Origin: a virus
Lineage: Duplodnaviria; Heunggongvirae; Uroviricota; Caudoviricetes
Direction: 5' to 3' (one strand)
Virus record (IMG/VR): IMGVR_UViG_2703718869_000013
Coordinates: 33,127-97,126 of that record
Length of the DNA: 64,000 bases
This document shows, piece by piece, positions 1 through 64,000 of the stretch. Under the pieces are notes generated by a model. It did no database searches. It was not told where the DNA came from and was given only the letters and a program-made list of their open reading frames with translations. Each line of letters opens with the position of its first letter. Positions within the stretch are counted from its first letter, which is position 1. Position numbers and translations under genes: made by a program.

Positions 1-1552
1 TAAAGACCCGGTTTTTGCGGGTATCTCTGATAATGCCACCGCTCAAATCGCTACAGCGTGGGCAAGTGCACTGGCTGACTACGCCGCAGCACATAAATCT
101 ATGCCGCGTCCGGAAATTCTGGCCTCCTGCCACCAGACGCTGGAAAACTGCCTGATTGAGTCCACCCGCAATAGCATGGATGCCACTAATAAAGCGATGC
201 TGGAATCCGTCGCAGCAGAGATGATGAGCGTTTCTGACGGTGTTATGCGTCTGCCTTTATTCCTCGCGATGATCCTGCCTGTTCAGTTGGGGGCAGCTAC
301 CGCTGATGCGTGTACCTTCATTCCGGTTACGCGTGACCAGTCCGACATCTATGAAGTCTTTAACGTGGCAGGTTCCTCTTTTGGTTCTTATGCTGCTGGT
401 GATGTTCTGGACATGCAATCCGTTGGTGTGTACAGCCAGTTACGTCGCCGCTATGTGCTGGTGGCAAGCTCCGATGGCACCAGCAAAACCGCAACCTTCA
501 AGATGGAAGACTTCGAAGGCCAGAATGTACCAATCCGAAAAGGTCGCACTAACATCTACGTTAACCGTATTAAGTCTGTTGTTGATAACGGTTCCGGCAG
601 CCTACTTCACTCGTTTACTAATGCTGCTGGTGAGCAAATCACTGTTACCTGCTCTCTGAACTACAACATTGGTCAGATTGCCCTGTCGTTCTCCAAAGCG
701 CCGGATAAAGGCACTGAGATCGCAATTGAGACGGAAATCAATATTGAAGCCGCACCTGAGCTGATCCCGCTGATCAACCACGAAATGAAGAAATACACCC
801 TGTTCCCAAGTCAGTTCGTTATCGCGGCTGAGCACACGGTACAGGCGGCGTATGAAGCACAGCGTGAATTTGGTCTGGACCTGGGTTCCCTACAGTTCCG
901 CACCCTGAAGGAATACCTGTCTCATGAACAGGATATGCTGCGTCTTCGCATCATGATCTGGCGTACTCTTGCGACCGACACCTTTGACATCGCTCTGCCG
1001 GTTAACCAGTCCTTTAATGTATGGGCAACCATCATTCGTGGCAAATTCCAGACTGTATATCGCGACATTATTGAGCGCGTTAAATCTTCTGGTGCGATGG
1101 GGATGTTTGCTGGTGCTGATGCAGCATCTTTCTTCAAACAGTTGCCGAAGGATTTCTTCCAGCCAGCCGAAGACTATATCCAGACTCCGTATGTTCACTA
1201 CATCGGTACCCTGTTCGGTAACGTGAAAGTGTACGAAGTACCTGCTGGTATTTGTAAGAACTTAACGACAGAGAACATTCAGTTCAGCTCGATGGATGTG
1301 CTGTGCTACGTCCGTGATGAAAATCCGGGTAAAGCAGGCTTCGTGACTGGTGATGCTGTCCCGGCTATCCCGTTCCAGCATCCGACCACTCCGGCGCTGG
1401 TCAACCGTACCACACTGTGGGGTTCGGCTATCAACGATATGCACCCACGCAACGGCGCTGATTACTTCACTCGTGTAACGCTGACAATGGCCAAAAAAGG
1501 CGGGCTTAACTTCATAAGCGGCGACACGATTGATGCCGGTGACTCTGAGTAA
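1..1552 (+). CDS. virion structural protein, 5'-truncated by the window edge (possibly major head protein)
   Basis: Frame 2 is open from base 2 with no stop before the listed ATG at 101; long ORF immediately upstream of a sheath-like gene; GC-rich hairpin 1579-1597 after the stop. Confidence 0.45.
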   Translation, partial: KDPVFAGISDNATAQIATAWASALADYAAAHKSMPRPEILASCHQTLENCLIESTRNSMDATNKAMLESVAAEMMSVSDGVMRLPLFLAMILPVQLGAATADACTFIPVTRDQSDIYEVFNVAGSSFGSYAAGDVLDMQSVGVYSQLRRRYVLVASSDGTSKTATFKMEDFEGQNVPIRKGRTNIYVNRIKSVVDNGSGSLLHSFTNAAGEQITVTCSLNYNIGQIALSFSKAPDKGTEIAIETEINIEAAPELIPLINHEMKKYTLFPSQFVIAAEHTVQAAYEAQREFGLDLGSLQFRTLKEYLSHEQDMLRLRIMIWRTLATDTFDIALPVNQSFNVWATIIRGKFQTVYRDIIERVKSSGAMGMFAGADAASFFKQLPKDFFQPAEDYIQTPYVHYIGTLFGNVKVYEVPAGICKNLTTENIQFSSMDVLCYVRDENPGKAGFVTGDAVPAIPFQHPTTPALVNRTTLWGSAINDMHPRNGADYFTRVTLTMAKKGGLNFISGDTIDAGDSE

Positions 1553-1612
1553 TCAGGGGAAGTTCTCCGTTTAACATAGCGCCCCCGTGCGGGGCGCATA
1601 ACAGGGAAAGTT

Positions 1613-3202
1613 ATGTCTCAATATTCAATTCAACAGTCATTAGGTAATGCATCCGGCGTCGCGGTTAGCCCGATCAATGCCGATGCGACGTTATCTACCG
1701 GTGTTGCATTAAATAGCAGCTTGTGGGCTGGTATTGGCGTATTTGCGCGTGGCAAGCCGTTTACTGTTCTTGCGGTTACTGAGTCCAATTACAAAGATGT
1801 TCTCGGCGAACCGCTGAAGCCGTCTTCCGGCTCACAGTTCGAACCAATTCGCCATGTATACGAAGCTATTCAGCAAACGTCAGGTTATGTTGTTCGTGCT
1901 GTTCCGGATGATGCGAAGTTCCCGATTATTATGTTCGATGAATCAGGCGAACCGGCTTACAGTGCGTTGCCATACGGTTCTGAAATTGAACTTGATAGTG
2001 GCGAAGCCTTTGCTATCTACGTTGATGATGGTGATCCGTGTATTTCACCTACCCGTGAGTTAACCATCGAAACGGCAACAGCGGACAGCGCGGGTAATGA
2101 ACGCTTCCTCTTAAAACTGACCCAGACGACTTCGCTCGGCGTGGTAACGACCCTGGAGACACACACTGTGTCTTTGGCGGAAGAAGCGAAAGATGACATG
2201 GGCCGCTTGTGTTATCTGCCTACGGCTCTGGAAGCCCGTTCTAAATATCTGCGCGCGGTTGTTAATGAAGAGCTGATTTCGACGGCGAAAGTAACAAATA
2301 AAAAATCGCTGGCGTTCACTGGTGGTACCAACGGTGATCAGTCGAAAATCTCAACCGCTGCGTACCTGCGTGCGGTTAAGGTGCTGAACAATGCGCCGTA
2401 CATGTACACCGCTGTTCTCGGCCTGGGTTGCTATGACAATGCGGCGATCACCGCGTTAGGTAATATCTGTTCTGATCGCCTGATTGATGGCTTCTTTGAT
2501 GTCAAACCGACATTGACGTATACGGAAGCGCTCTCTGCTGTTGAAGATACCGGTTTACTTGGTACCGATTATGTAAGCTGTGCTGTCTATCACTACCCGT
2601 TCTCCTGCAAAGACAAATGGACCCAATCCCGTGTGGTCTTTGGTCTGTCTGGCGTGGCGTATGCGGCGAAAGCTCGTGGCGTCAAGAAAAACTCTGATGT
2701 CGGCGGTTGGCATTACTCACCGGCTGGTGAAGAACGTGCCGTCATTGCTCGTGCGTCAATTCAACCGCTGTATCCGGAAGATACCCCGGACGAAGAAGCA
2801 ATGGTCAAGGGCCGTCTCAATAAAGTATCTGTTGGCACCTCTGGCCAGATGATCATCGACGATGCTTTAACTTGCTGCACGCAGGATAACTATCTGCACT
2901 TCCAGCACGTCCCATCCCTGATGAATGCAATCAGCCGTTTCTTTGTCCAGTTAGCCCGACAGATGAAGCATAGCCCGGACGGTATTACTGCGGCTGGCCT
3001 GACTAAAGGGATGACCAAACTTTTAGATCGCTTTGTCGCCTCCGGCGCTCTGGTGGCTCCTCGTGATCCTGATGCTGACGGTACAGAACCGTATGTGCTG
3101 AAAGTTACGCAGGCGGAATTCGATAAATGGGAAGTAGTCTGGGCCTGCTGCCCGACTGGCGTAGCCCGTCGTATCCAGGGCGTACCGCTGCTTATTAAGT
3201 AA
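1613..3202 (+). CDS. tail sheath-like protein
   Basis: 529 aa; N-terminal pattern (MSxY..., G-x-V, KPxxVLAVT) resembles contractile sheath N-termini; sits in a late operon between a capsid-like gene and small tube-sized genes. Family assignment from memory only. Confidence 0.5.
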   Translation: MSQYSIQQSLGNASGVAVSPINADATLSTGVALNSSLWAGIGVFARGKPFTVLAVTESNYKDVLGEPLKPSSGSQFEPIRHVYEAIQQTSGYVVRAVPDDAKFPIIMFDESGEPAYSALPYGSEIELDSGEAFAIYVDDGDPCISPTRELTIETATADSAGNERFLLKLTQTTSLGVVTTLETHTVSLAEEAKDDMGRLCYLPTALEARSKYLRAVVNEELISTAKVTNKKSLAFTGGTNGDQSKISTAAYLRAVKVLNNAPYMYTAVLGLGCYDNAAITALGNICSDRLIDGFFDVKPTLTYTEALSAVEDTGLLGTDYVSCAVYHYPFSCKDKWTQSRVVFGLSGVAYAAKARGVKKNSDVGGWHYSPAGEERAVIARASIQPLYPEDTPDEEAMVKGRLNKVSVGTSGQMIIDDALTCCTQDNYLHFQHVPSLMNAISRFFVQLARQMKHSPDGITAAGLTKGMTKLLDRFVASGALVAPRDPDADGTEPYVLKVTQAEFDKWEVVWACCPTGVARRIQGVPLLIK

Positions 3203-3211
3203 GGGAATACA

Positions 3212-4027
3212 ATGAGCAAAAACTTTTTTCAATCCGGGGCATTTTTGGGGAATGGACTGTCTCGTTTCGCTTTGAACTCTGATCCTGTGCAGCTGATGGA
3301 GTCCGCCCGAGCAAGCGCCGAACAGCCAACAGATCCGGTTATTAATAATAATCCGGAACCGGCGGCACAGACTAACGATAACGTTCCATCTGATCCGGCT
3401 CCTGAGCAAATCCTGGAAGGGAAAGACGGTAAAGAATGGACCGTCGAACAGGCGCACCAGATGATTCTGGAAGCTGCAAATAGAAGTGCTATGCAGAATG
3501 CGTTGAGTGATGCGGCCGACGCCGTTTTCGCCTGGGCTGATAGCGGTGATCTGACTTTCGACTCCCTTGATGGTTTCGTTCAGGCTATCGCTGGTATCTC
3601 TGATGACGACGACTCCGAAGTTACAGAAGAACAGGACGATGCCTATAACGAAGCATGGGCAAATGTTGCTGACTTCCTCGCAGCATGCGGTGTAGATGAT
3701 GACCTGATCGAAGCACTGGCTGACGATGAAGACGACGACGCAGCTGCTGATGTTGGTGCCTCTATCGCTGGTTTAGATAGCGACGACCGCGACGAACTGG
3801 AAGCGGCGTTTGTTGTTGCTGGCACTTCTGATGAAATGCTGACTGAAGCATTTAAGAAGGTTGTTCGTAATGGTGAGATCAAACTCATCCGTAAACGCCT
3901 GCGTAAAAAACGTCTGACTGCGGCTCAAAAATCGGCGCTGAAAAAAGCACGCCGTAAAGCCCAGACCGGCGCGGCAAAACTGGCCCGCAAAAAGTCAATG
4001 AAACTGCGCCGTAAGCGCCTTGGCTAA
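3212..4027 (+). CDS. hypothetical protein with strongly acidic body and Lys/Arg-rich C-terminal tail
   Basis: 271 aa; D/E-rich runs (DDEDDDAAAD, SDDDDSE) and a basic tail (KRLRKKRLTAAQKSALKKARRK...); followed by hairpin 4033-4055. Confidence 0.5.
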   Translation: MSKNFFQSGAFLGNGLSRFALNSDPVQLMESARASAEQPTDPVINNNPEPAAQTNDNVPSDPAPEQILEGKDGKEWTVEQAHQMILEAANRSAMQNALSDAADAVFAWADSGDLTFDSLDGFVQAIAGISDDDDSEVTEEQDDAYNEAWANVADFLAACGVDDDLIEALADDEDDDAAADVGASIAGLDSDDRDELEAAFVVAGTSDEMLTEAFKKVVRNGEIKLIRKRLRKKRLTAAQKSALKKARRKAQTGAAKLARKKSMKLRRKRLG

Positions 4028-4062
4028 AGGAGGAGGCCGGAGAACTCCGGCCTTTAACTTGA

Positions 4063-4644
4063 ATGGCACCTATACCTTATGGGGTTTACAGCCAGGCTGA
4101 CGGTGTATCACCATTTCTGAAAGTTACTTTAACGAACTCTCAGTACCAGGTTACCGGATATATCAGCCAGGGAGCGGCAATGAACATGGCCCAGAATTGG
4201 GAAGCGCCGTTTACCGGTATGTCCATGGGATCTGTTTCTGGTGCTCTGGGTGGTTTTGTGCAAGTAGGTACTGAAACAACGTCGGTTGCCCGTTGGAATA
4301 GCTTAATGGTTTGGGAAGGGGGGACTCCGCCGACGTTCACGCTGCCTGTAACTTTCATTGCTTTGAACAATCCATTCATTGAAGTTTCAGGCGCTATCGC
4401 CGCGTTGACAGCCATGATTAGCCCGGAACTAAAAGCGGCCAATGTTGGTGGTCGAATCCCGGAGCGCGTGACGCTAAACATTGGTCGCCGGATCAACATC
4501 ACCGATGTCGCCATCCAGGACTTAAGTTTTGATCTCGATGCGCCAAGGGATAGTAATGGATATTTCCTGAAAAACACCGTCAACCTCCAGTTGACCGGTT
4601 CTTCGATATATAACAGCTCCGATATTGTTCGGGCGTTCCAGTAA
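4063..4644 (+). CDS. putative tail tube or tail structural protein
   Basis: 193 aa ORF directly after the sheath-like gene in the same operon; size and position only. Confidence 0.35.
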   Translation: MAPIPYGVYSQADGVSPFLKVTLTNSQYQVTGYISQGAAMNMAQNWEAPFTGMSMGSVSGALGGFVQVGTETTSVARWNSLMVWEGGTPPTFTLPVTFIALNNPFIEVSGAIAALTAMISPELKAANVGGRIPERVTLNIGRRINITDVAIQDLSFDLDAPRDSNGYFLKNTVNLQLTGSSIYNSSDIVRAFQ

Positions 4645-4655
4645 AAGGATTTTAT

Positions 4656-5165
4656 ATGGGACACAATAACACTAAGGGAAACCGTAAATTTATTAAGGGC
4701 CGCTATACTGCCAACGCGGCCAAAGGCGAACGACTGGTATCTTCTGAATTCCAGCTCACTTTTGCAGGCCGTGAAGATATCAGCGTACTGGTTCGTACGT
4801 CGCAAATTCCTGAAATGACCCGCGAGGATGTGGAGGACTATGGTCCGAATGGTGTGAAGTTCAACCAGCACGGACCAATTCGAAACTCTGGGGAAATCCA
4901 GGTCCAGTGCGTGGAGACTATCGAAGGCGATATTCTTCAGTTCATCAAGGATCGCATTGCGGCGAAGGACTATGTTGATATCACGATGGCTGCTACCCCT
5001 GAATCCAAATCTTCCGGGGTTAACGCTGTGACAAAAGCTGCTACAACAATTGAAATGTTGGACTGCAAAATCTACAGTGATGCAATCGACTTTAGTACCG
5101 AAGATGTGACTGCCGCTGTGCGCCCGTCACTTCGTATCGTTTACAACTGGATTGAGTGGGATTAA
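4656..5165 (+). CDS. putative tail structural protein
   Basis: 169 aa ORF, last gene of the + strand late operon; followed by a strong terminator. Confidence 0.35.
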   Translation: MGHNNTKGNRKFIKGRYTANAAKGERLVSSEFQLTFAGREDISVLVRTSQIPEMTREDVEDYGPNGVKFNQHGPIRNSGEIQVQCVETIEGDILQFIKDRIAAKDYVDITMAATPESKSSGVNAVTKAATTIEMLDCKIYSDAIDFSTEDVTAAVRPSLRIVYNWIEWD

Positions 5166-5184
5166 GAGTCACCCCTTGTATTTT

Positions 5185-5208
5185 AAAGCTCCTACGGGAG
5201 CTTTTTTG
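5185..5208 (+). terminator. rho-independent terminator of the late structural operon
   Basis: Stem aaagctcc / ggagcttt with loop tacg, followed by tttt. Confidence 0.65.
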
Positions 5209-5248
5209 TGCTTAAATTATGCCGGTATAGCGAAATTTTGAGCATATT

Positions 5249-5545
5249 ATGGAAATTGATTTTTCATACTCTCCTGAAACGATAGAACGAAGATTCGAAA
5301 TAATTGGATGCAAAACTATTTCAGAGGAGCATTATTGGATTCTCTATGATGCCAATACATGGTTATGTGCCTTAGCAGAATGTCGGCCATCGTTATGTGC
5401 AGGGGAGGGAGGACTTCGACATAAGGTGCTGGCTACACTTGAAGTGAACACGTTACGATATTGGTGTGTCGAAATACTTAGGGATAACAAAGAATTACAT
5501 TTATTATTGCTGAATAAGTGTGCGCCTCTGCGCAGGAAAGCATAA
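5249..5545 (+). CDS. hypothetical small protein (AT-rich island)
   Basis: 98 aa ORF in AT-rich DNA after the terminator; weak RBS; no recognisable family. Confidence 0.3.
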   Translation: MEIDFSYSPETIERRFEIIGCKTISEEHYWILYDANTWLCALAECRPSLCAGEGGLRHKVLATLEVNTLRYWCVEILRDNKELHLLLLNKCAPLRRKA

Positions 5546-5711
5546 GAAAACCCAACCGCCATACTGGAATTATCAGAAGAATATGTGCGGAAAGTTATAG
5601 CTAGCTATTGAAAAGCTAAAGTAGATCGGTTAGATTTACTTTACTCATCTACCATGCGTAGAAAGAGCGATCGAACCCGATACATAGCAATATGTGTCGG
5701 GTTCAGCTTTT

Positions 5712-6176
5712 TTATGTCCCAAGTGCTCTTTTTCTGCTTTGTTTGAGTGTTCTGATTTTACTGTCATAGGTTACAACATAGGCTGTTTTGAGAAGCCAAT
5801 AGTCTCTACGTGCGGATAGCACAACAACGTAGTTTTCACACTCGTTCCAGATTACCCACTCTTCAGTTGGTCCTCGTCTTTCAGACCAACATGATATATC
5901 GCAATGGTCATAATTCCTTATCATATGCGCGATCCAGCGGATCCGCTTACACCGTTCAAGATCTGGTATTCGTTCTTCTTCTATTTTTCCCTCTGATACT
6001 AAATGCCAAAATCCGAACTCTTTCCCATCATATTCCGGTGAATAACGTAATCGAACAGGGAGACCCTTAAACGTTATATTAGAGATTAAAATATCTTCTC
6101 TAACAACATCATATACATCGTCTATATACTCTTGCCAACTTCCATTGAAGTACAATAAATCTGGCATTTGAAGCAT
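5712..6176 (-). CDS. hypothetical protein, downstream partner of a coupled two-gene operon
   Basis: ATG at 6176-6174 preceded by GGGAGG; its start overlaps the stop of the upstream gene (TGATG); AT-rich; no family recognised. The listed ORF extends to 6191. Confidence 0.5.
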   Translation of the reverse strand: MLQMPDLLYFNGSWQEYIDDVYDVVREDILISNITFKGLPVRLRYSPEYDGKEFGFWHLVSEGKIEEERIPDLERCKRIRWIAHMIRNYDHCDISCWSERRGPTEEWVIWNECENYVVVLSARRDYWLLKTAYVVTYDSKIRTLKQSRKRALGT

Positions 6177-6880
6177 CAGCGAGCCTCCCACACGAAAATA
6201 TTAAATTTACTTTCTGTTGGAAGAGTGCTTTTTAGTAACTCCCTGTTTGTATGTGATTTTATCCTGTTTATGACTTGGATTTTTCCCGCGTTGCTATTCA
6301 TTCCTCGATGAACGTAGCCTAACGCACCAATGAAAAGATCCGTTAGCTGCAATTGTTGCACTTCATGAGATCGTATATGTTGAATTCTGTTTATCGACTC
6401 ATGATTGTAATCATAGCGATCATTGTGAAGAACTCCTCTTAATTTCTCAATTTTTTCAATACCTAAAGTATCTTTTATATCTAGGTAGATATTGTATGTG
6501 TTGTTACTTTCTATTATGTTTTTTAAGACATAAAAAAACATCTTATAATAGAAAGTATTATGATCTTGATGGAATCGAGCATGGTCCAGTTGCTCTTTAT
6601 CAGGAACAACAACACCTCTAAAGCGCAATGCTGGGTTGCTGAAGAAGTAATCTACGACCTCTAAGTAAAATTCAACTTTGGACGCAGATACTTTAGTCCA
6701 CTTGATTTCGAAATCAGGTTTTAAATTGTGTTTTAATTTTAATCCCTTGATGTCTCTAGCAATTTTTTTTGTGATAGTGCCAGGACACCAAAGCGCACCC
6801 AATACCATGACTTTATTATGATCATTTAGTAGGTGACAGGATTCATCGCAGAATACATTAAATGTTCTTCGGTTCAACAT
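6176..6880 (-). CDS. hypothetical protein with an N-terminal FNVFCDES motif (DUF3800-like, tentative)
   Basis: 234 aa; N-terminal hydrophobic strand followed by D-E-S as I remember for DUF3800-type proteins; AT-rich; coupled to the downstream gene. Confidence 0.45.
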   Translation of the reverse strand: MLNRRTFNVFCDESCHLLNDHNKVMVLGALWCPGTITKKIARDIKGLKLKHNLKPDFEIKWTKVSASKVEFYLEVVDYFFSNPALRFRGVVVPDKEQLDHARFHQDHNTFYYKMFFYVLKNIIESNNTYNIYLDIKDTLGIEKIEKLRGVLHNDRYDYNHESINRIQHIRSHEVQQLQLTDLFIGALGYVHRGMNSNAGKIQVINRIKSHTNRELLKSTLPTESKFNIFVWEAR

Positions 6881-7048
6881 GTTAACTCCACTTATTGTTA
6901 GGTAGAATTGTCCGTTAGTTGTTTATTAATTGCAATAATTGGACGTTCTGATTTGCTAACTACGTCATCTTACCAGGACGCCTATGAGTTTTCCTCATGG
7001 CAAACTAGAGGTGTTGAAAGTATGCATGGTTATAATTAGAGCAATCTA

Positions 7049-7894
7049 TCACCCTCTGAATCCTACCGGTATACCCCATTGTTCGTTATCTTTATTTTTG
7101 GCTAATACCGCATTAAGAGCTTCGTTTACCGTCATGCAATGCGGTAGATTATCGAAGTTTGATATCCAGCCAATATCAGGAGAACGCTTGTTCTTCAGGT
7201 AAGCATATTTCCGCGCTGCCGCCTCTACTTTCTGCTTGAACTCATGTTTTTGAGCGCGTTTTTTGGATAACCGCAGATTGTCAGCCTTTGCTTTTGCTTC
7301 AGCGATCCATGAAGTCAATTTTTTGAGTCTGGTCGTTCCGGCACCGCCGGAAACTGATCTTTTTGTTTTTTTAACTTGTGACTTCTTATTCTTTATTGCC
7401 ACGTCATCCTGACAGGGGGAGGGGGTATCATTTTGACATGGGGGTGTGGATAAAAAATTAAATAAAGCCAATGTCTTAGCGAGAACAGCTTTAACCTTGG
7501 TTGCCGCTGAAGAGATCTTTAATTTGCTTTCAATCAGCGCATTTTTGGCTTGTTGTGCGAAGGCCAAAAAGGATGGTGTAAACCGGTACAGGTTAGCGCG
7601 ACGTTCACGGTGATCGCCGATAACAATCTCTACAGACAGAATTCCTTTGTTTACAGCTTCACGGAATGCACGAACGACGGTTGATTGGCTATAACCAGTT
7701 TCTGCCGCGATCAGGCGGTGAGGCTTGTGAATGAAGTATTCACTGGTTGTTGCCGCTAGATTTGCACATTGCGACAGGATATGCCCGGCGCTACGAGATA
7801 GACCGGAGTGTGTTACAAAGCAGGCCAATTCATAGCCAGAAAAAGTAAAATCGCTCATCGTTATACAGCTCAGGAAAGTGACTTTAGCCAGCAT
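7049..7894 (-). CDS. repL: RepL-like lytic replication initiator
   Basis: 281 aa, immediately downstream of a KilA-N protein as in the P1 kilA-repL operon; identification by size, position and basic C-terminal half. Confidence 0.6.
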   Translation of the reverse strand: MLAKVTFLSCITMSDFTFSGYELACFVTHSGLSRSAGHILSQCANLAATTSEYFIHKPHRLIAAETGYSQSTVVRAFREAVNKGILSVEIVIGDHRERRANLYRFTPSFLAFAQQAKNALIESKLKISSAATKVKAVLAKTLALFNFLSTPPCQNDTPSPCQDDVAIKNKKSQVKKTKRSVSGGAGTTRLKKLTSWIAEAKAKADNLRLSKKRAQKHEFKQKVEAAARKYAYLKNKRSPDIGWISNFDNLPHCMTVNEALNAVLAKNKDNEQWGIPVGFRG

Positions 7895-7923
7895 TACAAT
7901 GCTGGTGGTTCTTACTACGTCTG

Positions 7924-8724
7924 TTAGCGCGTTGCCGCGACAGGTACCAGCACACCAGCATCAAGCAATCGCTTCATCAGCCACTGCTGACCTTTGCCGG
8001 TTATACGAGTCGTGAAAGAAATCCTGCTTCCATTGCTTGTATCGATCACGGTTTCTTTAAGGGTGAAATACCCACGGGATATGTATTCTTGTTTGGGGAC
8101 GTTCCTGCGTTCACCGGTTGCGATCAGAATTCCGTTATCACGCAACCAGGTGAAGAGATAGTTTTGGCCCAGGCCGAGCACTTTGGCATAGTTGCCGATT
8201 AGAACCCCGCTGGCGGTAGCAACGCGTTCGGCGAATTCGACTTTAGGCGCATCCATAAGCATTTTTTGCTCCAGCCGTTGCTTTTGCTCTGCCAGGTCGG
8301 CAGCCAAACGGAGAGCTTCAGGGAGACTCTGCGGAATAGCAGGTTGTAATCTTCCGGCTCGATAGTCGATAAATGTCTGGTTTACCTTCAGCCGAAACGC
8401 GGGAGAAATCCAGCCTGCGTACTCCACAGCGAGCAATTCATGGGCAAACGTACCGCCGCCACGGCCTTCGAACGAAACTATGCAATTCTGCATAGTTTCT
8501 TTTTCAAGCTCTTCGATGAGCTGTTTAGCTGACAGCGTTCTTAGCCATTGAGCTGGCGCTTTATGGGCACCGAGTCCGCTCGCTCTGTGTAGAGCATTAA
8601 GGTTGTAACGGCCAGCGCGGTCGGTCGTAATTTCAACACCACAAATAACGGGCAGAGTGGTTGAAGGATCGACATTTTGATGAAGGTTTGATATATTCAT
8701 ATCCGCATTGAATGTTTGTTGCAT
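7924..8724 (-). CDS. kilA: KilA-like protein (KilA-N domain plus ANT/KilA-C domain)
   Basis: 266 aa; N-terminal KilA-N-like segment (YNLNALHRASG...KAPAQWLRT); C-terminal segment shared with the four Ant paralogs (APKVEFAERV...GKGQQWL). Confidence 0.7.
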   Translation of the reverse strand: MQQTFNADMNISNLHQNVDPSTTLPVICGVEITTDRAGRYNLNALHRASGLGAHKAPAQWLRTLSAKQLIEELEKETMQNCIVSFEGRGGGTFAHELLAVEYAGWISPAFRLKVNQTFIDYRAGRLQPAIPQSLPEALRLAADLAEQKQRLEQKMLMDAPKVEFAERVATASGVLIGNYAKVLGLGQNYLFTWLRDNGILIATGERRNVPKQEYISRGYFTLKETVIDTSNGSRISFTTRITGKGQQWLMKRLLDAGVLVPVAATR

Positions 8725-8792
8725 TTTTTCTCCAAATTTGCATCAACCTTCAATCACCAGCTCGAAATGGTGATTCTTTGCACTTAGAAAAC

Positions 8793-8809
8793 GAAATTTA
8801 TTAGAGCAA
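8793..8809. promoter_or_regulatory. C1-operator-like site upstream of kilA
   Basis: aaatttattagagcaaa matches the reverse complement of the P1 C1 operator consensus ATTGCTCTAATAAATTT at 16 of 17 positions. Confidence 0.6.
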
Positions 8810-8888
8810 ATTTTTCTGACTCGATCCAGATCGGGTTGGACGATCTGCTCAGAAACCTGCCAGTTTGCTGGCAGGTTTTTTTCTTTTG

Positions 8889-9932
8889 TTAACCTATTGC
8901 TACTGGTTTTAACAAACCAGCATCAAGTAGCTTGCGAGTTAACCACTGCTGGCCTTTACCCGTTAATTGGGGCGTCAGCCGTATCTGGTAGCCATTTTCA
9001 TCATCCAGCACCACTTCTTTCACCGTGAAATACCCGGCGTTAATGTACTGCTGGCGCGGTACGTTTTTGCGCGCACCAAAAGCCATGAGAATGCCGTTCT
9101 GGCGCAACCATGAGAAAAGGGCGTTTTGCTTAAGTCCAACGACCTTTGCAAAGTTCCCGATCAGGATTCCATTAGCCGCTGATACCCGGTCGGCAAAATC
9201 GACTTTAGGGGCTGCGGCCACCAGCTGTTGTTCCAACTGCATTTTCTGTTCTGCCAACTCGGCAGCCAGGCGTAGAGCTTCTGGTAATGTTTGGGGGATC
9301 GATGGGGTAGGGGAGTTTGCCTGCTGCAATTCTTCCAGTTTGTCGATCAGCGAACGGCGGACCGCTTTTGACTCGCGCGCGGCGACTCGCAAGGCTTGTT
9401 TGTAGGTCATGGTGATGACCTCAAAAGAGCGCCCAGCCCTTGTGCCATGGGATTTTGCACTTTTTGTGTAAAATTCACCTTCAAGTTCATCGAGTATTTT
9501 TTCGATGAATTTATTGTTTCTAACCTCTGGTTCTCCACATAACTTGCGTGCCTCATTGACCATCTTCAACAATGTTTGGCTGTCGATTGTGTCTCCGGTG
9601 TTGGGGATGACATTCACGGCTGGTGTTGGCGTAGCTGACGTAACAGGTGCTGGTTTCTCAACATTCAAATTTTTACCGGTCACTCTATGTGCCTCCTTTC
9701 TCATTTCTGCTGCCACCGTTGCGTAACGTAGACGTCCTTGTTCAATCAAATAATCCCTGATCTCGGCTATCAGTAGCCTGTTGATCACAGCCTTATCTGT
9801 TCGGGTATAAAAACGCCTGGTTATCATGAAATAGTTGGCAATTGCGCCGGGGATCTCCCGTGTCGGCATACAGGCAGTATGCAGGGCGATTGCTTCGGCT
9901 ATGTCATTACGGGTGACGAGAGGTTTTTTCAT
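8889..9932 (-). CDS. ant: antirepressor Ant (immI-like module A)
   Basis: 347 aa with a conserved ANT C-terminal domain; start overlaps the stop of a 73-aa icd-like ORF (ATGA), indicating translational coupling. Confidence 0.75.
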   Translation of the reverse strand: MKKPLVTRNDIAEAIALHTACMPTREIPGAIANYFMITRRFYTRTDKAVINRLLIAEIRDYLIEQGRLRYATVAAEMRKEAHRVTGKNLNVEKPAPVTSATPTPAVNVIPNTGDTIDSQTLLKMVNEARKLCGEPEVRNNKFIEKILDELEGEFYTKSAKSHGTRAGRSFEVITMTYKQALRVAARESKAVRRSLIDKLEELQQANSPTPSIPQTLPEALRLAAELAEQKMQLEQQLVAAAPKVDFADRVSAANGILIGNFAKVVGLKQNALFSWLRQNGILMAFGARKNVPRQQYINAGYFTVKEVVLDDENGYQIRLTPQLTGKGQQWLTRKLLDAGLLKPVAIG

Positions 9933-10150
9933 AAAACCCCCTGAACGTCGGCAGAGAAGGGGAGGTTCCAGTAACTAAGTGAATTGCGCGAGTTAGTTGA
10001 AAAACGGGCAGTAAAAATGCAGGGGCCATCAGGCAATTGAGAGCGTGCTTCGTCTTCTGTTGCTGCGATAACGAAGTGATAGTGGTGTTTTTTACAGGAA
10101 TAGAAACGCCAGATGAATTCTTGGCGTGCGCAAGGATTGGCATTAACCAT
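9929..10150 (-). CDS. icd: Icd-like small protein (module A)
   Basis: 73 aa (MVNANPCARQEFIWRF...), conserved in four copies, each directly upstream of and overlapping an ant gene. Confidence 0.6.
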   Translation of the reverse strand: MVNANPCARQEFIWRFYSCKKHHYHFVIAATEDEARSQLPDGPCIFTARFSTNSRNSLSYWNLPFSADVQGVL

Positions 10151-10224
10151 AGTTACGGCCTCACTAACAGGTTTAACAACCTGCTACCCGCTGTCAAACA
10201 GGTGGCAGGACGTGACAGGGTTGA

Positions 10225-10300
10225 CAGACTGGCGTTAGTGAAACCAGCAGGCCGAAGCCTCCCCATCACGCCCCACCATAATTCGGGCGTAACGCGGTTT
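10225..10300 (-). ncRNA. c4: c4-like antisense RNA (module A), approximate ends
   Basis: Conserved core (ggtggggcgtgatggggaggcttcggcctgctggttt on the minus strand) followed by heptamer CACTAAC; complementary GTTAGTG occurs upstream (plus 10345-10351) and at the icd RBS (plus 10162-10168). Confidence 0.55.
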
Positions 10301-10397
10301 ACGGACACAAAAATACCGCAATATCGGAAATCTGCGGTTGTCCGCACTAACATTCAGGCTGTCAAACCTGGTCGCAGAATTTGCTACGACGGCAGAA

Positions 10398-10425
10398 CTA
10401 TAAGCCTGAACGATTAAAAGGTCAA
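10398..10425 (-). promoter_or_regulatory. sigma70-like promoter of module A (TTGACC-N16-TATAGT)
   Basis: Reverse complement gives ttgacc then 16 nt then tatagt; the same element is conserved upstream of modules B and C. Confidence 0.5.
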
Positions 10426-10463
10426 TATGATGCGAAAAGATAGCATTCGCGACTTAAAAATAC

Positions 10464-10480
10464 AAATTTATTAGAGCATT
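10464..10480. promoter_or_regulatory. C1-operator-like site between module A and the sim locus
   Basis: aaatttattagagcatt, 16 of 17 match to the operator consensus; adjacent palindrome tttgtgcaataaatgcacaaa. Confidence 0.55.
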
Positions 10481-10576
10481 ATTTGTGCAATAAATGCACA
10501 AATGGATCTAATAACCTCTTTTTTTTAAAGGCGAAAATATGTACCCTAAATGGGTTATAAGGCAGGTGAGATTATA

Positions 10577-10708
10577 ATGAGAAGACTATTACTACCGTTA
10601 TTATTTATGGCCGGGACTGTTAATGCAGCATCAAGCGTAAAGGAGATTTGTACCGATTATACGAAATACCTTGGGCACGTTTACGCCTTTGCGATCAATG
10701 ACTATTAA
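10577..10708 (+). CDS. small secreted-type ORF, simA-like
   Basis: 43 codons (MRRLLLPLLFMAGTVNAASS...) with a signal-peptide-like N-terminus; below the ORF-track size cutoff, read by eye. Confidence 0.3.
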   Translation: MRRLLLPLLFMAGTVNAASSVKEICTDYTKYLGHVYAFAINDY

Positions 10709-10729
10709 TCCATGCGTAGGAGTGGATTT

Positions 10730-11047
10730 ATGCTGATTCGTTTGTTTTTAGTGCTTTCCTTTTTAACATTTAATGTTTTTGCTGATGAAGTTGACTTTTC
10801 GAAGGTAGATTGCAATTCAGTGGAAACAAGAAAAGCTCTTATTGAAGAATATAACGAAATATTATCGTCATATGGAATAACAGTGGTTGATTCTTATAAT
10901 CAAAAAACTATTCAGAAAGGAATAAATAAACTGGTTTGTTATGGGGTTTACCAATATTCAGATGGCTCTTCGGAGTATGTTATTTATAAAGCATACCCAA
11001 ATAGTCTTGGTGAATTGATTAGTGAGTTTAAACCGATTAATGAGTGA
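10730..11047 (+). CDS. secreted small protein, simB-like
   Basis: ATG at 10730 preceded by AGGAG (10718-10722); signal-peptide-like N-terminus (MLIRLFLVLSFLTFNVFA); AT-rich. The listed ORF starts at 10712. Confidence 0.45.
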   Translation: MLIRLFLVLSFLTFNVFADEVDFSKVDCNSVETRKALIEEYNEILSSYGITVVDSYNQKTIQKGINKLVCYGVYQYSDGSSEYVIYKAYPNSLGELISEFKPINE

Positions 11048-11054
11048 ATGGAAA

Positions 11055-11834
11055 ATGAAATTATTTAATGTAATAACATTTTGTTGTGCTATTTTTGCTG
11101 GAAGCGCGATAGCTGATAATAAATTGCCAGATTGGCTTTCTACTTCAAAAAAAGATTATGATTTAGTAAGGGTGTTCTATTTGTCTGGATTTGCCTCGAA
11201 AGCAATGAATAATCAATTTGGTTATCATTTTCCATCTGAGTTGGTTAATGATTTTAAAGATAATGAATTTGCCGCTCAGGAAAAATGGAATACAATTTCA
11301 ATTGTATATGGTGAAATAAAATCCATAAGAATGGTGAATAATGAACCAATTGTAGAGTTATTTACTCCAGGGGAAAATGCAACGCCACTAAATTATATCA
11401 AATTGAAAGTGTTGGATTCAAAACAAAACTCTCTGTTAAAACTAAAAAAAGGGGATGATATATATGCAGTGTGCTCCGGTGCTAATTTTAGGTTAGTGCC
11501 AATTCTGAGCAACTGCACTCCAGCAACTGACGTCATTGATGCTGCACTCTCTTTTTCTGGTGAATATATGTTCCCTGCTTTTGATTCTTTTTCACCTACT
11601 AAGCAAAACGTCAAATATATATTCACAAATCAAGATCCTGTTCAGATGATGAATTTTATAGGGTACCTATCCTTAGTCGATACAACGAAGGATAAGAATA
11701 AAATGGATATGGTTCGTAAGTGTACGCCTTGGAAGCCGGAATGTTCACAACAATTCGTTGATGTAATGGAAGGATTTGATAACATCATGTATAAATATGA
11801 GAGGGAATTTAAAAATTACATAGAATTAAAATAG
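11055..11834 (+). CDS. sim: exported protein, Sim/SimC-like superinfection exclusion candidate
   Basis: Signal peptide MKLFNVITFCCAIFAGSAIA; about 260 aa; lies next to a c4-icd-ant module as sim does in P1. Alternative starts at 11022 (GTG) and 11040. Confidence 0.45.
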   Translation: MKLFNVITFCCAIFAGSAIADNKLPDWLSTSKKDYDLVRVFYLSGFASKAMNNQFGYHFPSELVNDFKDNEFAAQEKWNTISIVYGEIKSIRMVNNEPIVELFTPGENATPLNYIKLKVLDSKQNSLLKLKKGDDIYAVCSGANFRLVPILSNCTPATDVIDAALSFSGEYMFPAFDSFSPTKQNVKYIFTNQDPVQMMNFIGYLSLVDTTKDKNKMDMVRKCTPWKPECSQQFVDVMEGFDNIMYKYEREFKNYIELK

Positions 11835-11866
11835 TATTTGAAATGATAGTCAATTTAAGTTTTAAC

Positions 11867-11894
11867 AAAACGCCCATTAAAGGGCGTTTTATTG
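11867..11894 (+). terminator. rho-independent terminator after the sim-like operon
   Basis: aaacgccc atta aagggcgttt followed by a T-rich run. Confidence 0.6.
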
Positions 11895-12057
11895 TTTTAC
11901 TCAAAACAACCTGACTCAAAACAACCTGATTGTGTGATAACCATATGATACTCCTCATTCCATCTACACTACCTACTCTAACTTAATGATACCATATTAC
12001 TCCCGGACGGCAATATTCCCACTCAATGGACAAATGACTACTCGTAGAATCGGGTAA

Positions 12058-12648
<591 letters not shown>

Positions 12649-12658
12649 GGGGGCTGAT

Positions 12659-13270
12659 ATGGGGCTTAATGTTGCTTCAGTAAAGTCTTATGTATCTTCG
12701 GCATTAACGACGACATTATTTGGCTCCGGCGTTGGTGAGCGGGAAGTTGGTAAGCTGACGTCAATCATCATGAACAAAATGCTGTTCGCGCAAGGATGGC
12801 AGTTCTCTGTCGAAGTTGATGGTCTGGAGGGGGCAGACTTCTTTGCTAAAGACATTACCTACCACGATTACAGCATCGAATATGAAACGATTAAAATCGG
12901 CGGAGGGAATATCCTTCAGCCAACGGAGCGTTCGCCTGGGCAGATAACAATGATGGTCAGGGACACTGTTGATGGCCTCGTTTTGGACTGGTTTAAGACG
13001 GCAAAAAGTCGGGTGATCAATCCTGACGGTACCGGGAACATACCATCTAAATATTTGCTCAATGTGCGTATTTATCGGTTGCTGTCTTCCGGCTTAACCA
13101 AACTGGAAAATGAGATGACGGTATTCCCGGTCACTACCGGCGATGTCACCTATGCGCGGGATCAGGTTACGGAATTTAAGTCATTCCCAATGACCTTCGC
13201 ATTGCACAGCACGTTTAACCAATCCTCAAGTTCTTTGGCTTCCCTTCTGGGCTTTAGTTTTTCTCTTTGA
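12659..13270 (+). CDS. tail/baseplate-associated protein
   Basis: 203 aa ORF, tight spacing within the operon. Confidence 0.4.
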   Translation: MGLNVASVKSYVSSALTTTLFGSGVGEREVGKLTSIIMNKMLFAQGWQFSVEVDGLEGADFFAKDITYHDYSIEYETIKIGGGNILQPTERSPGQITMMVRDTVDGLVLDWFKTAKSRVINPDGTGNIPSKYLLNVRIYRLLSSGLTKLENEMTVFPVTTGDVTYARDQVTEFKSFPMTFALHSTFNQSSSSLASLLGFSFSL

Positions 13271-13284
13271 ATTAAGGAGCAAGG

Positions 13285-14166
13285 ATGCTTTTACCCCTTT
13301 TCCCGCTACCATCGCGGCCAACTGAATTGATCCAGTTCCGTCAGCCAAATATTGCTGATGCGATGCGTTTCAACTCGATAACACCGGAGGAACAAGAACA
13401 ACAGACAACGGCATATTTAAAAGCCTTGCTGGCTGAACCCGTGAAACATGATCCCCTGACATGGACGGCGCAGGACCGGATTACCGCGTTATGGTGGATA
13501 TTTACTGGCTCCCGTGAAACACCGGTCGAGACATTCACCTACACCTGTAAACATTGCGGTAAAGAGCATTATTACGATTGTGATATGAATGCTCTGGCTG
13601 AAGATATCCAGGTCCTGGAAGTGGAACCTTTCATTGACGATATTGAGGTGTCTGTAGAGGGAGTACCTTATCAATGGCGTATCGTGCCGCTTGATGGTTG
13701 GGCAATGGAAATGCTGGAGATGCGCCGTGCAGCATTGCCACCTGAAGACGACGCGGAATTCAAAGAAGCGATCGTTGATTTGCGTTTTTGGGAATTCGCT
13801 TATCAGTGTGAGCTTTATAACGATGTTAGTGGTACTCGTGAAGATCAGGCTGAGCGTCGTTATGAAACGATCAAACGGATGGCCATTGATACTGAATTTA
13901 TGAAGCTGGCGGCACACATCCGGCTGGCTCATGAAAAGCTCGAACATGGTTTACCGTGCTACATCGATAAAGGCGAAATGCGTCTTCGTCTCCCGCCGCA
14001 CAAATGCCCAAACCAGGATACAAAGGAGTCCACAGAGGGTGCGTACACCCGTCTGTGGGTGCCCTTTCGGGCTACCGACTTCATTCCACAGGTGGGGATT
14101 GAAAAGCTATCAGACCTTAGTGTCCAACCTGGTTTTGTATGGGGGTATACCGATTCAGGACGCTGA
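13285..14166 (+). CDS. tail morphogenesis protein with Cys-rich motif
   Basis: 293 aa; YTCKHCGKEHYYDCD motif; immediately upstream of the sit-like gene. Confidence 0.4.
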   Translation: MLLPLFPLPSRPTELIQFRQPNIADAMRFNSITPEEQEQQTTAYLKALLAEPVKHDPLTWTAQDRITALWWIFTGSRETPVETFTYTCKHCGKEHYYDCDMNALAEDIQVLEVEPFIDDIEVSVEGVPYQWRIVPLDGWAMEMLEMRRAALPPEDDAEFKEAIVDLRFWEFAYQCELYNDVSGTREDQAERRYETIKRMAIDTEFMKLAAHIRLAHEKLEHGLPCYIDKGEMRLRLPPHKCPNQDTKESTEGAYTRLWVPFRATDFIPQVGIEKLSDLSVQPGFVWGYTDSGR

Positions 14167-14247
14167 AAGGCTTACTGAATCCTATGCGTTTTTCCTGTTG
14201 GAGAAACTGGAAGAAAAACTTAAACCGAAACGGTAGGCGATAAGATC

Positions 14248-17200
14248 ATGGAAAGAAAAAACGCCAATATTGACGATGTTATAAGGACAGTTGAAACCGC
14301 CAGCGCGAAAGAGCTGGAAGAGCTTGCAGGTATTCGGGAAGCTGTTGAAGATTTGAAAGGGGAACGAGTTGCAACTGTTGATCCTGTCTCTCGCAGTGTG
14401 TCGGCATTAAATCGCACAATCGAAAATTCCCGGCCAGACTTTGTGGCCAATGCGCCATCCGTGGACCCTATTGTTGAGGCAATGAAACGGCTTAATTTAG
14501 GGGACGTTTCTCGTGTAGTTCAGGAGGATGTTGCTCTAGAGGAACCGCAGGCCAAATCAACTACGCGAAAGGGTAAAAAACGACGCAAGAAGGCTATAAC
14601 AGAAGATGTAAAGGCGCAACGGACCGAAGCAGCCGAACACGCTCGCGAAATGTTCGGTCAAAAAGGCGGTGCGCAAAAAAGCCAAAACCAACGCGATGCG
14701 CGTGGTCGTTTTATTGGAAAGTCAGGGAGTAAGGCCGCAGCGGAAGATGCCCGTGCTGAACGTGCTGAAAAGGCCAGGCGCAAAGAGGATGATGAGCGTC
14801 TAAATGCTGAATCAGGTTTATTAAAAAAACTGTCAAAAGTAGCTGAAGGCATAGGTAACCCTTCAGAGACTCGTGCCGTCGATGCGTTAGGTTATGCCGT
14901 TGCTGGTCCATTGTGGGCAGCAGGGAAGGAGCTTGGCGGGATATCAAAAGAAGTTGGTGGATCGCTTAATGGTGCCAGAAAGTCTATTGCCGATGTGATT
15001 CGTGGCAATGACGATAACAGCCGTAGAAAAGGTTTTTTTAGGCGTAAATCGCAAAATAGTGCCGATGTCGTTCAGATTAACACCCAAAAACGGACGGTTC
15101 AGGAACTTCAGGATCAGACCAGCGAAATTAAAGAGGGCAATGACAAGATTCTCAGCGCCCTTGATCAGATAGCCAAAAACACCGGGAAAAAGAAGGGCGG
15201 CTTGCTGTCCAAATTATTTAGCCTGTTAGGGAAGGGGGCCGGTGGTATTGCCTCCCTTATTTTTGGCCGTGGGGCACTAAAGAAAGTTGGCTCGATGGCA
15301 CTCGGCGCTTTAGGTATTAAGGGGGTAGGGAAACTAGGGATTAAGGCGGTCGCAAAAGGCGCTTTACGTGCAATTCCGCTAGTCGGCACGGTGGCTGGAG
15401 GTATCTATGATGCGGTAACCGGTTGGAATGATATAGAAGCGCAACGCCGAGCGTTTGGGCTTAAATCAGGACAAGATCCATCATTCCAGCAAAAAGCCGC
15501 TTATACGTTAGCTAATGTTCTTGATATGGGGGGACTGGTATCTGGTATTAGCAGCGCCATTGGTGAGGTTCTCAAATCACTTGGATTTGAGGATATCGGC
15601 AATATGTTGCAATCATTTTCGACGGAAAGTATTGCCCAGGCCATTGATAGCGGGGTTACCAACTTAGAAACATATATTTCTAATCTTGGCGACACCATTT
15701 CTACCAAGTTCGATGATTATACAGCAAAGATTGGTGATGCTATTTCTGCATGGTTCAGTGACACCACAAAGAATCTGAACGAAAAATTAGACGCCATCAA
15801 AAACTTCTTTACTGTCGATAACCTGAAACAGGTTTTCAGTGATGCAATTGATAGTGCAATTGATTTCATTAAGAATCCTGGGAAATACATTAAAGAGGCT
15901 GGCAGTAATCTATGGAGTGCCGCAAAAGAGCTTTCAGGTGAGGTTGCAGATGCCGCTGTTCAGAGCACCCCTGTGGCCTGGGTTGCATCAAAGCTAGTCA
16001 ACAAAGCGGATGCGAAAGAGGTTACACCTGAATTAAAAACACCAGCTAAAGAAAGTCAGGAGGACAATGCTCCTAAGACTGAATATACCCCTAAAAAGGC
16101 TAATATTGTCACTCGTGTTGTAAATGCATCCCTAGATACGGCGAAAGATAGCAATAAAACAGTTAAAGAAACTGCCAATCAGATTATCAATGCAAATGCC
16201 GTAGAAACGGGCAATCGCGCGTTGCAGAAAATTGATAATGCTATTGGTCAAAATAGCTCATCATCATCGTCGCTTAATACTACTGGCACCAGGAATGACA
16301 TTCAGAAAGCTGCGGATACCTACAACAATGGCAACTTAGATGTAAAAGTCGGAAGCCTTGGCGCTGAAGGTAAGGCAAATCTCGATAAGTTGGCTCCGTA
16401 TTTTGCTGAACTAGAGAATAAATATGGCCTTCCTGAAGGTACTCTTTACGCGATCGCTGCAACTGAATCTGGTGGTGATCCTAACGCAAAATCTACGCTT
16501 ACAAGATCACCAAATGGAAAGCTAAGTGGTGGCGCTCTCGGAATGTTCCAGTTTACGAGCGTTGCTCGTGAGGAAACTGGATTATCCCGGGAAGATTCTT
16601 TTAATCCGGAAAAATCGGCAGAAGCTGCGGCTCTTCTCATGAGCAAGTATCTGAAGCAAGCCAATGGAGACTTAAACGAGGCCATCACTGCATATAACGC
16701 TGGGTTTGGCACTATCAATAAGTGGAAAAAAGGCACAGGTGACTTATCGAAAGAAAACCGTGAGTACGCGATCAAGGTCAATACTCATCGTGCTCGCTAT
16801 TTGGGTGGTGAAATCTATACACCTGGAGCAGGAGCACAGGGTGGGGCGCAATATGGAGTGAGGGGACCACTGCCTGATAACGCCGTTATCGATCAGTCTA
16901 CTGGCCTGGCGTTTACCCCTGGTGATAGCCCGTTTGAGAAAGGCGGTCTGGTAGACAAAATCGGCAATGCTGTTGGCGTTAACGATCTGGTCAACAAATT
17001 CATGAATGGCCGGGGGATGCGTCGGGAAGTCGTTCAGGGAACCCTCGAAGAACGTGCACGAGGAAGGGGAACCGCAACGGCAGCTGGCAATGTGTATGTT
17101 GATACACCTATGCCAGTTGAAGAGGCACGTCCGGTAGCAAACAACTCAAGTTACTTTGACCAACTCGGTGCACAAATGGGGATTGATGGGCTGTATGACA

Positions 17201-17580
17201 AACTCATTAATGCCCGGGGAATGCGCTCAAATAATTCTCCTCAACCAGCCTCCACGTCCCAGGTGACGACTGCCGCCAACGATTTGCAGCAACCAACCGG
17301 TCGTATGCAGATAGACGGACAGGTTATTAGTGACCTTGGCGGCTCCGGTGCCAAGCCGACAATGCAGTTGGCTGATAATACCGTTTCACTTGATGGTGAA
17401 ACGAAGCGGCTGTTTGCGCAGATGACCTCATTGCTTGCCAGGATTGAAGAGCACACTAAAGACTCGGCGAAAGGCCAGGGAACTGTCGTAAAGGTCAGCA
17501 CGCCTCAACCGGGCGTTATGCGCACGGTGCCACTGTCAATTGATGATCCGTTGATGAATGACTACGCGAGAGTTGATTGA
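14248..17580 (+). CDS. sit: Sit-like tail tape-measure / injection protein with lytic transglycosylase domain
   Basis: 1110 aa; SLT-type motif (AIAATESGGDPNAKS...GAMGMFQF...AYNAG); long low-complexity coiled regions. Confidence 0.75.
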   Translation: MERKNANIDDVIRTVETASAKELEELAGIREAVEDLKGERVATVDPVSRSVSALNRTIENSRPDFVANAPSVDPIVEAMKRLNLGDVSRVVQEDVALEEPQAKSTTRKGKKRRKKAITEDVKAQRTEAAEHAREMFGQKGGAQKSQNQRDARGRFIGKSGSKAAAEDARAERAEKARRKEDDERLNAESGLLKKLSKVAEGIGNPSETRAVDALGYAVAGPLWAAGKELGGISKEVGGSLNGARKSIADVIRGNDDNSRRKGFFRRKSQNSADVVQINTQKRTVQELQDQTSEIKEGNDKILSALDQIAKNTGKKKGGLLSKLFSLLGKGAGGIASLIFGRGALKKVGSMALGALGIKGVGKLGIKAVAKGALRAIPLVGTVAGGIYDAVTGWNDIEAQRRAFGLKSGQDPSFQQKAAYTLANVLDMGGLVSGISSAIGEVLKSLGFEDIGNMLQSFSTESIAQAIDSGVTNLETYISNLGDTISTKFDDYTAKIGDAISAWFSDTTKNLNEKLDAIKNFFTVDNLKQVFSDAIDSAIDFIKNPGKYIKEAGSNLWSAAKELSGEVADAAVQSTPVAWVASKLVNKADAKEVTPELKTPAKESQEDNAPKTEYTPKKANIVTRVVNASLDTAKDSNKTVKETANQIINANAVETGNRALQKIDNAIGQNSSSSSSLNTTGTRNDIQKAADTYNNGNLDVKVGSLGAEGKANLDKLAPYFAELENKYGLPEGTLYAIAATESGGDPNAKSTLTRSPNGKLSGGALGMFQFTSVAREETGLSREDSFNPEKSAEAAALLMSKYLKQANGDLNEAITAYNAGFGTINKWKKGTGDLSKENREYAIKVNTHRARYLGGEIYTPGAGAQGGAQYGVRGPLPDNAVIDQSTGLAFTPGDSPFEKGGLVDKIGNAVGVNDLVNKFMNGRGMRREVVQGTLEERARGRGTATAAGNVYVDTPMPVEEARPVANNSSYFDQLGAQMGIDGLYDKLINARGMRSNNSPQPASTSQVTTAANDLQQPTGRMQIDGQVISDLGGSGAKPTMQLADNTVSLDGETKRLFAQMTSLLARIEEHTKDSAKGQGTVVKVSTPQPGVMRTVPLSIDDPLMNDYARVD

Positions 17581-17936
17581 TGGCCAACAATAACGAAATT
17601 GATCCTTTACTGACGCTGGAGTTATCCGGCGTAAAAACGTATGAGTCCCAGGAGGAGGCCTGGGGCGCTCGTTTATATGAGTGGCTGAACACTTATCAGG
17701 GTGAGGTATACGGGGATCCGTCATGGGGCAATGTTTTACCGCAGTTTAAACACGAACCGACCAACTTGTCGCATGTTCAAATTGCGGTTGAGGCAATGCT
17801 GTTGCAAAAACTGACGGTAGATTTACCTGACATACCGATTTCTGGCTTGTCAGTAGCCGAGGGAGATGCTTTTGATAAGTTGAAAATATCCATTCGTATC
17901 AGGGATATAACTATCACACAGGACGTGGTGCTATGA
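17577..17936 (+). CDS. baseplate-associated small protein
   Basis: 119 aa; start overlaps the sit stop (ATGA) and its stop overlaps the next gene. Confidence 0.4.
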   Translation: MMANNNEIDPLLTLELSGVKTYESQEEAWGARLYEWLNTYQGEVYGDPSWGNVLPQFKHEPTNLSHVQIAVEAMLLQKLTVDLPDIPISGLSVAEGDAFDKLKISIRIRDITITQDVVL

Positions 17937-19366
17937 GTAAAACAACACCGACTAAAGACAGTATTCGTGCAGAGTTTGAAGAGCTTGTCGAGAAAGATTC
18001 ATTCTGGTCGAAGTTTGTCGGCTCTCAATTTGTCTCGATGCTGACATTGTTTATTACCCAGATTGTCTACAGGTGCTTTCAGTATGCCGATGCGGCGCTG
18101 GCTGAAGGCTTTATATCGACCGCGACGCGGCGTTCCTCTATCCTGGCAGCGGCAGAAACGAATAGTTACGTTGGTACCAAGCCAACACCGTCATCGGGGA
18201 TGATTGAGATCACCGCCACAAGTGAAGATGCCCCAGCGGTAATCCCCAAAAACATGCCTTTAATATCTGACGACCAGTACCCTTACATGACTATGGATGT
18301 ATGCAGGTTGGTTGACGGCACCGGTACGGTAGAAGTGGCACAGTTGGAAATCCAGGAGGTGACATATACCGTTACGGCAGCCAAAGAATTTCTGGAAGTC
18401 GTGTTATCAAAGGCTCTCACTGCTGTCTGCTATAAGCTGGAAGTATTCGTGACGACCGATGGTAAGACCACGCAGTGGTCTTCCAGCACTATGTTCCGGT
18501 TAGCCGGTAGTAAAAGCCAGGTCTACGTTGAGTTTTATAAGCCATCCGAGCAGTTGGGGGTTCGATTCGGTGATGGGCTAATTGGGCAAATACCGCCAGA
18601 AGGCTCGACCATTACACTTAAGGTATGGTGCACCAACGGAGATATAACCCTGGTTGCTGGCCAAAATCTGACGCCTGTCGATTCTGCGGCTAATTTAGCT
18701 AATTTGATTTCAGTTAAGACAACGACACCCATAACCGCAGGTACCGATGCCGAAACAACGGAGATCACACGTAATCGTGCACAATATTACCTTGCCTATG
18801 ATGATCAGGTCGTATGGGGCGGGGACTATACGTATTTTCTGGTGCGTAACATCCCGGGACTGTCCTGGGTAAAGGCATGGGGCGAAGGCCAGCAAGAGAA
18901 ATTAGATGGTGCTTATAATGTTCGGAATATCAATAAGATATTTATTTCAGGATGGCATCCAAACAAAAGCCAGTCAGAGCTTGAAGAAATGATCCTGGCT
19001 GCCTTTAAGAAGGTGCCGAATGAGTTGAACAAGAAATTCTCGTATAAAGAGGTCAGAAAACTCCCCTTTAAGATCACCATCACTGGGCGGATATCGGCAA
19101 GCCTGACCATTGAGAATGTGACCGATGAGCTGAAGTCGGCACTGGAAACAAAATTTGGGCGCGACTCAACTTTCTTTGATCCGAACCGCGTCGGGAAGTA
19201 CATCCTGATTAAGAAAAAAGACGTTTGGGCGTTTATCGAAACGCTGGGTTATTTCCGCGACTTTTATCTGGAATTTGTCGAGTGGAATGAGTCCAACGGC
19301 TTTTACGATTTCGTTTATCTGGATACAGAAAACTCCACCTTTAATATTTCGTATGAGGAGGAGTGA
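17933..19366 (+). CDS. baseplate J-like protein
   Basis: 477 aa; position between tape measure and tail fibre genes and size match baseplate J/wedge proteins of P1/P2/Mu-type tails. Confidence 0.5.
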   Translation: MSKTTPTKDSIRAEFEELVEKDSFWSKFVGSQFVSMLTLFITQIVYRCFQYADAALAEGFISTATRRSSILAAAETNSYVGTKPTPSSGMIEITATSEDAPAVIPKNMPLISDDQYPYMTMDVCRLVDGTGTVEVAQLEIQEVTYTVTAAKEFLEVVLSKALTAVCYKLEVFVTTDGKTTQWSSSTMFRLAGSKSQVYVEFYKPSEQLGVRFGDGLIGQIPPEGSTITLKVWCTNGDITLVAGQNLTPVDSAANLANLISVKTTTPITAGTDAETTEITRNRAQYYLAYDDQVVWGGDYTYFLVRNIPGLSWVKAWGEGQQEKLDGAYNVRNINKIFISGWHPNKSQSELEEMILAAFKKVPNELNKKFSYKEVRKLPFKITITGRISASLTIENVTDELKSALETKFGRDSTFFDPNRVGKYILIKKKDVWAFIETLGYFRDFYLEFVEWNESNGFYDFVYLDTENSTFNISYEEE

Positions 19367-20202
19367 TGCAGCGTTCCTGGTTTAATAACCGGCTTACATC
19401 AGCTAAGCAAAAGTCATTGCTCTATAAATCATTGGCTGATTTGGTTCAGTCAATGATGGACACCTTTGTTGACCCATGGTTGGAGCGAATTACCAACCGG
19501 AAGTCTATTTTCTCCATGAGCAAGGAGGATCTGGAGACCAGGACAAATGAACTTGGCCAGTTCTTTACTATCAGAACCTCGGACTCATCTTCCGTTCCGA
19601 TGTTGTTACAACAGCGGCTTGATGAGATCCACTTTAAGGGAACTGAACGTCCTATAAACCAGACAATTTACCGCGAATTTAACGGTATTTCTGTTTTATG
19701 GGATCCGATATATGCACCGGTGGACCTTGAGCGTCATCCCTATGGCACAGTTCTAATACCAGAAAGCACATTGGAGACTACCGGCGGCACATTCGGCGAG
19801 ATGTTTCTGACTTCCAGAGGGATGATCAGTATTCCCATAAACGACCTGGCCCGGACAATGGGTATTACTGGCACGATAGATCAGTCCGCAATTACAGAAG
19901 AAATTCTCAGAAAGTTTAATCAGTTCGTAAAGCCTCTACTGCCACTGCATATAGTGTTTGATGGGCTTACGCTCTATTTGTCGGTTGTTGTAAATGAACA
20001 GGCCGACATGATCACTTTGAACGAGATTTCTGATACCGAAAAAGCATTCTGCTGGTTTGAAACTTCGGATACAACTTCGCTTACTGGAGTTACGTCGATT
20101 AGCGCCCCGATCACCGCAACGCCTGGTGGCACTATTGTGAAAGCGACACCTACGTTTGATCGCACCCGCGCAGATGATTTGTTGCTGGATAGCGACGCCT
20201 GA
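19363..20202 (+). CDS. baseplate/tail-fibre hinge protein
   Basis: 279 aa; overlapping start; followed by GC-rich hairpin near 20214-20236. Confidence 0.4.
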   Translation: MMQRSWFNNRLTSAKQKSLLYKSLADLVQSMMDTFVDPWLERITNRKSIFSMSKEDLETRTNELGQFFTIRTSDSSSVPMLLQQRLDEIHFKGTERPINQTIYREFNGISVLWDPIYAPVDLERHPYGTVLIPESTLETTGGTFGEMFLTSRGMISIPINDLARTMGITGTIDQSAITEEILRKFNQFVKPLLPLHIVFDGLTLYLSVVVNEQADMITLNEISDTEKAFCWFETSDTTSLTGVTSISAPITATPGGTIVKATPTFDRTRADDLLLDSDA

Positions 20203-20280
20203 CAATCACCCCGTCCGCAGGGCGGGGTGACAAGTTACTTCTCTTACAATGAGGCTTCACAACAGTGATTAGGGAAAATC

Positions 20281-20715
20281 ATGTCTGACGTCTCAACAAA
20301 CCTCTATAAGAGTCAGTTGTTGGACTATTACTATCAGCGGCGCGCTGAATCGTCCATTAACAAAGGCTCTCGATTTTTAATCAGCAAGGCCGTTTTCGGT
20401 ACCAGTTCTCTGGTTACTAAGAAAGGAGATGGCACTTATGAGATTGGAGAACTGCCAAAGGCTTTCGATCTGGCAGAACTGACCAGCCAATTTTGTACCA
20501 TCAACCTCGTGCCAACCTACTCAGGTGGGATAATTACTGTCCGAATGGACCTTGATCAAAGCCAGTTGCAGGAAGGGAAAAACTACCCATTCAACACTCT
20601 GGTTGTTCTGGATAACGAGAACAAGCCAATCGCCATTATTTGTGTCCAGGAAGACTCGCTGTATGTGGGCAAAACATATACCGCAGTTATGGCCATAAAC
20701 ACGACTACAGCATAA
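20281..20715 (+). CDS. tail fibre-associated protein (R-like)
   Basis: 144 aa ORF immediately upstream of the tail fibre gene. Confidence 0.4.
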
Positions 20716-20726
20716 GGATATGCTTG

Positions 20727-23576
20727 ATGAATGACGTTACAGTTGTTACATCGGTTACTTACCCATCACCCGAGTCGTTGGCTCTGGTTGCTGATGTGCA
20801 ATACCACGAACCATATCTGTCAGCCGCGCTAAACCGAAAATTCAGGGGGATTGTTGACCCGGGATTTTATGCCGGTTTCTTACCTAAGCCTGGCGGTGGG
20901 ATGAACCTGTTAATCACCTCAGTGGATGGAGATAAAACCGCAGGCGCGGCGTCGGTGGATATTGGTGAATTCTACCAGGTAACTATTCAGCAATGTACGG
21001 ATATTCCTCTTGCACTTAGTGCAGGCAAGAAATATGCAATTGTGCTGAAGGGAAGATACCTCCTTGGAGAGGATACCTATCAGGTTAATACCGCGTCACA
21101 TATTCATGCGGCTGAATTTGTTACCAGAACCTATACCGATTCATATCAGTTAGGAGATGGGGAGCTGCTTGTTTGTACGGTGAATATCCCTGCTGGAGTA
21201 TCAGCCATTACCCAGGAGATGATTGATACATCCGAGCGTATTAACCGCACGATCGGCATTGATATCTCAGACTCTGTAACCAGTAGCAGAAGTGATGTTG
21301 CTGCAAGTTCGCTGGCAGTTAAAAAAGCCTACGATCTGGCGAACAGTAAGTATACGGCGCAGGATGCAAGCACAACGCAAAAGGGATTAGTTCAGCTCAG
21401 TAGCGAAACTAACAGCGACAGCGAAACAATGGCGGCTACCCCTAAAGCCGTTAAGTCTGTAAAAGATCTTGCTGATACCAAAGCGCCAATAGAAAGCCCG
21501 AGTCTGACAGGAACGCCAACCGCGCCGACGGCAGCGCAAGGTACAAATAGCACGCAGATCGCAAATACAGCCTTTGTTAAGGCAGCTATAACGGCACTTA
21601 TCAACGGTGCACCTGGCACACTGGATACGCTTAAAGAAATAGCTGCTGCGATCAATAACGACCCGAATTTCAGCACAACTATCAACAATGCTCTGGCTCT
21701 TAAAGCTCCTTTAGCAAGTCCTGCATTAACGGGAATACCTACTGCGCCTACCGCTGCACAGGGTACGAATAACACGCAGATTGCTACGACCGCTTATGTA
21801 AGAGCTGCCATATCCGCATTGGTTGGTTCATCACCAGAAGCTCTTGATACCCTGAATGAGCTTGCCGCAGCACTTGGTAATGACCCGAACTTTGCGACAA
21901 CAATGACAAATGCGCTGGCAGGCAAACAGCCTCTGGATGCAACTTTAACCGCGCTTGCTGGTCTTGCTACAGGCGCAAATAAATTGCCGTACTTTACCGG
22001 TACAGACACTATTTCTCAGACTGACTTAACGTCAGTCGGTCGCGATATTCTGGCCAAAACAAGCGTCCTTGCTGTTATCCAATACCTTGATTTAAGAGAA
22101 CTTGGCACAAGCGGTGAAAAGATCCCCCTGTTGAGCACGGCTAACAAATGGGGTGCACGCCAGACTTTCAACGGTGGGATCACCGGGGCGCTGACAGGGA
22201 ACGCCGACACCGCGACGAAATTAAAAACAGCCATAAACATTAATGGCGTCAGATTCGATGGTTCGGCTGACATTAATATCAATACTCTGGTATCTCGCGG
22301 TCGCGTAACGGCCCTAGAGGCGAATGCACAGGGAACATCCGGGATTCAGCTGTATGAGGCATACAACAATGGCTACCCTTCCCCCTATGGCAATGTGCTT
22401 CACCTTAAAGGTGCCACCGCTGCTGGCGAAGGTGAGTTATTCATTGGCTGGAGTGGCACGAGCGGTGACCATGCGCCCGTACATATCCGTTCGCGGCGTG
22501 ATACTGATTCTGCCAACTGGTCTGAATGGGCGCAGGTCTATACGTCAAAAGATTCAATTCCCGGCGTCAATGCCAAAGGGGATCAGGACACCTCTGGTAA
22601 TGCGGCTACAGCGACCAAGTTGCAGACAGCATGTACTATCAATGGCGTCTCGTTTGATGGTTCTACTGATATCACTTTAACCGCTGCGCATGTTGCTGCT
22701 TTTGCCAGAAGAGCAACGGATACGTATGCCGATGCGGATGGGGGCGTTCCCTGGAATGCCGAATCAGGCGCTTACAATGTCATTCGCTCTGCCGACAGCT
22801 ATATTCTGGTTAACTTCTATACCGGAGTCGGAAGTTGCCCGACCTTGCAGATGAAGGCGCATTACAGAAATGGTGGTCTGTTCTACCGTTCTTCAAGAGA
22901 CGGTTATGGTTTTGAGGAAGACTGGGCAGAAGTTTATACCTCGAAAAATCTTCCACCAGAAAGCTACCCAGTCGGCGCACCAATCCCGTGGCCATCAGAT
23001 ACCGTTCCGTCTGGTTATGCCCTGATGCAGGGGCAGACTTTTGACAAATCTGCATACCCGAAACTTGCAGCGGCTTATCCGTCAGGCGTTATTCCTGATA
23101 TGCGTGGCTGGACGATTAAGGGCAAGCCCGGCAGTGGTCGTGCCGTATTGTCTCAGGAACAGGACGGCATTAAATCGCACACCCACAGCGCCAGCGCATC
23201 CAGTACGGATTTGGGGACGAAAACCACATCGTCGTTTGATTACGGTACTAAAACGACCAGTTCATTTGATTACGGCACAAAAACTACGAATAGCGCTGGA
23301 AATCATTCACACAATATACCTGTTGGTCACACTGGCGCGGGGAATGGTGTATCAGCCGGTTTTAACGCTGCGTTAGGTACTGGTACCACGTCGAGCGCAG
23401 GCGAGCATGCTCACAATGTATATATCGGTGCCCATAACCACACTATCGGCATTGGTGCTCATGCCCATTCTGTCATTATTGGTCCCCACGGACACACCAT
23501 CACCGTTAACGCTACGGGTAACGAAGAAAACACCGTAAAAAACATCGCATTTAACTATATTGTGAGGCTTGCATAA
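20727..23576 (+). CDS. S: tail fibre protein S with lambda Stf-like distal tip
   Basis: ATG at 20727 preceded by AAGGA; repeated motif [20 protein letters not shown] of the T4 gp37 / P1 S / Mu S family; C-terminus has His-x-His boxes and ends [13 protein letters not shown] as lambda Stf does. Confidence 0.85.
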
Positions 23577-24154
23577 TGACATTCAGAATGAGTGAACAAT
23601 CACGGACCATAAAAATTTATAATCTACTGGCTGGAACCAATGAGTTTATTGGTGAAGGTGATGCATACATTCCACCTCATACAGGTCTGCCTGCAAACAG
23701 TACCGATATTGCCCCGCCAGATATTCCGGCTGGCTTCGTGGCCGTTTTCAACAGTGATGAGGCATCGTGGAATCTCGTTGAAGACCATCGGGGAAAAACC
23801 GTCTATGACGTGGCTTCCGGCGACGCGTTATTTATTTCTGAACTTGGCCCATTACCGGAAAATGTCACCTGGTTATCCCCGGAAGGGGAGTTTCAGAAGT
23901 GGAACGGCACAGCCTGGGTGAAAGATGCAGAAGCAGAAAAACTGTTCCGGATCCGGAAGGCGGAAGAAACAAAAAACAGCCTGATGCAGATGGCCAGTGA
24001 GCATATTGCGCCACTTCAGGATGCCGTAGATTTGGATATTGCGACGGAGGAAGAGGCATCGTTACTGACTGCATGGAAGACATATCGGGTATTGTTGAAT
24101 CGTGTTGATACAACAGTAGCATCGGATGTTGAGTGGCCAGTCGCCCCGCAATAA
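23576..24154 (+). CDS. tfa: tail fibre assembly protein (lambda Tfa-like)
   Basis: 192 aa, [44 protein letters not shown]..., near-identical over most of its length to lambda Tfa as I recall it. Confidence 0.85.
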
Positions 24155-24197
24155 AAGGATAAAGCCATCGATAGAAATATTGATGGCTTCATGTACT

Positions 24198-24701
24198 CTA
24201 TTTATACAATACAACACCGCTCTTTTTTGTTATATATGTGCAGTTCGATGGTATATCTTTATTTATAAAAGACATTGCACCTATTTTTACATTATCCCCA
24301 ATTTTACGTGATAATCCAATGATGCAACAATTAGCTCCGATATCAACGTTATTACCAATTTTTACTCTTGAACCAGGCATGTCACCATCTACCTGTCCAA
24401 TGGTAGTATTCTGTCGCAAAACCAGATTTTCACCAGCATCAACAGCAAAATGAACAACAATTCCAGTATGATGGGGAATTGTTAAACCTTTTCCAATATT
24501 TGCGCCCAATCCAATTTCGCAACCAAATCTGTTAATTATATTATTGTTTAACTTTCTGGCTGCTTTCTTATGTAATTTATTGCCATTAATATACATTTCA
24601 TTAGCCAGTCTCCACCAGAAAAGGAAATTCCGATTGCGCTGCTTCTTCTCTCTTAATAGTCGCCAAACATCCATTTTTTCACGCCTGATGATTTCAGCCA
24701 T
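24198..24701 (-). CDS. hexapeptide-repeat O-acetyltransferase (WcaB/CysE-like)
   Basis: Left-handed beta-helix repeats (GCEIGLGANIGKGLTIPHHTGIVV...) and WcaB-like length from Met at 24701; the listed ORF extends to 24770; very AT-rich flanks. Confidence 0.6.
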   Translation of the reverse strand: MAEIIRREKMDVWRLLREKKQRNRNFLFWWRLANEMYINGNKLHKKAARKLNNNIINRFGCEIGLGANIGKGLTIPHHTGIVVHFAVDAGENLVLRQNTTIGQVDGDMPGSRVKIGNNVDIGANCCIIGLSRKIGDNVKIGAMSFINKDIPSNCTYITKKSGVVLYK

Positions 24702-25525
24702 CCAGTAGCTCAATAGAGCTTTTGAATTCCCGAAGATGACAAAGTGAATAGCTATTAAGTAACATAACATATTGCAACTGCCTATATTTTTTGGTTTCTA
24801 TGTTTATATATTGACATTATAATTAAAACAATAATCATCAGTGTGTTACTGCGTTCCTGCTAAACTAAATCAACGCACAATGTAAACACAAATGTTAATT
24901 TTAAACTGAGCGCTAAAGGGATGTCAATATTGTATTGATAATGAGTTGCAAGATTGCCAACACTTTCTATATTTTTGGATGTAATAATTTATATTTTATC
25001 TATTTAGTGTTTCTTTAGACTTATTAAGGATGTCATTATTAATTTATGGCTTGCCATTTCTATACATATCTGTTAAAAATTTTGACTTGTTTGTTGAAAA
25101 TAGATTTAATTGATTGGTTTATTTTTTACATGACGCTCTTTAATATAGCTTCAGGTATATATAAGCACAATGCATTATTTCCAGAGGAAATTAACAAAAT
25201 TGTTAGCTCTTATTTGTTGAGCTTATAGATATTAATTAAGGCCCGATTCCGGGCCTTTCCTCATTCCGGCTTTTCGGGAAACGTTACTGGAAGGATGGAG
25301 GTATCCGTGGATTCGACTTTCTGCGCATAGAGAATCCACTCGGTTAATTTTTGTTTACCCTGAACGGAAATAATGCCTAGCCGTAACTGTGAGTCCCAGA
25401 GCTGAGTTTTATCCCTGACGAGCTGTAGCAGGCTTTGCTTTTCTTTTTCCGCTTGTTGTCTTTGCATGACCGGTTGAGAAGTTACTTTGCATACCATTAC
25501 CTCCTGACAACGTAGGAGGGAACTT

Positions 25526-25855
25526 GTGCTTGACACACAGGAATTAGCTCCAGTTGCTATTGCGCTCCTGCTTTCAGTAATTGGTGGGATAGGCACGTTC
25601 CTGATGGATGTCCGAGACGGTCGCCAGTCTGGCAATTTGTTGGGATTGGTTACGGAGATCTTTGTTGCAGTGACAGCTGGCGCGGTGGCGTACCTATTGG
25701 GGCAACACGAGGGCTGGGAGTTATCAATTACGTACTTAATGGTAACGATAGCCAGCAATAACGGTCATGAGGTGATTTCAGGGATGAAACGAGTGAATAT
25801 CGATAGCATTCTGAATGTTCTTACAAGTTTGGTGAAAAAGGGAGGTGGGAAATGA
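25526..25855 (+). CDS. lydA: holin (LydA-like)
   Basis: 109 aa with two hydrophobic helices; GTG start preceded by AGGAGGG (25514-25520); followed by an overlapping lydB-like gene. Confidence 0.55.
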   Translation: MLDTQELAPVAIALLLSVIGGIGTFLMDVRDGRQSGNLLGLVTEIFVAVTAGAVAYLLGQHEGWELSITYLMVTIASNNGHEVISGMKRVNIDSILNVLTSLVKKGGGK

Positions 25856-26295
25856 TTGGCTGGGGTGTATGCGCTCTTGCGTTAGCCTTAGCCGATCGCT
25901 ATTTGCTAAAACGCAAGGACATCACGCATTTAGAACTTGGTGATGTGGAAATTAAACCGGGTTTCATCCGGGTGCCGTTCAAATACCGGTCTAAATTCCC
26001 GTTTTTGCGCGGCGCAACGGTCAGATATTGGATCCGCGATGTTCAGAAGCCAACGACAGTGATTGAAGGCGAACAACGTTGTCTGACGTCGGCTGAACAG
26101 GGCGAAAACAGTGAATGGTTGTACATACCCACTGAATATATGGGTAAAGGAGAACGGCTGTGGCATTTCAACGTCATGGTTACGCATGGCGACTCGTTCA
26201 TTAACCCGTTGTATCGGATTTTCCCTGTTACTCAGCAAATCCGCAGAAGTTACGTAATAAATCTCGCACAGGATGTGTCAGATGACGAAAAATAA
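25852..26295 (+). CDS. lydB: LydB-like antiholin / lysis regulator
   Basis: 147 aa with N-terminal hydrophobic segment, overlapping the holin stop. Confidence 0.45.
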   Translation: MIGWGVCALALALADRYLLKRKDITHLELGDVEIKPGFIRVPFKYRSKFPFLRGATVRYWIRDVQKPTTVIEGEQRCLTSAEQGENSEWLYIPTEYMGKGERLWHFNVMVTHGDSFINPLYRIFPVTQQIRRSYVINLAQDVSDDEK

Positions 26296-26884
26296 GTATG
26301 CAACGGTCGATTTTGACCAGGTTAATGAAAAGGGGCTGAAATCCCTTATCGCGGCGATCAATAAAACCGGTGTTACGGTAATTGAGGTTGACTCCAGCAA
26401 CCGCGCAACAACGAAAGATGGCGTTAAAGTTAAAACCGCAAAGCTGGTTCTTAACGACGGACAAATTCTTGCCATACAGGTAAACGATACTGGCGATATA
26501 TCGTCTGTGAGGCTGAATGGAAAAGCTATTCCTAACGCTCAGTCGCCGGATATCAAGACGCTTGGTACCGTCATGGGGCAAGCGGCCCGCAAAAACTCCG
26601 CAAAATTCCAGAAATCACTGATCGCCAAAGCGAAACGTGTTGCCAATCCGGTAGACAAGAAACCGGCAGTAAAATCCAACTTTCAGCGCCTGCAAGAGGC
26701 AAAACAGCGGAATGCTCAGGTGGTTGCCGCTTATAAATCAGCGCAGAACTCGGTGTCTTTCAATCAACAGCAGATCACTGATTTGCGGGCGAAGCTGGAT
26801 AAGGAGACAGGCCGACTCAATAACGAAAAGGCCCGAAATGGCGAACTCAAACGCCGTCTTAAGCAACTGAAAGCAGGAAATTAA
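26273..26884 (+). CDS. hdf: Hdf-like protein (homolog of a DarA fragment)
   Basis: Shares motifs NDGQILAI and KNSAKFQ with the downstream 639-aa DarA-like protein (SDGQTISI, KNSAKFQ); start may be ATG at 26282. Confidence 0.5.
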   Translation: MCQMTKNKYATVDFDQVNEKGLKSLIAAINKTGVTVIEVDSSNRATTKDGVKVKTAKLVLNDGQILAIQVNDTGDISSVRLNGKAIPNAQSPDIKTLGTVMGQAARKNSAKFQKSLIAKAKRVANPVDKKPAVKSNFQRLQEAKQRNAQVVAAYKSAQNSVSFNQQQITDLRAKLDKETGRLNNEKARNGELKRRLKQLKAGN

Positions 26885-26885
26885 C

Positions 26886-28805
26886 ATGGAACAGTTCAAT
26901 ATCAATAAAGGGGTGGCGATCAAGCCTGGGCTTGACGTGCTTCCCCCGCCAGTGACTGATGATGAATATCGCGCATTAATGGCCGGTGAGGACCGCTATC
27001 TGATGACGGAATCCAACACCCTGGAGGAAATCGAGGCTACGTTCTTCTATGACACGCCGATCCACTGGTGTGCTACGGATTTACTGGAGGCGATTAGTTC
27101 TACTCGTTTGCAGCTACACCGGACCATGCAGGCATTTGTCCGGGCATTGAACCAGAAGCTGAATGGTACCGGAATCTCTGCGGGGAGTGATAAAACGGGG
27201 GACGTGGCCCAGAACGGTGCACGCGCGATCGGCGGGGCTGAAATTGGCCGGGCGCGTAACGTTAACGGGCTGCCGGTTCTGCCAGCCATTATTCCGCTCA
27301 GTGATGGTCAGACTATCAGCATTCTGTTTCATAGCCCGACAGCGGAAAACCGGATCACCAATAGCGATACGCTGATTGCTTTCCAGTTCTTACTGAATAA
27401 AAAAGACGTTACTCATACCGTTGCTCCGATGAGTGGACGTGATATGACGCTGGCGCAGGTCACCATGAAACTTGCCAACCTTGCAGAGAAAAACTCGGCA
27501 AAATTCCAGCGTGCGCAGAAGAAGAAAAAAGCCCTGGTTGATGAAATAACCCAACTACAGGCTGACAGTGACCAGAAAGAGGATGCCATGAGCGACCTCG
27601 CGGATCAGGTGGCAGCGGTAGAAGGCCAGAAGGCAGATCTGGAGCAGAAAATTAACGTGGTTGCTTCGGAAGCGGATTCTCTTTATCAAGAAAATGAGCG
27701 TTTGCAGGCGGAGATTGATCAGCTCAATCGCACTGGTGGGCGCGATACCATTGCTCCTGCGGGGATGACTGGTGGGCACTCTCGCGTGCTGACGGATCGC
27801 CTTGCCAGTATCAAAAATCGTATGCATATGGACGGGGAAGCGACGCTCAGTAATGGTGCATCAATGAAGCAATTCATTGGGGATGGCGAAGGGTATATCC
27901 AGTTAACCGATCCGGATGGCAGCGTATACATGATCAAGGCTAAATCCATACAGGGTGTGGACATGGCAGATGCGATCGGCAAGCTGTTTAAAGCCTATAA
28001 AGCGGGTAATGTATCGGAATACCTGGTCCAACCAGAAGAACATAAACCGGAAAACGTCGAACCTGAACCAGCGGAGGATACCGGTAGCTCTTCGCCTGAA
28101 CCAGAAGTCTCTGTAGGTGCATATCGATATGCCCTGCAAATGCGTCCGGCGGCCCCTGGCGCAATACCTGAAGGTAACAAAGCAATTCTGCCGCGCCCTG
28201 ATGAAGGTGACCCGTATTATGAATATGCACGCTACGGCATTGCTACTTACGATACCCCGCTTTCTGATCAGCAAATGAGTGAGTACGACCTGAAGTTATT
28301 GCCTCGCGAGGATTCTTTCGACTTCCTGGCGAAGACACTTACTAATGGTCCGTTTGGCAAATATGCACAAAAAGCTCTGGATCTGGCCACCAGCTCACCA
28401 GACGAGTTCCGCGTAATGCTGAAAACTCAGTTTCAAAAAACTTTCCCCAATATTGCGTTTCCGGGGGGCGCTGGCACCGAGAAAATGGTGCAGAGCATGA
28501 TCAATGCATTGCAGGCCGAAGTCGGTGAGATTACTCAGCCAGAACCTGCCCCGGCACAGCCTGATGAAACGGTTAGCGAAGCAGATGCAGAGGCTAATAA
28601 AGCCATTGAATATCTCAATAACGTGATGGATATGCAAAGCACTGACATGGCGGAGATCCGTAACGCCCGGGGTAATGTCCGGGAAGCGATTGCAGCCCTT
28701 CAGGCTGCCGGGCGTTTTGAGGAAAACGAAGAGCTGGTTAATGGCGCTGCTCGCCACCTGGCTGATCTGCTGGTAGCAATCCAGAAAGCGGGGGTAGCGG
28801 CATGA
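26886..28805 (+). CDS. darA: DarA-like virion antirestriction protein
   Basis: 639 aa; position after lydAB as in the P1 darA operon; coiled-coil central region. Confidence 0.55.
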   Translation: MEQFNINKGVAIKPGLDVLPPPVTDDEYRALMAGEDRYLMTESNTLEEIEATFFYDTPIHWCATDLLEAISSTRLQLHRTMQAFVRALNQKLNGTGISAGSDKTGDVAQNGARAIGGAEIGRARNVNGLPVLPAIIPLSDGQTISILFHSPTAENRITNSDTLIAFQFLLNKKDVTHTVAPMSGRDMTLAQVTMKLANLAEKNSAKFQRAQKKKKALVDEITQLQADSDQKEDAMSDLADQVAAVEGQKADLEQKINVVASEADSLYQENERLQAEIDQLNRTGGRDTIAPAGMTGGHSRVLTDRLASIKNRMHMDGEATLSNGASMKQFIGDGEGYIQLTDPDGSVYMIKAKSIQGVDMADAIGKLFKAYKAGNVSEYLVQPEEHKPENVEPEPAEDTGSSSPEPEVSVGAYRYALQMRPAAPGAIPEGNKAILPRPDEGDPYYEYARYGIATYDTPLSDQQMSEYDLKLLPREDSFDFLAKTLTNGPFGKYAQKALDLATSSPDEFRVMLKTQFQKTFPNIAFPGGAGTEKMVQSMINALQAEVGEITQPEPAPAQPDETVSEADAEANKAIEYLNNVMDMQSTDMAEIRNARGNVREAIAALQAAGRFEENEELVNGAARHLADLLVAIQKAGVAA

Positions 28806-29167
28806 CACTATCAGCTATTGAGTTAATGGACCTCAGCGATAAGTTGGATGCTCTGATGTCCAAAGCGGCTACCGCGAGTGGCATGGAGTTGCTGGATATC
28901 AGCGATGAAATTGACCAGATCATGCAACAGATGGGGTACGGCGCGTCTGGCGACGGTAGTGGCGAGGAGAAACAACCTTCGGAACATGATGGTGTGCCAA
29001 AACTGGTTGCTGATTTCCTGGCTGATAAATTCGTCGATCAGAGCACCGATGCATTTATCGGTACGTTGCAGGACTTGAGTCAATATGTTGGCACATACAT
29101 CGATCTGGACCAGGTTAAACAGCACACGGCGGCATGGATAGCCGCCAACATTAAAGAGGCAGCGTGA
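28802..29167 (+). CDS. ddrA: DdrA-like small acidic protein
   Basis: 121 aa, overlapping the darA stop; acidic. Confidence 0.4.
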   Translation: MTLSAIELMDLSDKLDALMSKAATASGMELLDISDEIDQIMQQMGYGASGDGSGEEKQPSEHDGVPKLVADFLADKFVDQSTDAFIGTLQDLSQYVGTYIDLDQVKQHTAAWIAANIKEAA

Positions 29168-30514
29168 CATCCTCCACGCCCCGAAGGGCGTGGATTCCTG
29201 CTACGTTCAGGCTGTCGCCTGAATCATTTCGGTGGGTTCCTGCTTCAACGGGCGGCCTGACTGCACCATCCCTCCACAGGCAAGTACGGCGTGTCCCGCC
29301 GCTAAAATGTTACGAGCGCCGTTTACATCGGCGTTCGCTGTATATCCACATACCTGGCATCTGAATTTACTTTGTGACAGGCGATTTTCTTTCGCTGTAT
29401 GACCACAGCACGCGCAACGCTGGCTTGTGTACGCTGGCGGAACAGCAAGCACCTGACCGCCACGCCAGAGCTGCTTGTACTCAAGCTGGCGGCGCATTTC
29501 ATACCAGCCCTGATCCAGTATCGAACGGTTTAAACCTGATTTTGCCCGGACATTGCGACCCGGATGACTTATCGTTCCCGCCGCTGACTTTGACATGTAT
29601 TTAACCTTCAAATCCTCAATGACAATCATTGCGTGGTTTTTGCTGATGATCGTTGTGACTTTATGAAGGTAGTCTCTGCGGATATTTGCGATACGAAAAT
29701 GCAGTCGCTGTATTTTGCGTTTCTGCTTCTGCCAGTTGTTGCTGAATTTGACCTTGCGGCTTAACTGTCGCTGAAGTCTCGCCAGCTTCTTCTGGTTTTT
29801 CTGAAAACTGTTTACAGGCTCAAAGACTGTGCCATCTGACAGCGTGGCGAGTTTAGCCACGCCAGCATCCAGCCCGATCATTGATGCTGAAGGGTGAACC
29901 GGAGTGGATATTTCACTTTCTGTCTGAATACTGATGTACCACTTACCGCAGGACTGGCTGACAGTGACATTTTTCACAACTCCCGTGACCTGACGGCTAT
30001 TCCGGTAGCGCATCCAGCCCAGTTTCGGCAGAAAAATACGGCTGTTTTCCTGATCGAGCTTAACGCCCTGCGGGTAGCGAAATGCATCATTCTGTCCCCG
30101 CTTTTTGAATCGGGGAAAAGCAGCCCGATTCTGGAAGAAGTTTTTGTAAGCCCGCTCAAGGTCTTTCAGTGACTGTTGCAATGGCTGTGAGGGAGAATCT
30201 ATAAGCCATTCGGTTTCAGTGTCTTTTTTCCACTCAACCAACCAGGAAGCCATTTTCGTGTAAGGGATGTATTTTTTACCGGCCTCATGATTCTCATTCT
30301 GAAGCGCCAGAGCACGGTTGAAAACGAAACGACAAGCTCCGGCAAAGTGCCTCATTTGACACTCCTGTTGACCATCTGGTTTTAACCGGAATTTGAATGA
30401 CACCTGTTGTTTCATGTCACTATTTTAAGCAAAAATAGCCGGGAGGAAAACTGTGCCTTATATCCCCACTATGAGGAGCGTAGGGGGCGGCACATTGGAT
30501 AAGGCGTAACAGGG
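29168..30514 (-). mobile_element. IS200/IS605-family insertion element carrying tnpB only; boundaries approximate
   Basis: TnpB ORF with flanking non-coding DNA inserted between ddrA and ddrB; subterminal hairpin ccacgccc cgaa gggcgtgg at 29174-29193; no tnpA ORF seen. Confidence 0.55.
29207..30415 (-). CDS. tnpB: TnpB (OrfB) RNA-guided nuclease-type transposase-associated protein
   Basis: 402 aa; RuvC-like motifs ([21 protein letters not shown]) and C-terminal zinc finger CACCGH...CQVCG. Confidence 0.85.
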
Positions 30515-33502
30515 ATGAGCTTAAGCGATCAGGTGGTAATGGCCACCAGCATAGAAACGCTGATCGAGCTGCTAAAGAACCTGCCCGATTATGGGCGGGT
30601 TTCGTATGTGGTGACAGCGAAGGGAGACGAGGTAAAAACAGCGTTTGATATCGTCGATGCCTCAGTTCTTTTGGTATCCAATACTCTGGATGGGAAAATT
30701 AATCCAGACTATCCCCAGGAACTTCAGCCGCGCGACCGGACCCGCGCATCCAGCCTTCTTCAGGTTAACCAGATATCCAAAGATTTGCGGCCTGCTCAGC
30801 TTACCGATTCCGGTTTATCCAGCCATGGCGCGCCGATAATTGGTGAGGACAATGCCGTTGAGTCAGGTAATGGACGGACCATGGGGATCATCAAAGCCTA
30901 TCAGGACGGCAATGCGGATCGGTATCGTGAGTACCTGATTGATCATGCGACCGAATTCGGCATACGACCTGAAAAGGTTGAATCAATGACGGCTCCGGTA
31001 CTGGTGCGCCGCCGGTTAACTAAGGTTGACCGCGTTCAGTTTGCCAAGGACTCAAATATTTCTGATCTTCAGGAAATGGCAGCCAGTGAAAAGGCTTTTG
31101 TTGATGCCGACAGCATAACACCGGCGATGATGGCGCTTTTTAACCCGTCAGAAAGCGGAGATCTGCTTAGCCGCAGTAATGACGCGTTTATTCGCGGATT
31201 TATGACGCAAGTTGGTGCCACACAGGCGGCTGGCCTTGTAACTGAAGATGGGCGACCAACACGGCAACTTGTTGACCGTATACAAAACGCGATCTTTGCC
31301 AAGGCATATAAGGATGCGCGCCTGGTAAGGATGGTTGCAGAAGAACCTGATCCGGATATGCGTAATGTTCTGACGGCGCTTAATGCGGCAGCCAATGATT
31401 TTGTCCAGATGCAGGCTTTATCAGGAGAAGCGCACAAGCAGGCTGTGACAACTATTGTTGATGGCATTGAGACAGCGGATAGCCTCGATAAAAAGGCGCT
31501 GGCGGCATTGAAAGATGCGGTAGACCTGGTAAGGCAATCGAAGGAGTCAGGCCAGCATATTACCGATGTTATTGCTCAGGGGGATATGTTCAGCGAAACG
31601 GCCCCGGAAGTGAAAGCACTCGCGTTGTTCATCGTCGCGAATAACCGTAGCGCGAAGCGTATGGCCACCGCCTTTAAGTTGATGGCGCAACGTATCAATG
31701 ATGAGTTACAGCACCAGGGCCAGGCGCTCGGGGATATGTTTGGCGGCGGCGATGTGTCGTTACAGGATATCCTTCGCCAAGTATCTCAGGAACTGGAAAA
31801 CGAAGGTATGCAAGGGATATCTGGCGGTCTTTTCGAGTCAGCTTCTGGCGGTAGTTACAACGGTGTTGCTCCATATACCAGCTTGCTATTACATCGGGCA
31901 TCCGGCATCAAAGACATTATTCATCTGATCAGGCTGCTTTCCCGTACAGATCCCCAGGATGAACAGCTTGTTCAAGTGCTTGCGCATTTTGTTCGAATGC
32001 CTGTTGCCGACGTGAAAAAATGGTGCCGATTATTCGGTATCAGCAATTCGTTACTTCGCGGCTTGTTAAATCACGCATCCTCCCTTGGGCGCGATGGCTT
32101 TGACGAGATAGCGCAGGCGATAAAAAACGGAGATATGCCACCAGCTATTGACTGGTTTTCCATTCGCCCAACCAGGGTGAAAGCATTCCTTAGCGCGGCG
32201 CATTCGGCATCACCATTGGCAGAAATGGTTCAGAGGTTATCGCTCATATTCACAGACCATACCGCGTTGGGTGATCTGACTCTGGACGAGATGAAAGAAG
32301 CCTCCATTCAGTGGGCCGATCAACAAAATGAGGTTAACTCAGACTTCTTGCCAGCATTCAGGAAGGCCGTTAGTAAAGCGGATGATGCCCGTGGAATTCT
32401 GAAGGCATTTAAGGCATTGCAAAGTCGGGTTAATAAACATGTCGGTGATATCGATGGGGTAACGGCGGAAGGCAGGGATATCCTTAAAGAGCACGGCATA
32501 ACGCCAGAGTTTATTGATGAGATCAGGACGGATATGCAGCGTGAGGTCGTATCGTCCCTGCAAATTGTAGTCAGAGCGTTGGCGGATGCTAATCCGAAGA
32601 GTGCGGCCATTGTTAACCGGGTTATTGGTGATATTGAAGCATCGGAGGGCATGGGGGCGCTGAAACACTTCCTTTCGCGAGCGTTTAATCCTAACGGCAA
32701 TATTCTCCCCGGCATTATTGGTGAGGCTAAAAAGTATGTCAGCGAAGAAGAACTTGAGCATCTTGACCAACTACTTAAGCGATTCTCATATAACCCGCAG
32801 ACACGCTGGCAAATGAATCAGCGAAGTATGGGTTCGGTCCACGAGAAAGTGTTATCCGCCATGAACAGTGCGATCGCCAACTCATCCGTATCTGAAGAAA
32901 AAGCTCTTGAGTGGGCCGACTCTTTTATCACGGAAGAAGTGGAAGAAGCCCGCGCTGGACAGAATGGTGGGATAGACCTGCGCAAGGAACTTGCTGATAT
33001 TTATCGCCTGACCGGCGGTAAAATTTCGACCTTATCAAAGGTGGTTCACCACCAGGGAAGGGCATATGCAAATCTTAATGGTGTTGTTGCTGTCAATTTG
33101 AACGATGAAAATGCAAGTGCACTGTGGCACGAGCTGGGTCATCATCTTGAGTACAGTAACCCAGGTTTGTTAGAGAAAGCCCGGTCATTCCTGAAGGCCA
33201 ATGTTGAAGGGGATAAGCCATCTTTCGTCAATATCGGTGGGCGTGGCAAGCCTGAATGGTGCTTCAGATCTCGATTGAGTAATATTTATATGGCGAAGGT
33301 ATACCCGCCAGCCTCAGTAAGTAACACCGGGAAAATTCGGCAGAAATCACCGACTATTTCCAAAACGTCAGCAACGGAAGTATTCTCTATGGCTCTTCAG
33401 TTGTATCATGGCAAAGAGGCCGCTGCCGCATCACTGATGAATGGTGACGGATTGCTGGAACTGTTATTAGGTGTGGCAAAGGAGCTAAATAATGCAGATT
33501 AA
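30515..33502 (+). CDS. ddrB: DdrB-like large protein with HExxH motif
   Basis: 995 aa; position in the dar operon; HELGHH at 33128-33145. Confidence 0.45.
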   Translation: MSLSDQVVMATSIETLIELLKNLPDYGRVSYVVTAKGDEVKTAFDIVDASVLLVSNTLDGKINPDYPQELQPRDRTRASSLLQVNQISKDLRPAQLTDSGLSSHGAPIIGEDNAVESGNGRTMGIIKAYQDGNADRYREYLIDHATEFGIRPEKVESMTAPVLVRRRLTKVDRVQFAKDSNISDLQEMAASEKAFVDADSITPAMMALFNPSESGDLLSRSNDAFIRGFMTQVGATQAAGLVTEDGRPTRQLVDRIQNAIFAKAYKDARLVRMVAEEPDPDMRNVLTALNAAANDFVQMQALSGEAHKQAVTTIVDGIETADSLDKKALAALKDAVDLVRQSKESGQHITDVIAQGDMFSETAPEVKALALFIVANNRSAKRMATAFKLMAQRINDELQHQGQALGDMFGGGDVSLQDILRQVSQELENEGMQGISGGLFESASGGSYNGVAPYTSLLLHRASGIKDIIHLIRLLSRTDPQDEQLVQVLAHFVRMPVADVKKWCRLFGISNSLLRGLLNHASSLGRDGFDEIAQAIKNGDMPPAIDWFSIRPTRVKAFLSAAHSASPLAEMVQRLSLIFTDHTALGDLTLDEMKEASIQWADQQNEVNSDFLPAFRKAVSKADDARGILKAFKALQSRVNKHVGDIDGVTAEGRDILKEHGITPEFIDEIRTDMQREVVSSLQIVVRALADANPKSAAIVNRVIGDIEASEGMGALKHFLSRAFNPNGNILPGIIGEAKKYVSEEELEHLDQLLKRFSYNPQTRWQMNQRSMGSVHEKVLSAMNSAIANSSVSEEKALEWADSFITEEVEEARAGQNGGIDLRKELADIYRLTGGKISTLSKVVHHQGRAYANLNGVVAVNLNDENASALWHELGHHLEYSNPGLLEKARSFLKANVEGDKPSFVNIGGRGKPEWCFRSRLSNIYMAKVYPPASVSNTGKIRQKSPTISKTSATEVFSMALQLYHGKEAAAASLMNGDGLLELLLGVAKELNNAD

Positions 33503-33812
33503 AATCGCAGCGCCATTAGGTGGAGATGCCATTATCGAATTTGATGATAATGAAGAAGTTTCCGGGCGTTTAAGCATTATCTCCGGTGACATTACCGAGG
33601 ACATGATCGCTGAAGCCATAGCTGGGGCAAATCCCAATAGCTATATGGGATTCGTTAACACCCTTGATGCTCCCGCAAGTGATGTTCTCCGAACGCTGCA
33701 TCTTTACGCTGGCTGGTTTGTTGATTGGCCAGCAGTAGATGGTGGCGATGAGGATGATGATGACGATGAAGAGGGTTTTAGTGATGAAACAGTCAACCAA
33801 CTCTTGTATTGA
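33492..33812 (+). CDS. small highly acidic protein
   Basis: 106 aa ending DGGDEDDDDDEEGFSDETVNQLLY; overlaps the ddrB stop. Confidence 0.45.
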   Translation: MQIKIAAPLGGDAIIEFDDNEEVSGRLSIISGDITEDMIAEAIAGANPNSYMGFVNTLDAPASDVLRTLHLYAGWFVDWPAVDGGDEDDDDDEEGFSDETVNQLLY

Positions 33813-34015
33813 CAGGAATTGGCATAGAATTGATTGTTCAAATTTCATCCATCACATAGACGACTTCATGTTATTTGCCTGATAATTATGGCCTTAATAA
33901 CCCATGTATATCTTTTGGGTTATATTCTTATCTTTAACAAGGTTATAAGAGCGACAATGATAAATTTATCACTATCGCTCTTATAACTCTTTGTTAGCTA
34001 TAGCTTTAAACAAAT

Positions 34016-34303
34016 TTAGTTTTGAGGCAATGCAACAAAAGTCAGCTCTTGATCTTTGATTAATGCTTTTGTTTGTTTGGATGTAATTCCCACTTTAGTT
34101 TTTACATCATTGTGGAGCTTCTTATACGCTTTTATTTCATCTGCTGTATATCGGAAGCCATTTGCACTGTTACTGGACAGTTGAAGTGCGATTACGTCAT
34201 CACTGACACCCGCATCGCTTAGCTTAGCTATGCGGGTAATAGTGTGGCCTGCGCGAGTGTTTGTGGTGGATATTTTGTCTAAGAAATTGTTCAGTTTTTC
34301 CAT
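34016..34303 (-). CDS. hypothetical protein (AT-rich island)
   Basis: 95 aa ORF in AT-rich DNA between hairpin elements; no family recognised. Confidence 0.35.
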   Translation of the reverse strand: MEKLNNFLDKISTTNTRAGHTITRIAKLSDAGVSDDVIALQLSSNSANGFRYTADEIKAYKKLHNDVKTKVGITSKQTKALIKDQELTFVALPQN

Positions 34304-34549
34304 TGTTTACAACCTCTTACTTGAGTTTATTGCCAGTAGAATTGCCACTATTCTTTTGCCTCAACGAATCACAATGTACTGGAATAAGAAACTATGAGCA
34401 ATACTTACGCTTTGCGAATACAGAAGATGAATAATCAACTTATTACTAAAATGTTAATAATATTATTCTGTTACATAGTGTTCGCTATAACAATCGGGAG
34501 TTGAATGCTAATTCAATAAATAAAGAACCCGCCAATTGGCGGGTTCTTT

Positions 34550-35332
34550 TTAATCACTTTCCACTTCTTCCGTGGTGTTTTCTTGCAGTTCTGTTAATGC
34601 AGCACGACATAGGTTCCGGGCATTGGCTATAGCCACACTTTTGACTTCATCCGTCATCGTGCAGGTAATGTACTGATCGAGTTCTTCAGCGCGGATGATG
34701 CTTTTGCCAATCAGAAACTGTATTTGCCAGAGCAGATCGGCATCCATAATCAGAATTTCTGCCGGGCCTTCAGGGCCAGCCGGGAAGGAAACATAAGACT
34801 GTTTGCCCAGGCCGACAACTCGACAACTTGCTTCAAGAATTGCGCGCTTGAGGTCTGACTTTATAACGGAAACAGGTTGATTTTCACCAGTGATTACGCC
34901 GTTGACATGGAAAGGCATGTAGCTTGAAATACGCTCCACTTTCCACACACCAGCAAGCGATCCTTCATGCAGCACAATGGGGGTAACCGCGAGTTTCATC
35001 TCACCATATAGCTGCTGGCAGATAGCTGGATTGCTGAATACATCTAAAGGCTCACATTCAAACAGCGGCGCAATCTGCATGAGGTCCATCATGGTCATCC
35101 CTGGGGTACGAGCAGTAATGAATCTGCGCATACCAGTATCCATTGCGCTCCAGATTGCTACACCATGCTTTTTGCTCACTTCTTCAGTAAAGCCAAGGTG
35201 GCACATGATGGTTTTTTCGATAGCCAGATCAGAGATCGAAACCTTTTCGCCAGGCACACCATCATTATTGATGGTCACTTCGACACTCTGACCATTACGC
35301 AGGCGGTATTGAATTGCTTTAGTATTTTCCAC
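34550..35332 (-). CDS. hypothetical protein, third gene of the ssb operon
   Basis: 260 aa; 6-bp gap from the upstream gene; hairpin gaacccgcc aatt ggcgggttc at its 3' end. Confidence 0.5.
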   Translation of the reverse strand: MENTKAIQYRLRNGQSVEVTINNDGVPGEKVSISDLAIEKTIMCHLGFTEEVSKKHGVAIWSAMDTGMRRFITARTPGMTMMDLMQIAPLFECEPLDVFSNPAICQQLYGEMKLAVTPIVLHEGSLAGVWKVERISSYMPFHVNGVITGENQPVSVIKSDLKRAILEASCRVVGLGKQSYVSFPAGPEGPAEILIMDADLLWQIQFLIGKSIIRAEELDQYITCTMTDEVKSVAIANARNLCRAALTELQENTTEEVESD

Positions 35333-35338
35333 GTTAAA

Positions 35339-36016
35339 TCACTCCACTACAAACCAGTCACATGCCAGTAAGTCGCCTACAGAAGGAACCCACGGAACAA
35401 CTACACCTTGTGCATTTTTTAAGGCGAAATAAGCACCATACGGAACGAGGTCGCCGGGGAAATATCCCTTAATGGCTTCCATTCGTGCCGGGTACTGTCC
35501 TTCAGGAACCAGCCAGCAGAATTGGTTTTCGCCGTTCCACCCGCGTCGGGCAACTTTCTTGCCATCCTTCAGCCACATCAGCGCGTCAGAAAAGTCGGCT
35601 GCTTCAAGGTCGATTTCTTCTTGTAGAGTAGCGATACCGCCAGCAGAAATAGTTACGTCCCTGGCTGTAATGAATGTCACCCCATTGTGACCTTCAATGC
35701 TGAGCGATACCCCATTTTCGAAGAAGTCGTTAGTCCGACTAAAGCCTTCTTCAAATGTTTTTTCTGGCGAATAGGACAGAGATCCGTCCTCATAAGCGAC
35801 CAGATATCCGCCAATTTCTGGTCGGTGTTTTTGCAAAAATATTTTATCAACATGGACTTTTACCCCTTCTGGCTCAACGACTTCGATGTTGCAAAAAAGG
35901 ACCACATCCATTAGGGCGATAATTTCGATATCTTTGATTTTTGAGGCGCGAACTGTTTTATGGCTTTTGTATTTTGGAAGTGCCGTCAAAAGCTCTTTCG
36001 TTGTCATGTTATTCAT
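35339..36016 (-). CDS. protein with C-terminal DUF2829 / Tad2-like domain (candidate anti-defence sponge)
   Basis: C-terminal 80 aa FSDALMWLKDGKKVARRGWNGENQFCWLV...WVPSVGDLLACDWFVVE fit the DUF2829 pattern as I remember it (F-x-E/D-A-L..LK-x-GKKV-x-R-x-GW...DLLA-x-DW). Confidence 0.5.
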   Translation of the reverse strand: MNNMTTKELLTALPKYKSHKTVRASKIKDIEIIALMDVVLFCNIEVVEPEGVKVHVDKIFLQKHRPEIGGYLVAYEDGSLSYSPEKTFEEGFSRTNDFFENGVSLSIEGHNGVTFITARDVTISAGGIATLQEEIDLEAADFSDALMWLKDGKKVARRGWNGENQFCWLVPEGQYPARMEAIKGYFPGDLVPYGAYFALKNAQGVVVPWVPSVGDLLACDWFVVE

Positions 36017-36213
36017 AGTCTTTCCTCTGCTTAAAACCTGATGTATTGCGCCTTCAGGTGGGTCAGGAATGTTTTCCCACCAGCGAACGCAATATCTCGG
36101 GGTGTTCTATTCGTTAAAAGCGCGTGCCATTGCCAACTTTGGCGTTTTTGAGCGAGTTCGTGCTTTTGTCGGCGTCTGGACCACCGCTTTTTTTTCAGTC
36201 GTTTTTTACACAT

Positions 36214-36702
36214 TCAAAACGGAATATCGTCGTCAAAGTCCATTGGAGGTTCGTTATTAGCGTTGCTCTGAGGTTTACCGCCACCACTGTATTGCTGGTG
36301 GTTTTGAGGTTGGTTTGATTGCCCCCAGCCATTTGTGGACTGTGAATCGTCGCGACGAGCGCCGATCATTTGCATGGTGCCGCCCTGGCTGACGATAATT
36401 TCCGTCGTGTAACGTTCTACACCGGCGTCATCTGTCCACTTACGGGTTTTAAGTTTCCCTTCGATGTAGACCTGAGAACCTTTTCGTAAATACTCACTCG
36501 CAATTTCAGCAAGTTTTCCGAACAAAACGACTTTATGCCATTCTGTTTGCTCTTTCTGTTGGCCCGTTTGCTTGTCGCGCCATGATTCATTCGTTGCGAT
36601 GCTGAGTCTTCCGACCGCTCCGCCATTTGGTATATACCTGATCTCCGGGTCTTGCCCCAGGGTACCAATCAGGATGACTTTGTTTACACCGCGTTGTGCC
36701 AC
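36214..36702 (-). CDS. ssb: single-stranded DNA-binding protein
   Basis: 162 aa; OB-fold N-terminus typical of SSB, Gly/Gln-rich linker, acidic tail DFDDDIPF. Confidence 0.9.
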
Positions 36703-36721
36703 TTATCTTACCTAATAAAAT

Positions 36722-36738
36722 AAATTAATTAGAGCAAT
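36722..36738. promoter_or_regulatory. C1-operator-like site in the divergent ssb / lyz promoter region
   Basis: aaattaattagagcaat, 16 of 17 match to the operator consensus (reverse complement orientation). Confidence 0.55.
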
Positions 36739-36871
36739 AATGTATATCTTTGAAACGTAGCTAACAAGTGATTTGCATTATCCTGTGCCTTCTAAAGGGA
36801 TCGAGTCAGTCGGTATTGGCTGTGAATGGGTGTTTGTCCTGGAGCGTAAAAAATTCGCTTATGAGGTCTTT

Positions 36872-37429
36872 ATGAAGGGAAAAACAGCCGCAGGAGGCGG
36901 TGCAATTTGCGCTATCGCGATGATGATTACCATCGTGATGGATAATGGCAATGTGCGAACCAACCAGGCGGGGCTTGAGCTTATCGGAAACGCTGAAGGT
37001 TGCCGACGTGATCCATACAAGTGCCCGGCGGGTGTATGGACCGACGGGATCGGTAATACACACGGGGTAACGCCTGGCGTGCGAAAAACCGACCAGCAAA
37101 TCGCCGCTGATTGGGAAAAGAATATCCTGATCGCTGAACGCTGTATTAACCAGCACTTCCGGGGCAAAGACATGCCCGATAATGCCTTCAGCGCAATGAC
37201 AAGCGCGGCATTCAATATGGGATGCAATAGTTTACGGACCTACTACAGCAAAGCGCGAGGCATGCGAGTCGAAACGTCCATCCACAAGTGGGCGCAGAAA
37301 GGGGAATGGGTGAATATGTGTAACCATCTCCCTGATTTTGTGAACAGTAACGGCGTCCCCCTGCCCGGGTTAAAGATTCGCCGTGAAGAAGAACGCCAGC
37401 TTTGCCTGACGGGGCTTGTCAATGAATAA
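36872..37429 (+). CDS. lyz: SAR endolysin (P1 Lyz-like, T4-lysozyme family)
   Basis: 185 aa from MKGKTAAGGGAICAIAMMITIV (signal-anchor-release N-terminus) with catalytic E...CRRD...T triad region ELIGNAEGCRRDPYKCPAGVWTDGIGNT; the listed ORF starts earlier at 36773. Confidence 0.9.
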   Translation: MKGKTAAGGGAICAIAMMITIVMDNGNVRTNQAGLELIGNAEGCRRDPYKCPAGVWTDGIGNTHGVTPGVRKTDQQIAADWEKNILIAERCINQHFRGKDMPDNAFSAMTSAAFNMGCNSLRTYYSKARGMRVETSIHKWAQKGEWVNMCNHLPDFVNSNGVPLPGLKIRREEERQLCLTGLVNE

Positions 37430-37673
37430 ACTCCGGCAGCTCCGCCGACTTTCGACAATGAAGTTATCGCTGGCGGCGATAGTTTTTGACTCGATTTTCA
37501 TGGCGGTATATGTGCTCAATGAGACGTGGCCACTGGAACCACTATTATATGCCGGGCTTCGGCTGTGCCTGACATTTTTGAGCATGGCTGCAAGATTGAT
37601 GCAGCAGAAAGAAACCGCTTCAGATTGCCCACGTCGCGCGGTGCGCAAATATATGGCACGCAGGCGAAGATGA
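37422..37673 (+). CDS. small membrane protein overlapping the lyz stop (lysis-associated candidate)
   Basis: ATG at 37422 overlaps the lyz stop (ATGAATAA); two hydrophobic segments; basic C-terminus; the listed ORF starts at 37416. Confidence 0.3.
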   Translation: MNKLRQLRRLSTMKLSLAAIVFDSIFMAVYVLNETWPLEPLLYAGLRLCLTFLSMAARLMQQKETASDCPRRAVRKYMARRRR

Positions 37674-37683
37674 TTTAACCATT

Positions 37684-37717
37684 ATTGCTCTAATAAATTT
37701 GATTTATTAGAGCAAAT
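37684..37717. promoter_or_regulatory. paired inverted C1-operator-like sites upstream of module B
   Basis: ATTGCTCTAATAAATTT (perfect consensus, 37684-37700) followed by inverted atttattagagcaaat (37702-37717). Confidence 0.7.
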
Positions 37718-37741
37718 AACCTACCATCGAACACGGCTCTA

Positions 37742-37770
37742 TTGATCTCATCGTCGTTCAGGCTTATAGT
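37742..37770 (+). promoter_or_regulatory. sigma70-like promoter of module B (TTGATC-N17-TATAGT)
   Basis: ttgatc 37742-37747, tatagt 37765-37770. Confidence 0.5.
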
Positions 37771-37869
37771 TCCACCGTCGTAGCAAATTCTGCGACCAGG
37801 TTTGACAGCCTGAATACTTGTGCGGACAACCGCAGATTTCCGATATTGCGGTATTTTTGTGTCCGTAAA

Positions 37870-37950
37870 ACCGCGTTACGCCCGAATTATGGTGGGGCGT
37901 GATGGGGAGGCTTCGGCCTGCTGGTTTCACAAGTGCCAGTCTGTCAACCC
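37870..37950 (+). ncRNA. c4: c4-like antisense RNA (module B), approximate ends
   Basis: Core ggtggggcgtgatggggaggcttcggcctgctggtttca followed by a' CACAAGT (37928-37934) and b' CTGTCA; complementary ACTTGTG at 37816-37822 and 38000-38006, and TGACAG upstream and downstream. Confidence 0.6.
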
Positions 37951-38017
37951 TGTCACGTCCTGCCACCTGTTTGACAGCGGGTAGCAGGTTGTTAATTCAA
38001 CTTGTGAGGCCGTAACT

Positions 38018-38239
38018 ATGGTTAATGCCAATCCTTGCGCACGCCAAGAATTCATCTGGCGTTTCTATTCCTGTAAAAAACACCACTATCACTTCGTTAT
38101 CGCAGCAACTGAAGACGAAGCACGCTCTCAATTGCCTGATGGCCCCTGCATTTTTACTGCCCGTTTTTCAACTAACTCGCGCAATTCACTTAGTTACTGG
38201 AGCCTCCCCTTCTCTGCCGACGTTCAGGGGGGTTTATGA
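38018..38239 (+). CDS. icd: Icd-like small protein (module B)
   Basis: 73 aa, stop overlaps the ant start; RBS overlapped by the ACTTGTG target heptamer. Confidence 0.6.
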   Translation: MVNANPCARQEFIWRFYSCKKHHYHFVIAATEDEARSQLPDGPCIFTARFSTNSRNSLSYWSLPFSADVQGGL

Positions 38240-39279
38240 AAAAACCTCTCGTCACCCGTAATGACATAGCCGAAGCGATCGCCCTGCATACTGCCTGTAT
38301 GCCGACACGGGAGATCCCCGGCGCAATTGCCAACTATTTCATGATAACCAGGCGTTTTTATACCCGAACAGATAAGGCTGTGATCAACAGGCTACTGATA
38401 GCCGAGATCAGGGATTATTTGATTGAACAAGGACGTCTACGTTACGCAACGGTGGCAGCAGAAATGAGAAAGGAGGCACATAGAATGACCAGTAATAATT
38501 TGAATGTTAAAAAACCAGCATCTGTTGCTTCAGCTACGCCATCACCAGCTGTGAATGTTATCTCCAACACTGGAGATACAATCGACAGCCAGACGCTGTT
38601 AAAGATGGTTAATGAGGCGCGCAAGCTATGTGGGGAAAATGAGATCCGCAATAACGATTTTCTCAATAGAATTAAGGATGAACTTGATGGGGAATTTTAC
38701 GAAACTTTCGTAAAATCCCATGGCACAAGGGCCGGGCGCTCTTTTGAGGTCATAACCATGACCTACAAACAAGCCCTGCGAGTCGCCGCGCGCGAGTCAA
38801 AAGCGGTCCGCCGTTCGCTGATCGACAAACTGGAAGAATTGCAGCAGGCAAACTCCCCTACCCCATCGATCCCCCAAACATTACCAGAAGCCCTACGTCT
38901 GGCTGCCGAGTTAGCAGAACAGAAAATGCAGTTGGAACAACAGCTGGTGGCCGCAGCCCCTAAAGTCGATTTTGCTGACCGGGTATCAGCGGCTAATGGA
39001 ATCCTGATCGGGAACTTTGCAAAGGTCGTTGGACTTAAGCAAAACGCCCTTTTCTCATGGTTGCGCCAGAACGGCATTCTCATGGCTTTTGGTGCGCGCA
39101 AAAACGTACCGCGCCAGCAATACATCAACGCCGGGTATTTCACGGTGAAAGAAGTGGTGCTGGATGATGAAGATGGTTACCAGATACGGCTGACGCCCCA
39201 ATTAACGGGTAAAGGCCAGCAGTGGTTGACGCGTAAACTGCTCGATGCAGGTTTATTAAAGCCTGTAGCGGCTGAGTGA
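38236..39279 (+). CDS. ant: antirepressor Ant (module B)
   Basis: 347 aa, about 90 percent identical to the module A Ant by eye; conserved ANT C-terminal domain. Confidence 0.75.
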   Translation: MKKPLVTRNDIAEAIALHTACMPTREIPGAIANYFMITRRFYTRTDKAVINRLLIAEIRDYLIEQGRLRYATVAAEMRKEAHRMTSNNLNVKKPASVASATPSPAVNVISNTGDTIDSQTLLKMVNEARKLCGENEIRNNDFLNRIKDELDGEFYETFVKSHGTRAGRSFEVITMTYKQALRVAARESKAVRRSLIDKLEELQQANSPTPSIPQTLPEALRLAAELAEQKMQLEQQLVAAAPKVDFADRVSAANGILIGNFAKVVGLKQNALFSWLRQNGILMAFGARKNVPRQQYINAGYFTVKEVVLDDEDGYQIRLTPQLTGKGQQWLTRKLLDAGLLKPVAAE

Positions 39280-39309
39280 TTAAATTAAAAAGGCGGCCTT
39301 TCGGCCGCC
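39280..39309. terminator. bidirectional hairpin terminator between ant B and pro
   Basis: ggcggcc tttc ggccgcc preceded by an A/T run; the same element follows ant C at 46975-47000. Confidence 0.5.
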
Positions 39310-39354
39310 AGTGATTTCAGATACCCCGGCAGCCGCCGGGGTTATTTTTGGTGG

Positions 39355-42085
<2,731 letters not shown>

Positions 42086-42387
42086 TTAATTAGAACAATT
42101 CACATCATGTTTGAACGGAATTTAACACTAGTCACTTGTTAAGGATTACCAATGAACAAGCTATCTATGTGGTGTTTCGCTGTTCAAGTGTCAGCGAAAT
42201 ATTGAAATATATTAGTGCAATAACATTTCATCGGGCGCCGATTAGATACGGCGTGGAAAAGGTGGAAGGCAAAAGCTATGACCGACTACGCCGGACGTGA
42301 AATAATATGTCCACACTATCTGATACAATAAAACCGAATAGGACATAACTTCGACGTCAAAGCCTTGGCACAGGCTGGAGAGAAAAC

Positions 42388-42636
42388 TTGAAAAAGCGAT
42401 ACTACACAGTAAAGCATGGGACGCTACGAGCATTACAAGAGTTTGCTGACAAGCATAACGTTGAGGTGCGCAGGGAAGGGGGAAGTAAAGCTCTGCGCAT
42501 GTACCGTCCGGACGGGAAATGGCGTACGGTCGTCGATTTCAAAACTAACAGTGTTCCCCAGGGCGTCCGCGATCGGGCATTCGAAGAATGGGAGCAGATC
42601 ATCATAGATAATGCTCTGCTACTAAATGCTGACTGA
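42388..42636 (+). CDS. hypothetical small basic protein
   Basis: 82 aa; faint resemblance to HicA/YcfA-type small RNA-binding toxins (GSKALRMYRPDGKWRTVV) but lacks the His and any adjacent antitoxin ORF. Confidence 0.3.
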   Translation: MKKRYYTVKHGTLRALQEFADKHNVEVRREGGSKALRMYRPDGKWRTVVDFKTNSVPQGVRDRAFEEWEQIIIDNALLLNAD

Positions 42637-42674
42637 GTTTAATATTACAATATTATCTGGGAGATAAATGCATA

Positions 42675-43409
42675 TTATTTTCCAGATAATAACTGATGTT
42701 TTGCATATTCACGTGGCGTGCAATTATAATATTGCCTGAACAGGCACACAAAGTACGATGTACTACTAAAGCCACAGCTTTCTGATACTTGTTTGACTGA
42801 ATGATTTTGCTTTAGTAATTTAATAGCGAAAGCCATCCGTGTATCAAGTAATAACTTACTGAAGGAGGTGTTTTCCAATAATAGTTTTTTCTTTATTAAG
42901 CTTTCACTCATGTAGAGATAATCGGTTAGGTCTCTTAGTTTCCAGTGTTTAGATACATCTGAAAGAAATATGCTGCGCACTTTCCCTGAGAAAGTGGGCA
43001 TACCAGACGTAAGAAATGCTCTAAAGTTATCAACATCATTAAAAATTGAGAGTAATGAAAAAGTTACTGCCTCCCTAAAATCAGAATGGATATGATTTTG
43101 GTCGCTTATATTATCGATCATCCTGATTAATAAATCAGGATAGGCAAAAGACTTTTTTAGCAAATGTGGACACTTATCCAGCGATTGGTTTCCAAGGTTG
43201 TTGCTGCATAATAAATAGTTTCTTACGGTATTATCATTGAGTTCGAATTCTATATATTTGTCTGAATACATTTTTAAGCATTCATGCTCAGAATGCTTAA
43301 GCAACAACACATCACCGTAATTTAATATCAAGAAATCCTTAAGAAATTGAAAGCTTATAGGTTTCTTTATGAGTATGAAGTAACAAACTGCTGACATGGC
43401 CACCACCAT
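42675..43409 (-). CDS. AraC-family transcriptional regulator (AppY/EnvY-like)
   Basis: C-terminal helix-turn-helix region LIKKKLLLENTSFSKLLLDTRMAFAIKLL...GFSSTSYFVCLFRQYY closely resembles E. coli AppY as I recall it; AT-rich gene. Confidence 0.8.
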   Translation of the reverse strand: MVVAMSAVCYFILIKKPISFQFLKDFLILNYGDVLLLKHSEHECLKMYSDKYIEFELNDNTVRNYLLCSNNLGNQSLDKCPHLLKKSFAYPDLLIRMIDNISDQNHIHSDFREAVTFSLLSIFNDVDNFRAFLTSGMPTFSGKVRSIFLSDVSKHWKLRDLTDYLYMSESLIKKKLLLENTSFSKLLLDTRMAFAIKLLKQNHSVKQVSESCGFSSTSYFVCLFRQYYNCTPREYAKHQLLSGK

Positions 43410-43535
43410 TCTAAAGAGGCTTTGAATAAGAATAGAGATAGCCAGGCTCAGAAATCAAGAAGTTGTGTAAAAATAAAATTATTGATTTATGTCACATTTT
43501 TTGATTGTTTTAATTGATGTTTTTCAATATTATCA

Positions 43536-43559
43536 CAAACAAACAAACAAACAAACAAA
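43536..43559. repeat. tetranucleotide microsatellite (CAAA)6 in a divergent promoter region
   Basis: Six perfect tandem CAAA units between the divergently transcribed AraC-like and EAL genes. Confidence 0.95.
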
Positions 43560-43661
43560 TAAATTGACATTTAATCTACAAAAGTAGAGTGTAACTCTTG
43601 TAAATATAGGGGGCTCGTTATCTGAGCAAAATCAAGCAATTTAAAACTTGAGGGTGGGGAT

Positions 43662-44351
43662 ATGGAAGTTATCTACATTGCAGAACCAATCATTTCTACG
43701 AGCACGAACAAGTTGATTGCAGTAGAAGTGTTAAGCAGATTTCGCTCCAAAGATGGTGTCGCTCTTCCTACTCAAAGAGTATTGGGTATGTTTACCAATA
43801 AGATGAAGATTAATTTACTTAAATCACAACTTAACACAATAATGAAATACAAGTGTTTTTTTGAACGCCATAATATACTATGTTCTATTAATGTAGATTA
43901 TGATACATGTATATATATATACAGTAATAAACAAACTCAAGAGTTAATTAAAAACAATAAATTTATAGCTCTTGAGATATCAGAAAACTACCCTGATTTA
44001 AGCGATGAGGATTACGTTATACCCTTTCTCCTGACTTTGACAGACTATGTTTGGCTTGATGATTTTGGAAGTGGCAACACCACCATGAAAACATTAATTA
44101 AAAATAAATACCATGCAATAAAACTTGATAAGGCCTTTTTCCAAGAATATGGGACTAATCCTCATTTTGATGTCATTATTAGTAATTTAAAAAAATTATG
44201 CCCGAATATCATCGCTGAAGGTGTTGAAAACATTGAGTGTCATAAGCTATCAAAAGGGATAGGGCTATGGGGTGCCCAGGGATATTTTTTTCCATCAATT
44301 CCTCTGGTGGAGATTGAGTCCATAGATAGTAAGTGGCTATCAGATTTATGA
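43662..44351 (+). CDS. stand-alone EAL-domain c-di-GMP phosphodiesterase (PdeH/YhjH-like)
   Basis: 229 aa with conserved EAL catalytic motifs: EVL, EISE, DDFGSGNTT, KLDK, EGVE, QGY; architecture and length like E. coli PdeH. Confidence 0.8.
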   Translation: MEVIYIAEPIISTSTNKLIAVEVLSRFRSKDGVALPTQRVLGMFTNKMKINLLKSQLNTIMKYKCFFERHNILCSINVDYDTCIYIYSNKQTQELIKNNKFIALEISENYPDLSDEDYVIPFLLTLTDYVWLDDFGSGNTTMKTLIKNKYHAIKLDKAFFQEYGTNPHFDVIISNLKKLCPNIIAEGVENIECHKLSKGIGLWGAQGYFFPSIPLVEIESIDSKWLSDL

Positions 44352-44404
44352 GATGCAGAGAGTTAGGATATTGATATGAACGTCTAAGCACCTCATTACC
44401 ATGC

Positions 44405-45049
44405 TTAAAAGATGTTATCCTTACCTGTTAATTTACCTTGAGGAACTTTAGCGAGCTCCATCCGATAAAATGCTCTTATCATATTTACAAATGGTTCATA
44501 TGGTGAATATCTGTTGTCTTGTTCAGTAATGGTGTTTGTCATTGTCCTGATGAAGTCTGCGCTTGCCACGTTGTTGTATTCCGTTGCGAAGCAGCATAAC
44601 AACGTCAGAACGTGCTCTGTCGTTATTTCGCTCCAGTTGATGTTGAAAAACTCATCGCCTTTTTTATCGTGTTCGGAATCGAAGATGCTTTGGTGGAGGA
44701 TGTATTTGCCGGATTCCTTGCGCGGTAACTTGATTGCTTTCTGGCGTTCCAGCTCCTTATAAATCTGCATTGCCTCAATTAGTACCGGCCTGCCGTTCAT
44801 GAAGGGATCGCGCAACCTTACACGCTGGCCAACTCGACCAGTAATAAAGCTGTTTTCCTCTTCCACCAGCACGATAAAACCCTTCTCCTCTTTTTCTCGC
44901 AATTCGCGCAGCAGCTGGAGTTCCATATCGCGGCGGCGTTCAGGGTAGCTGGTCCGCTCAGCCATTATCAGCTCGTTATTGATCCATGCAGCAGTCATTG
45001 ACGCCGGTTTGCCGACGCTCATCGAAACAACGCATATTTTCTTATCCAT
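44405..45049 (-). CDS. hypothetical protein
   Basis: 214 aa from ATG at 45049 preceded by GGGGGAG; the listed ORF extends to 45196; no family recognised. Confidence 0.45.
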   Translation of the reverse strand: MDKKICVVSMSVGKPASMTAAWINNELIMAERTSYPERRRDMELQLLRELREKEEKGFIVLVEEENSFITGRVGQRVRLRDPFMNGRPVLIEAMQIYKELERQKAIKLPRKESGKYILHQSIFDSEHDKKGDEFFNINWSEITTEHVLTLLCCFATEYNNVASADFIRTMTNTITEQDNRYSPYEPFVNMIRAFYRMELAKVPQGKLTGKDNIF

Positions 45050-45309
45050 AGCTCCCCCTACAAAAAAGAAAAGCCACCAGCGGCGGCTTAGCAATACAAC
45101 TGAAGGTAGCGCCCGGTACTCAGACTGTGCCGTCCATGGAATATTTGAAAAGGGATCCATCCGTACCGGGCGTGTGATGATTTTGACTGAAGTCACTTGT
45201 CAGTTGTCAATTATTTATTATTAAAAATAATATATTTATTAGTGCATACAAATAATACACTAAGTGTGCACATTGCAACCTCAGAGAGGAAACATTCAAC
45301 CAGATTGTT

Positions 45310-45326
45310 ATTGCTCTAATAAATTT
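45310..45326. promoter_or_regulatory. C1-operator-like site upstream of module C
   Basis: ATTGCTCTAATAAATTT, perfect match to the consensus, followed by a degenerate inverted copy. Confidence 0.7.
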
Positions 45327-45496
45327 GATTTATTGGGGCAAATAAACTACTATTGGACGCCAGACTATTGATCTTCCTGTTGTTCAGGCTTATAGTTCCT
45401 ACGCCGTAGCAAATTCTGCGACCGGGTTTAGCAGCCTGAATGTACATGCGGACAACCGCAGATTTCCGATATTGCGGTATTTTTATGTCCGTAAAA

Positions 45497-45577
45497 CCGC
45501 GTTACGCCCGAATTATGGTGGGGCGTGATGGGGAGGCTTCGGCCTGCTGGTTTCATGTACGCCAGTCTGCTAACCCC
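45497..45577 (+). ncRNA. c4: c4-like antisense RNA (module C), approximate ends
   Basis: Same core as module B; a' CATGTAC (45554-45560) with targets GTACATG at 45442-45448 and 45626-45632; b elements TAGCAG / CTGCTA instead of TGACAG / CTGTCA. Confidence 0.6.
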
Positions 45578-45643
45578 GTCACGTCCTGCCACCCGTTTAG
45601 CAGCGGGTAGCAGGTTGTTAAACCTGTACATGAGGCCGTAACT

Positions 45644-45865
45644 ATGGTTAATGCCAATCCTTGCGCACGCCCTGAATTTATCTGGCGCTTTTACTCCTGC
45701 CAGAAACGCCACTATCACTTCGTTATTGCACCGACAGAAGATGAGGCACGTTCTCAGCTTCCGGATGCTCCCTGCATTTTCTCCGCACGCTTTTCTACTG
45801 ACTCGCGCAATTCTCTCAGTTACTGGTGCCTCCCTGTTAACGCTTCTGTTCAGGAGGGGCTATGA
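45644..45865 (+). CDS. icd: Icd-like small protein (module C)
   Basis: 73 aa paralog; stop overlaps the ant start. Confidence 0.6.
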   Translation: MVNANPCARPEFIWRFYSCQKRHYHFVIAPTEDEARSQLPDAPCIFSARFSTDSRNSLSYWCLPVNASVQEGL

Positions 45866-46974
45866 GAACGTCATTAGTCACCCGTGAAGAGATGATCGAG
45901 GCAATTGAACAGCACACAATCTGTATCAGCACCAGGGATATACCAGGCGTTATTGCCAACTACTTCATGATCACCAAACAACTTTACCGGAGAAAGGACA
46001 AGAACGCGGTTCACCGTATCCTGTTGTCTGATATCCGCGAATACCTGCTCGAACAGGGTCATCTGAATTACGCAACCGTCGCAGCCGAAGCACGCAAGGA
46101 GGCACACAGAATGAAAGCAACTAACGTTAAATCAGAAAAAATTTATGCACCTTCAGTTCAGGAATCGGAACTGGTGGTTGTTCAGAATCAGCCGGATGAA
46201 ATTCCCGTTCTGGAATGGCAGGGAGTACGTGTCGTAACAACCGAAACTCTTGCTAGAGGGTATGGGGTCGATGAAGCCAATATTCGCAACAATTTGTCTC
46301 GCAACCTTGACCGCTTTGAAGAAGGTAAGCATTACTTTCTTCTAACTGGTTTAAAATTAAGAGAATTTAAGAACAGAGTAACCGGAAGTTACTCTGTTGG
46401 TAAGAACGCCAGAAGCCTTACACTCTGGACAGAGCGCGGCGCTGCACGCATGTCTAAGATCGTGGACACAAATGAAGCATGGGCATTCTTTGAAAAACTG
46501 GAAGACAGCTACTTCCGGCAAAAAGAACAGCAACCGGTCGCAATCCCTCAGACGCTTCCCGAAGCTCTGCGCCTGGCTGCCGAGCTGGCTGAACAAAAGC
46601 AACTTCTGGAACAGAAAGCCCACCAGCTAAATCAGCAGCTGGTGGCCGCCGCCCCTAAAGTCGATTTTGCCGACCGGGTATCAGGGGCCAAGGGGATCCT
46701 GATTGGAAATTTTGCAAAGGTTGTTGGGCTTAAGCAAAACGCGTTGTTTGCCTGGTTACGGGGGAACGGCATCCTGATAGCGTCCGGTGGACGTAAAAAT
46801 GTGCCGTTCCAGCAATACATCAACGCCGGGTATTTCACGGTGAAAGAAGTGGTGCTGGATGATGAAGATGGTTACCAGATACGGCTGACGCCCCAATTAA
46901 CGGGTAAAGGCCAGCAGTGGTTGACGCGTAAACTGCTCGAAGCTGGCTTGTTAAAACCGGTGGCGGCTGAATGA
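45862..46974 (+). CDS. ant: antirepressor Ant, type 2 (module C)
   Basis: 370 aa; different central domain from modules A/B (AntA/ORF6N-like, PVLEWQGVRVVTTETLARGYG) plus the shared ANT C-terminus. Confidence 0.75.
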   Translation: MRTSLVTREEMIEAIEQHTICISTRDIPGVIANYFMITKQLYRRKDKNAVHRILLSDIREYLLEQGHLNYATVAAEARKEAHRMKATNVKSEKIYAPSVQESELVVVQNQPDEIPVLEWQGVRVVTTETLARGYGVDEANIRNNLSRNLDRFEEGKHYFLLTGLKLREFKNRVTGSYSVGKNARSLTLWTERGAARMSKIVDTNEAWAFFEKLEDSYFRQKEQQPVAIPQTLPEALRLAAELAEQKQLLEQKAHQLNQQLVAAAPKVDFADRVSGAKGILIGNFAKVVGLKQNALFAWLRGNGILIASGGRKNVPFQQYINAGYFTVKEVVLDDEDGYQIRLTPQLTGKGQQWLTRKLLEAGLLKPVAAE

Positions 46975-47213
46975 TTAAAAAAGGCGGCCTTTCGGCCGCC
47001 AATGATGTCACGGAGTCTATAATGGCAATGTCTTCGTAGTTGACTAAAGCCACAACTCAATTATAACAATTAATTATAGCAATAGTGGCTATTTTATTTA
47101 TCGCGAATCACATTTTTTCTCTTCAGTACATGTGTGCTATACTCCTTCTTGATTGATTGGATGCGGAATACAAACCCGCTCTTTTGTGCAGCCTGGCTCC
47201 TTGCCAGGCTTTT

Positions 47214-47525
47214 TTATTTCATCATGGAAGCTGTTAACGCTTTGGACCTTGCTGAACTGATTGAGAGGGCTTTGTCAACGTGCCCCAAAAATTCGCCAAA
47301 CTCAGACATCACTTTAGCAAAACCGCGCCGTGCTTCTTCCTCGGTGGCGTTCATCACGAAATGTTCAGCACCACGCATACTTTTGACAGGGAACGCAACG
47401 GATATTGAGTCAATATCAGGCATTCTATCGCTCAGCTTTACAGTGACAATGACGGCTGGCGACTGAATATTAGTGCTTACAGACAGCACTACATATTTTC
47501 CGTCGATGTTGAAATCCTTTCTCAT
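47214..47525 (-). CDS. hypothetical protein downstream of cre
   Basis: 103 aa with good coding character; the overlapping + strand ORF 47134-47466 is judged spurious. Confidence 0.45.
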   Translation of the reverse strand: MRKDFNIDGKYVVLSVSTNIQSPAVIVTVKLSDRMPDIDSISVAFPVKSMRGAEHFVMNATEEEARRGFAKVMSEFGEFLGHVDKALSISSARSKALTASMMK

Positions 47526-47575
47526 ATGTCACCATAAATATCAAAGAATTAGAGCAATCATTTACGCGTTGATGG

Positions 47576-48607
47576 CTAATCGCCATCTTCCAGCAGGCGC
47601 ACCATTGCCCCTGTTTCACTATCCAGGTTACGAATGTAGTTCATGACAATATTTACGTTGGTCCAGCCACCAGCTTGCATGATCTCCGGTATTGAAACTC
47701 CGGCGCGGGCCATATCTCGCGCGGCACCGACACGGGCACTATGTCCAGACCAGGCCAGGTATCGCTGACCAGAGTCATCTTTTGCCCCGTAAATCAATCG
47801 GTGAGTTGCTTCAAAAATCCCTTCCAGGGCGCGAGTTGATAGCTGGCTGGTGGATGATGGCGCGGCAACACCATTTTTTCTGACGCGGCAAAACAGGTAG
47901 TTATTCGGATCATCAGCTACACCAGAGACAGAAATCCATCGCTCAACCAGTTTAGTTACCCCCAGGCTAAGTGCCTTCTCTACACCAGCGGTGCTAACCA
48001 GCGTTTTCGTTCTGCCAATATGGATTAACATTCTCCCACCGTCAGTACGTGAGATATCTTTAACCCTGATCCTAGAAATTTCGGCTATACGTAACAGGGT
48101 GTTATAAGCAATCCCCAGAAATGCCAGATTACGTATATCCTGGCAGCGATCGCTATTTTCCATGAGTGAACGAACCTGGTCGAAATCAGTGCGTTCGAAC
48201 GCCAGCGCCTGTTTTGCACGCTCACCGGCATCAACGTTTTCTTTTCGGATCCGTCGCATGACCAGTGAAACAGCATTGCTGTCACTTGGTCGTGGCAGCC
48301 CGGACCGACGATGAAGCATGTTTAGCTGGCCCAAATGTTGCTGGATAGTTTTTACTGCCAGACCACGCGCCTGAAGATATAGAAGGTAATCGCGAACATC
48401 TTCAGGTTCTGCGGGAAACCATTTCCGGTTATTCAACATGCACCATGCCGCCCACGACCGGCAAACGGACAGAAGCATTTTCCAGGTATGATCAGAAAAC
48501 GCCTGGCGATCCCTGAACATGTCCATCAGGTTCTTGCGAACCTCATCACTCGTTGCATCGACCGGCAATGCAGGCAAATTTTGGTGAACGGTTAACGAAT
48601 TAGTCAT
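47576..48607 (-). CDS. cre: Cre site-specific tyrosine recombinase
   Basis: 343 aa; matches P1 Cre along its whole length with a few substitutions as far as I can recall (for example N-terminus MTNSL versus MSNLL); loxP lies 820 bp upstream. Confidence 0.97.
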   Translation of the reverse strand: MTNSLTVHQNLPALPVDATSDEVRKNLMDMFRDRQAFSDHTWKMLLSVCRSWAAWCMLNNRKWFPAEPEDVRDYLLYLQARGLAVKTIQQHLGQLNMLHRRSGLPRPSDSNAVSLVMRRIRKENVDAGERAKQALAFERTDFDQVRSLMENSDRCQDIRNLAFLGIAYNTLLRIAEISRIRVKDISRTDGGRMLIHIGRTKTLVSTAGVEKALSLGVTKLVERWISVSGVADDPNNYLFCRVRKNGVAAPSSTSQLSTRALEGIFEATHRLIYGAKDDSGQRYLAWSGHSARVGAARDMARAGVSIPEIMQAGGWTNVNIVMNYIRNLDSETGAMVRLLEDGD

Positions 48608-48999
48608 TTATTATGCGTGATTTTAACAGTTAAGCCTTGTTCATGAAGTATCTCATCAATAATTCGAATCACATCCCCTGGTAGATCATCGTTCTCGAAA
48701 TATCTGTGATCGGGGATTTCTACAGTGATTGGGGTTGCTGCTTTATGCAAAATCCGAACAATCTTTTTTTCTTTTTTGCATGTTGCATATTCAGCCTCTT
48801 CGATATCTATCCAGCTCGCACCATCAAATTGCTGGTAAACCCGAGTGTATAGTAAGCGGTTTCGCTTTACTTCTTCTGCTAACTCCCAAATTGCAACAGC
48901 CATAGCACGTTCATTTTCATTCGTTCCAGGGTTAGCAGCTTTTTGTTTTGCGTCGTTCAGTAAGGCGTTTACCTTGGCATCTGTCAGGCCATTAAACAT
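48604..48999 (-). CDS. cra: cre-associated upstream protein (Cra-like)
   Basis: 131 aa; stop overlaps the cre start; positioned between loxP and cre. Confidence 0.45.
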   Translation of the reverse strand: MFNGLTDAKVNALLNDAKQKAANPGTNENERAMAVAIWELAEEVKRNRLLYTRVYQQFDGASWIDIEEAEYATCKKEKKIVRILHKAATPITVEIPDHRYFENDDLPGDVIRIIDEILHEQGLTVKITHNK

Positions 49000-49018
49000 T
49001 CATCACCTCATGATCAAG

Positions 49019-49240
49019 TTAAATTATTGTTTTCAGCAGAGTGTACAGGATTGGCTCTGCCTTTACCTGGTTATGGTTCTCGTCATAGAAACGCCAGCGA
49101 CCGCGCGTGCGTTCTATTTTCTCTTCACCGCGAGATAATGACTGTTGGTAACTATCACGCTCAAACCATTTTGCCCGCCAGTAACCACGGTTTTTCTCAA
49201 GCTCAAGATGAGTGGACACTTTAGCAGCTGAATATCCCAT
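49019..49240 (-). CDS. hypothetical small protein between loxP and cra
   Basis: 73 aa ORF; may instead be regulatory leader of the cre operon. Confidence 0.25.
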   Translation of the reverse strand: MGYSAAKVSTHLELEKNRGYWRAKWFERDSYQQSLSRGEEKIERTRGRWRFYDENHNQVKAEPILYTLLKTII

Positions 49241-49337
49241 TTTTCACCTCTGATTGATTGGTGGTGCTAAGTGCGCTACGCGAAATCTGGAGCACTAACA
49301 CTGCCAACATTTCGCAGATTTTACGTAGCGCAACCTT

Positions 49338-49357
49338 GATCAAATGATCAAGTGATC
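49338..49357. promoter_or_regulatory. cluster of three Dam GATC sites in the cre upstream region
   Basis: ttgatcaaatgatcaagtgatcac: GATC at 49338, 49346 and 49354. Confidence 0.6.
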
Positions 49358-49429
49358 ACTATTTGACCTGATAAGGTATTGAACTGTATGGATTTACAGG
49401 TAAATTAATCATGTTCAATAACCCTTAAG

Positions 49430-49463
49430 ATAACTTCGTATAATGTATGCTATACGAAGTTAT
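49430..49463. other. loxP: loxP recombination site
   Basis: Exact 34-bp site ATAACTTCGTATA-ATGTATGC-TATACGAAGTTAT (13-bp inverted repeats, 8-bp spacer). Confidence 0.98.
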
Positions 49464-49506
49464 TAGGTCCGAAGAGGAGTTTACGTCCAGCTACGCATAA
49501 AAATCA

Positions 49507-49523
49507 AGAATTATTAGAGCAAT
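49507..49523. promoter_or_regulatory. C1-operator-like site (Op99-type) upstream of coi/c1
   Basis: agaattattagagcaat, 15 of 17 match to the operator consensus. Confidence 0.5.
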
Positions 49524-49583
49524 AAATTTTGAGAGAAAAATCCCACTCCACCAGCCAAAAACTGGATTGTTTTTCATAGTTGT

Positions 49584-49610
49584 TTGACAATTGCTCTAAT
49601 AAATTATAGT
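49584..49610 (+). promoter_or_regulatory. promoter TTGACA-N15-TATAGT overlapped by a C1-operator-like site (49590-49606)
   Basis: ttgaca 49584-49589, tatagt 49605-49610, with ATTGCTCTAATAAATTa embedded; classic repressor-over-promoter arrangement directing transcription toward coi and c1. Confidence 0.6.
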
Positions 49611-49844
49611 TTTGCCGCCGTTACGTAATACGACTTTGGATTCACTATTTAATGTGTCTTCAGCGTTGTAGAGCGGCTCAGAAGGAAATGAGCAAACAGG
49701 GAAACCTTATACAACGGCATTACAGCTATGCATTGCTCATCTTACACACAGCGCAATGTTGTTAGATTACCCCAGCATGGATCATGGGTGAAACAGTAGG
49801 TCAGAGCTTCAGGCTCTGTGTTGTCAATACAGTGAGGCATAATT

Positions 49845-50054
49845 ATGGCTTTCATTCAACCAACCATCGACGACGTTAGACATTGCTCTAACGCTTTATC
49901 TGTAGACCCTGCCGAAACCGACGCTGCCCGCGCCATTGCTGAACACTACTCAAAGATATCCAATCAGGAGTACCGCATCACCCAAGACGACCTGGATGAT
50001 CTCACTGACACAATCGAATATCTCATGGCCACTAACCAGCCAGACTCACAATAA
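49845..50054 (+). CDS. coi: Coi-like C1 inactivator
   Basis: 69 aa acidic protein immediately upstream of the c1-like gene, as in the P1 immC region. Confidence 0.55.
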   Translation: MAFIQPTIDDVRHCSNALSVDPAETDAARAIAEHYSKISNQEYRITQDDLDDLTDTIEYLMATNQPDSQ

Positions 50055-50164
50055 ATGCACTAATAAATCTATTATTTTCGTTGGATCCTTCTATAATGGT
50101 GGCCAACAACTCCCAGTGTAATCCGCTGTGAGTTGTTGGCCATGTCAATTCTGGAGGAGGATCA

Positions 50165-51016
50165 ATGATAAATTATGTCTACGGCGAACAACTGTACCAG
50201 GAGTTCGTCAGCTTCAGGGATCTCTTTCTAAAAAAAGCTGTTGCACGCGCCCAACACGTTGATGCCGCCAGCGACGGTCGTCCTGTACGCCCGGTTGTCG
50301 TTCTGCCGTTCAAAGAAACGGACAGCATTCAGGCTGAAATTGATAAATGGACTTTAATGGCGCGGGAACTGGAACAGTACCCAGACCTCAATATCCCAAA
50401 GACTATTTTATATCCAGTGCCTAACATCCTTCGCGGTGTGCGTAAGGTTACAACTTATCAGACAGAAGCTGTGAACAGCGTCAACATGACCGCTGGCCGC
50501 ATTATTCATCTGATTGATAAGGACATTCGCATCCAGAAAAGCGCGGGGATCAATGAGCACAGTGCGAAATACATAGAGAACCTGGAAGCAACAAAAGAGC
50601 TAATGAAGCAGTACCCGGAGGATGAAAAATTCCGTATGCGTGTACACGGCTTTAGCGAAACAATGCTGCGCGTCCATTACATTTCCAGTAGCCCTAACTA
50701 CAATGATGGTAAATCAGTTAGTTACCATGTGCCGCTGTGTGGTGTGTTTATCTGCGATGAAACTCTCCGTGATGGAATCATCATCAACGGTGAATTCGAG
50801 AAAGCAAAATTTAGCCTTTATGACTCTATAGAACCGATCATCTGCGACCGCTGGCCGCAGGCAAAAATATATCGCCTGGCAGATATTGAAAATGTAAAAA
50901 AACAAATTGCCATCACTCGCGAAGAGAAAAAGGTTAAGTCAGCCGCATCAGTTGCGCGCAGCCGTAAAACCAAGAAGGGGCAGCCAGTAAACGACAACCC
51001 CGAAAGCGCGCAATAA
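50165..51016 (+). CDS. c1: C1-like primary repressor of lysogeny
   Basis: 283 aa, P1 C1 size; strong RBS GGAGGAGG; many matches to the C1 operator consensus across the window. Confidence 0.75.
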   Translation: MINYVYGEQLYQEFVSFRDLFLKKAVARAQHVDAASDGRPVRPVVVLPFKETDSIQAEIDKWTLMARELEQYPDLNIPKTILYPVPNILRGVRKVTTYQTEAVNSVNMTAGRIIHLIDKDIRIQKSAGINEHSAKYIENLEATKELMKQYPEDEKFRMRVHGFSETMLRVHYISSSPNYNDGKSVSYHVPLCGVFICDETLRDGIIINGEFEKAKFSLYDSIEPIICDRWPQAKIYRLADIENVKKQIAITREEKKVKSAASVARSRKTKKGQPVNDNPESAQ

Positions 51017-51018
51017 AT

Positions 51019-51041
51019 TATGCCCGGCATCAACCGGGCAT
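51019..51041. terminator. bidirectional hairpin terminator between c1 and ant D
   Basis: atgcccgg catcaa ccgggcat between convergent genes. Confidence 0.5.
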
Positions 51042-51048
51042 TCTTCCA

Positions 51049-52167
51049 TTATTCAGCCGCCACCGGTTTTAACAAGCCAGCATCGAGCAGTTTACGCGTC
51101 AACCACTGCTGGCCTTTACCCGTTAATTGAGGCGTCAACCGTATCTGGTAGCCATCTTCATCATCCAGCACCACTTCTTTCACCGTGAAATACCCGGCGT
51201 TGATGTACTGCTGGAACGGCACATTTTTACGTCCACCGGACGCTATCAGGATGCCGTTCTCCCGTAACCAGACAAACAGCGCGTTTTGCTTAAGTCCAAC
51301 AACCTTTGCAAAATTCCCAATCAGGATCCCTTTAGCTACTGATACCCGGTCGGCAAAATCGACTTTAGGAGCGGCGGCCACCAGCTGCTGATTTAGCTGG
51401 TGGGCTTTCTGTTCCAGAAGTTGCTTTTGTTCAGCCAGTTCGGCAGCCAGGCGTAGGACTTCAGGAAGCGTCTGGGGGATTGCGATCGGTTGCTGTTCTT
51501 TTTGTCGGAAGTAGCTGTCTTCCAGTTTTTCAAAGAATGCCCATGCCTGATCGGTTTCGAGCATTTTAGCGTGGCGGGCTGCGCCGCGTTCTGTCCAGAG
51601 GGTGAGTGAGCGAACATTGCGAGCAATTTTTACAGAGTAGTTTAAAGCTACTCTGTGCTTCAACTCGCGCAATGATTCTCCTTCAACTTTGAAAAAGTGC
51701 TTCCCTTCAACAAAGCGTACTTTGTTCTCATGATGATTTTGGCGAATACGGATTGTTTCTGTCCCATACCCTCTCGCAAGAGTCTCGGTTGTCACTACAC
51801 GCACTCCCTGCCATTCCAGAACGGGAATTTCATCAGACTGATTCTGAACAACCACCAGCTCCGATTCCTGAACTGAAGGTGCATGAATTTTTTCTAATTT
51901 AACGTTATTTGCTTTCATTCTGTGTGCCTCCTTGCGTGCTTCGGCTGCGACGGTTGCGTAATTCAGATGACCCTGTTCGAGCAGGTATTCGCGGATATCA
52001 GACAACAGGATACGGTGAACCGCGTTCTTGTCCTTTCTCCGGTAAAGTTGTTTGGTGATCATGAAGTAGTTGGCAATAACGCCAGGTATATCCCTGGTGC
52101 TGATACAGATTGTGTGCTGTTCAATTGCCTCGATCATCTCTTCACGGGTGACTAATGACGTTCTCAT
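51049..52167 (-). CDS. ant: antirepressor Ant, type 2 (module D)
   Basis: 372 aa, close paralog of the module C Ant. Confidence 0.75.
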   Translation of the reverse strand: MRTSLVTREEMIEAIEQHTICISTRDIPGVIANYFMITKQLYRRKDKNAVHRILLSDIREYLLEQGHLNYATVAAEARKEAHRMKANNVKLEKIHAPSVQESELVVVQNQSDEIPVLEWQGVRVVTTETLARGYGTETIRIRQNHHENKVRFVEGKHFFKVEGESLRELKHRVALNYSVKIARNVRSLTLWTERGAARHAKMLETDQAWAFFEKLEDSYFRQKEQQPIAIPQTLPEVLRLAAELAEQKQLLEQKAHQLNQQLVAAAPKVDFADRVSVAKGILIGNFAKVVGLKQNALFVWLRENGILIASGGRKNVPFQQYINAGYFTVKEVVLDDEDGYQIRLTPQLTGKGQQWLTRKLLDAGLLKPVAAE

Positions 52168-52385
52168 AGTCCCTCCTGAGCAGAAGCGTTAACAGGGAGG
52201 CACCAGTAACTGAGAGAATTGCGTGAATCAGTGGAAAAACGGGCAGAGAAAATACATGGGGCGTCAGGAAGCTGAGAGCGAGCCTCATCTTCTGTTGGTG
52301 CAATAACGAAGTGATAGTGACGTTTTTGGCAGGAGTAAAAGCGCCAGATAAATTCAGGATGAGTTGGGGTAGGGATAGTAGCCAT
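52164..52385 (-). CDS. icd: Icd-like small protein (module D)
   Basis: 73 aa from MATIPTPTHPEFIWRF...; RBS AAGGAGG; the listed 187-aa ORF (to 52727) is an upstream read-through artefact. Confidence 0.55.
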   Translation of the reverse strand: MATIPTPTHPEFIWRFYSCQKRHYHFVIAPTEDEARSQLPDAPCIFSARFSTDSRNSLSYWCLPVNASAQEGL

Positions 52386-52469
52386 ATTGGCAGCCTCCTT
52401 AGACGTTGGTATGTAACCACCGCAGAAGAGACCAATCTTGCTGGCGGTGGACTGTACGGAGTTGGCCTT

Positions 52470-52530
52470 ACTGGCGTCCAAGGTAACCAGCCTACCCGAA
52501 GGTAGCCCCATACAGCCCACCATTGTAGAG
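52470..52530 (-). ncRNA. c4: divergent c4-like antisense RNA (module D), approximate ends
   Basis: Minus-strand core ggtgggctgtatggggctaccttcgggtaggctggtta; loop CTTGGACG can pair with CGTCTAAG at the icd RBS (one G-U wobble); GTCTAAG also upstream (plus 52581-52587). Confidence 0.45.
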
Positions 52531-52703
52531 GTGTGCGTGTACGCCGATACAAAAAAAGACGCGAGCGGCGTCTGTATCGCCTTAGACTTAAGCGGGAGGC
52601 CAATCCCGGCACCCGTTTTAATGAGGTGCCTGATAAGCATAAACCGAAAATGCCTCAAGGCGCAAGAGGTCAGGCTCAATGTAACATCGGTAGTTAAAAA
52701 ACA

Positions 52704-52720
52704 CAATTTATTAGAGCAAA
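52704..52720. promoter_or_regulatory. C1-operator-like site upstream of module D
   Basis: caatttattagagcaaa, 15 of 17 match to the operator consensus. Confidence 0.55.
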
Positions 52721-52723
52721 TAT

Positions 52724-54208
52724 TCATTCATTAAGCCATGCCAGAGCTTCATCAACCTGCGCTTCGTCTTCGACGCTAAGCACTTCATCCTGGGGAACAT
52801 AATCCGCCAGCATAGCGAAACAATATGTATCCCAATGGTCTGGTGAGTGCAGGTTGAGTTTTTTCTTCATATCCTCCTTACTCATCACTTTCCATTGACC
52901 TGCGGAGTTAATCCCTACAGGGATTTTCGACGCTTCCTCAATAGTTTCATTACCCTTATCCAGTCTCATACGACCAGATTTTACGGCCTCTGCGGCTTGA
53001 ACGTTGGCATAAGCACGTTTATCAAAGTACAGGCTCTTATCTTCACGGCTATGCATCTTTTTACCCCAGCGTATACGCTGTACGGTAATACCATAATACT
53101 CGTACATCAGATCCGCCGTTGCTTTACCCAGGCCATCGCCGTCTATCGCTATGGTGATATTTGGGAATCGCTCAGGATTACATTCTGCGAAAATTTTGGC
53201 GGCAAGCTGCGTTTCTGTAACGTCTGTGTATTCCAGCATTCGATAGTTGATTACACGGCGTTTATTTCGCTGGCCGGACACCATCATGATATTAATAACG
53301 GACTTATCTCGTCCTGTGCCACCAGCAACGTCAACACATGCAACCCAGCCCCATCCTTTGGCAATCTTGACTTTCCGCCGCGTTGCACGTTCAACCTCAT
53401 CACGTCCAAGAAGGAAGCCATCCTGTGATTTAGGAAATAGGCCGCGTACCTTAATCATGTACATAGGGTTATCACGCCCGCCGTACTCCGCCAGCTTCAT
53501 TTTGATAAATGCTGGCGTTACCAGCGGTGATTCCTCACTGTTAAGCGTGATCGCCGTATAAACGCCATCAGGGTTACCAGGCCGCTTGGCCAGTTTATGG
53601 TGAGTATCGTAGAAATAGCCGCTTGGGCGTGTAGGCTGTGACAGCAATAAGATGCGGTTATCCTGTCCGGTAAGAGCACCGGTGATGATACCGAAAGCTC
53701 TATCACTGACACCGGAGGCTTCATCGATAATATACAGAAGATGATCTGCGTGTTCACCTGCGAGAGCTTCTTCACTTCCCAGACGAAAGCCCTTCGGTAC
53801 TACAGTCCATACACCTTTACCAGTAACTTCATAAAAAGCGGTTTCTGTCAGAACAAAATAATCCGCAAGCCATGGAAAACGGCTGGTGGCCGTAGCCCAG
53901 TTTATCTTGATGTACTTGAATATACCGGTCATTACCTGCTGAATTTTGTTCGCAACGATAATGGCACGGGCACCGGGATACATGATTATGAACAACATGA
54001 TCATGATAGAAGTCATGTCTGATTTCCCGGTACCGTGACCAGACGAAACAGATGTCTTGCTACCCTGTTCCTGCACAGACTCAATAATCAGATCCTGCTG
54101 CCAGGTAGGTGTTTTGCCGAACAAAACATCAGCGGCCGCAATCCAGTCATAACGATATAGCGCCACCAGCTCGCGCCAACGTGGATCCGTTACGCAACTT
54201 CTGGCCAT
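52724..54208 (-). CDS. pacB: terminase large subunit (PacB-like)
   Basis: 494 aa; Walker A SGHGTGKS and Walker B-like IIDEAS; directly downstream of the pacA-like gene. Confidence 0.8.
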
Positions 54209-55401
54209 TAATCATCATCCCCGTATAGCTTGCGGGTAACTTCTTCGTCTTCCTCCTCGTCTTCGTCCAGGTCTTGTTCCAGCCATGGTTCGTTTGATAC
54301 ACCTTCAGTATCAACATCTCCATAACCGCCTGTATCAACGATATCGGCGATTTCTTCCCTACGTTGCTCAATCCACAATGCAGCATCGGCGCGGCGGTTG
54401 GCGGCCCGTTCTCGCGCAACTTTGTCCAGATCTTCAAGAGAAGGGCCACCGACGGCAGTTTGCCTTTCCTCATCATCGGTATTTGTCTTAGGAGCACGCA
54501 GATCGGCTTTGATTTGTTCCAGCATCAGGGGCGGCACTTTCCCTCCATGCGCCTCGATGAATTCAGCCGCTTCCAGCACTGACCAGTTATTTTCACGCTT
54601 TCGTTCGTATGCCAGCTTAACAATGCCAGCTTGCCCCATAGATAAAGCGTGCTTTTCCGCCTCCCGGCTTTCTTTTCGATAGTTATTCCGGATGCTGTAA
54701 ATGGTGTTGATCAGGCTGCTTATCTGCGCGGAACAGCTGTTTAGCATGCTCGCGATACGGTATTCAGGCGGAGTACCTTCATCATCGGCTTTTTGCTGAT
54801 CGCGCATTTCCTGCACCAAGCGAATACACGTATCCCTGGCGTTCTCCAGCATAAGGAGATGAGAAAGAGACTTTTCAAGAAGAGTGGTTTCCAGAACATC
54901 GGCCCCGGACCGACGCAACATAGCGCGCGCGGCCTTCCGCGCTTCAACGTTATCTATCAGGTAATCGCCAGCTTCAAATTCAAAGCGTTCACCATCATCA
55001 TCCAGGGTGTCGCGTTCCAGGCGATCACGTAAGGTCCGGTGGGCGCGGGTGATCACGTCATGATCATCTGAACGATCATTTATGCGCTTATTTTGGCGCT
55101 TCGCATTCTCTACTGCGGCACTGACAACGGCATTAACTCTTTGTTTTTCCGCTATTTCCGCCGCAATGTGATCACCTGAATGTTGATCATTAGAGTGATC
55201 AATGATCATGCTTTTTAGTGGCTTCCTGACTGGCTTATTTGGCTTGCGGCTGTCCGCAGTCCTGGTGTCTTCTTTGAAGGCACGGAGATAACGACGTGCG
55301 GTATTAGGGTTAAGATTAAACTCGGCGGCATACTGTGCGATGGTGTAACCACCATCTCGCGCCAGGCGAGCAAAATTCTTTTTGTGATCGTCCCAGGTCA
55401 C
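54208..55401 (-). CDS. pacA: terminase small subunit / pac-recognition protein (PacA-like)
   Basis: 397 aa; contains the clustered TGATCA hexamers characteristic of the P1 pac site within its coding sequence. Confidence 0.75.
55022..55208. other. pac: pac packaging site: two clusters of four TGATCA/CGATCA hexamers
   Basis: Hexamers at 55022, 55050, 55061, 55073 and at 55169, 55184, 55196, 55203, each containing a Dam GATC site. Confidence 0.7.
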
Positions 55402-55486
55402 TTATGCTTCCTTTCGTAAAAACTCTTTTTGACGCGAGGGTAACGAAAGTCACATGTCAAAAGGCCCGGAACGGGCAAGCAATCAA

Positions 55487-55939
55487 TCAGATACGTGCAG
55501 ATGTGGCATTACCGTAATGACGGTGCTGACGGGCCACCTTATTGAAAAGTTGACGCGCCATTACCCAAGGCTGGTGCTCCCGGCGTTCCTTTTCGTCCTG
55601 CGTCATATAGAGTTCGTTCTGGAGTTTTTCATCAAACCGGCGCGGAGCGCGGCTACGGCGAAAGAATTCAGGATTCAGAGAGTGGATCTGAAATCTACGT
55701 GGGCGTGTACTGTCATCAATCAAAACAGACGAATACTTAGACACAGCGATAGCCTTTAAGCGCAGATAAACATCGCGCTTATCGACATCCAGATGCGGGT
55801 ATTCCTTTTCAAGAATTGCTGCGAGTTCTTTCGCTGATAGAAGAGATTTAGTGCGGATCATGTAATCCGCAATCTCGTACGATGTTATTCGTGAGTGATT
55901 TATTTCCATGAAGTGGCGTCCCTGCCAGTTAAGTAACAT
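55487..55939 (-). CDS. lpa: Lpa-like late promoter activator
   Basis: 150 aa basic protein upstream of pacA, preceded by a C1-operator-like site; identification by position and size. Confidence 0.5.
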   Translation of the reverse strand: MLLNWQGRHFMEINHSRITSYEIADYMIRTKSLLSAKELAAILEKEYPHLDVDKRDVYLRLKAIAVSKYSSVLIDDSTRPRRFQIHSLNPEFFRRSRAPRRFDEKLQNELYMTQDEKERREHQPWVMARQLFNKVARQHRHYGNATSARI

Positions 55940-56009
55940 CCTGTCACCTACTGATTAGCCCATGTCAACTAATCAACGTCGAATATAATACCCTCGATTA
56001 AAGAAATAG

Positions 56010-56026
56010 CAATACATTAGAGCAAT
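56010..56026. promoter_or_regulatory. C1-operator-like site upstream of lpa
   Basis: caatacattagagcaat, 14 of 17 match to the operator consensus. Confidence 0.4.
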
Positions 56027-56027
56027 T

Positions 56028-57071
56028 TTATCTAACGCTCGACGAGTGACTTGTGATAGCGCCAACTCCAAGCGCGTAATCAAAGAACAATCGTTGATGC
56101 ATCGCCAGCCTACCGTGCGTCTTCTCCCAATTATCGCGGTCACGCTCAATATCACGCTGGCATGACTGGCACAGAGGAATAGCATAAATGTCATGCGCGC
56201 ATAATCGACTATGACGAACGATATAAGGCGTAATGTGAGCGACAGCTCCCGCAGCTCCACAGCCACAGCATGGACGGGAAGCCACAAAGTCCATGTACTC
56301 GGGCAATTTTAGCGATTGAAGTTTTGGTATTTTGAAATGCGCCATGCCAGGGTCGGAGTCAACATCCACAGGGCATACTTTTGCACGCATCGGCGCGGCG
56401 CGTTCTTCCATCATCTGAACATATGCTGTAGCGCGATCGTCATACGGGCGAATATCCGCCTCTTTCAGAGGTCCGCTATCCTGCGTTGCGGCTTTCATCT
56501 TATTTATTGATATACGGCAAACTTCTTCCGGCATCAGGTGCATCATGTTGCGCATGAAAGCCCACCAGCACAGTTCCTGAATACTTAAATCATGGCCATC
56601 TGAAAGCCCCATTTCCTGACGGGCGACATCCAGTATCCAGTTAACGCGATTATTATGCAGCGTTTCTTTCAGCTCATTAAAACCACGCATCCGGTAATGG
56701 TTATCGTGATGCCAGCACAACAACACCGCGCTATTGTCTCGTTCTGCGTGGACAATATGGTTGTCACACCAGCTACGATCTGCGGCCTGGCATTGTCCCT
56801 CTTTCCTGCGCAACCACGCCACCAGCGCGTCAATTCCACCAATACGGCGAAACAGTTCATCGCTGTTAAAAAACGGCTGCAACGCCTCATTTGTTGCCAT
56901 GGTTTGCTCGGTAACAACGAGGCCGTCTTCCATGTGCTCGATTAACTCACGCGGCACCGGCTCCATAATAAATTTACGGCCAGCCTCCACCAGCTTTCTG
57001 ACCTCCTGATCCACTTTGAACGTGGCGAGGCCAAGCTCTTTCTGTACAAAGGGAGTAATTACGGCTTTCAC
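56028..57071 (-). CDS. PdcB-like protein (post-doc region)
   Basis: 347 aa, Cys/His-rich; located between doc and lpa. Confidence 0.4.
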
Positions 57072-57098
57072 ATCACACCTTTCATCACTGATTGGGCT

Positions 57099-57299
57099 TT
57101 ATCTGCTGCCCGGCATTCTCTGTTTAAGCACAACCATTTCCTGACGGCATAACACAGCAATAGCGGTCCTGGCACCAATTTGCTTACCAACCAGGTATTG
57201 CTTTACCTTGCGGCGACTCACGCCATCAAGAAGCATCTTTAACGCTTCACGGGACAATTTGTTGTATTTGCGTGCCATTAATCTACTCCGCAGAGCCAT
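57099..57299 (-). CDS. small basic protein (PdcA-like)
   Basis: 66 aa ORF overlapping the doc 3' end. Confidence 0.25.
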
Positions 57300-57663
57300 A
57301 CAATCTACGTAACGTGTCGGCGACAGAAGATACAGATATCTCGCCAGTCGCAGCGCCTACAGTAAGGTCTGCCAGTTCAGGTGAATCAAATACCTGCACC
57401 CCGTTACGGCGTAGAAATAGCAGCGCACTGTTTAGCGCGGTACGCTTATTGGCATCATTGAATATATGCCCTCTCGCTGTAGCCACAAGGTAGGTGGCGG
57501 AGACTTCGAAAAGGTCGGTGATCTCTTCGTAGGCAACTCTGGCCTGAACTCTCCCGATAATGGCCTCTGCCCTACCCGGATCTGACATTCCCGGCAGGCC
57601 GCCGTAGCGGCTTATATTCGCATCATGAAGCGCAATAAGTTCTTCCGGTGATATATGCCTCAT
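57283..57663 (-). CDS. doc: Doc toxin (Fic-fold kinase) of the phd-doc addiction module
   Basis: 126 aa, [40 protein letters not shown]..., matches P1 Doc. Confidence 0.92.
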
Positions 57664-57884
57664 TATCGGTTAACCAGTTCCTTGTTGGTGGAGTCCAGGG
57701 TGTCAAACAGGGATGCAAATTCAGCATCCAGCGCCGCTTTTTTGTAGGCTTCGAAAGTAGCCTTGCTGACAATTACTGCTGGCTCACGGCCTCTGCGGGT
57801 GATTTCAACCTCTTCCCCGGCTTCAACATTGTTGAGCACTTCAGAAAGGTTGCCGCGCGCGGTACGGAAGTTAATGGATTGCAT
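57663..57884 (-). CDS. phd: Phd antitoxin
   Basis: 73 aa from [39 protein letters not shown]..., matches P1 Phd; stop overlaps the doc start. The listed ORF starts two codons earlier. Confidence 0.92.
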
Positions 57885-57956
57885 AAACACCTCGTGTACT
57901 CGTTATGTGTACACAATTATAAACTTCACAGGCATAAAGCACCAGCACTTTGCAGC

Positions 57957-58346
57957 TTAAATCACCGGACAATCATCAAATTCCCCACTTCGGGCATCAT
58001 TGATGACATGAGTGATCACACCAAAAACAGCATTACTGCACGTGTATCCATCGTCATCTACTGGTAATGCCTCTTTCTTCCCGGTGCTTAAATCCTCCAG
58101 GTGCTGGCGCGGATACTTCCTGTATCTCTTTATGCGATATTCACCCTCCATAGCGCACACAAGCAGAGAACCATCAACCGGAGTAAGCGAGGAATCAACC
58201 ACCAGCAAAGCACCCCGCAATATTCCCTCACGGTGATGGCTATCAGCTGCCCGCATGAAGTAGGTTGCTGATGGATGCCTGATTAGTTGCTGATCAAGAG
58301 AAATTCGGCTTTCAACATAATCCGCCGCAGGAGAAGGGAAGCCCAT
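57957..58346 (-). CDS. humD: HumD (UmuD-like, LexA/S24 peptidase family)
   Basis: 129 aa with S24 autopeptidase-like region (CAMEGEYRIKRYRK); LexA box 20 bp upstream. Confidence 0.75.
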   Translation of the reverse strand: MGFPSPAADYVESRISLDQQLIRHPSATYFMRAADSHHREGILRGALLVVDSSLTPVDGSLLVCAMEGEYRIKRYRKYPRQHLEDLSTGKKEALPVDDDGYTCSNAVFGVITHVINDARSGEFDDCPVI

Positions 58347-58365
58347 AGCGTTTTCACCTCAATAA

Positions 58366-58385
58366 TACTGTTCATTTATACAGTA
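58366..58385. promoter_or_regulatory. LexA (SOS) box
   Basis: TACTGTTCATTTATACAGTA = CTGT-N8-ACAG palindrome in the humD / 58521 divergent promoter region. Confidence 0.75.
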
Positions 58386-58520
58386 TACATTAAAGAGACA
58401 CCTTTGGTGCAAACGCGTTACGTACATCAACCACCGCTGATGATTTTGTGCTCTTTGCTACTATTCATCACCAACGGATCAGCGTAACCTCGTTGCCAAT
58501 CAGTTAATAAGGAATTAGCT

Positions 58521-58931
58521 ATGCCTAATCGCATTCCTCTCGATCCTGTATTGCCCAAAAATTTTGACTGCACTCCTAACGAGAAACGCTCTAAAGCTCA
58601 GCTGGACGCCTGGTGGGACCATCCCTATGGGGTTACAGAACATGACGGGAAAATTGTTGTTTATTGTCTGAATGGTGGTGCGTGGGACCGTCCATCCGTG
58701 CTTGGTTTGGCAAATAACTATGATGAAGCCTGTGAACTTGCCGAAAGACAGCAGGCTAGATGGGTGAAAACACGGTCACAGCCGACATTCATGTTTTCAA
58801 AAGAACCGCCATTTATACTGGCGAGGATGCCGCAGCGACCGGATCATCAACAAGAAATTGTTGCTGAATTTTCCTCAAGGGATGAGATGAATCTCTTCTC
58901 ATTAAAGCAGGAAGAAAGGGAGCGCGTCTAA
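58521..58931 (+). CDS. hypothetical protein divergent from humD (possibly SOS-regulated)
   Basis: 136 aa ORF with RBS; shares the LexA-box-containing intergenic region. Confidence 0.45.
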   Translation: MPNRIPLDPVLPKNFDCTPNEKRSKAQLDAWWDHPYGVTEHDGKIVVYCLNGGAWDRPSVLGLANNYDEACELAERQQARWVKTRSQPTFMFSKEPPFILARMPQRPDHQQEIVAEFSSRDEMNLFSLKQEERERV

Positions 58932-59167
58932 GTGTCTCCAACTCTCGACCACAACCGGATGAACATGGCCCAGCTCGCCTGGTACAGCAAAGAATTAGAT
59001 ATGTCTATTGCCCGGCTTGAAAACGAAAAAGCCGCTATCCAAGCCCAGCATGAAGGGGTAGTAACCGGGTAGCTACGAGAACTGCCAACTATTCGGAAAA
59101 ACGTACGCTAATTAGCGTACGTTTTCATTCCATTGGGCTTCAGACGCCTTCACCGTCTTGTTCTTTG

Positions 59168-60097
59168 CTACGGATATTCGTAATGCATGTTTTCATCCGG
59201 ATAAGGGTTGTCAAACGCATTTGCAGAAACACGGATCGTCAAATTATCCGATAATCCTTCGATCATCTCCAAAATCTCAGGCGGACAACTTTTGTCAAAG
59301 GTCAACACAAAGTCATAGATCAAACCGTCATCACTACTGTTTTCCTGTGTGTCCCATTCCAGCAATTCAAGATCTTCGTCTGTTATGCCAAGCTCCGCTG
59401 CCAGTCTGCTCTGAGGAGGTTTGCCATACTTTAGCTCCGGGTCAACCCTGTCGTCATTGACGCAGCCTCCAGCTTCAAGCTCGAAATCGTAAAAACCGCG
59501 CTTGCCAGCCATGCGGGGCAATATCACCTTCACAACTATATCAAGGGTGTCACCACAGAACGGCCTATCGTCCAGTGTCTCGCCCTTGTACTGGATTTTG
59601 GCAATAGCCACCAATTTGTCACCACGATCCTCGATTTGCACATCGTCATAATAAGCATCGAAAAATTCCGCATTGGTTTCAGCCATCAAACCGGAAAGCT
59701 GGTCATCTATAAGAGATTGGCAATCGGGTAGTAAGACTTCGACAATATAGTTTTCCAGTGTGTCATGGATCCAGACATTTCCACCACATAGCCCTTCACT
59801 GGTAAGCATGTCTGATAGAAGCCTGGCGAGGTCAATTGACTGGGTAAGGTCATTTGGCAAACCGTTGAGTTTCGAGCGTCTGTCATTCATCAACGGTATA
59901 TCAGGAATGAAGATATATGCCTCTTCGAGCTGAACCAGCGGGTAGGTCTTCTCGGCCATGAGTGCCGCATGGCTCTTGTAACCGAAAAATGCTGCAACCA
60001 GCTCTCTTGCATGTGAAGCTTTTAGTTTTTCAGTGGATTGGGAAACATGATTTTGACGTAGGAAATCTGCGCAAAGTTTTGAGAGATCGGTACTCAT
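59168..60097 (-). CDS. hypothetical acidic protein
   Basis: 309 aa, D/E-rich; no family recognised. Confidence 0.45.
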   Translation of the reverse strand: MSTDLSKLCADFLRQNHVSQSTEKLKASHARELVAAFFGYKSHAALMAEKTYPLVQLEEAYIFIPDIPLMNDRRSKLNGLPNDLTQSIDLARLLSDMLTSEGLCGGNVWIHDTLENYIVEVLLPDCQSLIDDQLSGLMAETNAEFFDAYYDDVQIEDRGDKLVAIAKIQYKGETLDDRPFCGDTLDIVVKVILPRMAGKRGFYDFELEAGGCVNDDRVDPELKYGKPPQSRLAAELGITDEDLELLEWDTQENSSDDGLIYDFVLTFDKSCPPEILEMIEGLSDNLTIRVSANAFDNPYPDENMHYEYP

Positions 60098-60591
60098 AGT
60101 AGTGATCCTGTCTTAACAATGCTGGACTTTAAAAGTAGTGGTAAGTGTTTAAGTCACTACGCTTGCCAGCATGGTTAATAAAGATCAACTGTCATTGGCA
60201 GGTAGTTCGATTTGCTGTCTTTTAGGTCACTTACAGCCTTGGCAATCAGCTCCGATACCTAAGATACCAGAATGGCCGATTTTAGCAAGACGAATAAATG
60301 ATGCTTTCAGCTAGCCATGTCCTAGCATGGCCAGATTTTGGGTGTTCGTATTTATTTCATTGACCAGCAATATAATCGTTAATCTGGTTACTCGGAGACG
60401 GGCTGCAACATCGAGCGCAGCGCGTGAAGGTGGAAGGATAAAAGTTGGCAGTTATCTCAGCTACCCGGTCACTCTCCCATGAAGTAGTTCTGAACCGGAT
60501 TAGAGAAATGCAAAACGATAACAGAGGCTAAATCGAGGTAGAAAACACATTATTTAAGGCCACTAATTGTGGCCTTAAAGGGGAGAGATGC

Positions 60592-61146
60592 TTATTGGCT
60601 ATGGCTAAAAATCAAATGAGACACTTCATTTGGTTGTAGCTCGTCAAGATCCGGGGCCACAAAACCTTTTCCGAAAGACTTCACAAGAGATTCACCAGCC
60701 GCATCATTGTCACCTATTACACGAAAGTCATACGGCAGCATCGCAAGTTGACGGCGTAATCCTGCGGAGAAAGTCGAACCTAACAGCGCCCACGAATTGC
60801 CGCCCGCATTGTGTACAGCTGCGCTCTTAAAAATAGACTCAGTTATCCATATTGGGCCATCTTTTAAAGGAAGATAGGTTCCCCAAAGTAACTGTCTGCC
60901 GTGTGATCGCGTGAAATACCGGGCCATCTTCGGATTGCTATGCTGCTTAGGAGCACCTGGTCTATATGTCTGATACCCAGCCAACATCCCATCAAACCTG
61001 TATAGAGGGAATGTAACTACTCCTTCGCTTTCATCGATCCACTGTCTATATGGGTGTATATCATGGCGGTAGTTACGAGTTAGCAAATGAGCTTCCAGCT
61101 TTCCAAATTTTGTCATAATTCCGTTCTTCCTGGCTTTTAGCTGCAA
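60592..61146 (-). CDS. hypothetical protein with a possible Toprim-like motif
   Basis: 184 aa; ITESIF (Glu) and VIGDNDAAGE (DxD) are reminiscent of Toprim catalytic motifs; weak evidence. Confidence 0.35.
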   Translation of the reverse strand: MQLKARKNGIMTKFGKLEAHLLTRNYRHDIHPYRQWIDESEGVVTFPLYRFDGMLAGYQTYRPGAPKQHSNPKMARYFTRSHGRQLLWGTYLPLKDGPIWITESIFKSAAVHNAGGNSWALLGSTFSAGLRRQLAMLPYDFRVIGDNDAAGESLVKSFGKGFVAPDLDELQPNEVSHLIFSHSQ

Positions 61147-61164
61147 TATTGCAGTTGCTCATGT

Positions 61165-61431
61165 TTAAAGCTCACATTTCCAGATGGTATTCTGAACACC
61201 CGAACCGGGAGCGAGATGGGGATTAGCATTCGCGCTATGCTGATATACAGCTTTAGACTTCCCATATTGCTGACAGGCTTTATCTGCGGTTTTTTGCAGG
61301 CTATCCAGGCCATACCAACCATCTGACTGTATGCTTACCTTTTCACCGTCGTTGTATTGCACCATTGCGCACCCAGATATAGCCAGTATCGCGCCGACAA
61401 TAACGCTTTTCCATAAAACTCTATGCAACAT
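61165..61431 (-). CDS. lipoprotein
   Basis: Signal peptide with lipobox (VIVGAILAISGC); Met at 61431 likely start; the listed ORF extends to 61437. Confidence 0.55.
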   Translation of the reverse strand: MLHRVLWKSVIVGAILAISGCAMVQYNDGEKVSIQSDGWYGLDSLQKTADKACQQYGKSKAVYQHSANANPHLAPGSGVQNTIWKCEL

Positions 61432-61476
61432 ATACAAAAATCCCCTCTGTGAATTGAGGGGATTTTAGCATGGTGA

Positions 61477-61737
61477 TCAGACATCAGCTTTATGCAGAAT
61501 TTTATCCACCAGCGATGTGATTTTTTCTGCCAGGTCATCATTACTTACCCAATCCTGGCGGGCAGCCAGAACGGGCGACAAGGCTAATATTAACTCTCGT
61601 CGTAATGATACGTTCCTTGCTACAGGCGGAATACGTGGTGCTGGTGGTGGTTTAAGCCCCTCACTCCCTTGTATTTCTGGAGTATTCGGCTGATAGCCAT
61701 TAGTTATTTTCGGCGGTATTGGACGAGGACGAAACAT
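61477..61737 (-). CDS. proline-rich small protein
   Basis: 86 aa from ATG at 61737 preceded by GGAGG; PRPIPPKIT...KPPPAPRIPP; the listed ORF extends to 61857. Confidence 0.45.
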   Translation of the reverse strand: MFRPRPIPPKITNGYQPNTPEIQGSEGLKPPPAPRIPPVARNVSLRRELILALSPVLAARQDWVSNDDLAEKITSLVDKILHKADV

Positions 61738-61741
61738 CGCG

Positions 61742-62026
61742 CTACCTCCTACACTCAGGGCAAGTGTTCCCTTCCGCAAAGTAGGGGAAACTGCTATCAA
61801 GTTCATCACACCATCTGCGATGCTCGTAGCACCAAAAAGCCTCCCACGGTAAACCAAAAGACTTCATCCACCGGGACACTCGATCTGGTATATCTGCTGG
61901 TGGCAGTTCTTCTGGCAATAATTTGCCTGATAATTCCCTTTCCGCCCGCGCCAGCATTCCTTTTAGACTCGCATTCTCTTTTTCAAGAATCTCTATGCGC
62001 GCCTGTAACTCAGCTTTCGTTGGCAT
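61742..62026 (-). CDS. coiled-coil protein with C-terminal Cys cluster
   Basis: 94 aa from ATG at 62026 preceded by a GAGG RBS; the listed ORF extends to 62107. Confidence 0.4.
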   Translation of the reverse strand: MPTKAELQARIEILEKENASLKGMLARAERELSGKLLPEELPPADIPDRVSRWMKSFGLPWEAFWCYEHRRWCDELDSSFPYFAEGNTCPECRR

Positions 62027-62660
62027 GGTCCGCCTCATGCTTTTCAGCCGCCAGCGGCAATAAAGCCCTGGCCATCTTATGAACCAATAGTGCATCAATA
62101 ATGCCAAGCGTATGCCCTGGCTTAATGTTTAATGCCGCCTCGAGGTGACATCTTTCCAGGCCACTTTTCTCGACTTGTTTATGATGATCTGGCGTAATAA
62201 CGTCGCCCAAAACACGGCTAATTCTTTCTCGTAATTGCTGGGTGCCAGCACACTTGATCGCTGTATCGTGGAGACGGTTAACCAGTTCGCGATAAACATG
62301 CGGCTTAATGCGGATACGTTCACCGGTGACGCCCTTTCCTGGCGCTGGCACCGAACTATCCGGAATATCCGGATAGTTGCCAGCCTCGTAAGCTACCCGC
62401 AGCCAGTGCATGAATGTTTCAGTGGACACACAACCACAGTCCACATCGATTTTTCCGCGTTGCTGTTCCAGCCACTGCTCAAAATTCAATCTACACGTAT
62501 TACTTTCATGTTGCTCTTTTTGTCTCAAGGCCAGCATCTGCTGGGCTATTTCCAATACTTCATCTGCCGTATATCCAGCACCGTGACCATACATTTCGAT
62601 ACGGGAAATAATCTCTGATATACGCTCTTCAGTGATTCTGGTCATTTCTTTTTGCGCCAT
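62010..62660 (-). CDS. hypothetical protein
   Basis: 216 aa ORF, 3' end overlapping the next gene by 17 nt. Confidence 0.45.
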   Translation of the reverse strand: MAQKEMTRITEERISEIISRIEMYGHGAGYTADEVLEIAQQMLALRQKEQHESNTCRLNFEQWLEQQRGKIDVDCGCVSTETFMHWLRVAYEAGNYPDIPDSSVPAPGKGVTGERIRIKPHVYRELVNRLHDTAIKCAGTQQLRERISRVLGDVITPDHHKQVEKSGLERCHLEAALNIKPGHTLGIIDALLVHKMARALLPLAAEKHEADHANES

Positions 62661-63016
62661 TTCTTTTCACATTCCTTAGTCCATTTTTCAATGTTCATTT
62701 TGGCAATATCAGTCATTCCATCACCTAAGAAATACTTTTTCCGGTATGTCTTACACTTAAACCACACTACAACAGCCACCAGCCAGAAAATAAAAGGCCA
62801 TACAGCAATACCAACGACAGCCGCGATAAAGCCCAATATCCATAAATGAAGCTCTCCAACTTCTGTTTCCGGCAATATTCTTAAAGAATTAAACAGCAGG
62901 CTGAACGAATGGTCGTATGCATTGGCAGTATAAGACATGCAATCCATATAATTAAAGTCATAGCCTGCGGCTGCCGCCCATAATGGGCGGTCAAGAAAAT
63001 GTTTTAGTGTCATCAT
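62642..63016 (-). CDS. small membrane protein
   Basis: 124 aa with one strongly hydrophobic segment (LWILGFIAAVVGIAVWPFIFWLVAVVVWF) and a Lys-rich C-terminus. Confidence 0.45.
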   Translation of the reverse strand: MMTLKHFLDRPLWAAAAGYDFNYMDCMSYTANAYDHSFSLLFNSLRILPETEVGELHLWILGFIAAVVGIAVWPFIFWLVAVVVWFKCKTYRKKYFLGDGMTDIAKMNIEKWTKECEKKWRKKK

Positions 63017-63022
63017 ATAAAT

Positions 63023-63316
63023 TTAAGGTTCAGACCAGTTATCTTCAATAGCAATGCTTAATCTTTGTAGCCATTCTGCTAATTTCAGCATTGCTTCTCT
63101 TTCGCTTAAACCACGAGGAAAATCATCAAGCGATATTGTTGGCTTGAAGCCCCCGTAATTATCCATTTCAACGGTCAGATTTTGCTCCAGTACGGTATTC
63201 CTTACGCGGCTATTGTGGCGAAGCAAATATACTGAACGTGATTTATTGGTTTTGTGGTCGAGCTGATATTCGGTAAGTATCATCTGGCTTTTGCCATGAC
63301 TATTACCTCTCCACAT
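63023..63316 (-). CDS. hypothetical protein
   Basis: 97 aa from ATG at 63316 preceded by GAGGTAAG; the listed ORF extends to 63412. Confidence 0.4.
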   Translation of the reverse strand: MWRGNSHGKSQMILTEYQLDHKTNKSRSVYLLRHNSRVRNTVLEQNLTVEMDNYGGFKPTISLDDFPRGLSEREAMLKLAEWLQRLSIAIEDNWSEP

Positions 63317-63323
63317 ACTTACC

Positions 63324-63446
63324 TCACTTAATAAAACAACTCCATGCGTAGTTGATGATTTTTTCCCACGTAATATAAATCTGCACTCCGGCAGTAAAAC
63401 CAAAGCCAACAATTGCTGAAAAAATCAAAACATTTACTTTTGACAT
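63324..63446 (-). CDS. 40-aa hydrophobic peptide
   Basis: MSKVNVLIFSAIVGFGFTAGVQIYITWEKIINYAWSCFIK; its stop abuts the RBS of the next gene; read by eye, below the ORF-track size cutoff. Confidence 0.3.
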   Translation of the reverse strand: MSKVNVLIFSAIVGFGFTAGVQIYITWEKIINYAWSCFIK

Positions 63447-63494
63447 TATAAATTTTCTCTCGGTGTCGTAGGTGATAGCACCATAATTTCTAAT

Positions 63495-63746
63495 TTAGTG
63501 AGTTAGCAGTTCCATTTTTTGGATGATTTCCGCATGAGCATCATCGTTGTCAACACTTAACTCGTTTAATGCCTCTCGCACTACATCAACTTCTTCTGGT
63601 TGGAAGAAGTCATCTCGGTAGTCACCAAATAGAACCGAAACAAGCCTGCCACCAGCAACATCAAGATTGGCGCTAACAGGTGGCTCTTTACCATCCTCAA
63701 ATTCGACTACAAAAGTTAATTTCCCCATCGTTACCACCAGCGACAA
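63495..63746 (-). CDS. hypothetical acidic small protein
   Basis: 83 aa ORF; no family recognised. Confidence 0.35.
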   Translation of the reverse strand: MSLVVTMGKLTFVVEFEDGKEPPVSANLDVAGGRLVSVLFGDYRDDFFQPEEVDVVREALNELSVDNDDAHAEIIQKMELLTH

Positions 63747-64000
63747 ATTGAATACAAACCCAGTGCTGCCGCCATCACAATTCCTACCGTTGCGAATGCT
63801 TCAGGCCAGCTCATTGACCTGCCTCCTGGGGAGGTTCTGGTAGCAGCATCCAGAACAAGGCGTTCCCTAACCACGATAAAGTGCCGTCGCTCAACTCCAC
63901 GTATTCCCCTTGCACCTGTCCTGCCATATACTCACCGTGCTTTGAATAAATTAAAATCCAATCATCTTGAGCGGGCATTCGCTCACTACAGCTTATCCAA

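Follow-up and report, generated by a model that had tools for sequence, protein, structure and literature searches.

Receptor-binding proteins of the T4 gp37 and lambda Stf family combine conserved flanks with a divergent head in the distal tip (PMC9659904). Both lambda Stf and T4 gp37 bind OmpC (PMC12617516), whereas phiNP, which has a similarly conserved scaffold, uses Glc-II of the LPS and not OmpC (PMC9659904; PMC6456863). Their chaperones of the Tfa type are modular, according to the passage of PMC9608196 that cites North 2019: the N-terminal domain, which binds the fibre, is variable, and the C-terminal one, which serves trimerisation, is conserved. The phages P1 and JL22 contain two intact cix sites each.

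The window, which is the whole 64-kb stretch of DNA that was analysed, belongs to a P1-like (Punavirus) plasmid-prophage. Its S and tfa genes very probably encode a natural chimeric tail fibre, with the base and shaft of P1 and a tip and Tfa chaperone of the lambdoid/P2 type. This arrangement is already present in public records, and the replacement was already noted in the JL22 paper. The features of the locus are listed in Table 1.

Table 1. Features of the chimeric tail-fibre locus (positions in the window)
Feature	Position	Strand	Remarks
LPs, P1 late promoter	20232..20250	+	-22 box AAGTTACTT, -10 box TACAAT; drives R-S-tfa
R, P1 tail-fibre structure/assembly gene	20281..20715	+	144 aa; 99.3% identity to P1 R
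S, chimeric tail-fibre gene	20727..23576	+	949 aa; ATG, MNDVTVV..., start as in P1 S
Sc, constant P1 part of S	20727..22087	+	1361 nt in P1, as far as the cixR crossover
Homologue of the 0.6-kb inverted repeat of the P1 C segment (Sv-proximal part)	22077..22665	+	single copy left
Sole surviving cix site (cixR homologue)	22078..22097	+	TCCAATACCTTGaTTTAAGA; one G-to-A change beside the core; fuzzy search with P1 cixR
Crossover zone from P1 to foreign sequence	22652..22665	+	14-nt stretch GTTTGATGGTTCTA common to P1 and lambdoid stf
Intermediate globular domain, lambdoid-Stf type (aa ~648-746)	22666..22964	+	93% DNA identity to stf of phage 2H10
Collar, His-x-His needle and head, T4 gp37/lambda Stf type (aa 747-949)	22965..23573	+	94% DNA identity to P2-like prophages of O26, O111 and STEC411 strains
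Predicted receptor-specificity (head) insert, aa 863-893 (31 aa)	23313..23405	+	between HxH motifs matching those that flank T4 gp37 932-965
tfa, lambda-type tail-fibre assembly chaperone	23576..24154	+	192 aa; occupies the place of P1 U; Pfam Caudo_TAP (PF02413), E 8e-43
Hexapeptide (LbetaH) acetyltransferase gene	24198..24770	-	Pfam Hexapep; travels with the tip-tfa module
Predicted sigma-70-like promoter	24898..24927	-	TTGACA-18-TAAAAT, 11/12 matches, consensus scan; upstream of the acetyltransferase gene
U' 3' remnant, chaperone gene of the lost alternative arm	25234..25465	-	232 nt, about 77 codons; 86% identity to P1 U'
Deletion joint	25465..25466		relative to JL22, 2877 bp gone: 5' U', Sv', second inverted repeat with cixL, cin, lydC
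LPdar, P1 late promoter	25479..25497	+	directly past the deletion joint, ahead of lydA-lydB-hdf-darA; 39/40 nt as in the P1 LPdar region

The late operon and the P1-derived base and shaft

The window has the same LPs-R-S-chaperone operon as P1, with the same flanking genes (16 and lydA), a cixR-like site in the same place, and 96% identity in the part that comprises Sc and the inverted repeat. On the other hand, the unique Sv part and U of P1 have been replaced by foreign genes, an acetyltransferase gene has been inserted, and the second inverted repeat, cixL, cin, Sv', lydC, and most of U' have been deleted. Both boxes of LPs match those of the annotated P1 promoter exactly, with a single substitution between them, and R, S, and tfa would be transcribed late from this promoter. 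The three genes are full-length and free of frameshifts. The coordinates of S and tfa in the preliminary description were exact, and the S stop and the tfa start are coupled by an overlap (TAATG).

Residues 1-653 of S align with P1 S at 96.2% identity; past this point, nothing in S resembles P1 Sv to a significant degree. The proposal that the host-range module had been exchanged for one of the lambda Stf/Tfa type is thus borne out, because S follows P1 to aa 653 and continues with an Stf-type tip that is followed by a lambda-type Tfa; the opposing outcome that had been named, a C-terminus like that of P1 Sv, did not appear in the alignment. The constant region Sc is present downstream of LPs and R, as expected of a Punavirus S gene, whereas of a variable distal part of the P1/Mu type and its chaperone gene (Sv with U, or Sv' with U') only the U' remnant is left. 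Sc contains Phage_fiber_2 repeats (Pfam, E 4.5e-30, in two stretches) and two repeats of ~74 aa that are visible in the translation (aa 253-326 and 327-400). The repeat motif of the gp37/S family that had been ascribed to the N-terminal part is therefore present in the form of Phage_fiber_2, but the likeness to T4 lies in the tip (aa 744-949) and not in the shaft. The shaft repeats were seen at the protein level only: Tandem Repeats Finder detected no DNA-level tandem repeats in S, and a self-BLAST of S gave no off-diagonal high-scoring pairs. NCBIfam models matched neither S nor Tfa.

The single inverted-repeat segment matches both repeat copies of P1 (96%) and of JL22 (98%), and no inverted partner was found within 20000-26500. 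As judged from these alignments, the retained P1 part is Sc plus the whole inverted-repeat stretch, and not Sc alone. The inner end of the P1 inverted repeat is the exact point where homology to P1 stops. In a three-way alignment of the window, P1, and 2H10, the sequence is P1-like through 22665 and 2H10-like from 22666, and JL22 parts from the window at the same base. The crossover stretch encodes a conserved ...SFDGS (FDGS) motif. On this evidence the P1 base and shaft are assigned to aa 1-647, with P1 Sv replaced at the ...INGVSFDGS motif. Transducing particles or antimicrobial delivery vehicles built on P1 could usefully be spliced at the ...SFDGS motif, where the C-segment repeat has its inner edge.

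The junctions could in principle have been produced by an assembler that joined reads of a P1-like plasmid and of a chromosomal prophage through shared repeats, and P2-like prophages of the same strains do contain tip-tfa-acetyltransferase blocks of 94% identity that could confuse assemblers. Such a chimeric contig is extremely improbable, because the joints at 22665/22666 and 25465/25466 recur in more than 20 plasmids that were assembled independently, many of them closed, and in one phage genome. Furthermore, a divergence of ~6% separates the plasmid copy from those in the chromosomes.

The foreign tip, its chaperone, and the receptor

The distal part of S carries sequence features by which the T4 gp37/lambda Stf tip family has been defined (Bartual 2010; Magaziner & Salmond 2022, PMC9659904), namely tip homology, a collar with serial His-x-His motifs, a divergent head between conserved flanks, and a downstream chaperone of the Tfa/gp38 type. 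The tip matches the solved tip of T4 gp37 (PDB 2XGF) with an E value of 1.5e-78, and the Pfam Collar domain was located at aa 750-797 (E 5.6e-12). Six His-x-His motifs (aa 818, 860, 894, 903, 912, and 921) align with those of T4, lambda, and phiNP, and the last 15 residues of S are identical to the ends of lambda orf-314 and T4 gp37. Both the His-x-His boxes at the C-terminus and the lambda Stf-like ending, which the preliminary description had reported, were thus recovered. The needle would be a six-stranded His-x-His structure, stabilised by metal ions bound to its six HxH triplets. Proximal to the collar, the intermediate domain aligns to residues 324-415 of the Mu fibre S (PDB 8JU3, E 7e-22), and its match to Pfam gp37_C is weak.

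Over aa 614-949, S is 77-81% identical to lambdoid Stf proteins. Compared with lambda Stf (orf-401/orf-314), S has in common the collar, the HxH needle, the C-terminal 15 aa, and the stop-start overlap of the fibre gene and tfa, and aa 746-949 are 63.6% identical to aa 69-314 of orf-314 (E 3e-99). However, lambda Stf has eight HxH motifs, the overall tip identity is 64-74%, and the N-terminal attachment part is lambda-specific. T4 gp37 likewise has the collar, an iron-binding HxH needle, and the same C-terminus, with ~65% identity between S aa 744-949 and gp37 812-1026 (the last ~205 aa), but its HxH motifs number seven, its head differs, and the identity between its chaperone gp38 and the Tfa of the window is only 29%.

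Tfa has 93% identity to its counterpart in the P2-like prophages, 91% to that of 2H10, and 88.5% to lambda Tfa (191 aa aligned, E 2e-130). It had been described as almost identical to lambda Tfa; the type was correct and nearly the whole protein aligns, but the degree of identity is lower than this wording implies. The E values of the matches of S and Tfa are far too low to have arisen by chance. The PF02413 match and the full-length identity to lambda Tfa place the protein in the Tfa/Caudo_TAP family, and its build is modular: alignment to P1 U and Mu U (5YVQ) is confined to the last 66 residues (aa 127-192; 44% identity), and the 126 aa before them are lambda-type. By homology, P1 U is replaced by a cognate lambda-type Tfa, in which the lambda-type N-terminal domain would bind the needle tip and the conserved C-terminal helices would drive trimerisation.

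The head (aa 863-893) has only 5-8 of ~31 residues in common with lambda, T4, phiNP, 2H10, and Chlobot, whereas the flanks are 77-89% identical. In contrast, 30 of its 31 residues are identical in the P2-like prophage of STEC411, and this head variant was found in 213 of 5426 E. coli genomes. The loop region of the head would contact the receptor. If the tip worked as the lambda Stf tip does, it would bind OmpC, like Ur-lambda Stf and T4 gp37, and OmpC-dependent adsorption would have been gained. The collar and needle scaffold (84% identical to lambda and 77% to T4), the lambda-type Tfa, and the binding of OmpC by both of these fibres (PMC12617516) are in favour of this, but it is improbable, since the counterpart of the T4 determinant (932-965) has only 7/31 residues of lambda and 8/30 of T4 and is 31 aa long where the lambda region has 73, and since phiNP recognises LPS Glc-II with a conserved scaffold. 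OmpC specificity is not transferable from lambda because of the 7/31 head match; the receptor is not predictable from sequence alone, and OmpC cannot be assigned. The head resembles neither those of lambda and T4 (OmpC or OmpC/LPS) nor those of phiNP (LPS Glc-II) and P1 Sv (LPS core), so the host range should differ from that of P1, and a receptor different from that of P1 is a reasonable inference. For P1-like plasmids of O26, O111, and O157 STEC, the host range of P1 cannot be assumed.

Relatives and possible donors of the module

The S protein of phage vB_EcoM-Ro157c2YLVW is 99.7% identical to that of the window over the whole protein. This phage was deposited as a myovirus isolated on STEC O157, and its infectivity rests on the database record; in the literature collection that was searched, no paper named either this phage or pO111_3. 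The same arrangement, at 97.6-100% identity, was found in about 20 complete plasmids of STEC of different serotypes. Ro157c2YLVW and STEC plasmids such as pO111_3 (NC_013370) have 98.8-100% DNA identity along R-S-tfa-acetyltransferase-U' remnant-lydA, including the deletion joint, with only point differences from the window (for example, 3 aa in Tfa).

JL22, p15648-1, and pEND_Eco19025-2 have the same P1 part, crossover, collar-needle-head (94%), tfa (98%), acetyltransferase gene, and spacer, but they keep cin, both cix sites, and an alternative arm of the Mu/P1 type, with the Stf-type arm on or off: it is joined to Sc in JL22, and to cin/cixL in p15648-1 and pEND_Eco19025-2. JL22 has an unrelated domain in place of the intermediate domain of the window, and its S is 1006 aa long.

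The P2-like prophages of EHEC O26, O111, and STEC411 (fibre H, chaperone G) are the closest in collar to head (92-96% aa identity), Tfa (93%), and acetyltransferase (88%), and their genes follow one another in the same order and orientation as in the window. H is P2-type in its N-terminal two-thirds, whereas the intermediate domain of the window is lambdoid-type. At the DNA level, the P2-like prophages match 22965-24762 at 94%, and the lambdoid phage 2H10 matches 22596-23252 at 93%. The module was thus rightly assigned to the lambda Stf/Tfa type in the preliminary description, but lambda itself is not the nearest relative, given the values for the P2-like H and the Stf of Chlobot and 2H10 (about 80%). 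The assignment of the donor is approximate: the closest matches outside P1 reach 93-94%, and the intermediate domain has other nearest relatives than the block from collar to acetyltransferase, so at least two recombination events, or a donor that has not been sampled, must be invoked. In O26 and O111 strains, P2-like prophages with the same collar-head-tfa-acetyltransferase block share the cell with these plasmids, as in O26 strain RM10386, which has a P2-like copy in the chromosome and the arrangement of the window on a plasmid. Short-homology recombination with resident prophages is the most probable route by which the module arrived. The locus is a clean natural example of the exchange of tips and chaperones at conserved motifs among unrelated temperate phages (P1, P2-like, and lambdoid). 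It is an ordinary swap of a host-range module, and leaves current understanding unchanged.

The lost Cin/cix switch and the acetyltransferase gene

A Cin/cix invertible switch (Din family, shufflon-like) is present in JL22, p15648-1, and pEND_Eco19025-2 but not in the window. No cin homologue was found anywhere in the 64 kb (tblastn, best E 0.25), nor was a second cix site (pattern search with up to 4 substitutions). The deletion joint was mapped by blastn against JL22 and P1 and by the junction sequences, and nothing convincing in the way of a cix-like site or microhomology was detected at 25465/25466. The U' remnant is contiguous with JL22 U, and Pfam Caudo_TAP covers its C-terminal part only. 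In the cin-positive relatives the Stf-type module would be one arm of the invertible C segment. Since the 2.9-kb deletion took cin, cixL, Sv', and most of U', the fibre type in the window would be fixed in the on state, with no inversion possible.

The G-to-A change in the remaining cix site is also carried by Ro157c2YLVW and pF1273-3. That it tracks the loss of cin was considered and rejected, as the cin-less plasmid of strain 2015C-3101 has an intact site; for this reason the change is a lineage polymorphism and not evidence of decay.

The recombination and the deletion could also be read as steps of decay that left S as a dead relic, with no working fibre, in a defective plasmid-prophage. 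The lack of cin, Sv', lydC, and darB, and the replacement of several P1 regions, fit this reading, and where P1-like plasmids have lost the function of the C segment, this has been interpreted as degeneration (PMC6906374). However, S, tfa, and R have kept their full length and reading frames, LPs is intact, the arrangement is conserved across plasmids of different serotypes at the identities given above, and a near-identical gene set occurs in a deposited phage isolate. A relic is therefore quite unlikely, and a natural chimeric fibre is the preferred reading. Because darB and lydC are absent and other regions are replaced, this copy of the prophage may or may not be inducible.

The acetyltransferase gene has a GC content of 27-39%. 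Its NCBIfam matches (EpsC, CysE, and WcaB) are all far below the curated cut-offs, and its product is 88% identical to the tfa-adjacent acetyltransferase of the P2-like prophages and 45% identical to phiNP sat. The true start may be a later codon, further downstream in the open reading frame and nearer 24674. In the cin-positive P1-like plasmids the gene lies within the invertible segment. Tentatively, and with a chance well short of even, the tip, Tfa, and the convergent low-GC acetyltransferase gene with its own predicted promoter may form a three-gene cassette that moves as one unit between P2-like, lambdoid, phiNP-like, and P1-like phages, in which the acetyltransferase would serve lysogenic conversion by acetylating the glycan seen by the linked tip. 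A proposed analogue is prophage CUS-3, in which the acetyltransferase gene neuO lies beside the gene of the K1 endosialidase tailspike. If such a cassette exists, the candidate glycan would be the LPS core, the O-antigen, or another exopolysaccharide, lysogens would be shielded from superinfection and progeny kept off debris, and in the window the whole cassette would be locked on.

A strict tie between the acetyltransferase gene and the head variant was rejected, with the tfa-acetyltransferase junction in 530 genomes and the head variant in 213. In O157:H7 the acetyltransferase gene lies inside a decayed P2-like remnant without a fibre gene, and in one strain it adjoins a lambdoid stf.

Mosaic composition of the S-tfa locus

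In the window, a P1-like (Punavirus) plasmid-prophage, 20281-25900 shared 98.8% identity with phage vB_EcoM-Ro157c2YLVW, and 22300-25700 matched several E. coli plasmids at 100% and pO111_3 (O111:H- strain 11128) at 99.9%. The genes were arranged in the order 16, R, S, a tfa-type gene, a hexapeptide acetyltransferase gene, a U' remnant, lydA, lydB, hdf, and darA.

Features of the fiber locus and of other non-P1 stretches
Feature	Position (nt)	Strand	Remarks
R	20281-20715
S	20727-23576
Cix-like site	22078-22097
Intermediate globular domain of S			aa 648-746; 93% DNA identity to 2H10 stf
Predicted specificity region of S	23313-23405		aa 863-893; between second and third HxH; counterpart of T4 gp37 932-965
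tfa-type gene	23576-24154
LbetaH (hexapeptide) acetyltransferase	24198-24770	-	opposite to S/tfa, convergent with tfa; low GC
Promoter-like site of acetyltransferase	24927-24898	-
U'			short remnant between acetyltransferase and lydA
TnpB / IS605 OrfB-type gene	29207-30415	-
Tad2-like gene	35339-36016	-	225 aa
KilAC/ANT antirepressor-domain protein	38236-39279	+
AraC-type HTH protein	42675-43409	-
EAL-domain protein	43662-44351	+
KilAC/ANT antirepressor-domain protein	45862-46974	+	ORF6N domain in addition

The stretch that the preliminary description had assigned to a mosaic tail fiber corresponded exactly to S and the next gene. The N-terminal repeat motif proposed for S belonged to Pfam Phage_fiber_2 (tail-fiber repeat, E 4.5e-30), and this half also contained two protein repeats of ~74 aa. 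The S proteins of P1 and the window were 96.2% identical over aa 1-653; past aa 653, no significant similarity to Sv, the variable distal part of P1 S, was detected, and alignment did not yield the P1 Sv-like C-terminus that had been named as the alternative to a lambda Stf-like one. The anticipated His-x-His (HxH) boxes numbered six (aa 818, 860, 894, 903, 912, and 921), the final 15 aa were exactly those of lambda Stf and T4 gp37, and the last ~205 aa matched lambda orf-314 at 63.6% (E 3e-99), although the T4 gp37 tip structure 2XGF was a stronger match (E 1.5e-78, 65% identity). Tfa (Pfam Caudo_TAP, E 8e-43) was of the lambda type, but its 88.5% over 191 aa fell short of the near identity first proposed, and its likeness to P1 U or Mu U was limited to the last 66 aa (44%). 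These features confirmed the mosaic-fiber observation. A foreign Stf-type tip had been correctly recognized, but P2-like prophages and lambdoid stf genes, and not lambda itself, were the closest matches.

P1 homology extended from upstream of R as far as 22665. Because 22077-22665 matched each of the two 0.6-kb inverted repeats flanking the invertible C segment of P1, what remains of P1 S is the constant part (Sc) together with the portion of Sv that the repeat encodes, and this P1 part stopped exactly at the inner edge of the repeat. A three-way alignment of the window, P1, and the lambdoid Stf carrier 2H10 placed the crossover within the 14-nt stretch GTTTGATGGTTCTA (22652-22665), which encodes the conserved ...INGVSFDGS motif and is common to P1 and lambdoid stf genes; before it the window tracked P1, and after it 2H10. 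The intermediate domain was also homologous to Mu fiber residues 324-415 (8JU3, E 7e-22). For the block that begins with the collar at 22965, includes tfa and the acetyltransferase, and ends at 24762, P2-like prophages matched best (O26 and O111:H8 chromosomes, and a 1.4-Mb STEC411 replicon deposited as a plasmid). The DNA was 94% identical, the tip 92-96%, Tfa 93%, and the acetyltransferase 88%. Lambda itself was a more distant relative. The P1-like phage JL22 shared the P1 part, the crossover base, and the collar-to-acetyltransferase block with the window but contained an unrelated intermediate domain, which shows that module boundaries recur at 22665/22666 and ~22965.

P1, Mu, P2, lambda, and T4 have long been known to exchange fiber tips horizontally. 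C-segment variability and cin loss have been described in P1-like plasmids (PMC6906374), and for JL22 the replacement was noted in the paper on that phage, whose GenBank record labels the genes as stf and tfa. The mosaic fiber is real and, in view of these precedents, already known; the present work contributes an exact position for the crossover, at the inner boundary of the repeat, a distal half of three-part origin, a head region unlike that of lambda, and fiber states that are on, off, or locked in different relatives.

The annotation of the stf region in some lambdoid prophages listed a "prophage tail fiber N-terminal domain" protein, then a "macro domain-containing protein" and tfa. This separate macro-domain gene before tfa (NZ_AP022298 2841324-2848953 and two further matches) is an unusual split or insertion of the fiber locus.

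The Cin/cix switch

P1 normally alternates between two fiber tips when Cin inverts the segment between cixL and cixR. The window contained the C-segment repeat as a single copy with a lone cix-like site, in which one G-to-A substitution adjoining the core changes Gly to Asp in S, and no cin homologue was found in the 64 kb (tblastn best E 0.25). The joint 25465/25466 had 2877 bp fewer than JL22, a loss that takes the 5' part of U', Sv', the second repeat with cixL, cin, and lydC; the late promoter LPdar was intact directly at this joint. The G-to-A change, which was also present in Ro157c2YLVW and pF1273-3 and not in a cin-less plasmid of strain 2015C-3101, is a lineage polymorphism.

Among relatives that carry cin, JL22 had the Stf-type arm joined to Sc, whereas p15648-1 and pEND_Eco19025-2 had the same arm joined to the cin/cixL side (NZ_CP009051 26750-27050 and NZ_CP126933 34650-34950). 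Both C-segment orientations with the foreign arm thus exist in nature, where the imported module must have undergone inversion as a regular C-segment arm. The window represents a locked-on derivative, a state common to Ro157c2YLVW and ~20 PLSDB plasmids, among ~293 plasmids with near full-length Sc.

Specificity region and predicted function

An alignment of tips from the window, JL22, Chlobot (a lambdoid Stf carrier), 2H10, lambda, T4, the Citrobacter phage phiNP, and the STEC411 prophage gave 77-99% identity in the scaffold flanks around the specificity region. The region itself had 29-30 of 31 residues in common with JL22 and the P2-like prophage, and 5-8 of ~31 with lambda, T4, phiNP, 2H10, and Chlobot. 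This receptor-binding family is described as combining conserved flanks with a variable head (PMC9659904). The receptor is OmpC for lambda Stf and OmpC or LPS for T4 gp37 (PMC12617516, PMC9659904), and LPS Glc-II for phiNP, on which ompC deletion had no effect (PMC6456863). Given the divergent head and these varied receptors, a host range different from that of P1 is a sound prediction from sequence, whereas OmpC would not be a sound assignment as the receptor. Of 5426 complete E. coli genomes, 213 carried the head variant, which occupied 208 places on chromosomes and 64 on plasmids.

The operon structure, domain homologies, and module boundaries of S-tfa are demonstrated, and the LPs late-promoter boxes were conserved and the fiber and chaperone ORFs intact and coupled. 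From established knowledge, the operon would be transcribed late from LPs, Tfa would assist trimerization of S, the HxH triplets would coordinate metal as in T4 gp37, and the head loops would contact the receptor. In the Tfa model reported in PMC9608196, which cites North et al. 2019, the variable N-terminal domain binds the fiber and the conserved C-terminal helices serve trimerization; because the variable domain binds the fiber, the chaperone would have had to be co-transferred. S was 99.7% identical in Ro157c2YLVW, deposited as a phage isolated on STEC O157, which argues that the chimera is functional; no paper on this phage was found in the literature searched.

The acetyltransferase was placed in the LbetaH EpsC/CysE/WcaB clade, with NCBIfam matches far under every curated cut-off. 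The tip-tfa-acetyltransferase trio recurred in P2-like prophages and phiNP (counterpart 45% identical), and at least one lambdoid prophage (one strain) had the tfa-acetyltransferase pair next to its stf. Chlobot harbored a glycosyltransferase in this place. The acetyltransferase was not strictly linked to the head variant: the tfa-acetyltransferase junction occurred in 530 of the 5426 genomes, versus 213 for the variant. The acetyltransferase may be a receptor-modifying conversion gene (moron).

Other differences from P1

At ~42294-42360 and 42632-44540, the window lacked darB (P1 10.0-17.1 kb) and had the res-mod region replaced by genes for the AraC-type and EAL-domain proteins. A 1.3-kb non-P1 insertion in the ddrA/ddrB interval carried the TnpB gene (OrfB_IS605, 4e-33; Cas12f1-like TNB domain). 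The Tad2-like (Thoeris anti-defence 2) domain protein (E 1.6e-22), encoded in a non-P1 stretch adjoining isaA, may be an anti-defence gene product. The two antirepressor-domain proteins were located within non-P1 insertions.

Follow-up and report, generated by a model that had tools for sequence, protein, structure and literature searches.

The cin invertase gene of this P1-like phage-plasmid has been lost through a separate 2.88-kb deletion, which is independent of the acetyltransferase gene lying between the tail-fibre genes and lydA. The window (the whole stretch of 64,000 nucleotides that was analysed) belongs to a P1-like phage-plasmid of Shiga-toxin-type E. coli, and positions 24155-26000 are 100% identical to the E. 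coli O111:H- plasmid pO111_2 and to several other STEC plasmids. It had originally been predicted that cin and the C segment were replaced here by an AT-rich island carrying the acetyltransferase gene. This cannot be upheld because cin+ relatives hold the same block inside an intact C segment. The gene appears to have arrived with a tail-fibre module of P2-like prophages, and its product may acetylate a surface sugar of the lysogen. Taken jointly, this structural history and surface-sugar acetylation form the best explanation of the locus, and one that we consider probable. The features concerned are as follows.

20727..23576, plus strand: tail-fibre gene S; its P1 part is constant, and from about 22965 it is variable and resembles P2-like H and lambda Stf
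22075..22100: orphan cixR, TTATCCAATACCTTGATTTAAGAGAA, inside S and aligned to the annotated P1 cixR
22077..22665, plus strand: sole surviving copy of the 0.6-kb C-segment inverted repeat, matching both inverted copies in JL22, P1 and p15648-1
23576..24154, plus strand: tail-fibre assembly gene of the lambda/P2 Tfa type in the U position (Caudo_TAP, E = 8e-43)
24162..24189: hairpin where the tfa and acetyltransferase genes converge, with a U-rich tail on the minus strand
24198..24770, minus strand: left-handed beta-helix (hexapeptide) acetyltransferase of 190 aa (phrog_2154; RefSeq 'serine O-acetyltransferase')
24771..25237: AT-rich spacer, 26% GC, found only in P1-like plasmids
24898..24927, minus strand: candidate sigma-70 promoter for the acetyltransferase (TTGACA, 18-nt spacer, TAAAAT)
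25238..25257: P1 U/U' intergenic terminator hairpin (AAGGCCCG..CGGGCCTT), retained beside the U' stop codon
25261..25465, minus strand: 3' remnant of U', a truncated pseudogene of 67 codons plus stop (Caudo_TAP profile positions 55-131, E = 4e-18)
25465..25466: deletion junction, from Blast breakpoints against P1 and JL22
25479..25497, plus strand: intact late promoter LPdar, identical to the annotated P1 LPdar
25526..25855, plus strand: lydA holin, first gene of the dar operon (Phage_holin_3_3; 98-99% identity to P1)

Loss of the Cin switch and its remnants

The locus occupies the same position as the C segment and Cin-cix switch of P1, a kind of system also known from Mu (G/Gin) and p15B (Min). 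R, Sc, cixR, the 0.6-kb repeat, the U/U' terminator hairpin, LPdar and lydA are shared with the P1 flanks, and positions 20000-22665 are 96-98% identical to P1 and JL22. In contrast to P1, the Sv-U end has been replaced by a fibre end of the P2/lambda type together with Tfa, and approximately 1.1 kb of cargo is present where P1 has only 28 bp between U and U'. The window also differs from segments of the Cin/Gin/Hin type in that there is no adjacent serine invertase gene. A tblastn search of the whole 64 kb with P1 Cin (E <= 1) returned no homologue, in agreement with the predicted absence of an invertase, of Sv' and of a working invertible segment. When the window was searched by tblastn with P1 Cin, LydC, U' and Sv' and scanned for cix sites, only cixR, the U' stump and a single copy of the repeat were recovered, the LydC query matching only its paralogue LydA. 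The predicted lack of cix-like sites was borne out within 24155-25525 (26-mer scan, up to seven mismatches) but not beyond it, as cixR survives at 22075-22100 inside S. This is the sole cix-like 26-mer of the window at the same threshold and has one mismatch to the P1 and JL22 sites, a G-to-A change beside the central TT. An invertible segment of this type would have cixL and cixR as an inverted pair of crossover sites, flanked by inverted repeats; one site and one repeat copy are left here.

The inverted copy of U', which the original prediction had treated as replaced, is also partly preserved. The remnant at 25261-25465 had been overlooked; its DNA is 86% identical to U' of P1 and 95% identical to that of JL22, and its translation aligns to U' residues ~110-177, that is, the 3' third. 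At the junction, window position 25465 corresponds to 6130 in P1 (L003) and 8463 in JL22 (L002), and position 25466 to 9001 and 11341 respectively, with 2870 bp missing by comparison with P1 or 2877 bp by comparison with JL22. By annotation, the missing DNA comprises cixL, Sv' and the first part (5') of U', together with lydC and with cin, its promoters and its enhancer. With two thirds of U' gone, as well as cixL, the invertase gene, Sv' and lydC, the tail-fibre switch of the window is dead. A deletion mediated by Cin or by homology was ruled out, the junction lying away from the cix site and showing no microhomology. A single illegitimate event reaching from the middle of U' to just upstream of LPdar accounts for the loss; it locked the fibre in its Tfa-type configuration and left the U' stump and the orphan cixR behind.

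The same junction is present in vB_EcoM-Ro157c2YLVW, a complete phage genome deposited with an STEC O157 host, and in 20 of the 33 island-bearing plasmids of PLSDB. The remaining 13 plasmids give two separate matches, and cin and lydC are present in all three of these that were examined. The arrangement of the locus is already in public records; on function, nothing was found in the literature on Ro157c2YLVW, pO111_2 or the old EDL933 product name.

The imported tail-fibre module and its spacer

The gene order in JL22 is stf-tfa-sacF-U'-Sv'-cin-lydC-lydA, and the right half of pECY44-3 is arranged as in JL22. In these cin+ relatives the tfa-acetyltransferase-spacer block sits between tfa and a full-length U' within an intact C segment. 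The block is orientated one way in JL22 and pECY44-3 and the other way in p15648-1, where it is inverted relative to both flanks; the Cin gene is present in all three and in pLH09-a-D. Depending on how the segment lies in the cin+ plasmids, the acetyltransferase gene would either converge with the expressed fibre operon or follow it downstream, and on a more speculative view its late expression could then be coupled to the fibre phase. [quoted passage not shown]

The source of the module is indicated by comparison with P2-like prophages. The product of S carries the Pfam domains Phage_fiber_2, Collar and gp37_C, and from 23000 onward the sequence is 88.8% identical to lambda stf-tfa. Window positions 23000-24762 are 96% identical to the H-G-acetyltransferase module of a P2-like prophage of E. 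coli O104:H4, with the same 96% DNA identity between the window tfa and the G gene of the prophage. The acetyltransferase gene was found in 530 of 5426 complete E. coli genomes (~10%), mostly on the chromosome. The hosts, those of the plasmids included, are of many O types, among them O157, O111, O26, O104 and O103. At both chromosomal loci examined it adjoins the tail-fibre assembly gene of a P2-like prophage. The P2-like prophages hold it between G and the tail operon as an AT-rich single cargo gene (a candidate moron) with its own terminator; in these carriers, as compared with P2 itself, the FI-U tail block is inverted. The window differs in that the block lies inside the P1 invertible segment and is accompanied by an extra 470-bp spacer unique to P1-like plasmids. 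Further features considered for a putative moron in the window are a GC content of 35% in the gene and 26% in the spacer, against 46.8% in the whole window, a strong hairpin, and a candidate promoter that is an 11/12 consensus match only. These comparisons indicate that at an earlier, ancestral stage a P2-like prophage module took the place of the variable Sv-U end of the P1 tail-fibre operon, and that it brought along the tail-fibre C-terminus, the Tfa chaperone, the hairpin and the convergent AT-rich acetyltransferase cargo gene. The imported block lies inside the Cin-invertible C segment, and probably still flips with it in the cin+ relatives.

The hairpin that had been predicted after U is indeed present, tfa ending at 24154 and the structure following at 24162-24189. 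It is predicted to fold at -16.4 and -15.6 kcal/mol on the two strands (z = -4.75 and -4.92), none of 200 shuffled sequences being as stable, and it is kept with the gene in P2-like prophages, in which the matches begin at query base 1-7. It looks like a bidirectional terminator. The second hairpin, at 25238-25257 (-14.6 and -16 kcal/mol), is the one found between U and U' in P1. Between the acetyltransferase gene and this second hairpin lies the spacer (24771-25240, 470 bp, 26.4% GC). The prediction of about 500 bp of AT-rich DNA up to lydA holds for this part, but the DNA at 25261-25465 is the remnant of U'. By blastn the spacer is present in 65 of the 5426 E. coli genomes, every one on a plasmid, with no chromosomal relatives. 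A gene or RNA hidden in the spacer was considered and rejected on the combined open reading frame, Rfam, blastn and repeat results. The sole frame of at least 40 aa wholly inside it is a low-complexity frame of 60 aa, Rfam gave no credible match (the best, cyano_tmRNA, scored 18 bits against a cutoff of 70), there are no tandem repeats in 24100-25300, and short repeats occur at chance level only. The spacer does contain the candidate promoter of the acetyltransferase gene, the best site of the region, which agrees with the consensus at 11 of 12 positions and lies ~130 nt upstream of the ATG; its identification is by consensus match only.

The acetyltransferase and its family

The minus-strand hexapeptide-repeat acetyltransferase gene was correctly foreseen and is an intact frame of 190 codons, identical in at least eight plasmids. 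The protein matches the profile of phrog_2154 over its full length (E = 1.9e-83; residues 13-190 against positions 3-181 of 185). This is a phage protein family of uncharacterised function whose members are neighbours of tail-fibre genes, and the profile search that had been proposed places the enzyme here and not among the CysE or WcaB types. The match to Pfam Hexapep (E = 1.9e-5, 24.6 bits) falls just below the cutoff of 27. The AF2 model has a pLDDT of 95 and shows short, regularly spaced strands from residue 84 to residue 179, and Foldseek matches it to beta-helix acetyltransferases with a probability of 1.00, the closest folds being those of CysE (TMq 0.70-0.75). With its hexapeptide repeats and a catalytic His with a partner acidic residue, the protein belongs to the beta-helix superfamily. 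H100, the counterpart of His158 in CysE, is shared by at least 90% of 39 homologues, and the position of E85, the counterpart of Asp143, is always occupied by E or D.

The window copy is not a pseudogene, a possibility raised with the original prediction and ruled out by dN/dS values of 0.05-0.26, the conserved catalytic His/Glu pair and the pLDDT of 95. A shorter start giving 158 aa, as annotated in JL22, was also rejected. Homologues of 55-69% identity span all 190 aa, and codons 1-32 are in frame and constrained (dN/dS ~0.1, despite saturated divergence). There is a 1-bp length difference in the plasmid of O26 RM10386, and in pLH09-a-D the gene has become a pseudogene; the gene is dispensable, since it has decayed in some plasmids.

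The likeness to WcaB and CysE (LbH_SAT subgroup) that had been proposed is real at the level of the fold, a helical N-terminal domain followed by a SAT-like beta-helix with a catalytic His and an acidic residue, and identity over the beta-helix is 34-36%. It does not extend to membership. All the curated cutoffs of both families are failed, the N-terminus is specific to the family and carries an FWWRLANE motif, and the gene lies in a phage tail-fibre context without a wca cluster or cys context.

The RefSeq product name is that of a serine O-acetyltransferase, and an enzyme of this activity, acting as an auxiliary metabolic gene, would supply O-acetylserine and, in lysogens or in the lytic cycle, so raise cysteine synthesis or induce the CysB regulon. 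EpsC and cysE are the best profile matches, CysE enzymes make up all of the leading PDB matches by sequence and by fold, and the catalytic His/acid pair of the serine acetyltransferases is conserved. The scores are, however, far from the curated values: 65.6 bits against 210.65 for cysE (TIGR01172), 42.2 against 397 for PRK11132 and 77.5 against 150 for EpsC, and the CysE values are likewise missed by all 39 family members. The N-terminal helical domain is ~80 aa long, compared with ~140 in CysE, and lacks both a Pfam SATase_N match and the Asp92-Pro93 motif. Asp157 of CysE is Pro99 here, the columns of Arg192-His193 vary within the family, and the C-terminal tail that binds CysK is absent, the protein ending at the beta-helix. 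Linkage to tail fibres and pairing with LPS glycosyltransferases likewise offer no metabolic rationale. The enzyme is most likely not a serine acetyltransferase of the cysteine pathway, and we regard this role as highly improbable.

Proposed surface-sugar acetylation and its possible consequences

Our best functional guess, which keeps to the original suggestion of surface-sugar modification, is that the enzyme may acetylate LPS or another surface sugar in lysogens. The gene would encode an active, acetyl-CoA-dependent left-handed beta-helix O-acetyltransferase; the AT-rich spacer would provide it with a promoter of its own, and it would end at its own hairpin. The likely substrate would be an LPS sugar, with the core as the leading candidate, or another surface glycan, and acetylation would take place during glycan assembly at the cytoplasmic face of the inner membrane. 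The receptor surface of the lysogen may be altered in this way, leading to receptor masking or to exclusion of phages with related fibres.

This proposal draws on the contexts in which family members are found. In Citrobacter phage phiNP and in Hafnia yong2, tail-fibre genes adjoin family members of 35-52% identity, and tfa and the acetyltransferase gene converge as they do in the window. In prophages of Xenorhabdus, Photorhabdus and Morganella the family member is directly followed by a co-directional glycosyltransferase gene of an LPS-core type: GT25 in Xenorhabdus (123 bits), WaaZ-like in Photorhabdus (E = 6e-22) and GT9 in Morganella. Such a neighbour was seen in only 3 of ~15 sampled contexts, there is no partner glycosyltransferase with the E. 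coli copies, and several family copies are solitary chromosomal genes. Counting against a glycan substrate are the closest solved folds and best profile matches, which are serine acetyltransferases. We know of no description of O-acetylation of the E. coli LPS core. The receptor of phiNP has been identified as the LPS core (PMC6456863). Precedent for such an activity comes from NeuO of prophage CUS-3 in E. coli K1, a left-handed beta-helix acetyltransferase that is encoded by the prophage and acts on polysialic acid, a surface polysaccharide of the lysogen (PMC3046976). NeuO is the best functional analogy for the window enzyme. NeuO differs in that it is not among the 34 PDB sequence hits (E <= 1e-3), its N-terminal domain is not that of the window enzyme, and there is no 5' phase-variable heptanucleotide repeat in 24100-25300.

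A surface polymer other than the LPS core (colanic acid in the manner of WcaB, O-antigen, ECA or capsule) could also be the target. WcaB of E. coli K-12 is 36% identical over 109 aa of the beta-helix and shares the E-x-I and H-H motifs, capsule modification has a precedent in NeuO (PMC3046976), and prophage acetyltransferases are common in Klebsiella, where they are suspected of modifying the capsule (PMC13123978). Against the WcaB models (TIGR04016, PRK10191), however, the score is 56.5 bits where 194.65 would be needed, and neither a NeuO-like sequence match nor a phase-variable repeat is present. The hosts are of many O types and a serotype-specific O-antigen is therefore an unlikely target, and the glycosyltransferases paired with family members are of core types (GT25, GT9, WaaZ-like) and not enzymes of the Wzy pathway. 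A non-core polymer is accordingly judged unlikely.

The location of the gene in P2-like prophages, with the tail-fibre assembly gene on one side and the tail operon on the other, raises a further alternative. From the map of P2 we take this to be the slot that in P2 holds the Z/fun exclusion gene, and a cargo gene in a slot of this kind, where anti-phage genes are apt to gather, might act within the cell in defence or counter-defence by acetylating a protein, nucleotide or small molecule. Toxin-antitoxin genes adjoin several relatives (HicAB in phiNP and Morganella, hok in E. coli). A search against PADLOC-DB 2.0, however, gave no defence families at E <= 0.01, and both fold and motifs correspond to sugar or serine O-acetyltransferases. 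The conserved neighbour, moreover, is a tail-fibre chaperone and not a generic hotspot, and LPS glycosyltransferases accompany three of the relatives. A defence role of this kind is very unlikely.

If surface-sugar acetylation, the reading preferred here, is extended to the family, phrog_2154 might represent a widespread class of tail-fibre-linked lysogenic-conversion enzymes, cytoplasmic beta-helix O-acetyltransferases that would move together with the receptor-binding module of myovirus prophages, P2-like and P1-like ones among them, throughout the Enterobacterales. By acetylating the LPS core, either by themselves or jointly with a core glycosyltransferase carried alongside, these enzymes would mask the receptor class of the fibres beside which they are encoded. 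This generalisation is offered as a tentative and somewhat doubtful one.

The locus provides a clean example of the loss of a phase-variable host-range switch through simple deletion in a phage that is still viable, and of the movement of receptor-binding modules and their cargo between P2-like prophages and P1-like plasmids. Should the enzyme indeed act on LPS or another surface glycan, an uncharacterised prophage-borne surface-modifying function would be present in roughly one in ten complete E. coli genomes. The carriers would include the O157:H7, O111, O26 and O104:H4 outbreak lineages, with a bearing on phage susceptibility, on host range in phage therapy and possibly on serology.

The tail-fibre/dar junction and what is left of the invertible segment

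The region lies at the tail-fibre/dar junction of a P1-like (Punavirus) phage-plasmid, and its arrangement is that of a P2-type fibre-plus-cargo module inside the C segment of P1 (the tail-fibre segment inverted by Cin and bounded by cixL and cixR), with a subsequent, independent deletion of cin. The genes run in the order R, S, U/tfa, acetyltransferase (minus strand), AT-rich spacer, chaperone fragment (minus strand), lydA, lydB, hdf and darA. Window 23000-27000 is matched over its full length at 98.2% identity by Escherichia phage vB_EcoM-Ro157c2YLVW, a cin-less relative, and identity reaches 100% over 24155-26000 with E. coli O111:H- plasmid pO111_2 and several other plasmids, with sources that are mainly human stool or cattle. 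Public records already contain and annotate the arrangement, and one paper has noted it.

Features of the junction
20727-23576, S
22075-22100, within S, cixR with one G-to-A substitution
23576-24154, U/tfa
24162-24189, hairpin after U, about -16 kcal/mol on either strand, z about -4.8
24198-24770, minus strand, acetyltransferase, 190 codons, matching hexapeptide acetyltransferase profiles
24771-25240, AT-rich spacer, 26.4% GC against 46.8% for the window
25261-25465, minus strand, tail-fibre-chaperone fragment (3' third of U'), Caudo_TAP E = 4e-18

The hairpin that had been predicted after U is real and strong, and the minus-strand hexapeptide-repeat acetyltransferase gene is likewise present. 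The original prediction also described about 500 bp of AT-rich DNA before lydA; this holds for the spacer but overlooked the remnant of U', the inverted copy of U. This remnant is 86% identical at the DNA level to U' of P1 and 95% to that of the cin+ relative JL22, and is preceded in the window by the hairpin AAGGCCCG..CGGGCCTT, which in P1 parts U from U'. The absence of an invertase was borne out, no Cin homologue being detectable across the whole 64-kb window, but one cix site was overlooked: cixR survives inside S. One copy of the 0.6-kb inverted repeat is retained together with it. The substitution in this orphan cixR, relative to P1 and JL22, adjoins the central TT (the crossover dinucleotide) and may reflect decay after the loss of Cin or a neutral variant.

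A minus-strand 165-codon ORF at 25261-25758, in which the U' remnant is joined to the antisense of LPdar and lydA, was rejected as a gene and is an artefact of the deletion; RefSeq annotates its final 78 codons as U'. The Rfam model 'IS009' (RF02111) gives a full-length match at 23919-24117 (plus strand; 192 bits against a gathering threshold of 117, E = 7e-48) that falls entirely within the coding part of U/tfa, at its 3' end, and the model may simply reflect conserved prophage tfa coding DNA rather than a separate RNA. At 29207-30415 (minus strand) there is a 402-aa IS200/IS605-family TnpB with OrfB_IS605, Cas12f1-like TNB and HTH_OrfB_IS605 domains, the ORF of which starts 40 bp downstream of ddrA, approximately where ddrB begins in P1 and Ro157c2YLVW.

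Loss of cin as a separate deletion

It had been proposed that the island (hairpin, acetyltransferase gene and spacer) replaced cin and the C segment. The island did not replace cin, since relatives carry both. The order in JL22 is stf, tfa, acetyltransferase ('sacF'), spacer, full-length U', Sv', cin, lydC, lydA; the right half of pECY44-3 is the same, and p15648-1 has the same block inverted with respect to both flanks, with cin adjoining Sv-tfa and the acetyltransferase downstream of and co-directional with R-S'-U'. The cargo is thus flanked by the two chaperone genes, within a C segment of which both orientations are seen.

A single deletion sets the window apart from these cin+ relatives. 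On its left, window 25465 aligns with P1 locus 6130 (JL22 8463), and on its right 25466 aligns with P1 9001 (JL22 11341), the positions being local to the regions compared. It removed 2870-2877 bp, and with them Sv', cixL, lydC, cin along with its promoters and enhancer, and two thirds of U' from the 5' end. The junction is not at a cix site, it shows no microhomology, and the LPdar late promoter directly to its right is intact. Among 33 PLSDB plasmids with the whole island the junction is common to 20, the other 13 giving two separate matches, and cin and lydC are present in all three examined of the latter. The lydA side is matched by about 490 plasmids, which puts the island in roughly 7% of P1-like plasmids. 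Ro157c2YLVW, a deposited phage, has the junction too, so that loss of cin appears compatible with a viable phage whose fibre is fixed.

In pECY44-3 (CP069704.1, locus 5456-6160) S is cut short just upstream of tfa by an inserted IS26, which has a type I restriction-modification module on its upstream side; this phage-plasmid is probably unable to make the fibre encoded by that S.

Origin, integrity and expression of the cargo gene

P2-like prophages match window 23000-24762 (fibre tip, tfa, hairpin and most of the acetyltransferase) at 96% identity in E. coli O104:H4 and at 90.6% in O157:H7; for the fibre tip and tfa, lambda stf-tfa also matches, at 88.8%. Of 5426 complete E. coli genomes, 530 carry the acetyltransferase gene, for the most part on the chromosome, and at both chromosomal loci examined it has as its neighbour the assembly gene for the tail fibre of a P2-like prophage. 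Near codon 32 (approximately window 24674) the similarity to the P2-like copies falls off abruptly, at a sharp recombination breakpoint inside the gene, with the 3' 477 nt P2-prophage-like and the 5' 96 nt and spacer of other origin. The 470-bp spacer is restricted to P1-like plasmids (65 genomes, with no chromosomal occurrence). The window and Ro157c2YLVW diverge only within about 24100-25260 (2-9% per 100 bp, roughly 5%), with essentially identical flanks, and the hairpin and 3' end of the acetyltransferase in the window best match the O104:H4 prophage. The pattern indicates that prophages of the P2 type and P1-like plasmids have exchanged sequence repeatedly in this module. That the two share the deletion junction but diverge in the island alone points to a later allele exchange, the source of which was probably resident P2-like prophages.

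In the O157:H7 and O104:H4 prophages the FI-FII-E-T-U tail block and V-W-J-I-H-G lie on different strands, which leaves the acetyltransferase co-directional with gpU and about 157 bp downstream. The prophage of O157:H7 JEONG-1266 is degraded, with a frameshifted tape-measure gene and an IS3 fragment in place of the fibre gene.

Pairwise dN/dS among six copies of the acetyltransferase is 0.05-0.26; codons 1-32 are highly diverged yet in frame (ratio about 0.1), and homologues at 55-69% identity span the full 190 aa. The AlphaFold model (pLDDT 95, pTM 0.87) has five N-terminal helices followed by a left-handed beta-helix. The copy in the window is not a pseudogene by these measures, and the gene is predicted to be functional. 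Decayed copies occur in some plasmids, whether cin+ or cin-, so that it is dispensable: in pLH09-a-D (NZ_CP100548.1, locus about 7040-7620) the gene is disrupted (split tblastn pieces, roughly 50% identity) and in the O26 RM10386 plasmid (NZ_CP028125.1) it has a 1-bp length difference, being unannotated in both.

A candidate sigma-70 promoter on the acetyltransferase strand (24927-24898) matches 11 of 12 consensus positions. With its low GC, this site and the terminator-like hairpin, the gene would bear the marks of self-contained cargo. The frozen orientation of the window makes it convergent with the late S-U operon; in p15648-1 it shares a strand with U' and follows it at a distance of about 490 bp, with the U' hairpin in between, so that late read-through into it could differ between fibre phases in cin+ relatives.

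Enzyme class and proposed function

By sequence and fold the closest solved relatives are CysE serine acetyltransferases (20-29% identity, TMq 0.70-0.75), and over the beta-helix the protein shares 36% identity with WcaB of E. coli. The expected WcaB/CysE likeness stands, but all curated cutoffs were missed widely (EpsC 77.5 against 150, cysE 65.6 against 210.65, WcaB 56.5 against 194.65), as they were by all 39 aligned homologues. The catalytic pair is kept, H100 (nearly invariant) corresponding to His158 of CysE and E85 to Asp143, whereas Asp157 is replaced by Pro99 and conservation is lacking at the Arg192-His193 positions. Compared with CysE, the N-domain is shorter by about 60 residues and lacks the Asp-Pro motif, and the CysK-binding tail is missing. 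Over its full length the protein belongs to phrog_2154, a common, conserved, tail-fibre-linked phage family to which no function is assigned, and it has no match among PADLOC defence models. The JL22 paper, the sole paper found to discuss the gene, states its role as unknown (PMC9603915).

Mobile elements carry the overwhelming majority of the more distant phrog_2154 relatives (35-55% identity). Citrobacter phage phiNP and Hafnia phage yong2 have the acetyltransferase next to, and convergent with, a tail-fibre assembly gene, a micro-architecture like that of the window, and tail-fibre genes lie beside or near it in prophages of E. coli, Xenorhabdus, Photorhabdus and Morganella and in a prophage-like metagenomic contig. 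In three of these prophage contexts a co-directional LPS-core-type glycosyltransferase lies directly 3' of it: a GT25 (123 bits), a WaaZ-like Kdo transferase (E = 6e-22) and a GT9 heptosyltransferase-like protein (32.6 bits against a cutoff of 22). One chromosomal relative (44% identity; Intestinirhabdus and related metagenomic contigs, locus 5001-5555) adjoins ugd and arnT/arnE-F; this lipid A aminoarabinose neighbourhood may be coincidence or a further tie to LPS modification. LPS core is assembled at the cytoplasmic face of the inner membrane, where it would be accessible to a soluble beta-helix acetyltransferase. The receptor of phiNP is the LPS core (PMC6456863), and NeuO of prophage CUS-3 provides a precedent for a prophage beta-helix acetyltransferase acting on a surface polymer (PMC3046976). 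Taken together, the genomic context, the phiNP receptor, the site of core assembly and the NeuO precedent favour surface-sugar acetylation: in lysogens the enzyme would acetylate LPS or another surface sugar, and would be favoured by selection for masking the receptor. The E. coli copies are without a partner glycosyltransferase, and we know of no report of an acetylated E. coli core. The observation behind the original prediction was largely right and its interpretation partly so.

Follow-up and report, generated by a model that had tools for sequence, protein, structure and literature searches.

The 64,000-nucleotide stretch of viral DNA analysed here, referred to below as the window, carries a TnpB-only, IS609-like element of the IS200/IS605 family between ddrA and ddrB of a P1-like phage-plasmid, with tnpB as the sole gene of the element. 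Our preferred explanation, to which we give a probability of roughly 85% taken as a whole, is that the element inserted a single time at a TTAT, recreated the stop codon of ddrA, became immobilised and was kept with a selected TnpB and a predicted omega-RNA. The insertion itself is already known from GenBank and RefSeq, where the identical insertion in RCS47, SJ46, 813R1 and RefSeq plasmids is annotated as insQ, as an IS605/IS609 transposase or as TnpB. The presence of IS609 in P1-like plasmids was also published in 2019, when IS609 and an IS609-like sequence were described in pJIE250-3 and pSvP1 (Venturini et al. 2019, PMC6906374). Among the papers covered, that study alone mentions the insertion, which goes unmentioned in the papers on SJ46 and on comparisons of P1-like phage-plasmids. 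As annotation, little is gained. The additions made here concern the precise position of the junctions, the stop codon donated by the element, the decay of its ends, its single origin, how often the insertion occurs and the selection acting on tnpB.

The ends of the element were fixed by alignment to the empty site of P1 and to independent copies at other sites. A 3.1-kb query spanning the site matched P1, P7, JL22, phi456 and others in two pieces, the middle being absent. The same query was aligned end to end with RCS47, SJ46 and vB_EcoM-813R1, in which the site is filled. P1, P7 and most of their relatives have a clean, empty ddrA-ddrB junction. In P1, this junction reads GCAGC/ATAAGGCGTAAC, or …AAAGAGGCAGC/ATAAGGCGTAACACGGATG… in its wider context (the slash marks the point of insertion). 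The filled site splits GCAGC from ATAAGG, and 1,335 bp separate GCAGC from ATAA in the window. The earlier note had proposed an insertion at 29168-30514. The empty sites in P1, P7, JL22, phi456 and others bear out the insertion and its location, whereas the boundaries had to be moved by 4 and 16 bases, since that interval is the intergenic gap. No second copy of the element was found in the 64-kb window.

Independent copies of the element start with CCGGTGCGCCG… and finish with …GGAGGATGTCAA. TTAT stands 5′ to the left end (LE) in six of seven such copies, among them those at K-12 ydcO, yedK and yfeD, in a Morganella prophage and in plasmid pE148-2; the copy in plasmid pESI is preceded by TTAC. 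Comparison of the empty site of P1 with the filled site places the insertion 3′ to TTAT and reveals no target-site duplication. A specific tetra- or pentanucleotide on the 5′ side, with neither duplication nor terminal inverted repeats, is the insertion pattern of the IS200/IS605 family. The pattern observed here (TTAT, no duplication) also agrees with the cleavage sites published for IS609, namely a left TTAT and a right TCAA (Venturini 2019, PMC6906374). The coordinates of all features are collected in Table 1.

Table 1. Features of the ddrA-ddrB region in the window (position 1 is the first base of the window)
Feature	Position	Strand	Basis or remark
IS609-like TnpB-only element (IS200/IS605 family)	29164..30498	-	1,335 bp; P1 empty site and copies elsewhere
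Right end (RE)	29164..29206	-	GAAT + hairpin CCACGCCC-TTCG-GGGCGTGG (29174-29193) + AGGATGTCAC
tnpB (insQ-type) CDS, 402 aa	29207..30415	-	Pfam, NCBIfam, ISDra2 alignment
Left end (LE) and tnpB 5′ UTR	30416..30498	-	diverged subterminal hairpin region 30452-30494
Target/TAM tetranucleotide TTAT (+ strand ATAA)	30499..30502	-	directly 5′ of LE; contains ddrA stop TAA in P1
Predicted omega-RNA scaffold (tnpB 3′ end and RE)	29164..29313	-	Rfam, folding, covariation
Predicted 16-nt guide GCTGCCTCTTTAATGT	29148..29163	-	reverse complement of last ddrA codons; ISDra2 paradigm
ddrA, 121 aa	28802..29167	+	G-TGA (29164-29167) comes from IS right end
ddrB, intact 995-aa ORF	30515..33502	+	upstream 16 nt (ATAAGGCGTAACAGGG) still attached

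The position of the insertion accounts for the state of ddrA. In P1, the target, which reads ATAA on the plus strand, comprises the TAA stop codon of ddrA and the base before it, the third of the final Ala codon. The insertion split ATAA from ddrA, and the right end (RE; …TCA-C/G) restores the Ala codon followed by a TGA stop, which lies at 29165-29167 inside the element. Because the RE supplies G-TGA, DdrA is unchanged and ends …KEAA-stop at 121 residues.

Subterminal imperfect hairpins are present at both ends of the element. The hairpin at 29174-29193 (CCACGCCCCGAAGGGCGTGG), which had been suggested as a possible right end, is homologous to the RE hairpin of other copies and is strong as DNA (-14.1 kcal/mol, z = -2.6). 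The LE hairpin, compared with the canonical LE in L006, is weak and diverged (-10.6 kcal/mol, z = -1.5). In the window and in the copies at the ddrA/ddrB site, the terminal tetranucleotide of the RE is TCAC (29164-29167) instead of the canonical TCAA, which was found in 10 of 10 copies at other sites, including the 77%-identical relatives from Klebsiella, Pantoea and Citrobacter. As to the LE, it is homologous to that of other tnpA-less IS609 copies from GGGGATATAAGGC onward. Its first 31 nucleotides are strongly unlike the canonical CCGGTGCGCCGTAAAACCCCGTCCTTCAGGGC and are unique to this insertion lineage. Both the diverged LE and TCAC are common to all five genomes with a filled site that similarity searching retrieved (RCS47, 813R1, SJ46, an E. 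coli MBT-5 plasmid and an E. albertii plasmid). The filled copies of IMG/VR were fetched by exact junction pattern, a procedure that by itself makes them agree in the TCAC end and the guide.

A scan of 5,426 complete E. coli genomes recovered the LE variant from 64, on plasmids only; none was found on a chromosome in this set. Full-length matches to it in PLSDB are to Escherichia and Salmonella plasmids, most of them non-mobilizable. Two records contain a double match, NZ_CP029117.1 and NZ_CP021729.1. The former was inspected, and its second copy was rejected as evidence of transposition: it belongs to the redundant, frameshift-ridden end of a linear assembly and sits at the same ddrA site. 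This finding of an artefact covers NZ_CP029117.1. In neither the 5,426 E. coli genomes nor PLSDB was the LE/RE variant found at any other site, which argues for one old insertion event, on the minus strand of an ancestral P1-like phage-plasmid.

The mobility of the element was considered in the light of its gene content and of its ends. A tblastn search of the 64-kb window with two IS609-type TnpA queries detected no tnpA (best E = 0.26), and only about 83-84 bp separate the tip of the LE from the start of tnpB. Since the window is devoid of tnpA, the element is non-autonomous, as the earlier note had stated. The tnpA-less state is also seen in other plasmid copies of IS609. The chromosomal insQ copies examined carry a divergent, truncated tnpA pseudogene, whereas this element has none at all. 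According to the work of Barabas, Dyda and Chandler on IS608, the tetranucleotide located 5′ to each hairpin is said to pair with the cleavage tetranucleotide. Canonical IS609 fits this rule, with AAAA/TTAT at the LE and GAAT/TCAA at the RE. With a substituted LE spacer and a mutated RE site, this lineage would no longer permit excision, even if TnpA were supplied in trans. By analogy with these rules of end recognition, the element now looks immobile and would be effectively fixed in place.

The tnpB gene probably encodes an intact RNA-guided nuclease. Three Pfam families were matched above their gathering scores, OrfB_IS605 (E 4e-33), Cas12f1-like_TNB (E 2e-24) and HTH_OrfB_IS605 (E 1e-14), under the accessions PF12323, PF01385 and PF07282. 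The NCBIfam model guided_TnpB (NF040570) gave 384 bits for a cut-off of 100. Matches of this strength lie well outside what chance would produce. The domain architecture of TnpB (HTH/WED-REC, split RuvC, zinc finger) is thus recovered above curated cut-offs. Alignment with ISDra2 TnpB (PDB 8bf8) extends over residues 5-376 with E = 2.4e-50. In this alignment, the RuvC triad D183/E267/D363 and the zinc finger C334/C337/C353/C356 (CxxC…CxxC) are present, so that the RuvC motifs and the zinc finger previously read from the sequence withstand comparison and no catalytic residue is missing. The protein is full length and retains both the D/E/D triad and the zinc finger, which speaks against the alternative of a TldR-type, nuclease-dead TnpB repressor; this reading was rejected. 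Other workers have purified IS609 TnpB as a candidate nuclease.

The frequency and the diversity of the insertion bear on its age. In PLSDB, the site is filled in about 72 plasmids and intact and empty in about 356. Exact junctions in IMG/VR gave 14 filled against 61 empty sites. Filled sites therefore represent about 17-19% of P1-like elements, and about 80% of these are IS-less. The IS alleles differ by up to 4% (<=4%), as compared to 1-2% in the flanks, and nucleotide diversity reaches 2.4% in the IS versus 1.7-2.0% in the 1-kb flanks. A recent spread of the IS was rejected since its alleles differ more than the flanks do. Diversity is the same within filled genomes and within empty genomes, and it equals the divergence between the two groups. 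Several IS alleles exist. The differences between them are mosaic, some matching chromosomal insQ alleles, which suggests gene conversion with chromosomal insQ.

The tnpB dN/dS between alleles is 0.17-0.19 (about 0.18). The 402-aa ORF, the D/E/D triad and the zinc-finger cysteines are kept in 14 of the 15 copies at the site; in vB_EcoM-813R1, tnpB is frameshifted, showing that the gene is dispensable. Taken together, the allele divergence, the dN/dS value and the retention of the ORF indicate that the insertion is old and that tnpB is probably under purifying selection. Part of the low dN/dS could reflect gene conversion from copies selected elsewhere. The element appears to persist as a presence/absence polymorphism, with free recombination between it and its flanks.

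By analogy with ISDra2 and IS608, it is plausible that the 3′ end of tnpB together with the RE gives rise to an omega-RNA. On the minus strand, the region 29151-29334 was matched by the Rfam families HgcC (22.6 bits), RAGATH-18 (28.1 bits) and sot0042 (17.3 bits), all below their gathering threshold; no curated Rfam omega-RNA family was matched above threshold. Overlap with the 3′ end of a tnpB gene is a feature of both HgcC and sot0042 RNAs. A 253-nt RNA stretch folds better than its shuffled versions (z = -3.66). A consensus fold, built on nine relatives only and over a region that is partly coding, has 45 pairs, 4 of which show compensatory changes. Moreover, pairing in the scaffold region is kept across the 77%-identical relatives.

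In the ISDra2 paradigm, the guide corresponds to the flank directly 3′ to the RE. The guide predicted on this basis has the same sequence in empty-site genomes, where it is preceded by TTAT. Indeed, TTAT followed by GCTGCCTCTTTAATGT is exactly what P1-like genomes without the IS carry at their unbroken ddrA-ddrB junction. In the window, the sole match to the guide is the junction of the element itself, which has TCAC in place of TTAT. Judging from the target site and from ISDra2 and IS608, TTAT would be the TAM.

These observations can be assembled into a model. A non-autonomous IS609-like element inserted once, on the minus strand, 3′ to a TTAT overlapping the stop codon of ddrA. TnpB would release an omega-RNA from the 3′ end of the transcript that encodes it, with a scaffold corresponding to about 29164-29313 and with the adjacent 16 nucleotides of ddrA as guide. 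The resulting ribonucleoprotein would recognise TTAT + GCTGCCTCTTTAATGT, that is, the empty ddrA-ddrB junction, and the carrier genome would be spared owing to TCAC in place of the TAM. Cleavage of the IS-less allele followed by recombinational repair would then favour retention or spread of the insertion.

A bolder version of this model, which we regard as unlikely, makes the element an RNA-guided gene drive or a competition weapon among P1-like phage-plasmids. Upon co-residence or superinfection, the IS-less rival would be cleaved by TnpB and either converted by recombination to the IS allele (homing) or eliminated. If true, this would explain the persistence of an intact, selected nuclease in an element that lacks a transposase and has damaged ends, as well as the occurrence of the same IS alleles in different flank haplotypes. 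The flanks of identical IS alleles indeed diverge no more than 50-170 bp away from the ends, and LD between IS presence and flank SNPs is about 0. However, the baseline SNP-SNP r2 in the same flanks is already down to about 0.2 at 51-100 bp and to about 0.1 at 100-200 bp. Because this baseline decays likewise and the dar region is highly mosaic, the tract pattern is not diagnostic of homing. A homing signature is therefore not claimed from tract structure or LD, background SNP pairs losing LD within about 100 bp too.

Other readings dispense with an active TnpB or with an immobile element. The insertion may be a dead IS fragment that hitch-hikes neutrally, TnpB and the omega-RNA being idle in the phage-plasmid, which we consider possible, if somewhat unlikely. 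Absence of tnpA, the diverged LE, the mutated cleavage motif of the RE and the frameshift in 813R1 are all in favor of such inertness. In addition, the loop of the RE hairpin is flipped between alleles without apparent consequence, and the IS is in linkage equilibrium with its flanks, as an old and neutral polymorphism would be when the genome around it recombines heavily. Inertness is, however, difficult to reconcile with 14 of 15 copies keeping the full ORF and the catalytic and zinc residues despite <=4% divergence, with a dN/dS of about 0.18 and with scaffold pairing retained across 77%-identical relatives. The reverse reading, a recent and still-mobile insertion that a host TnpA would excise or transpose in trans, appears highly improbable. 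It is true that hosts carry relatives, insQ-type elements being present in 5,015 of the 5,426 E. coli genomes, and that an independent IS609 insertion occurs between prt and lyz in P1-like plasmids (PMC6906374). Nevertheless, the chromosomal tnpA copies examined are truncated pseudogenes, the LE/RE variant stays confined to one site in these genomes and in PLSDB, the derived end changes are common to all copies and the divergence of the alleles (<=4%) reflects age.

Finally, polarity on ddrB had been suggested in the earlier note: the insertion might mainly be a polar lesion, with reduced ddrB expression and a weaker Dar anti-restriction phenotype as its outcome. This reading draws on the 1,335 bp of untranslated antisense DNA now lying between ddrA and ddrB, the two genes being 12 nucleotides apart in P1; translational coupling would be lost and the transcript exposed to Rho. 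A weak terminator-like site is also found on the plus strand at 29781-29796. Against it, the element contains 2 terminator-like sites for a shuffle mean of 2.1, promoter-like sites are likewise at shuffle expectation, and no strong terminator was found in the element. No T-run follows the RE or the LE hairpin on the plus strand. Furthermore, ddrB is kept as an intact 995-aa ORF in the window, in RCS47, in SJ46 and in the two plasmids examined, the AAGG located upstream of its ATG has remained with it, and the insertion is old and is carried by about 17-19% of P1-like elements with many backbones. Strong intrinsic polarity on ddrB is not indicated by these sequence features, and we hold a mainly polar effect to be distinctly unlikely.

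Our preferred explanation remains a single, immobilised insertion with a selected TnpB and a predicted omega-RNA. Should these two be active, P1-like phage-plasmids would offer a handy natural system for RNA-guided homing between competing elements, the exact predicted target being present in about four fifths of natural P1-like genomes.

Among known systems, the closest is IS609, or insQ/ydcM of E. coli, with about 94-95% nucleotide identity over tnpB and the RE. The left target TTAT and the RE layout GAAT-hairpin-AGGATGTCA- are shared with IS609, and the same tnpA-less layout is found in 1.34-kb plasmid copies of it. In contrast to IS609, the first 31 nucleotides of the LE, comprising the 5′ arm of the hairpin and an A-rich spacer, are here replaced or diverged, and the last base of the RE is C, the canonical base being A; this variant is confined to the ddrA/ddrB site. 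Chromosomal insQ differs by its divergent tnpA pseudogene, absent here. IS608 of Helicobacter pylori, the model for end recognition by TnpA, likewise inserts 3′ to a tetranucleotide without duplication. It has GAAT 5′ to the RE hairpin and a TCAA cleavage site, as have canonical IS609 copies. Its left target is however TTAC, as compared to TTAT, and the element described here lacks tnpA and has both end signals altered. With ISDra2 of Deinococcus radiodurans (PDB 8bf8, 8exa, 8h1j), the likeness extends to a full-length TnpB alignment including D/E/D and CxxC…CxxC, and to the layout of the gene end, in which the 3′ end of tnpB and the RE are followed by the flank as would-be guide. ISDra2 differs by its TAM, TTGAT versus the TTAT proposed here, and by its functional tnpA. 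The homing endonuclease genes and mobile introns of T-even phages are a functional analogy only: there too, a nuclease gene stands between phage genes and would cut the uninterrupted allele, and presence/absence polymorphism is unlinked to the flanks. Unlike in those systems, the LD pattern here equals the background, and recognition of the target would be guided by RNA rather than by protein.

In P1-like genomes, darA/ddrA/ddrB form an extremely mosaic stretch. Linkage disequilibrium was examined in 62 P1-like loci lacking the IS609-like TnpB-only element (IS) at the ddrA-ddrB junction (empty) and 15 carrying it (filled), using the 1-kb flanks of the IS (about 28160-31500 in the window). In this sample, ordinary SNP-SNP r2 in darA/ddrA/ddrB dropped to about 0.1-0.2 within 100-200 bp, and the diversity of the IS flanks was about 2%.

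At the junction itself, the right end (RE) of the IS supplies both the stop codon of ddrA and the third base of the codon before it. The ancestral ddrA TAA is now found 1.3 kb away, directly upstream of ddrB. With a canonical TCAA end, ddrA would likewise have closed on Ala-stop, as GCT TGA.

Within the RE, the loop of the hairpin has opposite orientations among otherwise near-identical IS alleles. The window, RCS47 and 813R1 have TTCG here; the MBT-5 plasmid, SJ46 and the E. albertii plasmid have CGAA. The entire RE palindrome is inverted between alleles, presumably by template switching. Of the 6 differences that separate the window from the MBT-5 plasmid, 4 come from this inversion. A perfect 8-bp hairpin is also present in the tnpB 5′ UTR, directly upstream of the start codon, and could occlude the ribosome-binding region of tnpB. 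It is less regular in the IS609 copy of pE148-2 than in the window.

Features discussed, with their coordinates
Feature	Record	Coordinates	Strand
RE bases ending ddrA	window	29164-29167	
RE hairpin loop	window	29182-29185	
tnpB 5′ UTR hairpin, GCTATTTT-TGCTT-AAAATAGT	window	30419-30439	minus
Ancestral ddrA TAA	window	30500-30502	
IS609 copy between prt/pro and lyz	pE148-2 (L004)	1500-2810	
GC-rich hairpin and T-run, GCGCCATCGTTAGATGGCGCTTTTTAT	E. coli chromosome (L006)	1462-1489	
Truncated tnpA pseudogene	E. coli chromosomes (L006, L007, L008)	1552-1977	
tnpB	vB_EcoM-813R1 (L009)	3908-4933	
ddrB	vB_EcoM-813R1 (L009)	5238-8200	
tnpB fragment	If1 (U02303/NC_001954)	6413-7055	
tnpB match	Aeromonas phage AP1	238144-238434	

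In vB_EcoM-813R1, two 1-nt deletions put tnpB out of frame, and the ddrB annotation is split into two ORFs; therefore, either both genes flanking the left end are disrupted or the record contains sequencing errors. NZ_CP029117.1 (E. coli AR435 plasmid unnamed4) is a RefSeq 'complete' plasmid with a linear record. Frameshifted or fragmented genes crowd both ends of it (~10 kb at the start, ~13 kb at the finish), and the stretch from tnpB-ddrA to the tail-fibre region, intact at 97-108 kb, is duplicated in the first ~10 kb. The repeated end looks like an untrimmed long-read overlap.

The similarity search around the insertion site also returned matches in two other phages. In filamentous phage If1, a 643-bp piece from the interior of the window tnpB is present at 95.5% identity, annotated as ORF348, and the 254-kb Aeromonas phage AP1 record contains a 291-bp match at 96%. 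These are surprising locations for a fragment of E. coli insQ, the chromosomal relative of tnpB, and may reflect capture or contamination.

P1-like plasmids have a second, independent IS609 site, with the head-processing gene (prt/pro) on one side and lyz on the other. It is occupied in pJIE250-3 (PMC6906374) and in pE148-2, whose copy has canonical ends (TTAT…TCAA). In the window this site is empty, the IS being present as a single copy within the 64 kb. Members of the insQ family are found in 92% of complete E. coli genomes, the median genome having 2 such places, though no intact transposase was seen among the chromosomal copies examined. The same 426-nt truncated tnpA pseudogene accompanies insQ at three chromosomal loci (ydcO, yedK, yfeD). 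The K-12-type copy directly follows a GC-rich hairpin and T-run downstream of ydcL, which looks like a terminator, and the TTAT target of this copy is the tail of that T-run.

What the first reader, a model, noticed from the sequence alone, without database searches (positions are those of the whole stretch)
37797..38006. Module-specific, internally compensated antisense elements (a1/b1, a'/b', a2/b2)
In module B the heptamer ACTTGTG occurs upstream of the c4 core (37816-37822) and again overlapping the icd RBS (38000-38006), while the c4 core is followed by the exact complement CACAAGT (37928-37934). Module A uses GTTAGTG / CACTAAC and module C uses GTACATG / CATGTAC at the same three positions. 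A second element co-varies the same way (TGACAG / CTGTCA in A and B, TAGCAG / CTGCTA in C). Three-way compensatory change is the signature of P1/P7-type antisense specificity, so each module should be regulated only by its own RNA.
Basis: seen in the sequence. Interest (0 to 1): 0.9.

Follow-up and report, generated by a model that had tools for sequence, protein, structure and literature searches.

The report
Four c4 antisense antirepressor switches
A P1-like phage-plasmid carries four copies of the known P1/P7 "c4 antisense RNA, icd, antirepressor" switch, and each copy has its own matched set of short RNA recognition sequences. This is a well-understood mechanism with new specificity variants, stacked to an unusual degree in one genome.

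Summary
In module B, ACTTGTG lies at 37816-37822 and 38000-38006, and its complement CACAAGT lies at 37928-37934 in the hairpin loop of a C4 RNA (Rfam RF01695, 68.6 bits against a cut-off of 45). Modules A and C carry GTTAGTG and GTACATG at the same three positions. The second element, TTGACAG or TTAGCAG, co-varies in the same way.

The window is a P1-like phage-plasmid. The elements are the a1/b1, a'/b' and a2/b2 sites annotated in phage P1.
- Module A has exactly P1's specificity.
- Module C combines P7's a element with a new b element.
- Module B combines P1's a element with a rare new b element.
- Module D is a fourth module of the isrK type (52380-52760, minus strand) that follows the same logic with unrelated sequences.

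In 161 related modules, 155 of the 158 readable ones match at all three positions. There are 8 b alleles and 2 a alleles in 13 combinations. On alignment A2, 99.8-100% of cells pair, against 26-52% in slid controls. Predicted cognate b pairing is -11 to -12 kcal/mol; non-cognate pairing is -1 to -7.

The mechanism has been known since 1990. The new points are the extra alleles, their reassortment, and the stacking of four C1-controlled cassettes. Strict exclusivity is untested, because modules A and B share the a element.

The parts
37684..37700 (+). Module B: C1 repressor operator (ATTGCTCTAATAAATTT, 0 mismatches), followed by an inverted partial copy up to about 37719
   Evidence: 9 matches with up to 2 mismatches in the window against 0.03 expected. 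Homologous to P1 operator Oc4/Op51.
37742..37770 (+). Module B: sigma-70-like promoter TTGATC-17-TATAGT, aligned with P1 promoter P1c4 (formerly P51b)
37764..37816 (+). Module B: leader hairpin that carries a1 (Rfam c4-a1b1, RF03163)
   Evidence: 57.1 bits against a cut-off of 46.7. Fold.
37802..37808 (+). Module B a1: TTGACAG (P1-type a allele)
   Evidence: Pairs with a' in 100% of relatives.
37816..37822 (+). Module B b1: ACTTGTG (rare b allele)
37885..37970 (+). Module B: C4 antisense RNA. By homology with P1 48343-48419, the mature form is about 77 nt and lies inside this span.
   Evidence: RF01695, 68.6 bits against 45. Fold: -43.3 kcal/mol, z = -4.9.
37928..37934 (+). Module B b': CACAAGT, in the 9-nt hairpin loop of c4
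37941..37947 (+). Module B a': CTGTCAA, in the single-stranded junction of c4
37971..37977 (+). Module B a2: TTGACAG, immediately 3' of c4
38000..38009 (+). Module B b2: ACTTGTG (38000-38006), running into the icd Shine-Dalgarno GAGG (38006-38009). The c4 loop UUUCACAAGU can pair with all 10 nt.
38018..38239 (+). Module B icd (73 aa, 96-99% identical to P1/P7 Icd). Its stop codon overlaps the ant start (ATGA).
38236..39279 (+). Module B antirepressor (347 aa, 92% identical to P1 Ant1, with a KilAC/ANT domain)
37670..39322 (+). Extent of cassette B, inserted between the lysozyme/holin genes and pro. Its flanks are contiguous in plasmid pE2855-2, where this site is empty.
8889..10480 (-). Module A, at the canonical immI site next to kilA/repL.
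- Operator: 10464-10480
- a1: 10359-10365
- b1: GTTAGTG 10345-10351
- c4: 10198-10283
- b': 10234-10240
- a': 10221-10227
- a2: 10191-10197
- b2: 10162-10168
- icd: 9929-10150
- ant: 8889-9932

Its specificity is identical to that of phage P1.
45310..46974 (+). Module C, near cre.
- Operator: 45310-45326
- a1: TTAGCAG 45428-45434
- b1: GTACATG 45442-45448
- c4: 45511-45596
- b': 45554-45560
- a': 45567-45573
- a2: 45597-45603
- b2: 45626-45632
- icd: 45644-45865
- ant: 45862-46974 (370 aa, with an ORF6N domain)
51049..52720 (-). Module D, of the isrK type, between pacB and c1.
- Operator: 52704-52720
- isrK-like leader: 52552-52629, carrying a1 ATTGGCC (52598-52604) and b1 GTCTAAGG (52580-52587)
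- Leader terminator: 52557-52573
- c4: 52440-52527
- b': CCTTGGAC 52476-52483
- a': GGCCAA 52462-52467
- a2: ATTGGTC 52430-52436
- b2: GTCTAAGG 52397-52404, abutting the Shine-Dalgarno sequence
- icd: 52164-52385
- ant: 51049-52167
50165..51016 (+). c1, the master repressor. It is the presumed target of the four antirepressors and the regulator of their operators.
   Evidence: ORF. Homologous gene annotated 'phage repressor protein C1'.

Best explanation
Each of the four modules is a self-contained immI-type cassette of the kind described for phages P1 and P7. The order of parts is: a C1-operator-controlled promoter; a leader carrying a1 and b1; the c4 RNA; the targets a2 and b2; icd; and an antirepressor gene translationally coupled to icd.

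**Proposed mechanism.** The c4 RNA is cut out of the leader and folds into a long stem. The stem presents b' in a hairpin loop and a' in a single-stranded junction. These pair with a2 and b2 on the icd-ant mRNA. The b'/b2 duplex extends over the icd Shine-Dalgarno sequence, so icd is not translated and the downstream antirepressor is not made. The prophage therefore stays repressed by C1. The upstream a1/b1 copy competes for the same c4 loops, either within the precursor or, in the isrK-type module D, as a short terminated leader RNA that can act in trans as an activator.

**Specificity.** The 7-nt b element has 8 alleles and a 2-nt core of the a element has 2 alleles. Together they set which c4 RNA recognises which cassette. 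The window holds four different settings: A = P1 type, B = P1 a with ACTTGTG, C = P7 a with GTACATG, D = an unrelated pair.

**Shown here:** family membership, anatomy, loop placement, three-way covariation, and predicted energy discrimination.

**Inferred from P1/P7 and IsrK work:** processing, translational block, trans action, and heteroimmunity.
For: - Rfam matches: C4 four times, c4-a1b1 twice, isrK once.
- The P1 record annotates a1, b1, c4, a2, b2, Oc4 and the promoters at the aligned positions.
- P1 and P7 differ at the same columns as modules A, B and C.
- The predicted folds put b' and a' in unpaired regions.
- Covariation is 99.8-100% of cells paired, with 8 of 14 pairs changed on both sides. 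No shuffle of 500 reaches the covariation score, and slid controls give 26-52%.
- 155 of 158 readable modules from IMG/VR, metagenomes and reference phages match at all three positions.
- The isrK-type family shows a second, fully co-varying allele set, TTAGGAC/AATCAAGG.
- Cognate b duplexes are -11.1 to -11.9 kcal/mol for all 8 alleles; non-cognate duplexes are -0.8 to -7.0. Within the window.
- Every cassette has a C1 operator upstream and intact icd and KilAC-antirepressor ORFs.
- In one genome, a cassette with a swapped b2 (L035) is matched exactly in both a and b by the c4 of a co-resident cassette (L034). This fits trans action.
- Reviews and papers describing the mechanism: PMC12197685, PMC8546580, PMC4825925.
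Against: - No expression, processing or repression data exist for this element.
- Modules A and B share the a element. Their b-level discrimination equals that between P1 and P7, which also differ in a. Partial A/B cross-repression therefore cannot be excluded.
- Three natural exceptions (L035, L156, L162) show that a mismatched element is at least transiently tolerated.
- The role of a1/b1 is only 'putative' even in the P1 annotation.
- c4-a1b1 does not reach Rfam's gathering score for module C, although the sequence aligns.
Confidence: 0.85

Rival explanations
1. The cassettes form a partly redundant network rather than four private circuits. c4 RNAs that share one element (A and B share a = TTGACAG) cross-repress each other's icd-ant, so the effective number of specificities is lower than four.
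For: - A and B have identical a1, a' and a2.
- The summed predicted a+b energy for A/B cross pairs is about -13 kcal/mol, against -20 for cognate pairs.
- pOkiPb01689_2 keeps two cassettes with the same b and different a. Sharing one element among co-residents is therefore tolerated.
Against: - The b duplex is the one that covers the ribosome-binding site. For A against B it drops from -11.7 to about -5 kcal/mol, the same drop that separates the experimentally heteroimmune P1 and P7.
- In the 13 multi-module IMG/VR groups (same contig or genome) examined, and in the window itself, no two modules share both a and b.
Confidence: 0.25
2. The complementarities work mainly in cis, as alternative structures of the leader. 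The a1/b1 segment would sequester the c4 loops, or the c4 segment would sequester the ribosome-binding site within the same transcript. They would then tune processing or translation of each operon, and allele differences would have no role in trans specificity.
For: - In the IsrK locus, the leader and the downstream segment form an inactive intramolecular structure, and mutations act in cis (PMC4825925).
- All six elements lie on one transcript.
- The 286-nt leader folds much better than shuffled sequences (z = -5.45).
Against: - The same paper shows trans action of the short leader RNA.
- c4 of P1/P7 is described as trans-acting and as the basis of heteroimmunity.
- The swapped b2 of L035 is matched by the c4 of another cassette in the same genome.
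- A purely cis role would not explain eight alleles of equal predicted strength that reassort with two a alleles.
Confidence: 0.12
3. The matched heptamers are a by-product of recombination or gene conversion between repeated leader segments, and are not selected for pairing. Alternatively, modules B to D are decaying, non-functional copies.
For: - Cassettes clearly move and recombine. Cassette B is 98.6% identical to a cassette at a different site in pE2855-2.
- a and b alleles reassort.
- Three recombinant mismatches exist.
Against: - Gene conversion can make b1 equal b2, but it cannot make b' their reverse complement.
- Variation is confined to the pairing columns (21 of 29 variable columns, p = 2e-12), in an otherwise 92%-conserved region.
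- All four icd and ant ORFs are intact, each with a Shine-Dalgarno sequence and a C1 operator.
Confidence: 0.03

Closest known systems
immI operon of phages P1 and P7: c4 antisense RNA, icd and ant1/2 (Citron & Schuster 1990, Cell 62:591; Rfam RF01695 and RF03163)
   Same: - The order of parts is the same: C1 operator, promoter, a1/b1 leader, c4, a2/b2, icd, ant.
- The regulatory region is 90-95% identical.
- Module A has exactly P1's a and b sequences, and its Ant is 97% identical to P1 Ant1.
- The P1-versus-P7 differences fall in the same columns.
   Different: - Module B uses b = ACTTGTG and module C uses b = GTACATG. Neither was found at this site in P1, P7, RCS47, JL22, SJ46 or D6.
- a and b alleles are recombined: C has P7's a with a non-P7 b, and B has P1's a with a non-P1 b.
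- There are four cassettes at four sites instead of one.
- Two of the antirepressors (C and D) carry an ORF6N middle domain that P1 Ant1 lacks.
IsrK / STnc1160 / orf45-anrP locus of the Salmonella Gifsy-1 prophage (Hershko-Shalev et al. 2016, PMC4825925; Rfam RF01394)
   Same: - Module D matches the isrK model (60.8 bits against 50) directly upstream of a C4 match.
- It has a leader terminator between the leader and c4.
- It is followed by a small ORF coupled to an antirepressor gene.
   Different: - Module D sits in a P1-like plasmid prophage under a C1 operator.
- The small ORF is an Icd homologue (70-88% identical to the other three).
- Pairing is read here in the P1 a/b scheme, which that paper does not use. 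The paper compares IsrK with P4 SeqA.
Satellite phage P4 immunity: CI RNA with seqA, seqB and seqC
   Same: The logic is the same. A small RNA processed from a leader carries a sequence complementary to one copy upstream and one copy downstream on the same transcript. This comes from my own knowledge and from the comparison drawn in PMC4825925.
   Different: In P4 the outcome is premature transcription termination of replication genes, not a block on the ribosome-binding site of an antirepressor operon. No P4 genes are present here. Membership was not tested.
Extra icd-ant copies noted in P1-like and D6-like plasmids (Venturini et al. 2019, PMC6906374; PMC6799933)
   Same: [quoted passage not shown] These correspond to the sites of modules D and C.
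   Different: Those reports list the genes only. In the passages retrieved from them I found no analysis of c4 recognition sequences, their alleles or their co-variation.

Membership tests
C4 antisense RNA (Rfam RF01695) / P1-P7 immI | Sequence and structure match to the C4 covariance model above the curated threshold | tested here: met
   B 68.6, A 68.8, C 71.7 and D 75.9 bits, against a gathering score of 45. All are full-length matches.
C4 antisense RNA (Rfam RF01695) / P1-P7 immI | The recognition sequences a' and b' are exposed in unpaired regions of a stable stem structure | tested here: met
   b' lies in a 9-10-nt hairpin loop and a' in the junction in all four RNAs. MFE is -41.6 to -45.4 kcal/mol and z is -3.5 to -5.2.
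C4 antisense RNA (Rfam RF01695) / P1-P7 immI | Targets a2 and b2 lie downstream on the same transcript, with b2 at the ribosome-binding site of icd | tested here: met
   a2 follows the Rfam C4 match directly (A, B, C) or within a few nt (D), and b2 abuts the Shine-Dalgarno sequence in all four modules. Pairing is 99.8% across relatives.
C4 antisense RNA (Rfam RF01695) / P1-P7 immI | A second copy of the targets (a1/b1) lies upstream in a conserved leader hairpin (Rfam RF03163) | tested here: met
   57.1 bits (B) and 55.5 bits (A) against 46.7. Module C does not reach the threshold but aligns base for base. Module D matches isrK instead. Pairing is 100%.
C4 antisense RNA (Rfam RF01695) / P1-P7 immI | Operon content: icd followed by an overlapping antirepressor gene with a KilAC domain | tested here: met
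   four 73-aa Icd homologues, and four Ant proteins with PF03374 (E about 1e-31).
C4 antisense RNA (Rfam RF01695) / P1-P7 immI | Control by the C1 repressor through an operator upstream of the promoter | tested here: met
   an operator consensus match lies upstream of each module, with 9 sites against 0.03 expected. Binding itself was not tested.
C4 antisense RNA (Rfam RF01695) / P1-P7 immI | Specificity is set by compensatory changes in a and b (the basis of P1/P7 heteroimmunity) | tested here: met
   Comparative evidence only.
C4 antisense RNA (Rfam RF01695) / P1-P7 immI | Processing of c4 to about 77 nt (RNase P) and repression of Ant synthesis in trans | not testable with these tools
   Needs RNA analysis and reporter assays. 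The conserved CCACC 3' segment is present in all four modules.
IsrK Hfq-binding RNA (Rfam RF01394), module D only | Match to the isrK model, ending in an intrinsic terminator that yields a short leader RNA | tested here: met
   60.8 bits against 50; terminator-like site at 52573-52557 (-).
IsrK Hfq-binding RNA (Rfam RF01394), module D only | The short leader RNA activates downstream translation in trans; Hfq binding | not testable with these tools
   Shown for Gifsy-1 only (PMC4825925).
P4 CI RNA / seqA-seqB-seqC immunity | P4-type leader with CI RNA controlling transcription termination of the alpha operon | not tested
   Considered only as a mechanistic analogue. No P4-like genes appear in the ORF list or in the homologous annotations.

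The most novel reading that the evidence does not exclude
The c4 recognition loops form a combinatorial RNA immunity code, with at least 8 b alleles and 2 a alleles, all tuned to the same predicted pairing strength. This code would be under diversifying, arms-race selection among P1-like phage-plasmids.

Complete cassettes (operator, promoter, c4, icd, ant, hairpin) would move between at least five genomic sites. Elements would accumulate up to five cassettes with different settings. A resident would then silence the antirepressors of several heteroimmune relatives. Its own varied antirepressors, which come in two architectures, would let it break the C1 repression of residents that lack the matching c4.
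Probability: 0.35. Interest if true: 0.6.

Novelty: new member of a known kind. Interest (0 to 1): 0.4.

Why it matters
The P1/P7 c4 system is the classic case in which two or three base changes in an antisense RNA, matched in its targets, create a new immunity type. This window and its relatives show that the same switch exists in many more settings than the two studied experimentally.

- The a and b halves reassort freely.
- All b alleles keep nearly the same predicted duplex strength.
- About 10% of complete E. coli genomes carry at least one such module, with up to five places in one genome.

This gives a ready-made natural set of short, seemingly orthogonal RNA-RNA recognition pairs that can be tested directly. 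It also bears on which P1-like phage-plasmids, many of which carry resistance genes, can coexist in a cell or exclude each other. It does not reveal a new mechanism.

Tried and rejected
- **Failed scan.** My first IMG/VR scan had one N too many after GGTTTC and found nothing. The corrected pattern found 113 loci.
- **Regex faults, not biology.** My first regexes missed the upstream sites. A later one read b2 one base out of register, which produced spurious mismatches. The apparent exceptions L013, L127 and L185 were register artefacts of a GGAGCC-type Shine-Dalgarno sequence, and they are consistent by eye.
- **Heptamer enrichment rejected.** The idea that the heptamer is over-represented in the window is wrong: 8 matches against 7.7 expected.
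- **Module positions corrected.** I first assumed module B sat at the canonical P1 immI site. Module A is the canonical one, next to kilA/repL. Module B is an insertion between lyz/holin and pro.
- **Source of the window not found.** No record is at least 99% identical over 36500-39500 in complete E. coli genomes or in PLSDB.
- **Primary papers not available.** Citron & Schuster 1990/1992, Heinrich 1994 and Lobocka 2004 are not held in the library. The mechanistic steps therefore rest on the P1 GenBank annotation, on reviews, and on my own knowledge.
- **Weaker claim on co-residence.** I considered arguing that co-resident cassettes are always mutually orthogonal. pOkiPb01689_2 has two cassettes with the same b, so only the weaker statement holds: no two share both a and b.

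Full report
**1. What is in the sequence**

ACTTGTG occurs at 37816-37822 and 38000-38006, and its reverse complement occurs at 37928-37934. The heptamer as such is not enriched in the window: 8 matches against 7.7 expected. What matters is where the copies sit.

A scan against Rfam finds four C4 antisense RNAs (RF01695):

| Module | C4 coordinates | Strand | Bits |
|---|---|---|---|
| A | 10198-10283 | - | 68.8 |
| B | 37885-37970 | + | 68.6 |
| C | 45511-45596 | + | 71.7 |
| D | 52440-52527 | - | 75.9 |

The gathering score is 45. The same scan finds the 'a1, b1 targets of C4' motif (RF03163) upstream of A and B. It also finds an isrK match (RF01394) directly upstream of the C4 of module D.

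**2. What the window is**

The window is a P1-like phage-plasmid. The best matches are E. coli plasmids of about 90-100 kb that carry P1 genes such as lysozyme, ssb, head processing protein, C1 repressor, phd/doc and terminase.

Each C4 is followed by a 73-aa Icd homologue and then by an overlapping antirepressor gene with a KilAC/ANT domain. Each is preceded by a match to the 17-bp C1 operator consensus. The window has 9 such matches against 0.03 expected, with one upstream of every module. The c1 gene itself lies at 50165-51016.

**3. Identity of the elements**

The P1 GenBank record annotates a1, b1, c4, a2, b2, the operator Oc4 and two promoters. The heptamer next to the ribosome-binding site is P1's b.

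| Source | a | b |
|---|---|---|
| P1 and module A | TTGACAG | GTTAGTG |
| P7 | TTAGCAG | GATTGTG |
| Module B | TTGACAG | ACTTGTG |
| Module C | TTAGCAG | GTACATG |

Module A therefore has exactly P1's specificity, and its Ant is 97% identical to P1 Ant1. Module C combines P7's a with a different b. Module B combines P1's a with a different b.

Module D uses unrelated sequences in the same layout: a = ATTGGCC (a1) / ATTGGTC (a2), a' = GGCCAA, b = GTCTAAGG, b' = CCTTGGAC. One G-U wobble occurs in each b duplex (b1, b2) and in the a'/a2 duplex; a1/a' is Watson-Crick. Its b2 again abuts the Shine-Dalgarno sequence.

**4. Is it more than chance?**

Among the window's three P1-type modules, 29 of 235 aligned columns vary. 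Of these, 21 lie in the 42 columns of the six elements (p = 2e-12), and all are compensated.

To test this beyond the window, I scanned IMG/VR and a metagenome collection with the invariant C4 core, leaving the loops as N. Together with P1, P7 and the window, this gave 161 modules, of which 158 have all six elements readable. Of those, 155 match at all three positions. There are eight b alleles:

| b allele | Count |
|---|---|
| GATTGTG | 45 |
| GTTAGTG | 36 |
| ACGAATG | 28 |
| ACTTACG | 26 |
| GTACATG | 20 |
| ACTTGTG | 3 |
| GTTCAAG | 2 |
| AGCAAAG | 1 |

With two a alleles, these occur in 13 combinations, so a and b reassort.

On a 39-sequence alignment, the results were:

| Measure | c4 with a2/b2 | a1/b1 with c4 |
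|---|---|---|
| Cells paired | 99.8% | 100% |
| Pairs changed on both sides | 8 of 14 | 8 of 14 |
| Covariation score (shuffled mean) | 0.577 (0.204) | 0.585 (0.203) |
| Shuffles reaching the score | 0 of 500 | 0 of 500 |

Slid controls gave 26-52% of cells paired.

The isrK-type family shows a second complete allele set (a = TTAGGAC, b = AATCAAGG) that also co-varies at all three positions.

**5. Structure and predicted discrimination**

All four c4 RNAs fold into the same long stem. b' sits in a 9-10-nt hairpin loop and a' sits in a single-stranded junction. The loop of module B, UUUCACAAGU, can pair with ACUUGUGAGG, which means b2 plus the Shine-Dalgarno sequence.

Within the window, cognate b'/b2 duplexes are -11.6 to -13.9 kcal/mol and non-cognate ones are -2.1 to -6.0. 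Across all eight b alleles, cognate duplexes are -11.1 to -11.9 and non-cognate ones are -0.8 to -7.0. The even cognate strength across alleles is notable.

The P1-versus-P7 cross energy at b is -4.9/-5.2, and the A-versus-B value is the same. P1 and P7 also differ in a, whereas A and B do not.

**6. Mechanism**

The best-supported reading is the P1/P7 immI mechanism. c4 is processed from the leader of the operon. It pairs with a2/b2 and blocks translation of icd, which prevents expression of the coupled antirepressor that would otherwise inactivate C1. The held literature describes c4 as trans-acting and as the basis of P1/P7 heteroimmunity (PMC12197685; PMC8546580).

The further details are from my own knowledge of Citron & Schuster 1990/1992 and Biere et al. 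1992, which I could not read here. These details are the 77-nt processed form, RNase P processing, and Rho-dependent polarity.

The role of a1/b1 is only 'putative' in the P1 record. For the isrK type, a short terminated leader RNA has been shown to activate translation of the downstream ORF and antirepressor, both in cis and in trans (PMC4825925). Module D has the corresponding leader terminator. By analogy, a1/b1 most likely titrates or sequesters the c4 loops.

**7. Exclusivity**

The claim that each module answers only to its own RNA is plausible but unproven. In its favour are the energy gaps at b, and the fact that in the 13 multi-module IMG/VR groups examined (same contig or genome), and in the window itself, no two modules share both a and b.

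There is also a natural experiment. In one genome, a cassette (L035) has a b2 swapped to GTTAGTG. That b2 is matched exactly, in both a and b, by the c4 of a second cassette (L034).

Against strict exclusivity:
- A and B share a.
- The plasmid pOkiPb01689_2 carries five cassettes, two of which share b = GTACATG with different a.
- Two further recombinant mismatches exist: L156 has a swapped a', and L162 has a swapped leader.

Cross-repression among co-resident cassettes would not harm a lysogen. Diversity within one genome is therefore better explained by the benefit of covering more specificities than by a need for insulation.

**8. Cassette nature**

Cassette B (about 37670-39322) is 98.6% identical to the cassette at the canonical immI site of pE2855-2. 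Its flanks are contiguous in that plasmid, where the lyz-pro site is empty.

B and C share the same 5' operator palindrome and the same 3' GGCGGCC hairpin. In the window, A occupies the canonical site next to kilA/repL, B lies between lyz/holin and pro, C lies near cre, and D lies between pacB and c1. pOkiPb01689_2 adds a fifth site.

The antirepressors come in two architectures. A and B are of the P1 Ant1 type. C and D are 88% identical to each other and 55-58% identical to the P1 type, and they carry an ORF6N middle domain.

**9. Comparison with what is known**

The RNA family, the a/b scheme and the compensatory basis of specificity are established. Extra icd-ant copies in P1-like and D6-like plasmids have been mentioned in passing (PMC6906374; PMC6799933).

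In the held literature I found no analysis of the recognition alleles, their reassortment or their stacking. The library lacks most subscription papers, notably the D6 genome paper, so this absence is weak evidence.

The named phages examined carry P1, P7 or ACTTACG alleles at this site: JL22 GA/GATTGTG, RCS47 AG/GATTGTG, SJ46 AG/ACTTACG, D6 GA/ACTTACG. None of them carries ACTTGTG or GTACATG there.

P1-type modules occur in 536 of 5,426 complete E. coli genomes. There are 665 places in all, with a median of one per genome and a maximum of five.

**10. Verdict**

This is a known mechanism with new specificity alleles, stacked to an unusual degree in one element.

I rate the interest as moderate, at 0.4. 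A specialist would not be surprised by the mechanism. The eight-by-two allele set of equal predicted strength, the mobile cassette and the multi-cassette genomes do, however, make the evolution of RNA-based immunity specificity directly testable.

Noticed in passing
window 51049-52720 (-): The fourth module (D) is of the isrK type. An isrK-like leader with its own terminator (52557-52573) precedes a divergent C4. Its a/b sequences are unrelated to those of the other three modules but are equally self-consistent. A second co-varying allele set for this type occurs in L127 and L132.
   Followed up: yes
window 8794-8810, 10464-10480, 36722-36738, 37684-37700, 42205-42221, 45310-45326, 49507-49523, 49590-49606, 52704-52720: There are nine matches (up to 2 mismatches) to the C1 operator consensus ATTGCTCTAATAAATTT, against 0.03 expected. 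One lies upstream of each of the four cassettes. In B and C the operator is part of a near-palindrome.
   Followed up: partly
window 37670-39322; L146 (pE2855-2) 13433-13453 and 38766-40295: Cassette B is a discrete insertion of about 1.65 kb at a lyz-pro junction that is empty in pE2855-2. It is 98.6% identical to that plasmid's cassette at the canonical immI site. I saw no flanking direct repeats. Cassettes B and C share both end sequences.
   Followed up: partly
window 45862-46974 (+) and 51049-52167 (-): Antirepressors C and D carry an ORF6N domain (PF10543) in place of the middle segment of P1 Ant1. They are 88% identical to each other and only 55-58% identical to AntA, AntB and P1 Ant1. 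AntB differs from AntA mainly in a short stretch around residues 130-165.
   Followed up: partly
L035 and L034 (same IMG genome 2565956613); L156; L162: These are the only real exceptions among the 158 readable modules.
- L035 has a b2 of the P1 type, which matches the c4 of the co-resident L034.
- L156 has a P7-type a' with P1-type a1 and a2.
- L162 has a leader (a1/b1) from a different allele pair.

All three look like recombination joints.
   Followed up: partly
L148 + L149 (NZ_AP042542.1, pOkiPb01689_2): This single plasmid has five icd-ant cassettes at five sites. Two of them share b = GTACATG but differ in a (GA against AG).
   Followed up: partly
all P1-type modules; window 37980-37989 (GGGTAGCAGG): The conserved spacer between a2 and b2 contains TAGCAG, which is the core of the P7-type a element. 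A P7-type a' therefore has a second 6-nt match in every module, which inflates its predicted off-target energy (-10.9 kcal/mol). This may be chance.
   Followed up: no
b alleles across the survey: All eight b alleles give almost the same predicted cognate duplex energy (-11.1 to -11.9 kcal/mol). This suggests that pairing strength is held constant while the sequence changes.
   Followed up: partly
L144 (IMGVR_UViG_2698536372_000019) 1001-1021 and 2567-2587: Two D-type C4 cores lie about 1.5 kb apart on the same strand, seemingly with the same specificity. This may be a tandem duplication of the whole cassette.
   Followed up: no
window 23919-24117 (+); 29207-30415 (-): An Rfam IS009 match (192 bits) lies inside the tail-fibre assembly region. 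A 402-aa ORF corresponds to an InsQ/TnpB RNA-guided endonuclease annotated at the homologous position of p08_4358-1.
   Followed up: no
window 42675-43409 (-) and 43662-44351 (+): The ORFs between pro/portal and module C correspond to a helix-turn-helix protein and an EAL-domain protein in the homologous plasmid annotation. They sit where P1 has res/mod, so they are cargo genes at a known variable region.
   Followed up: no
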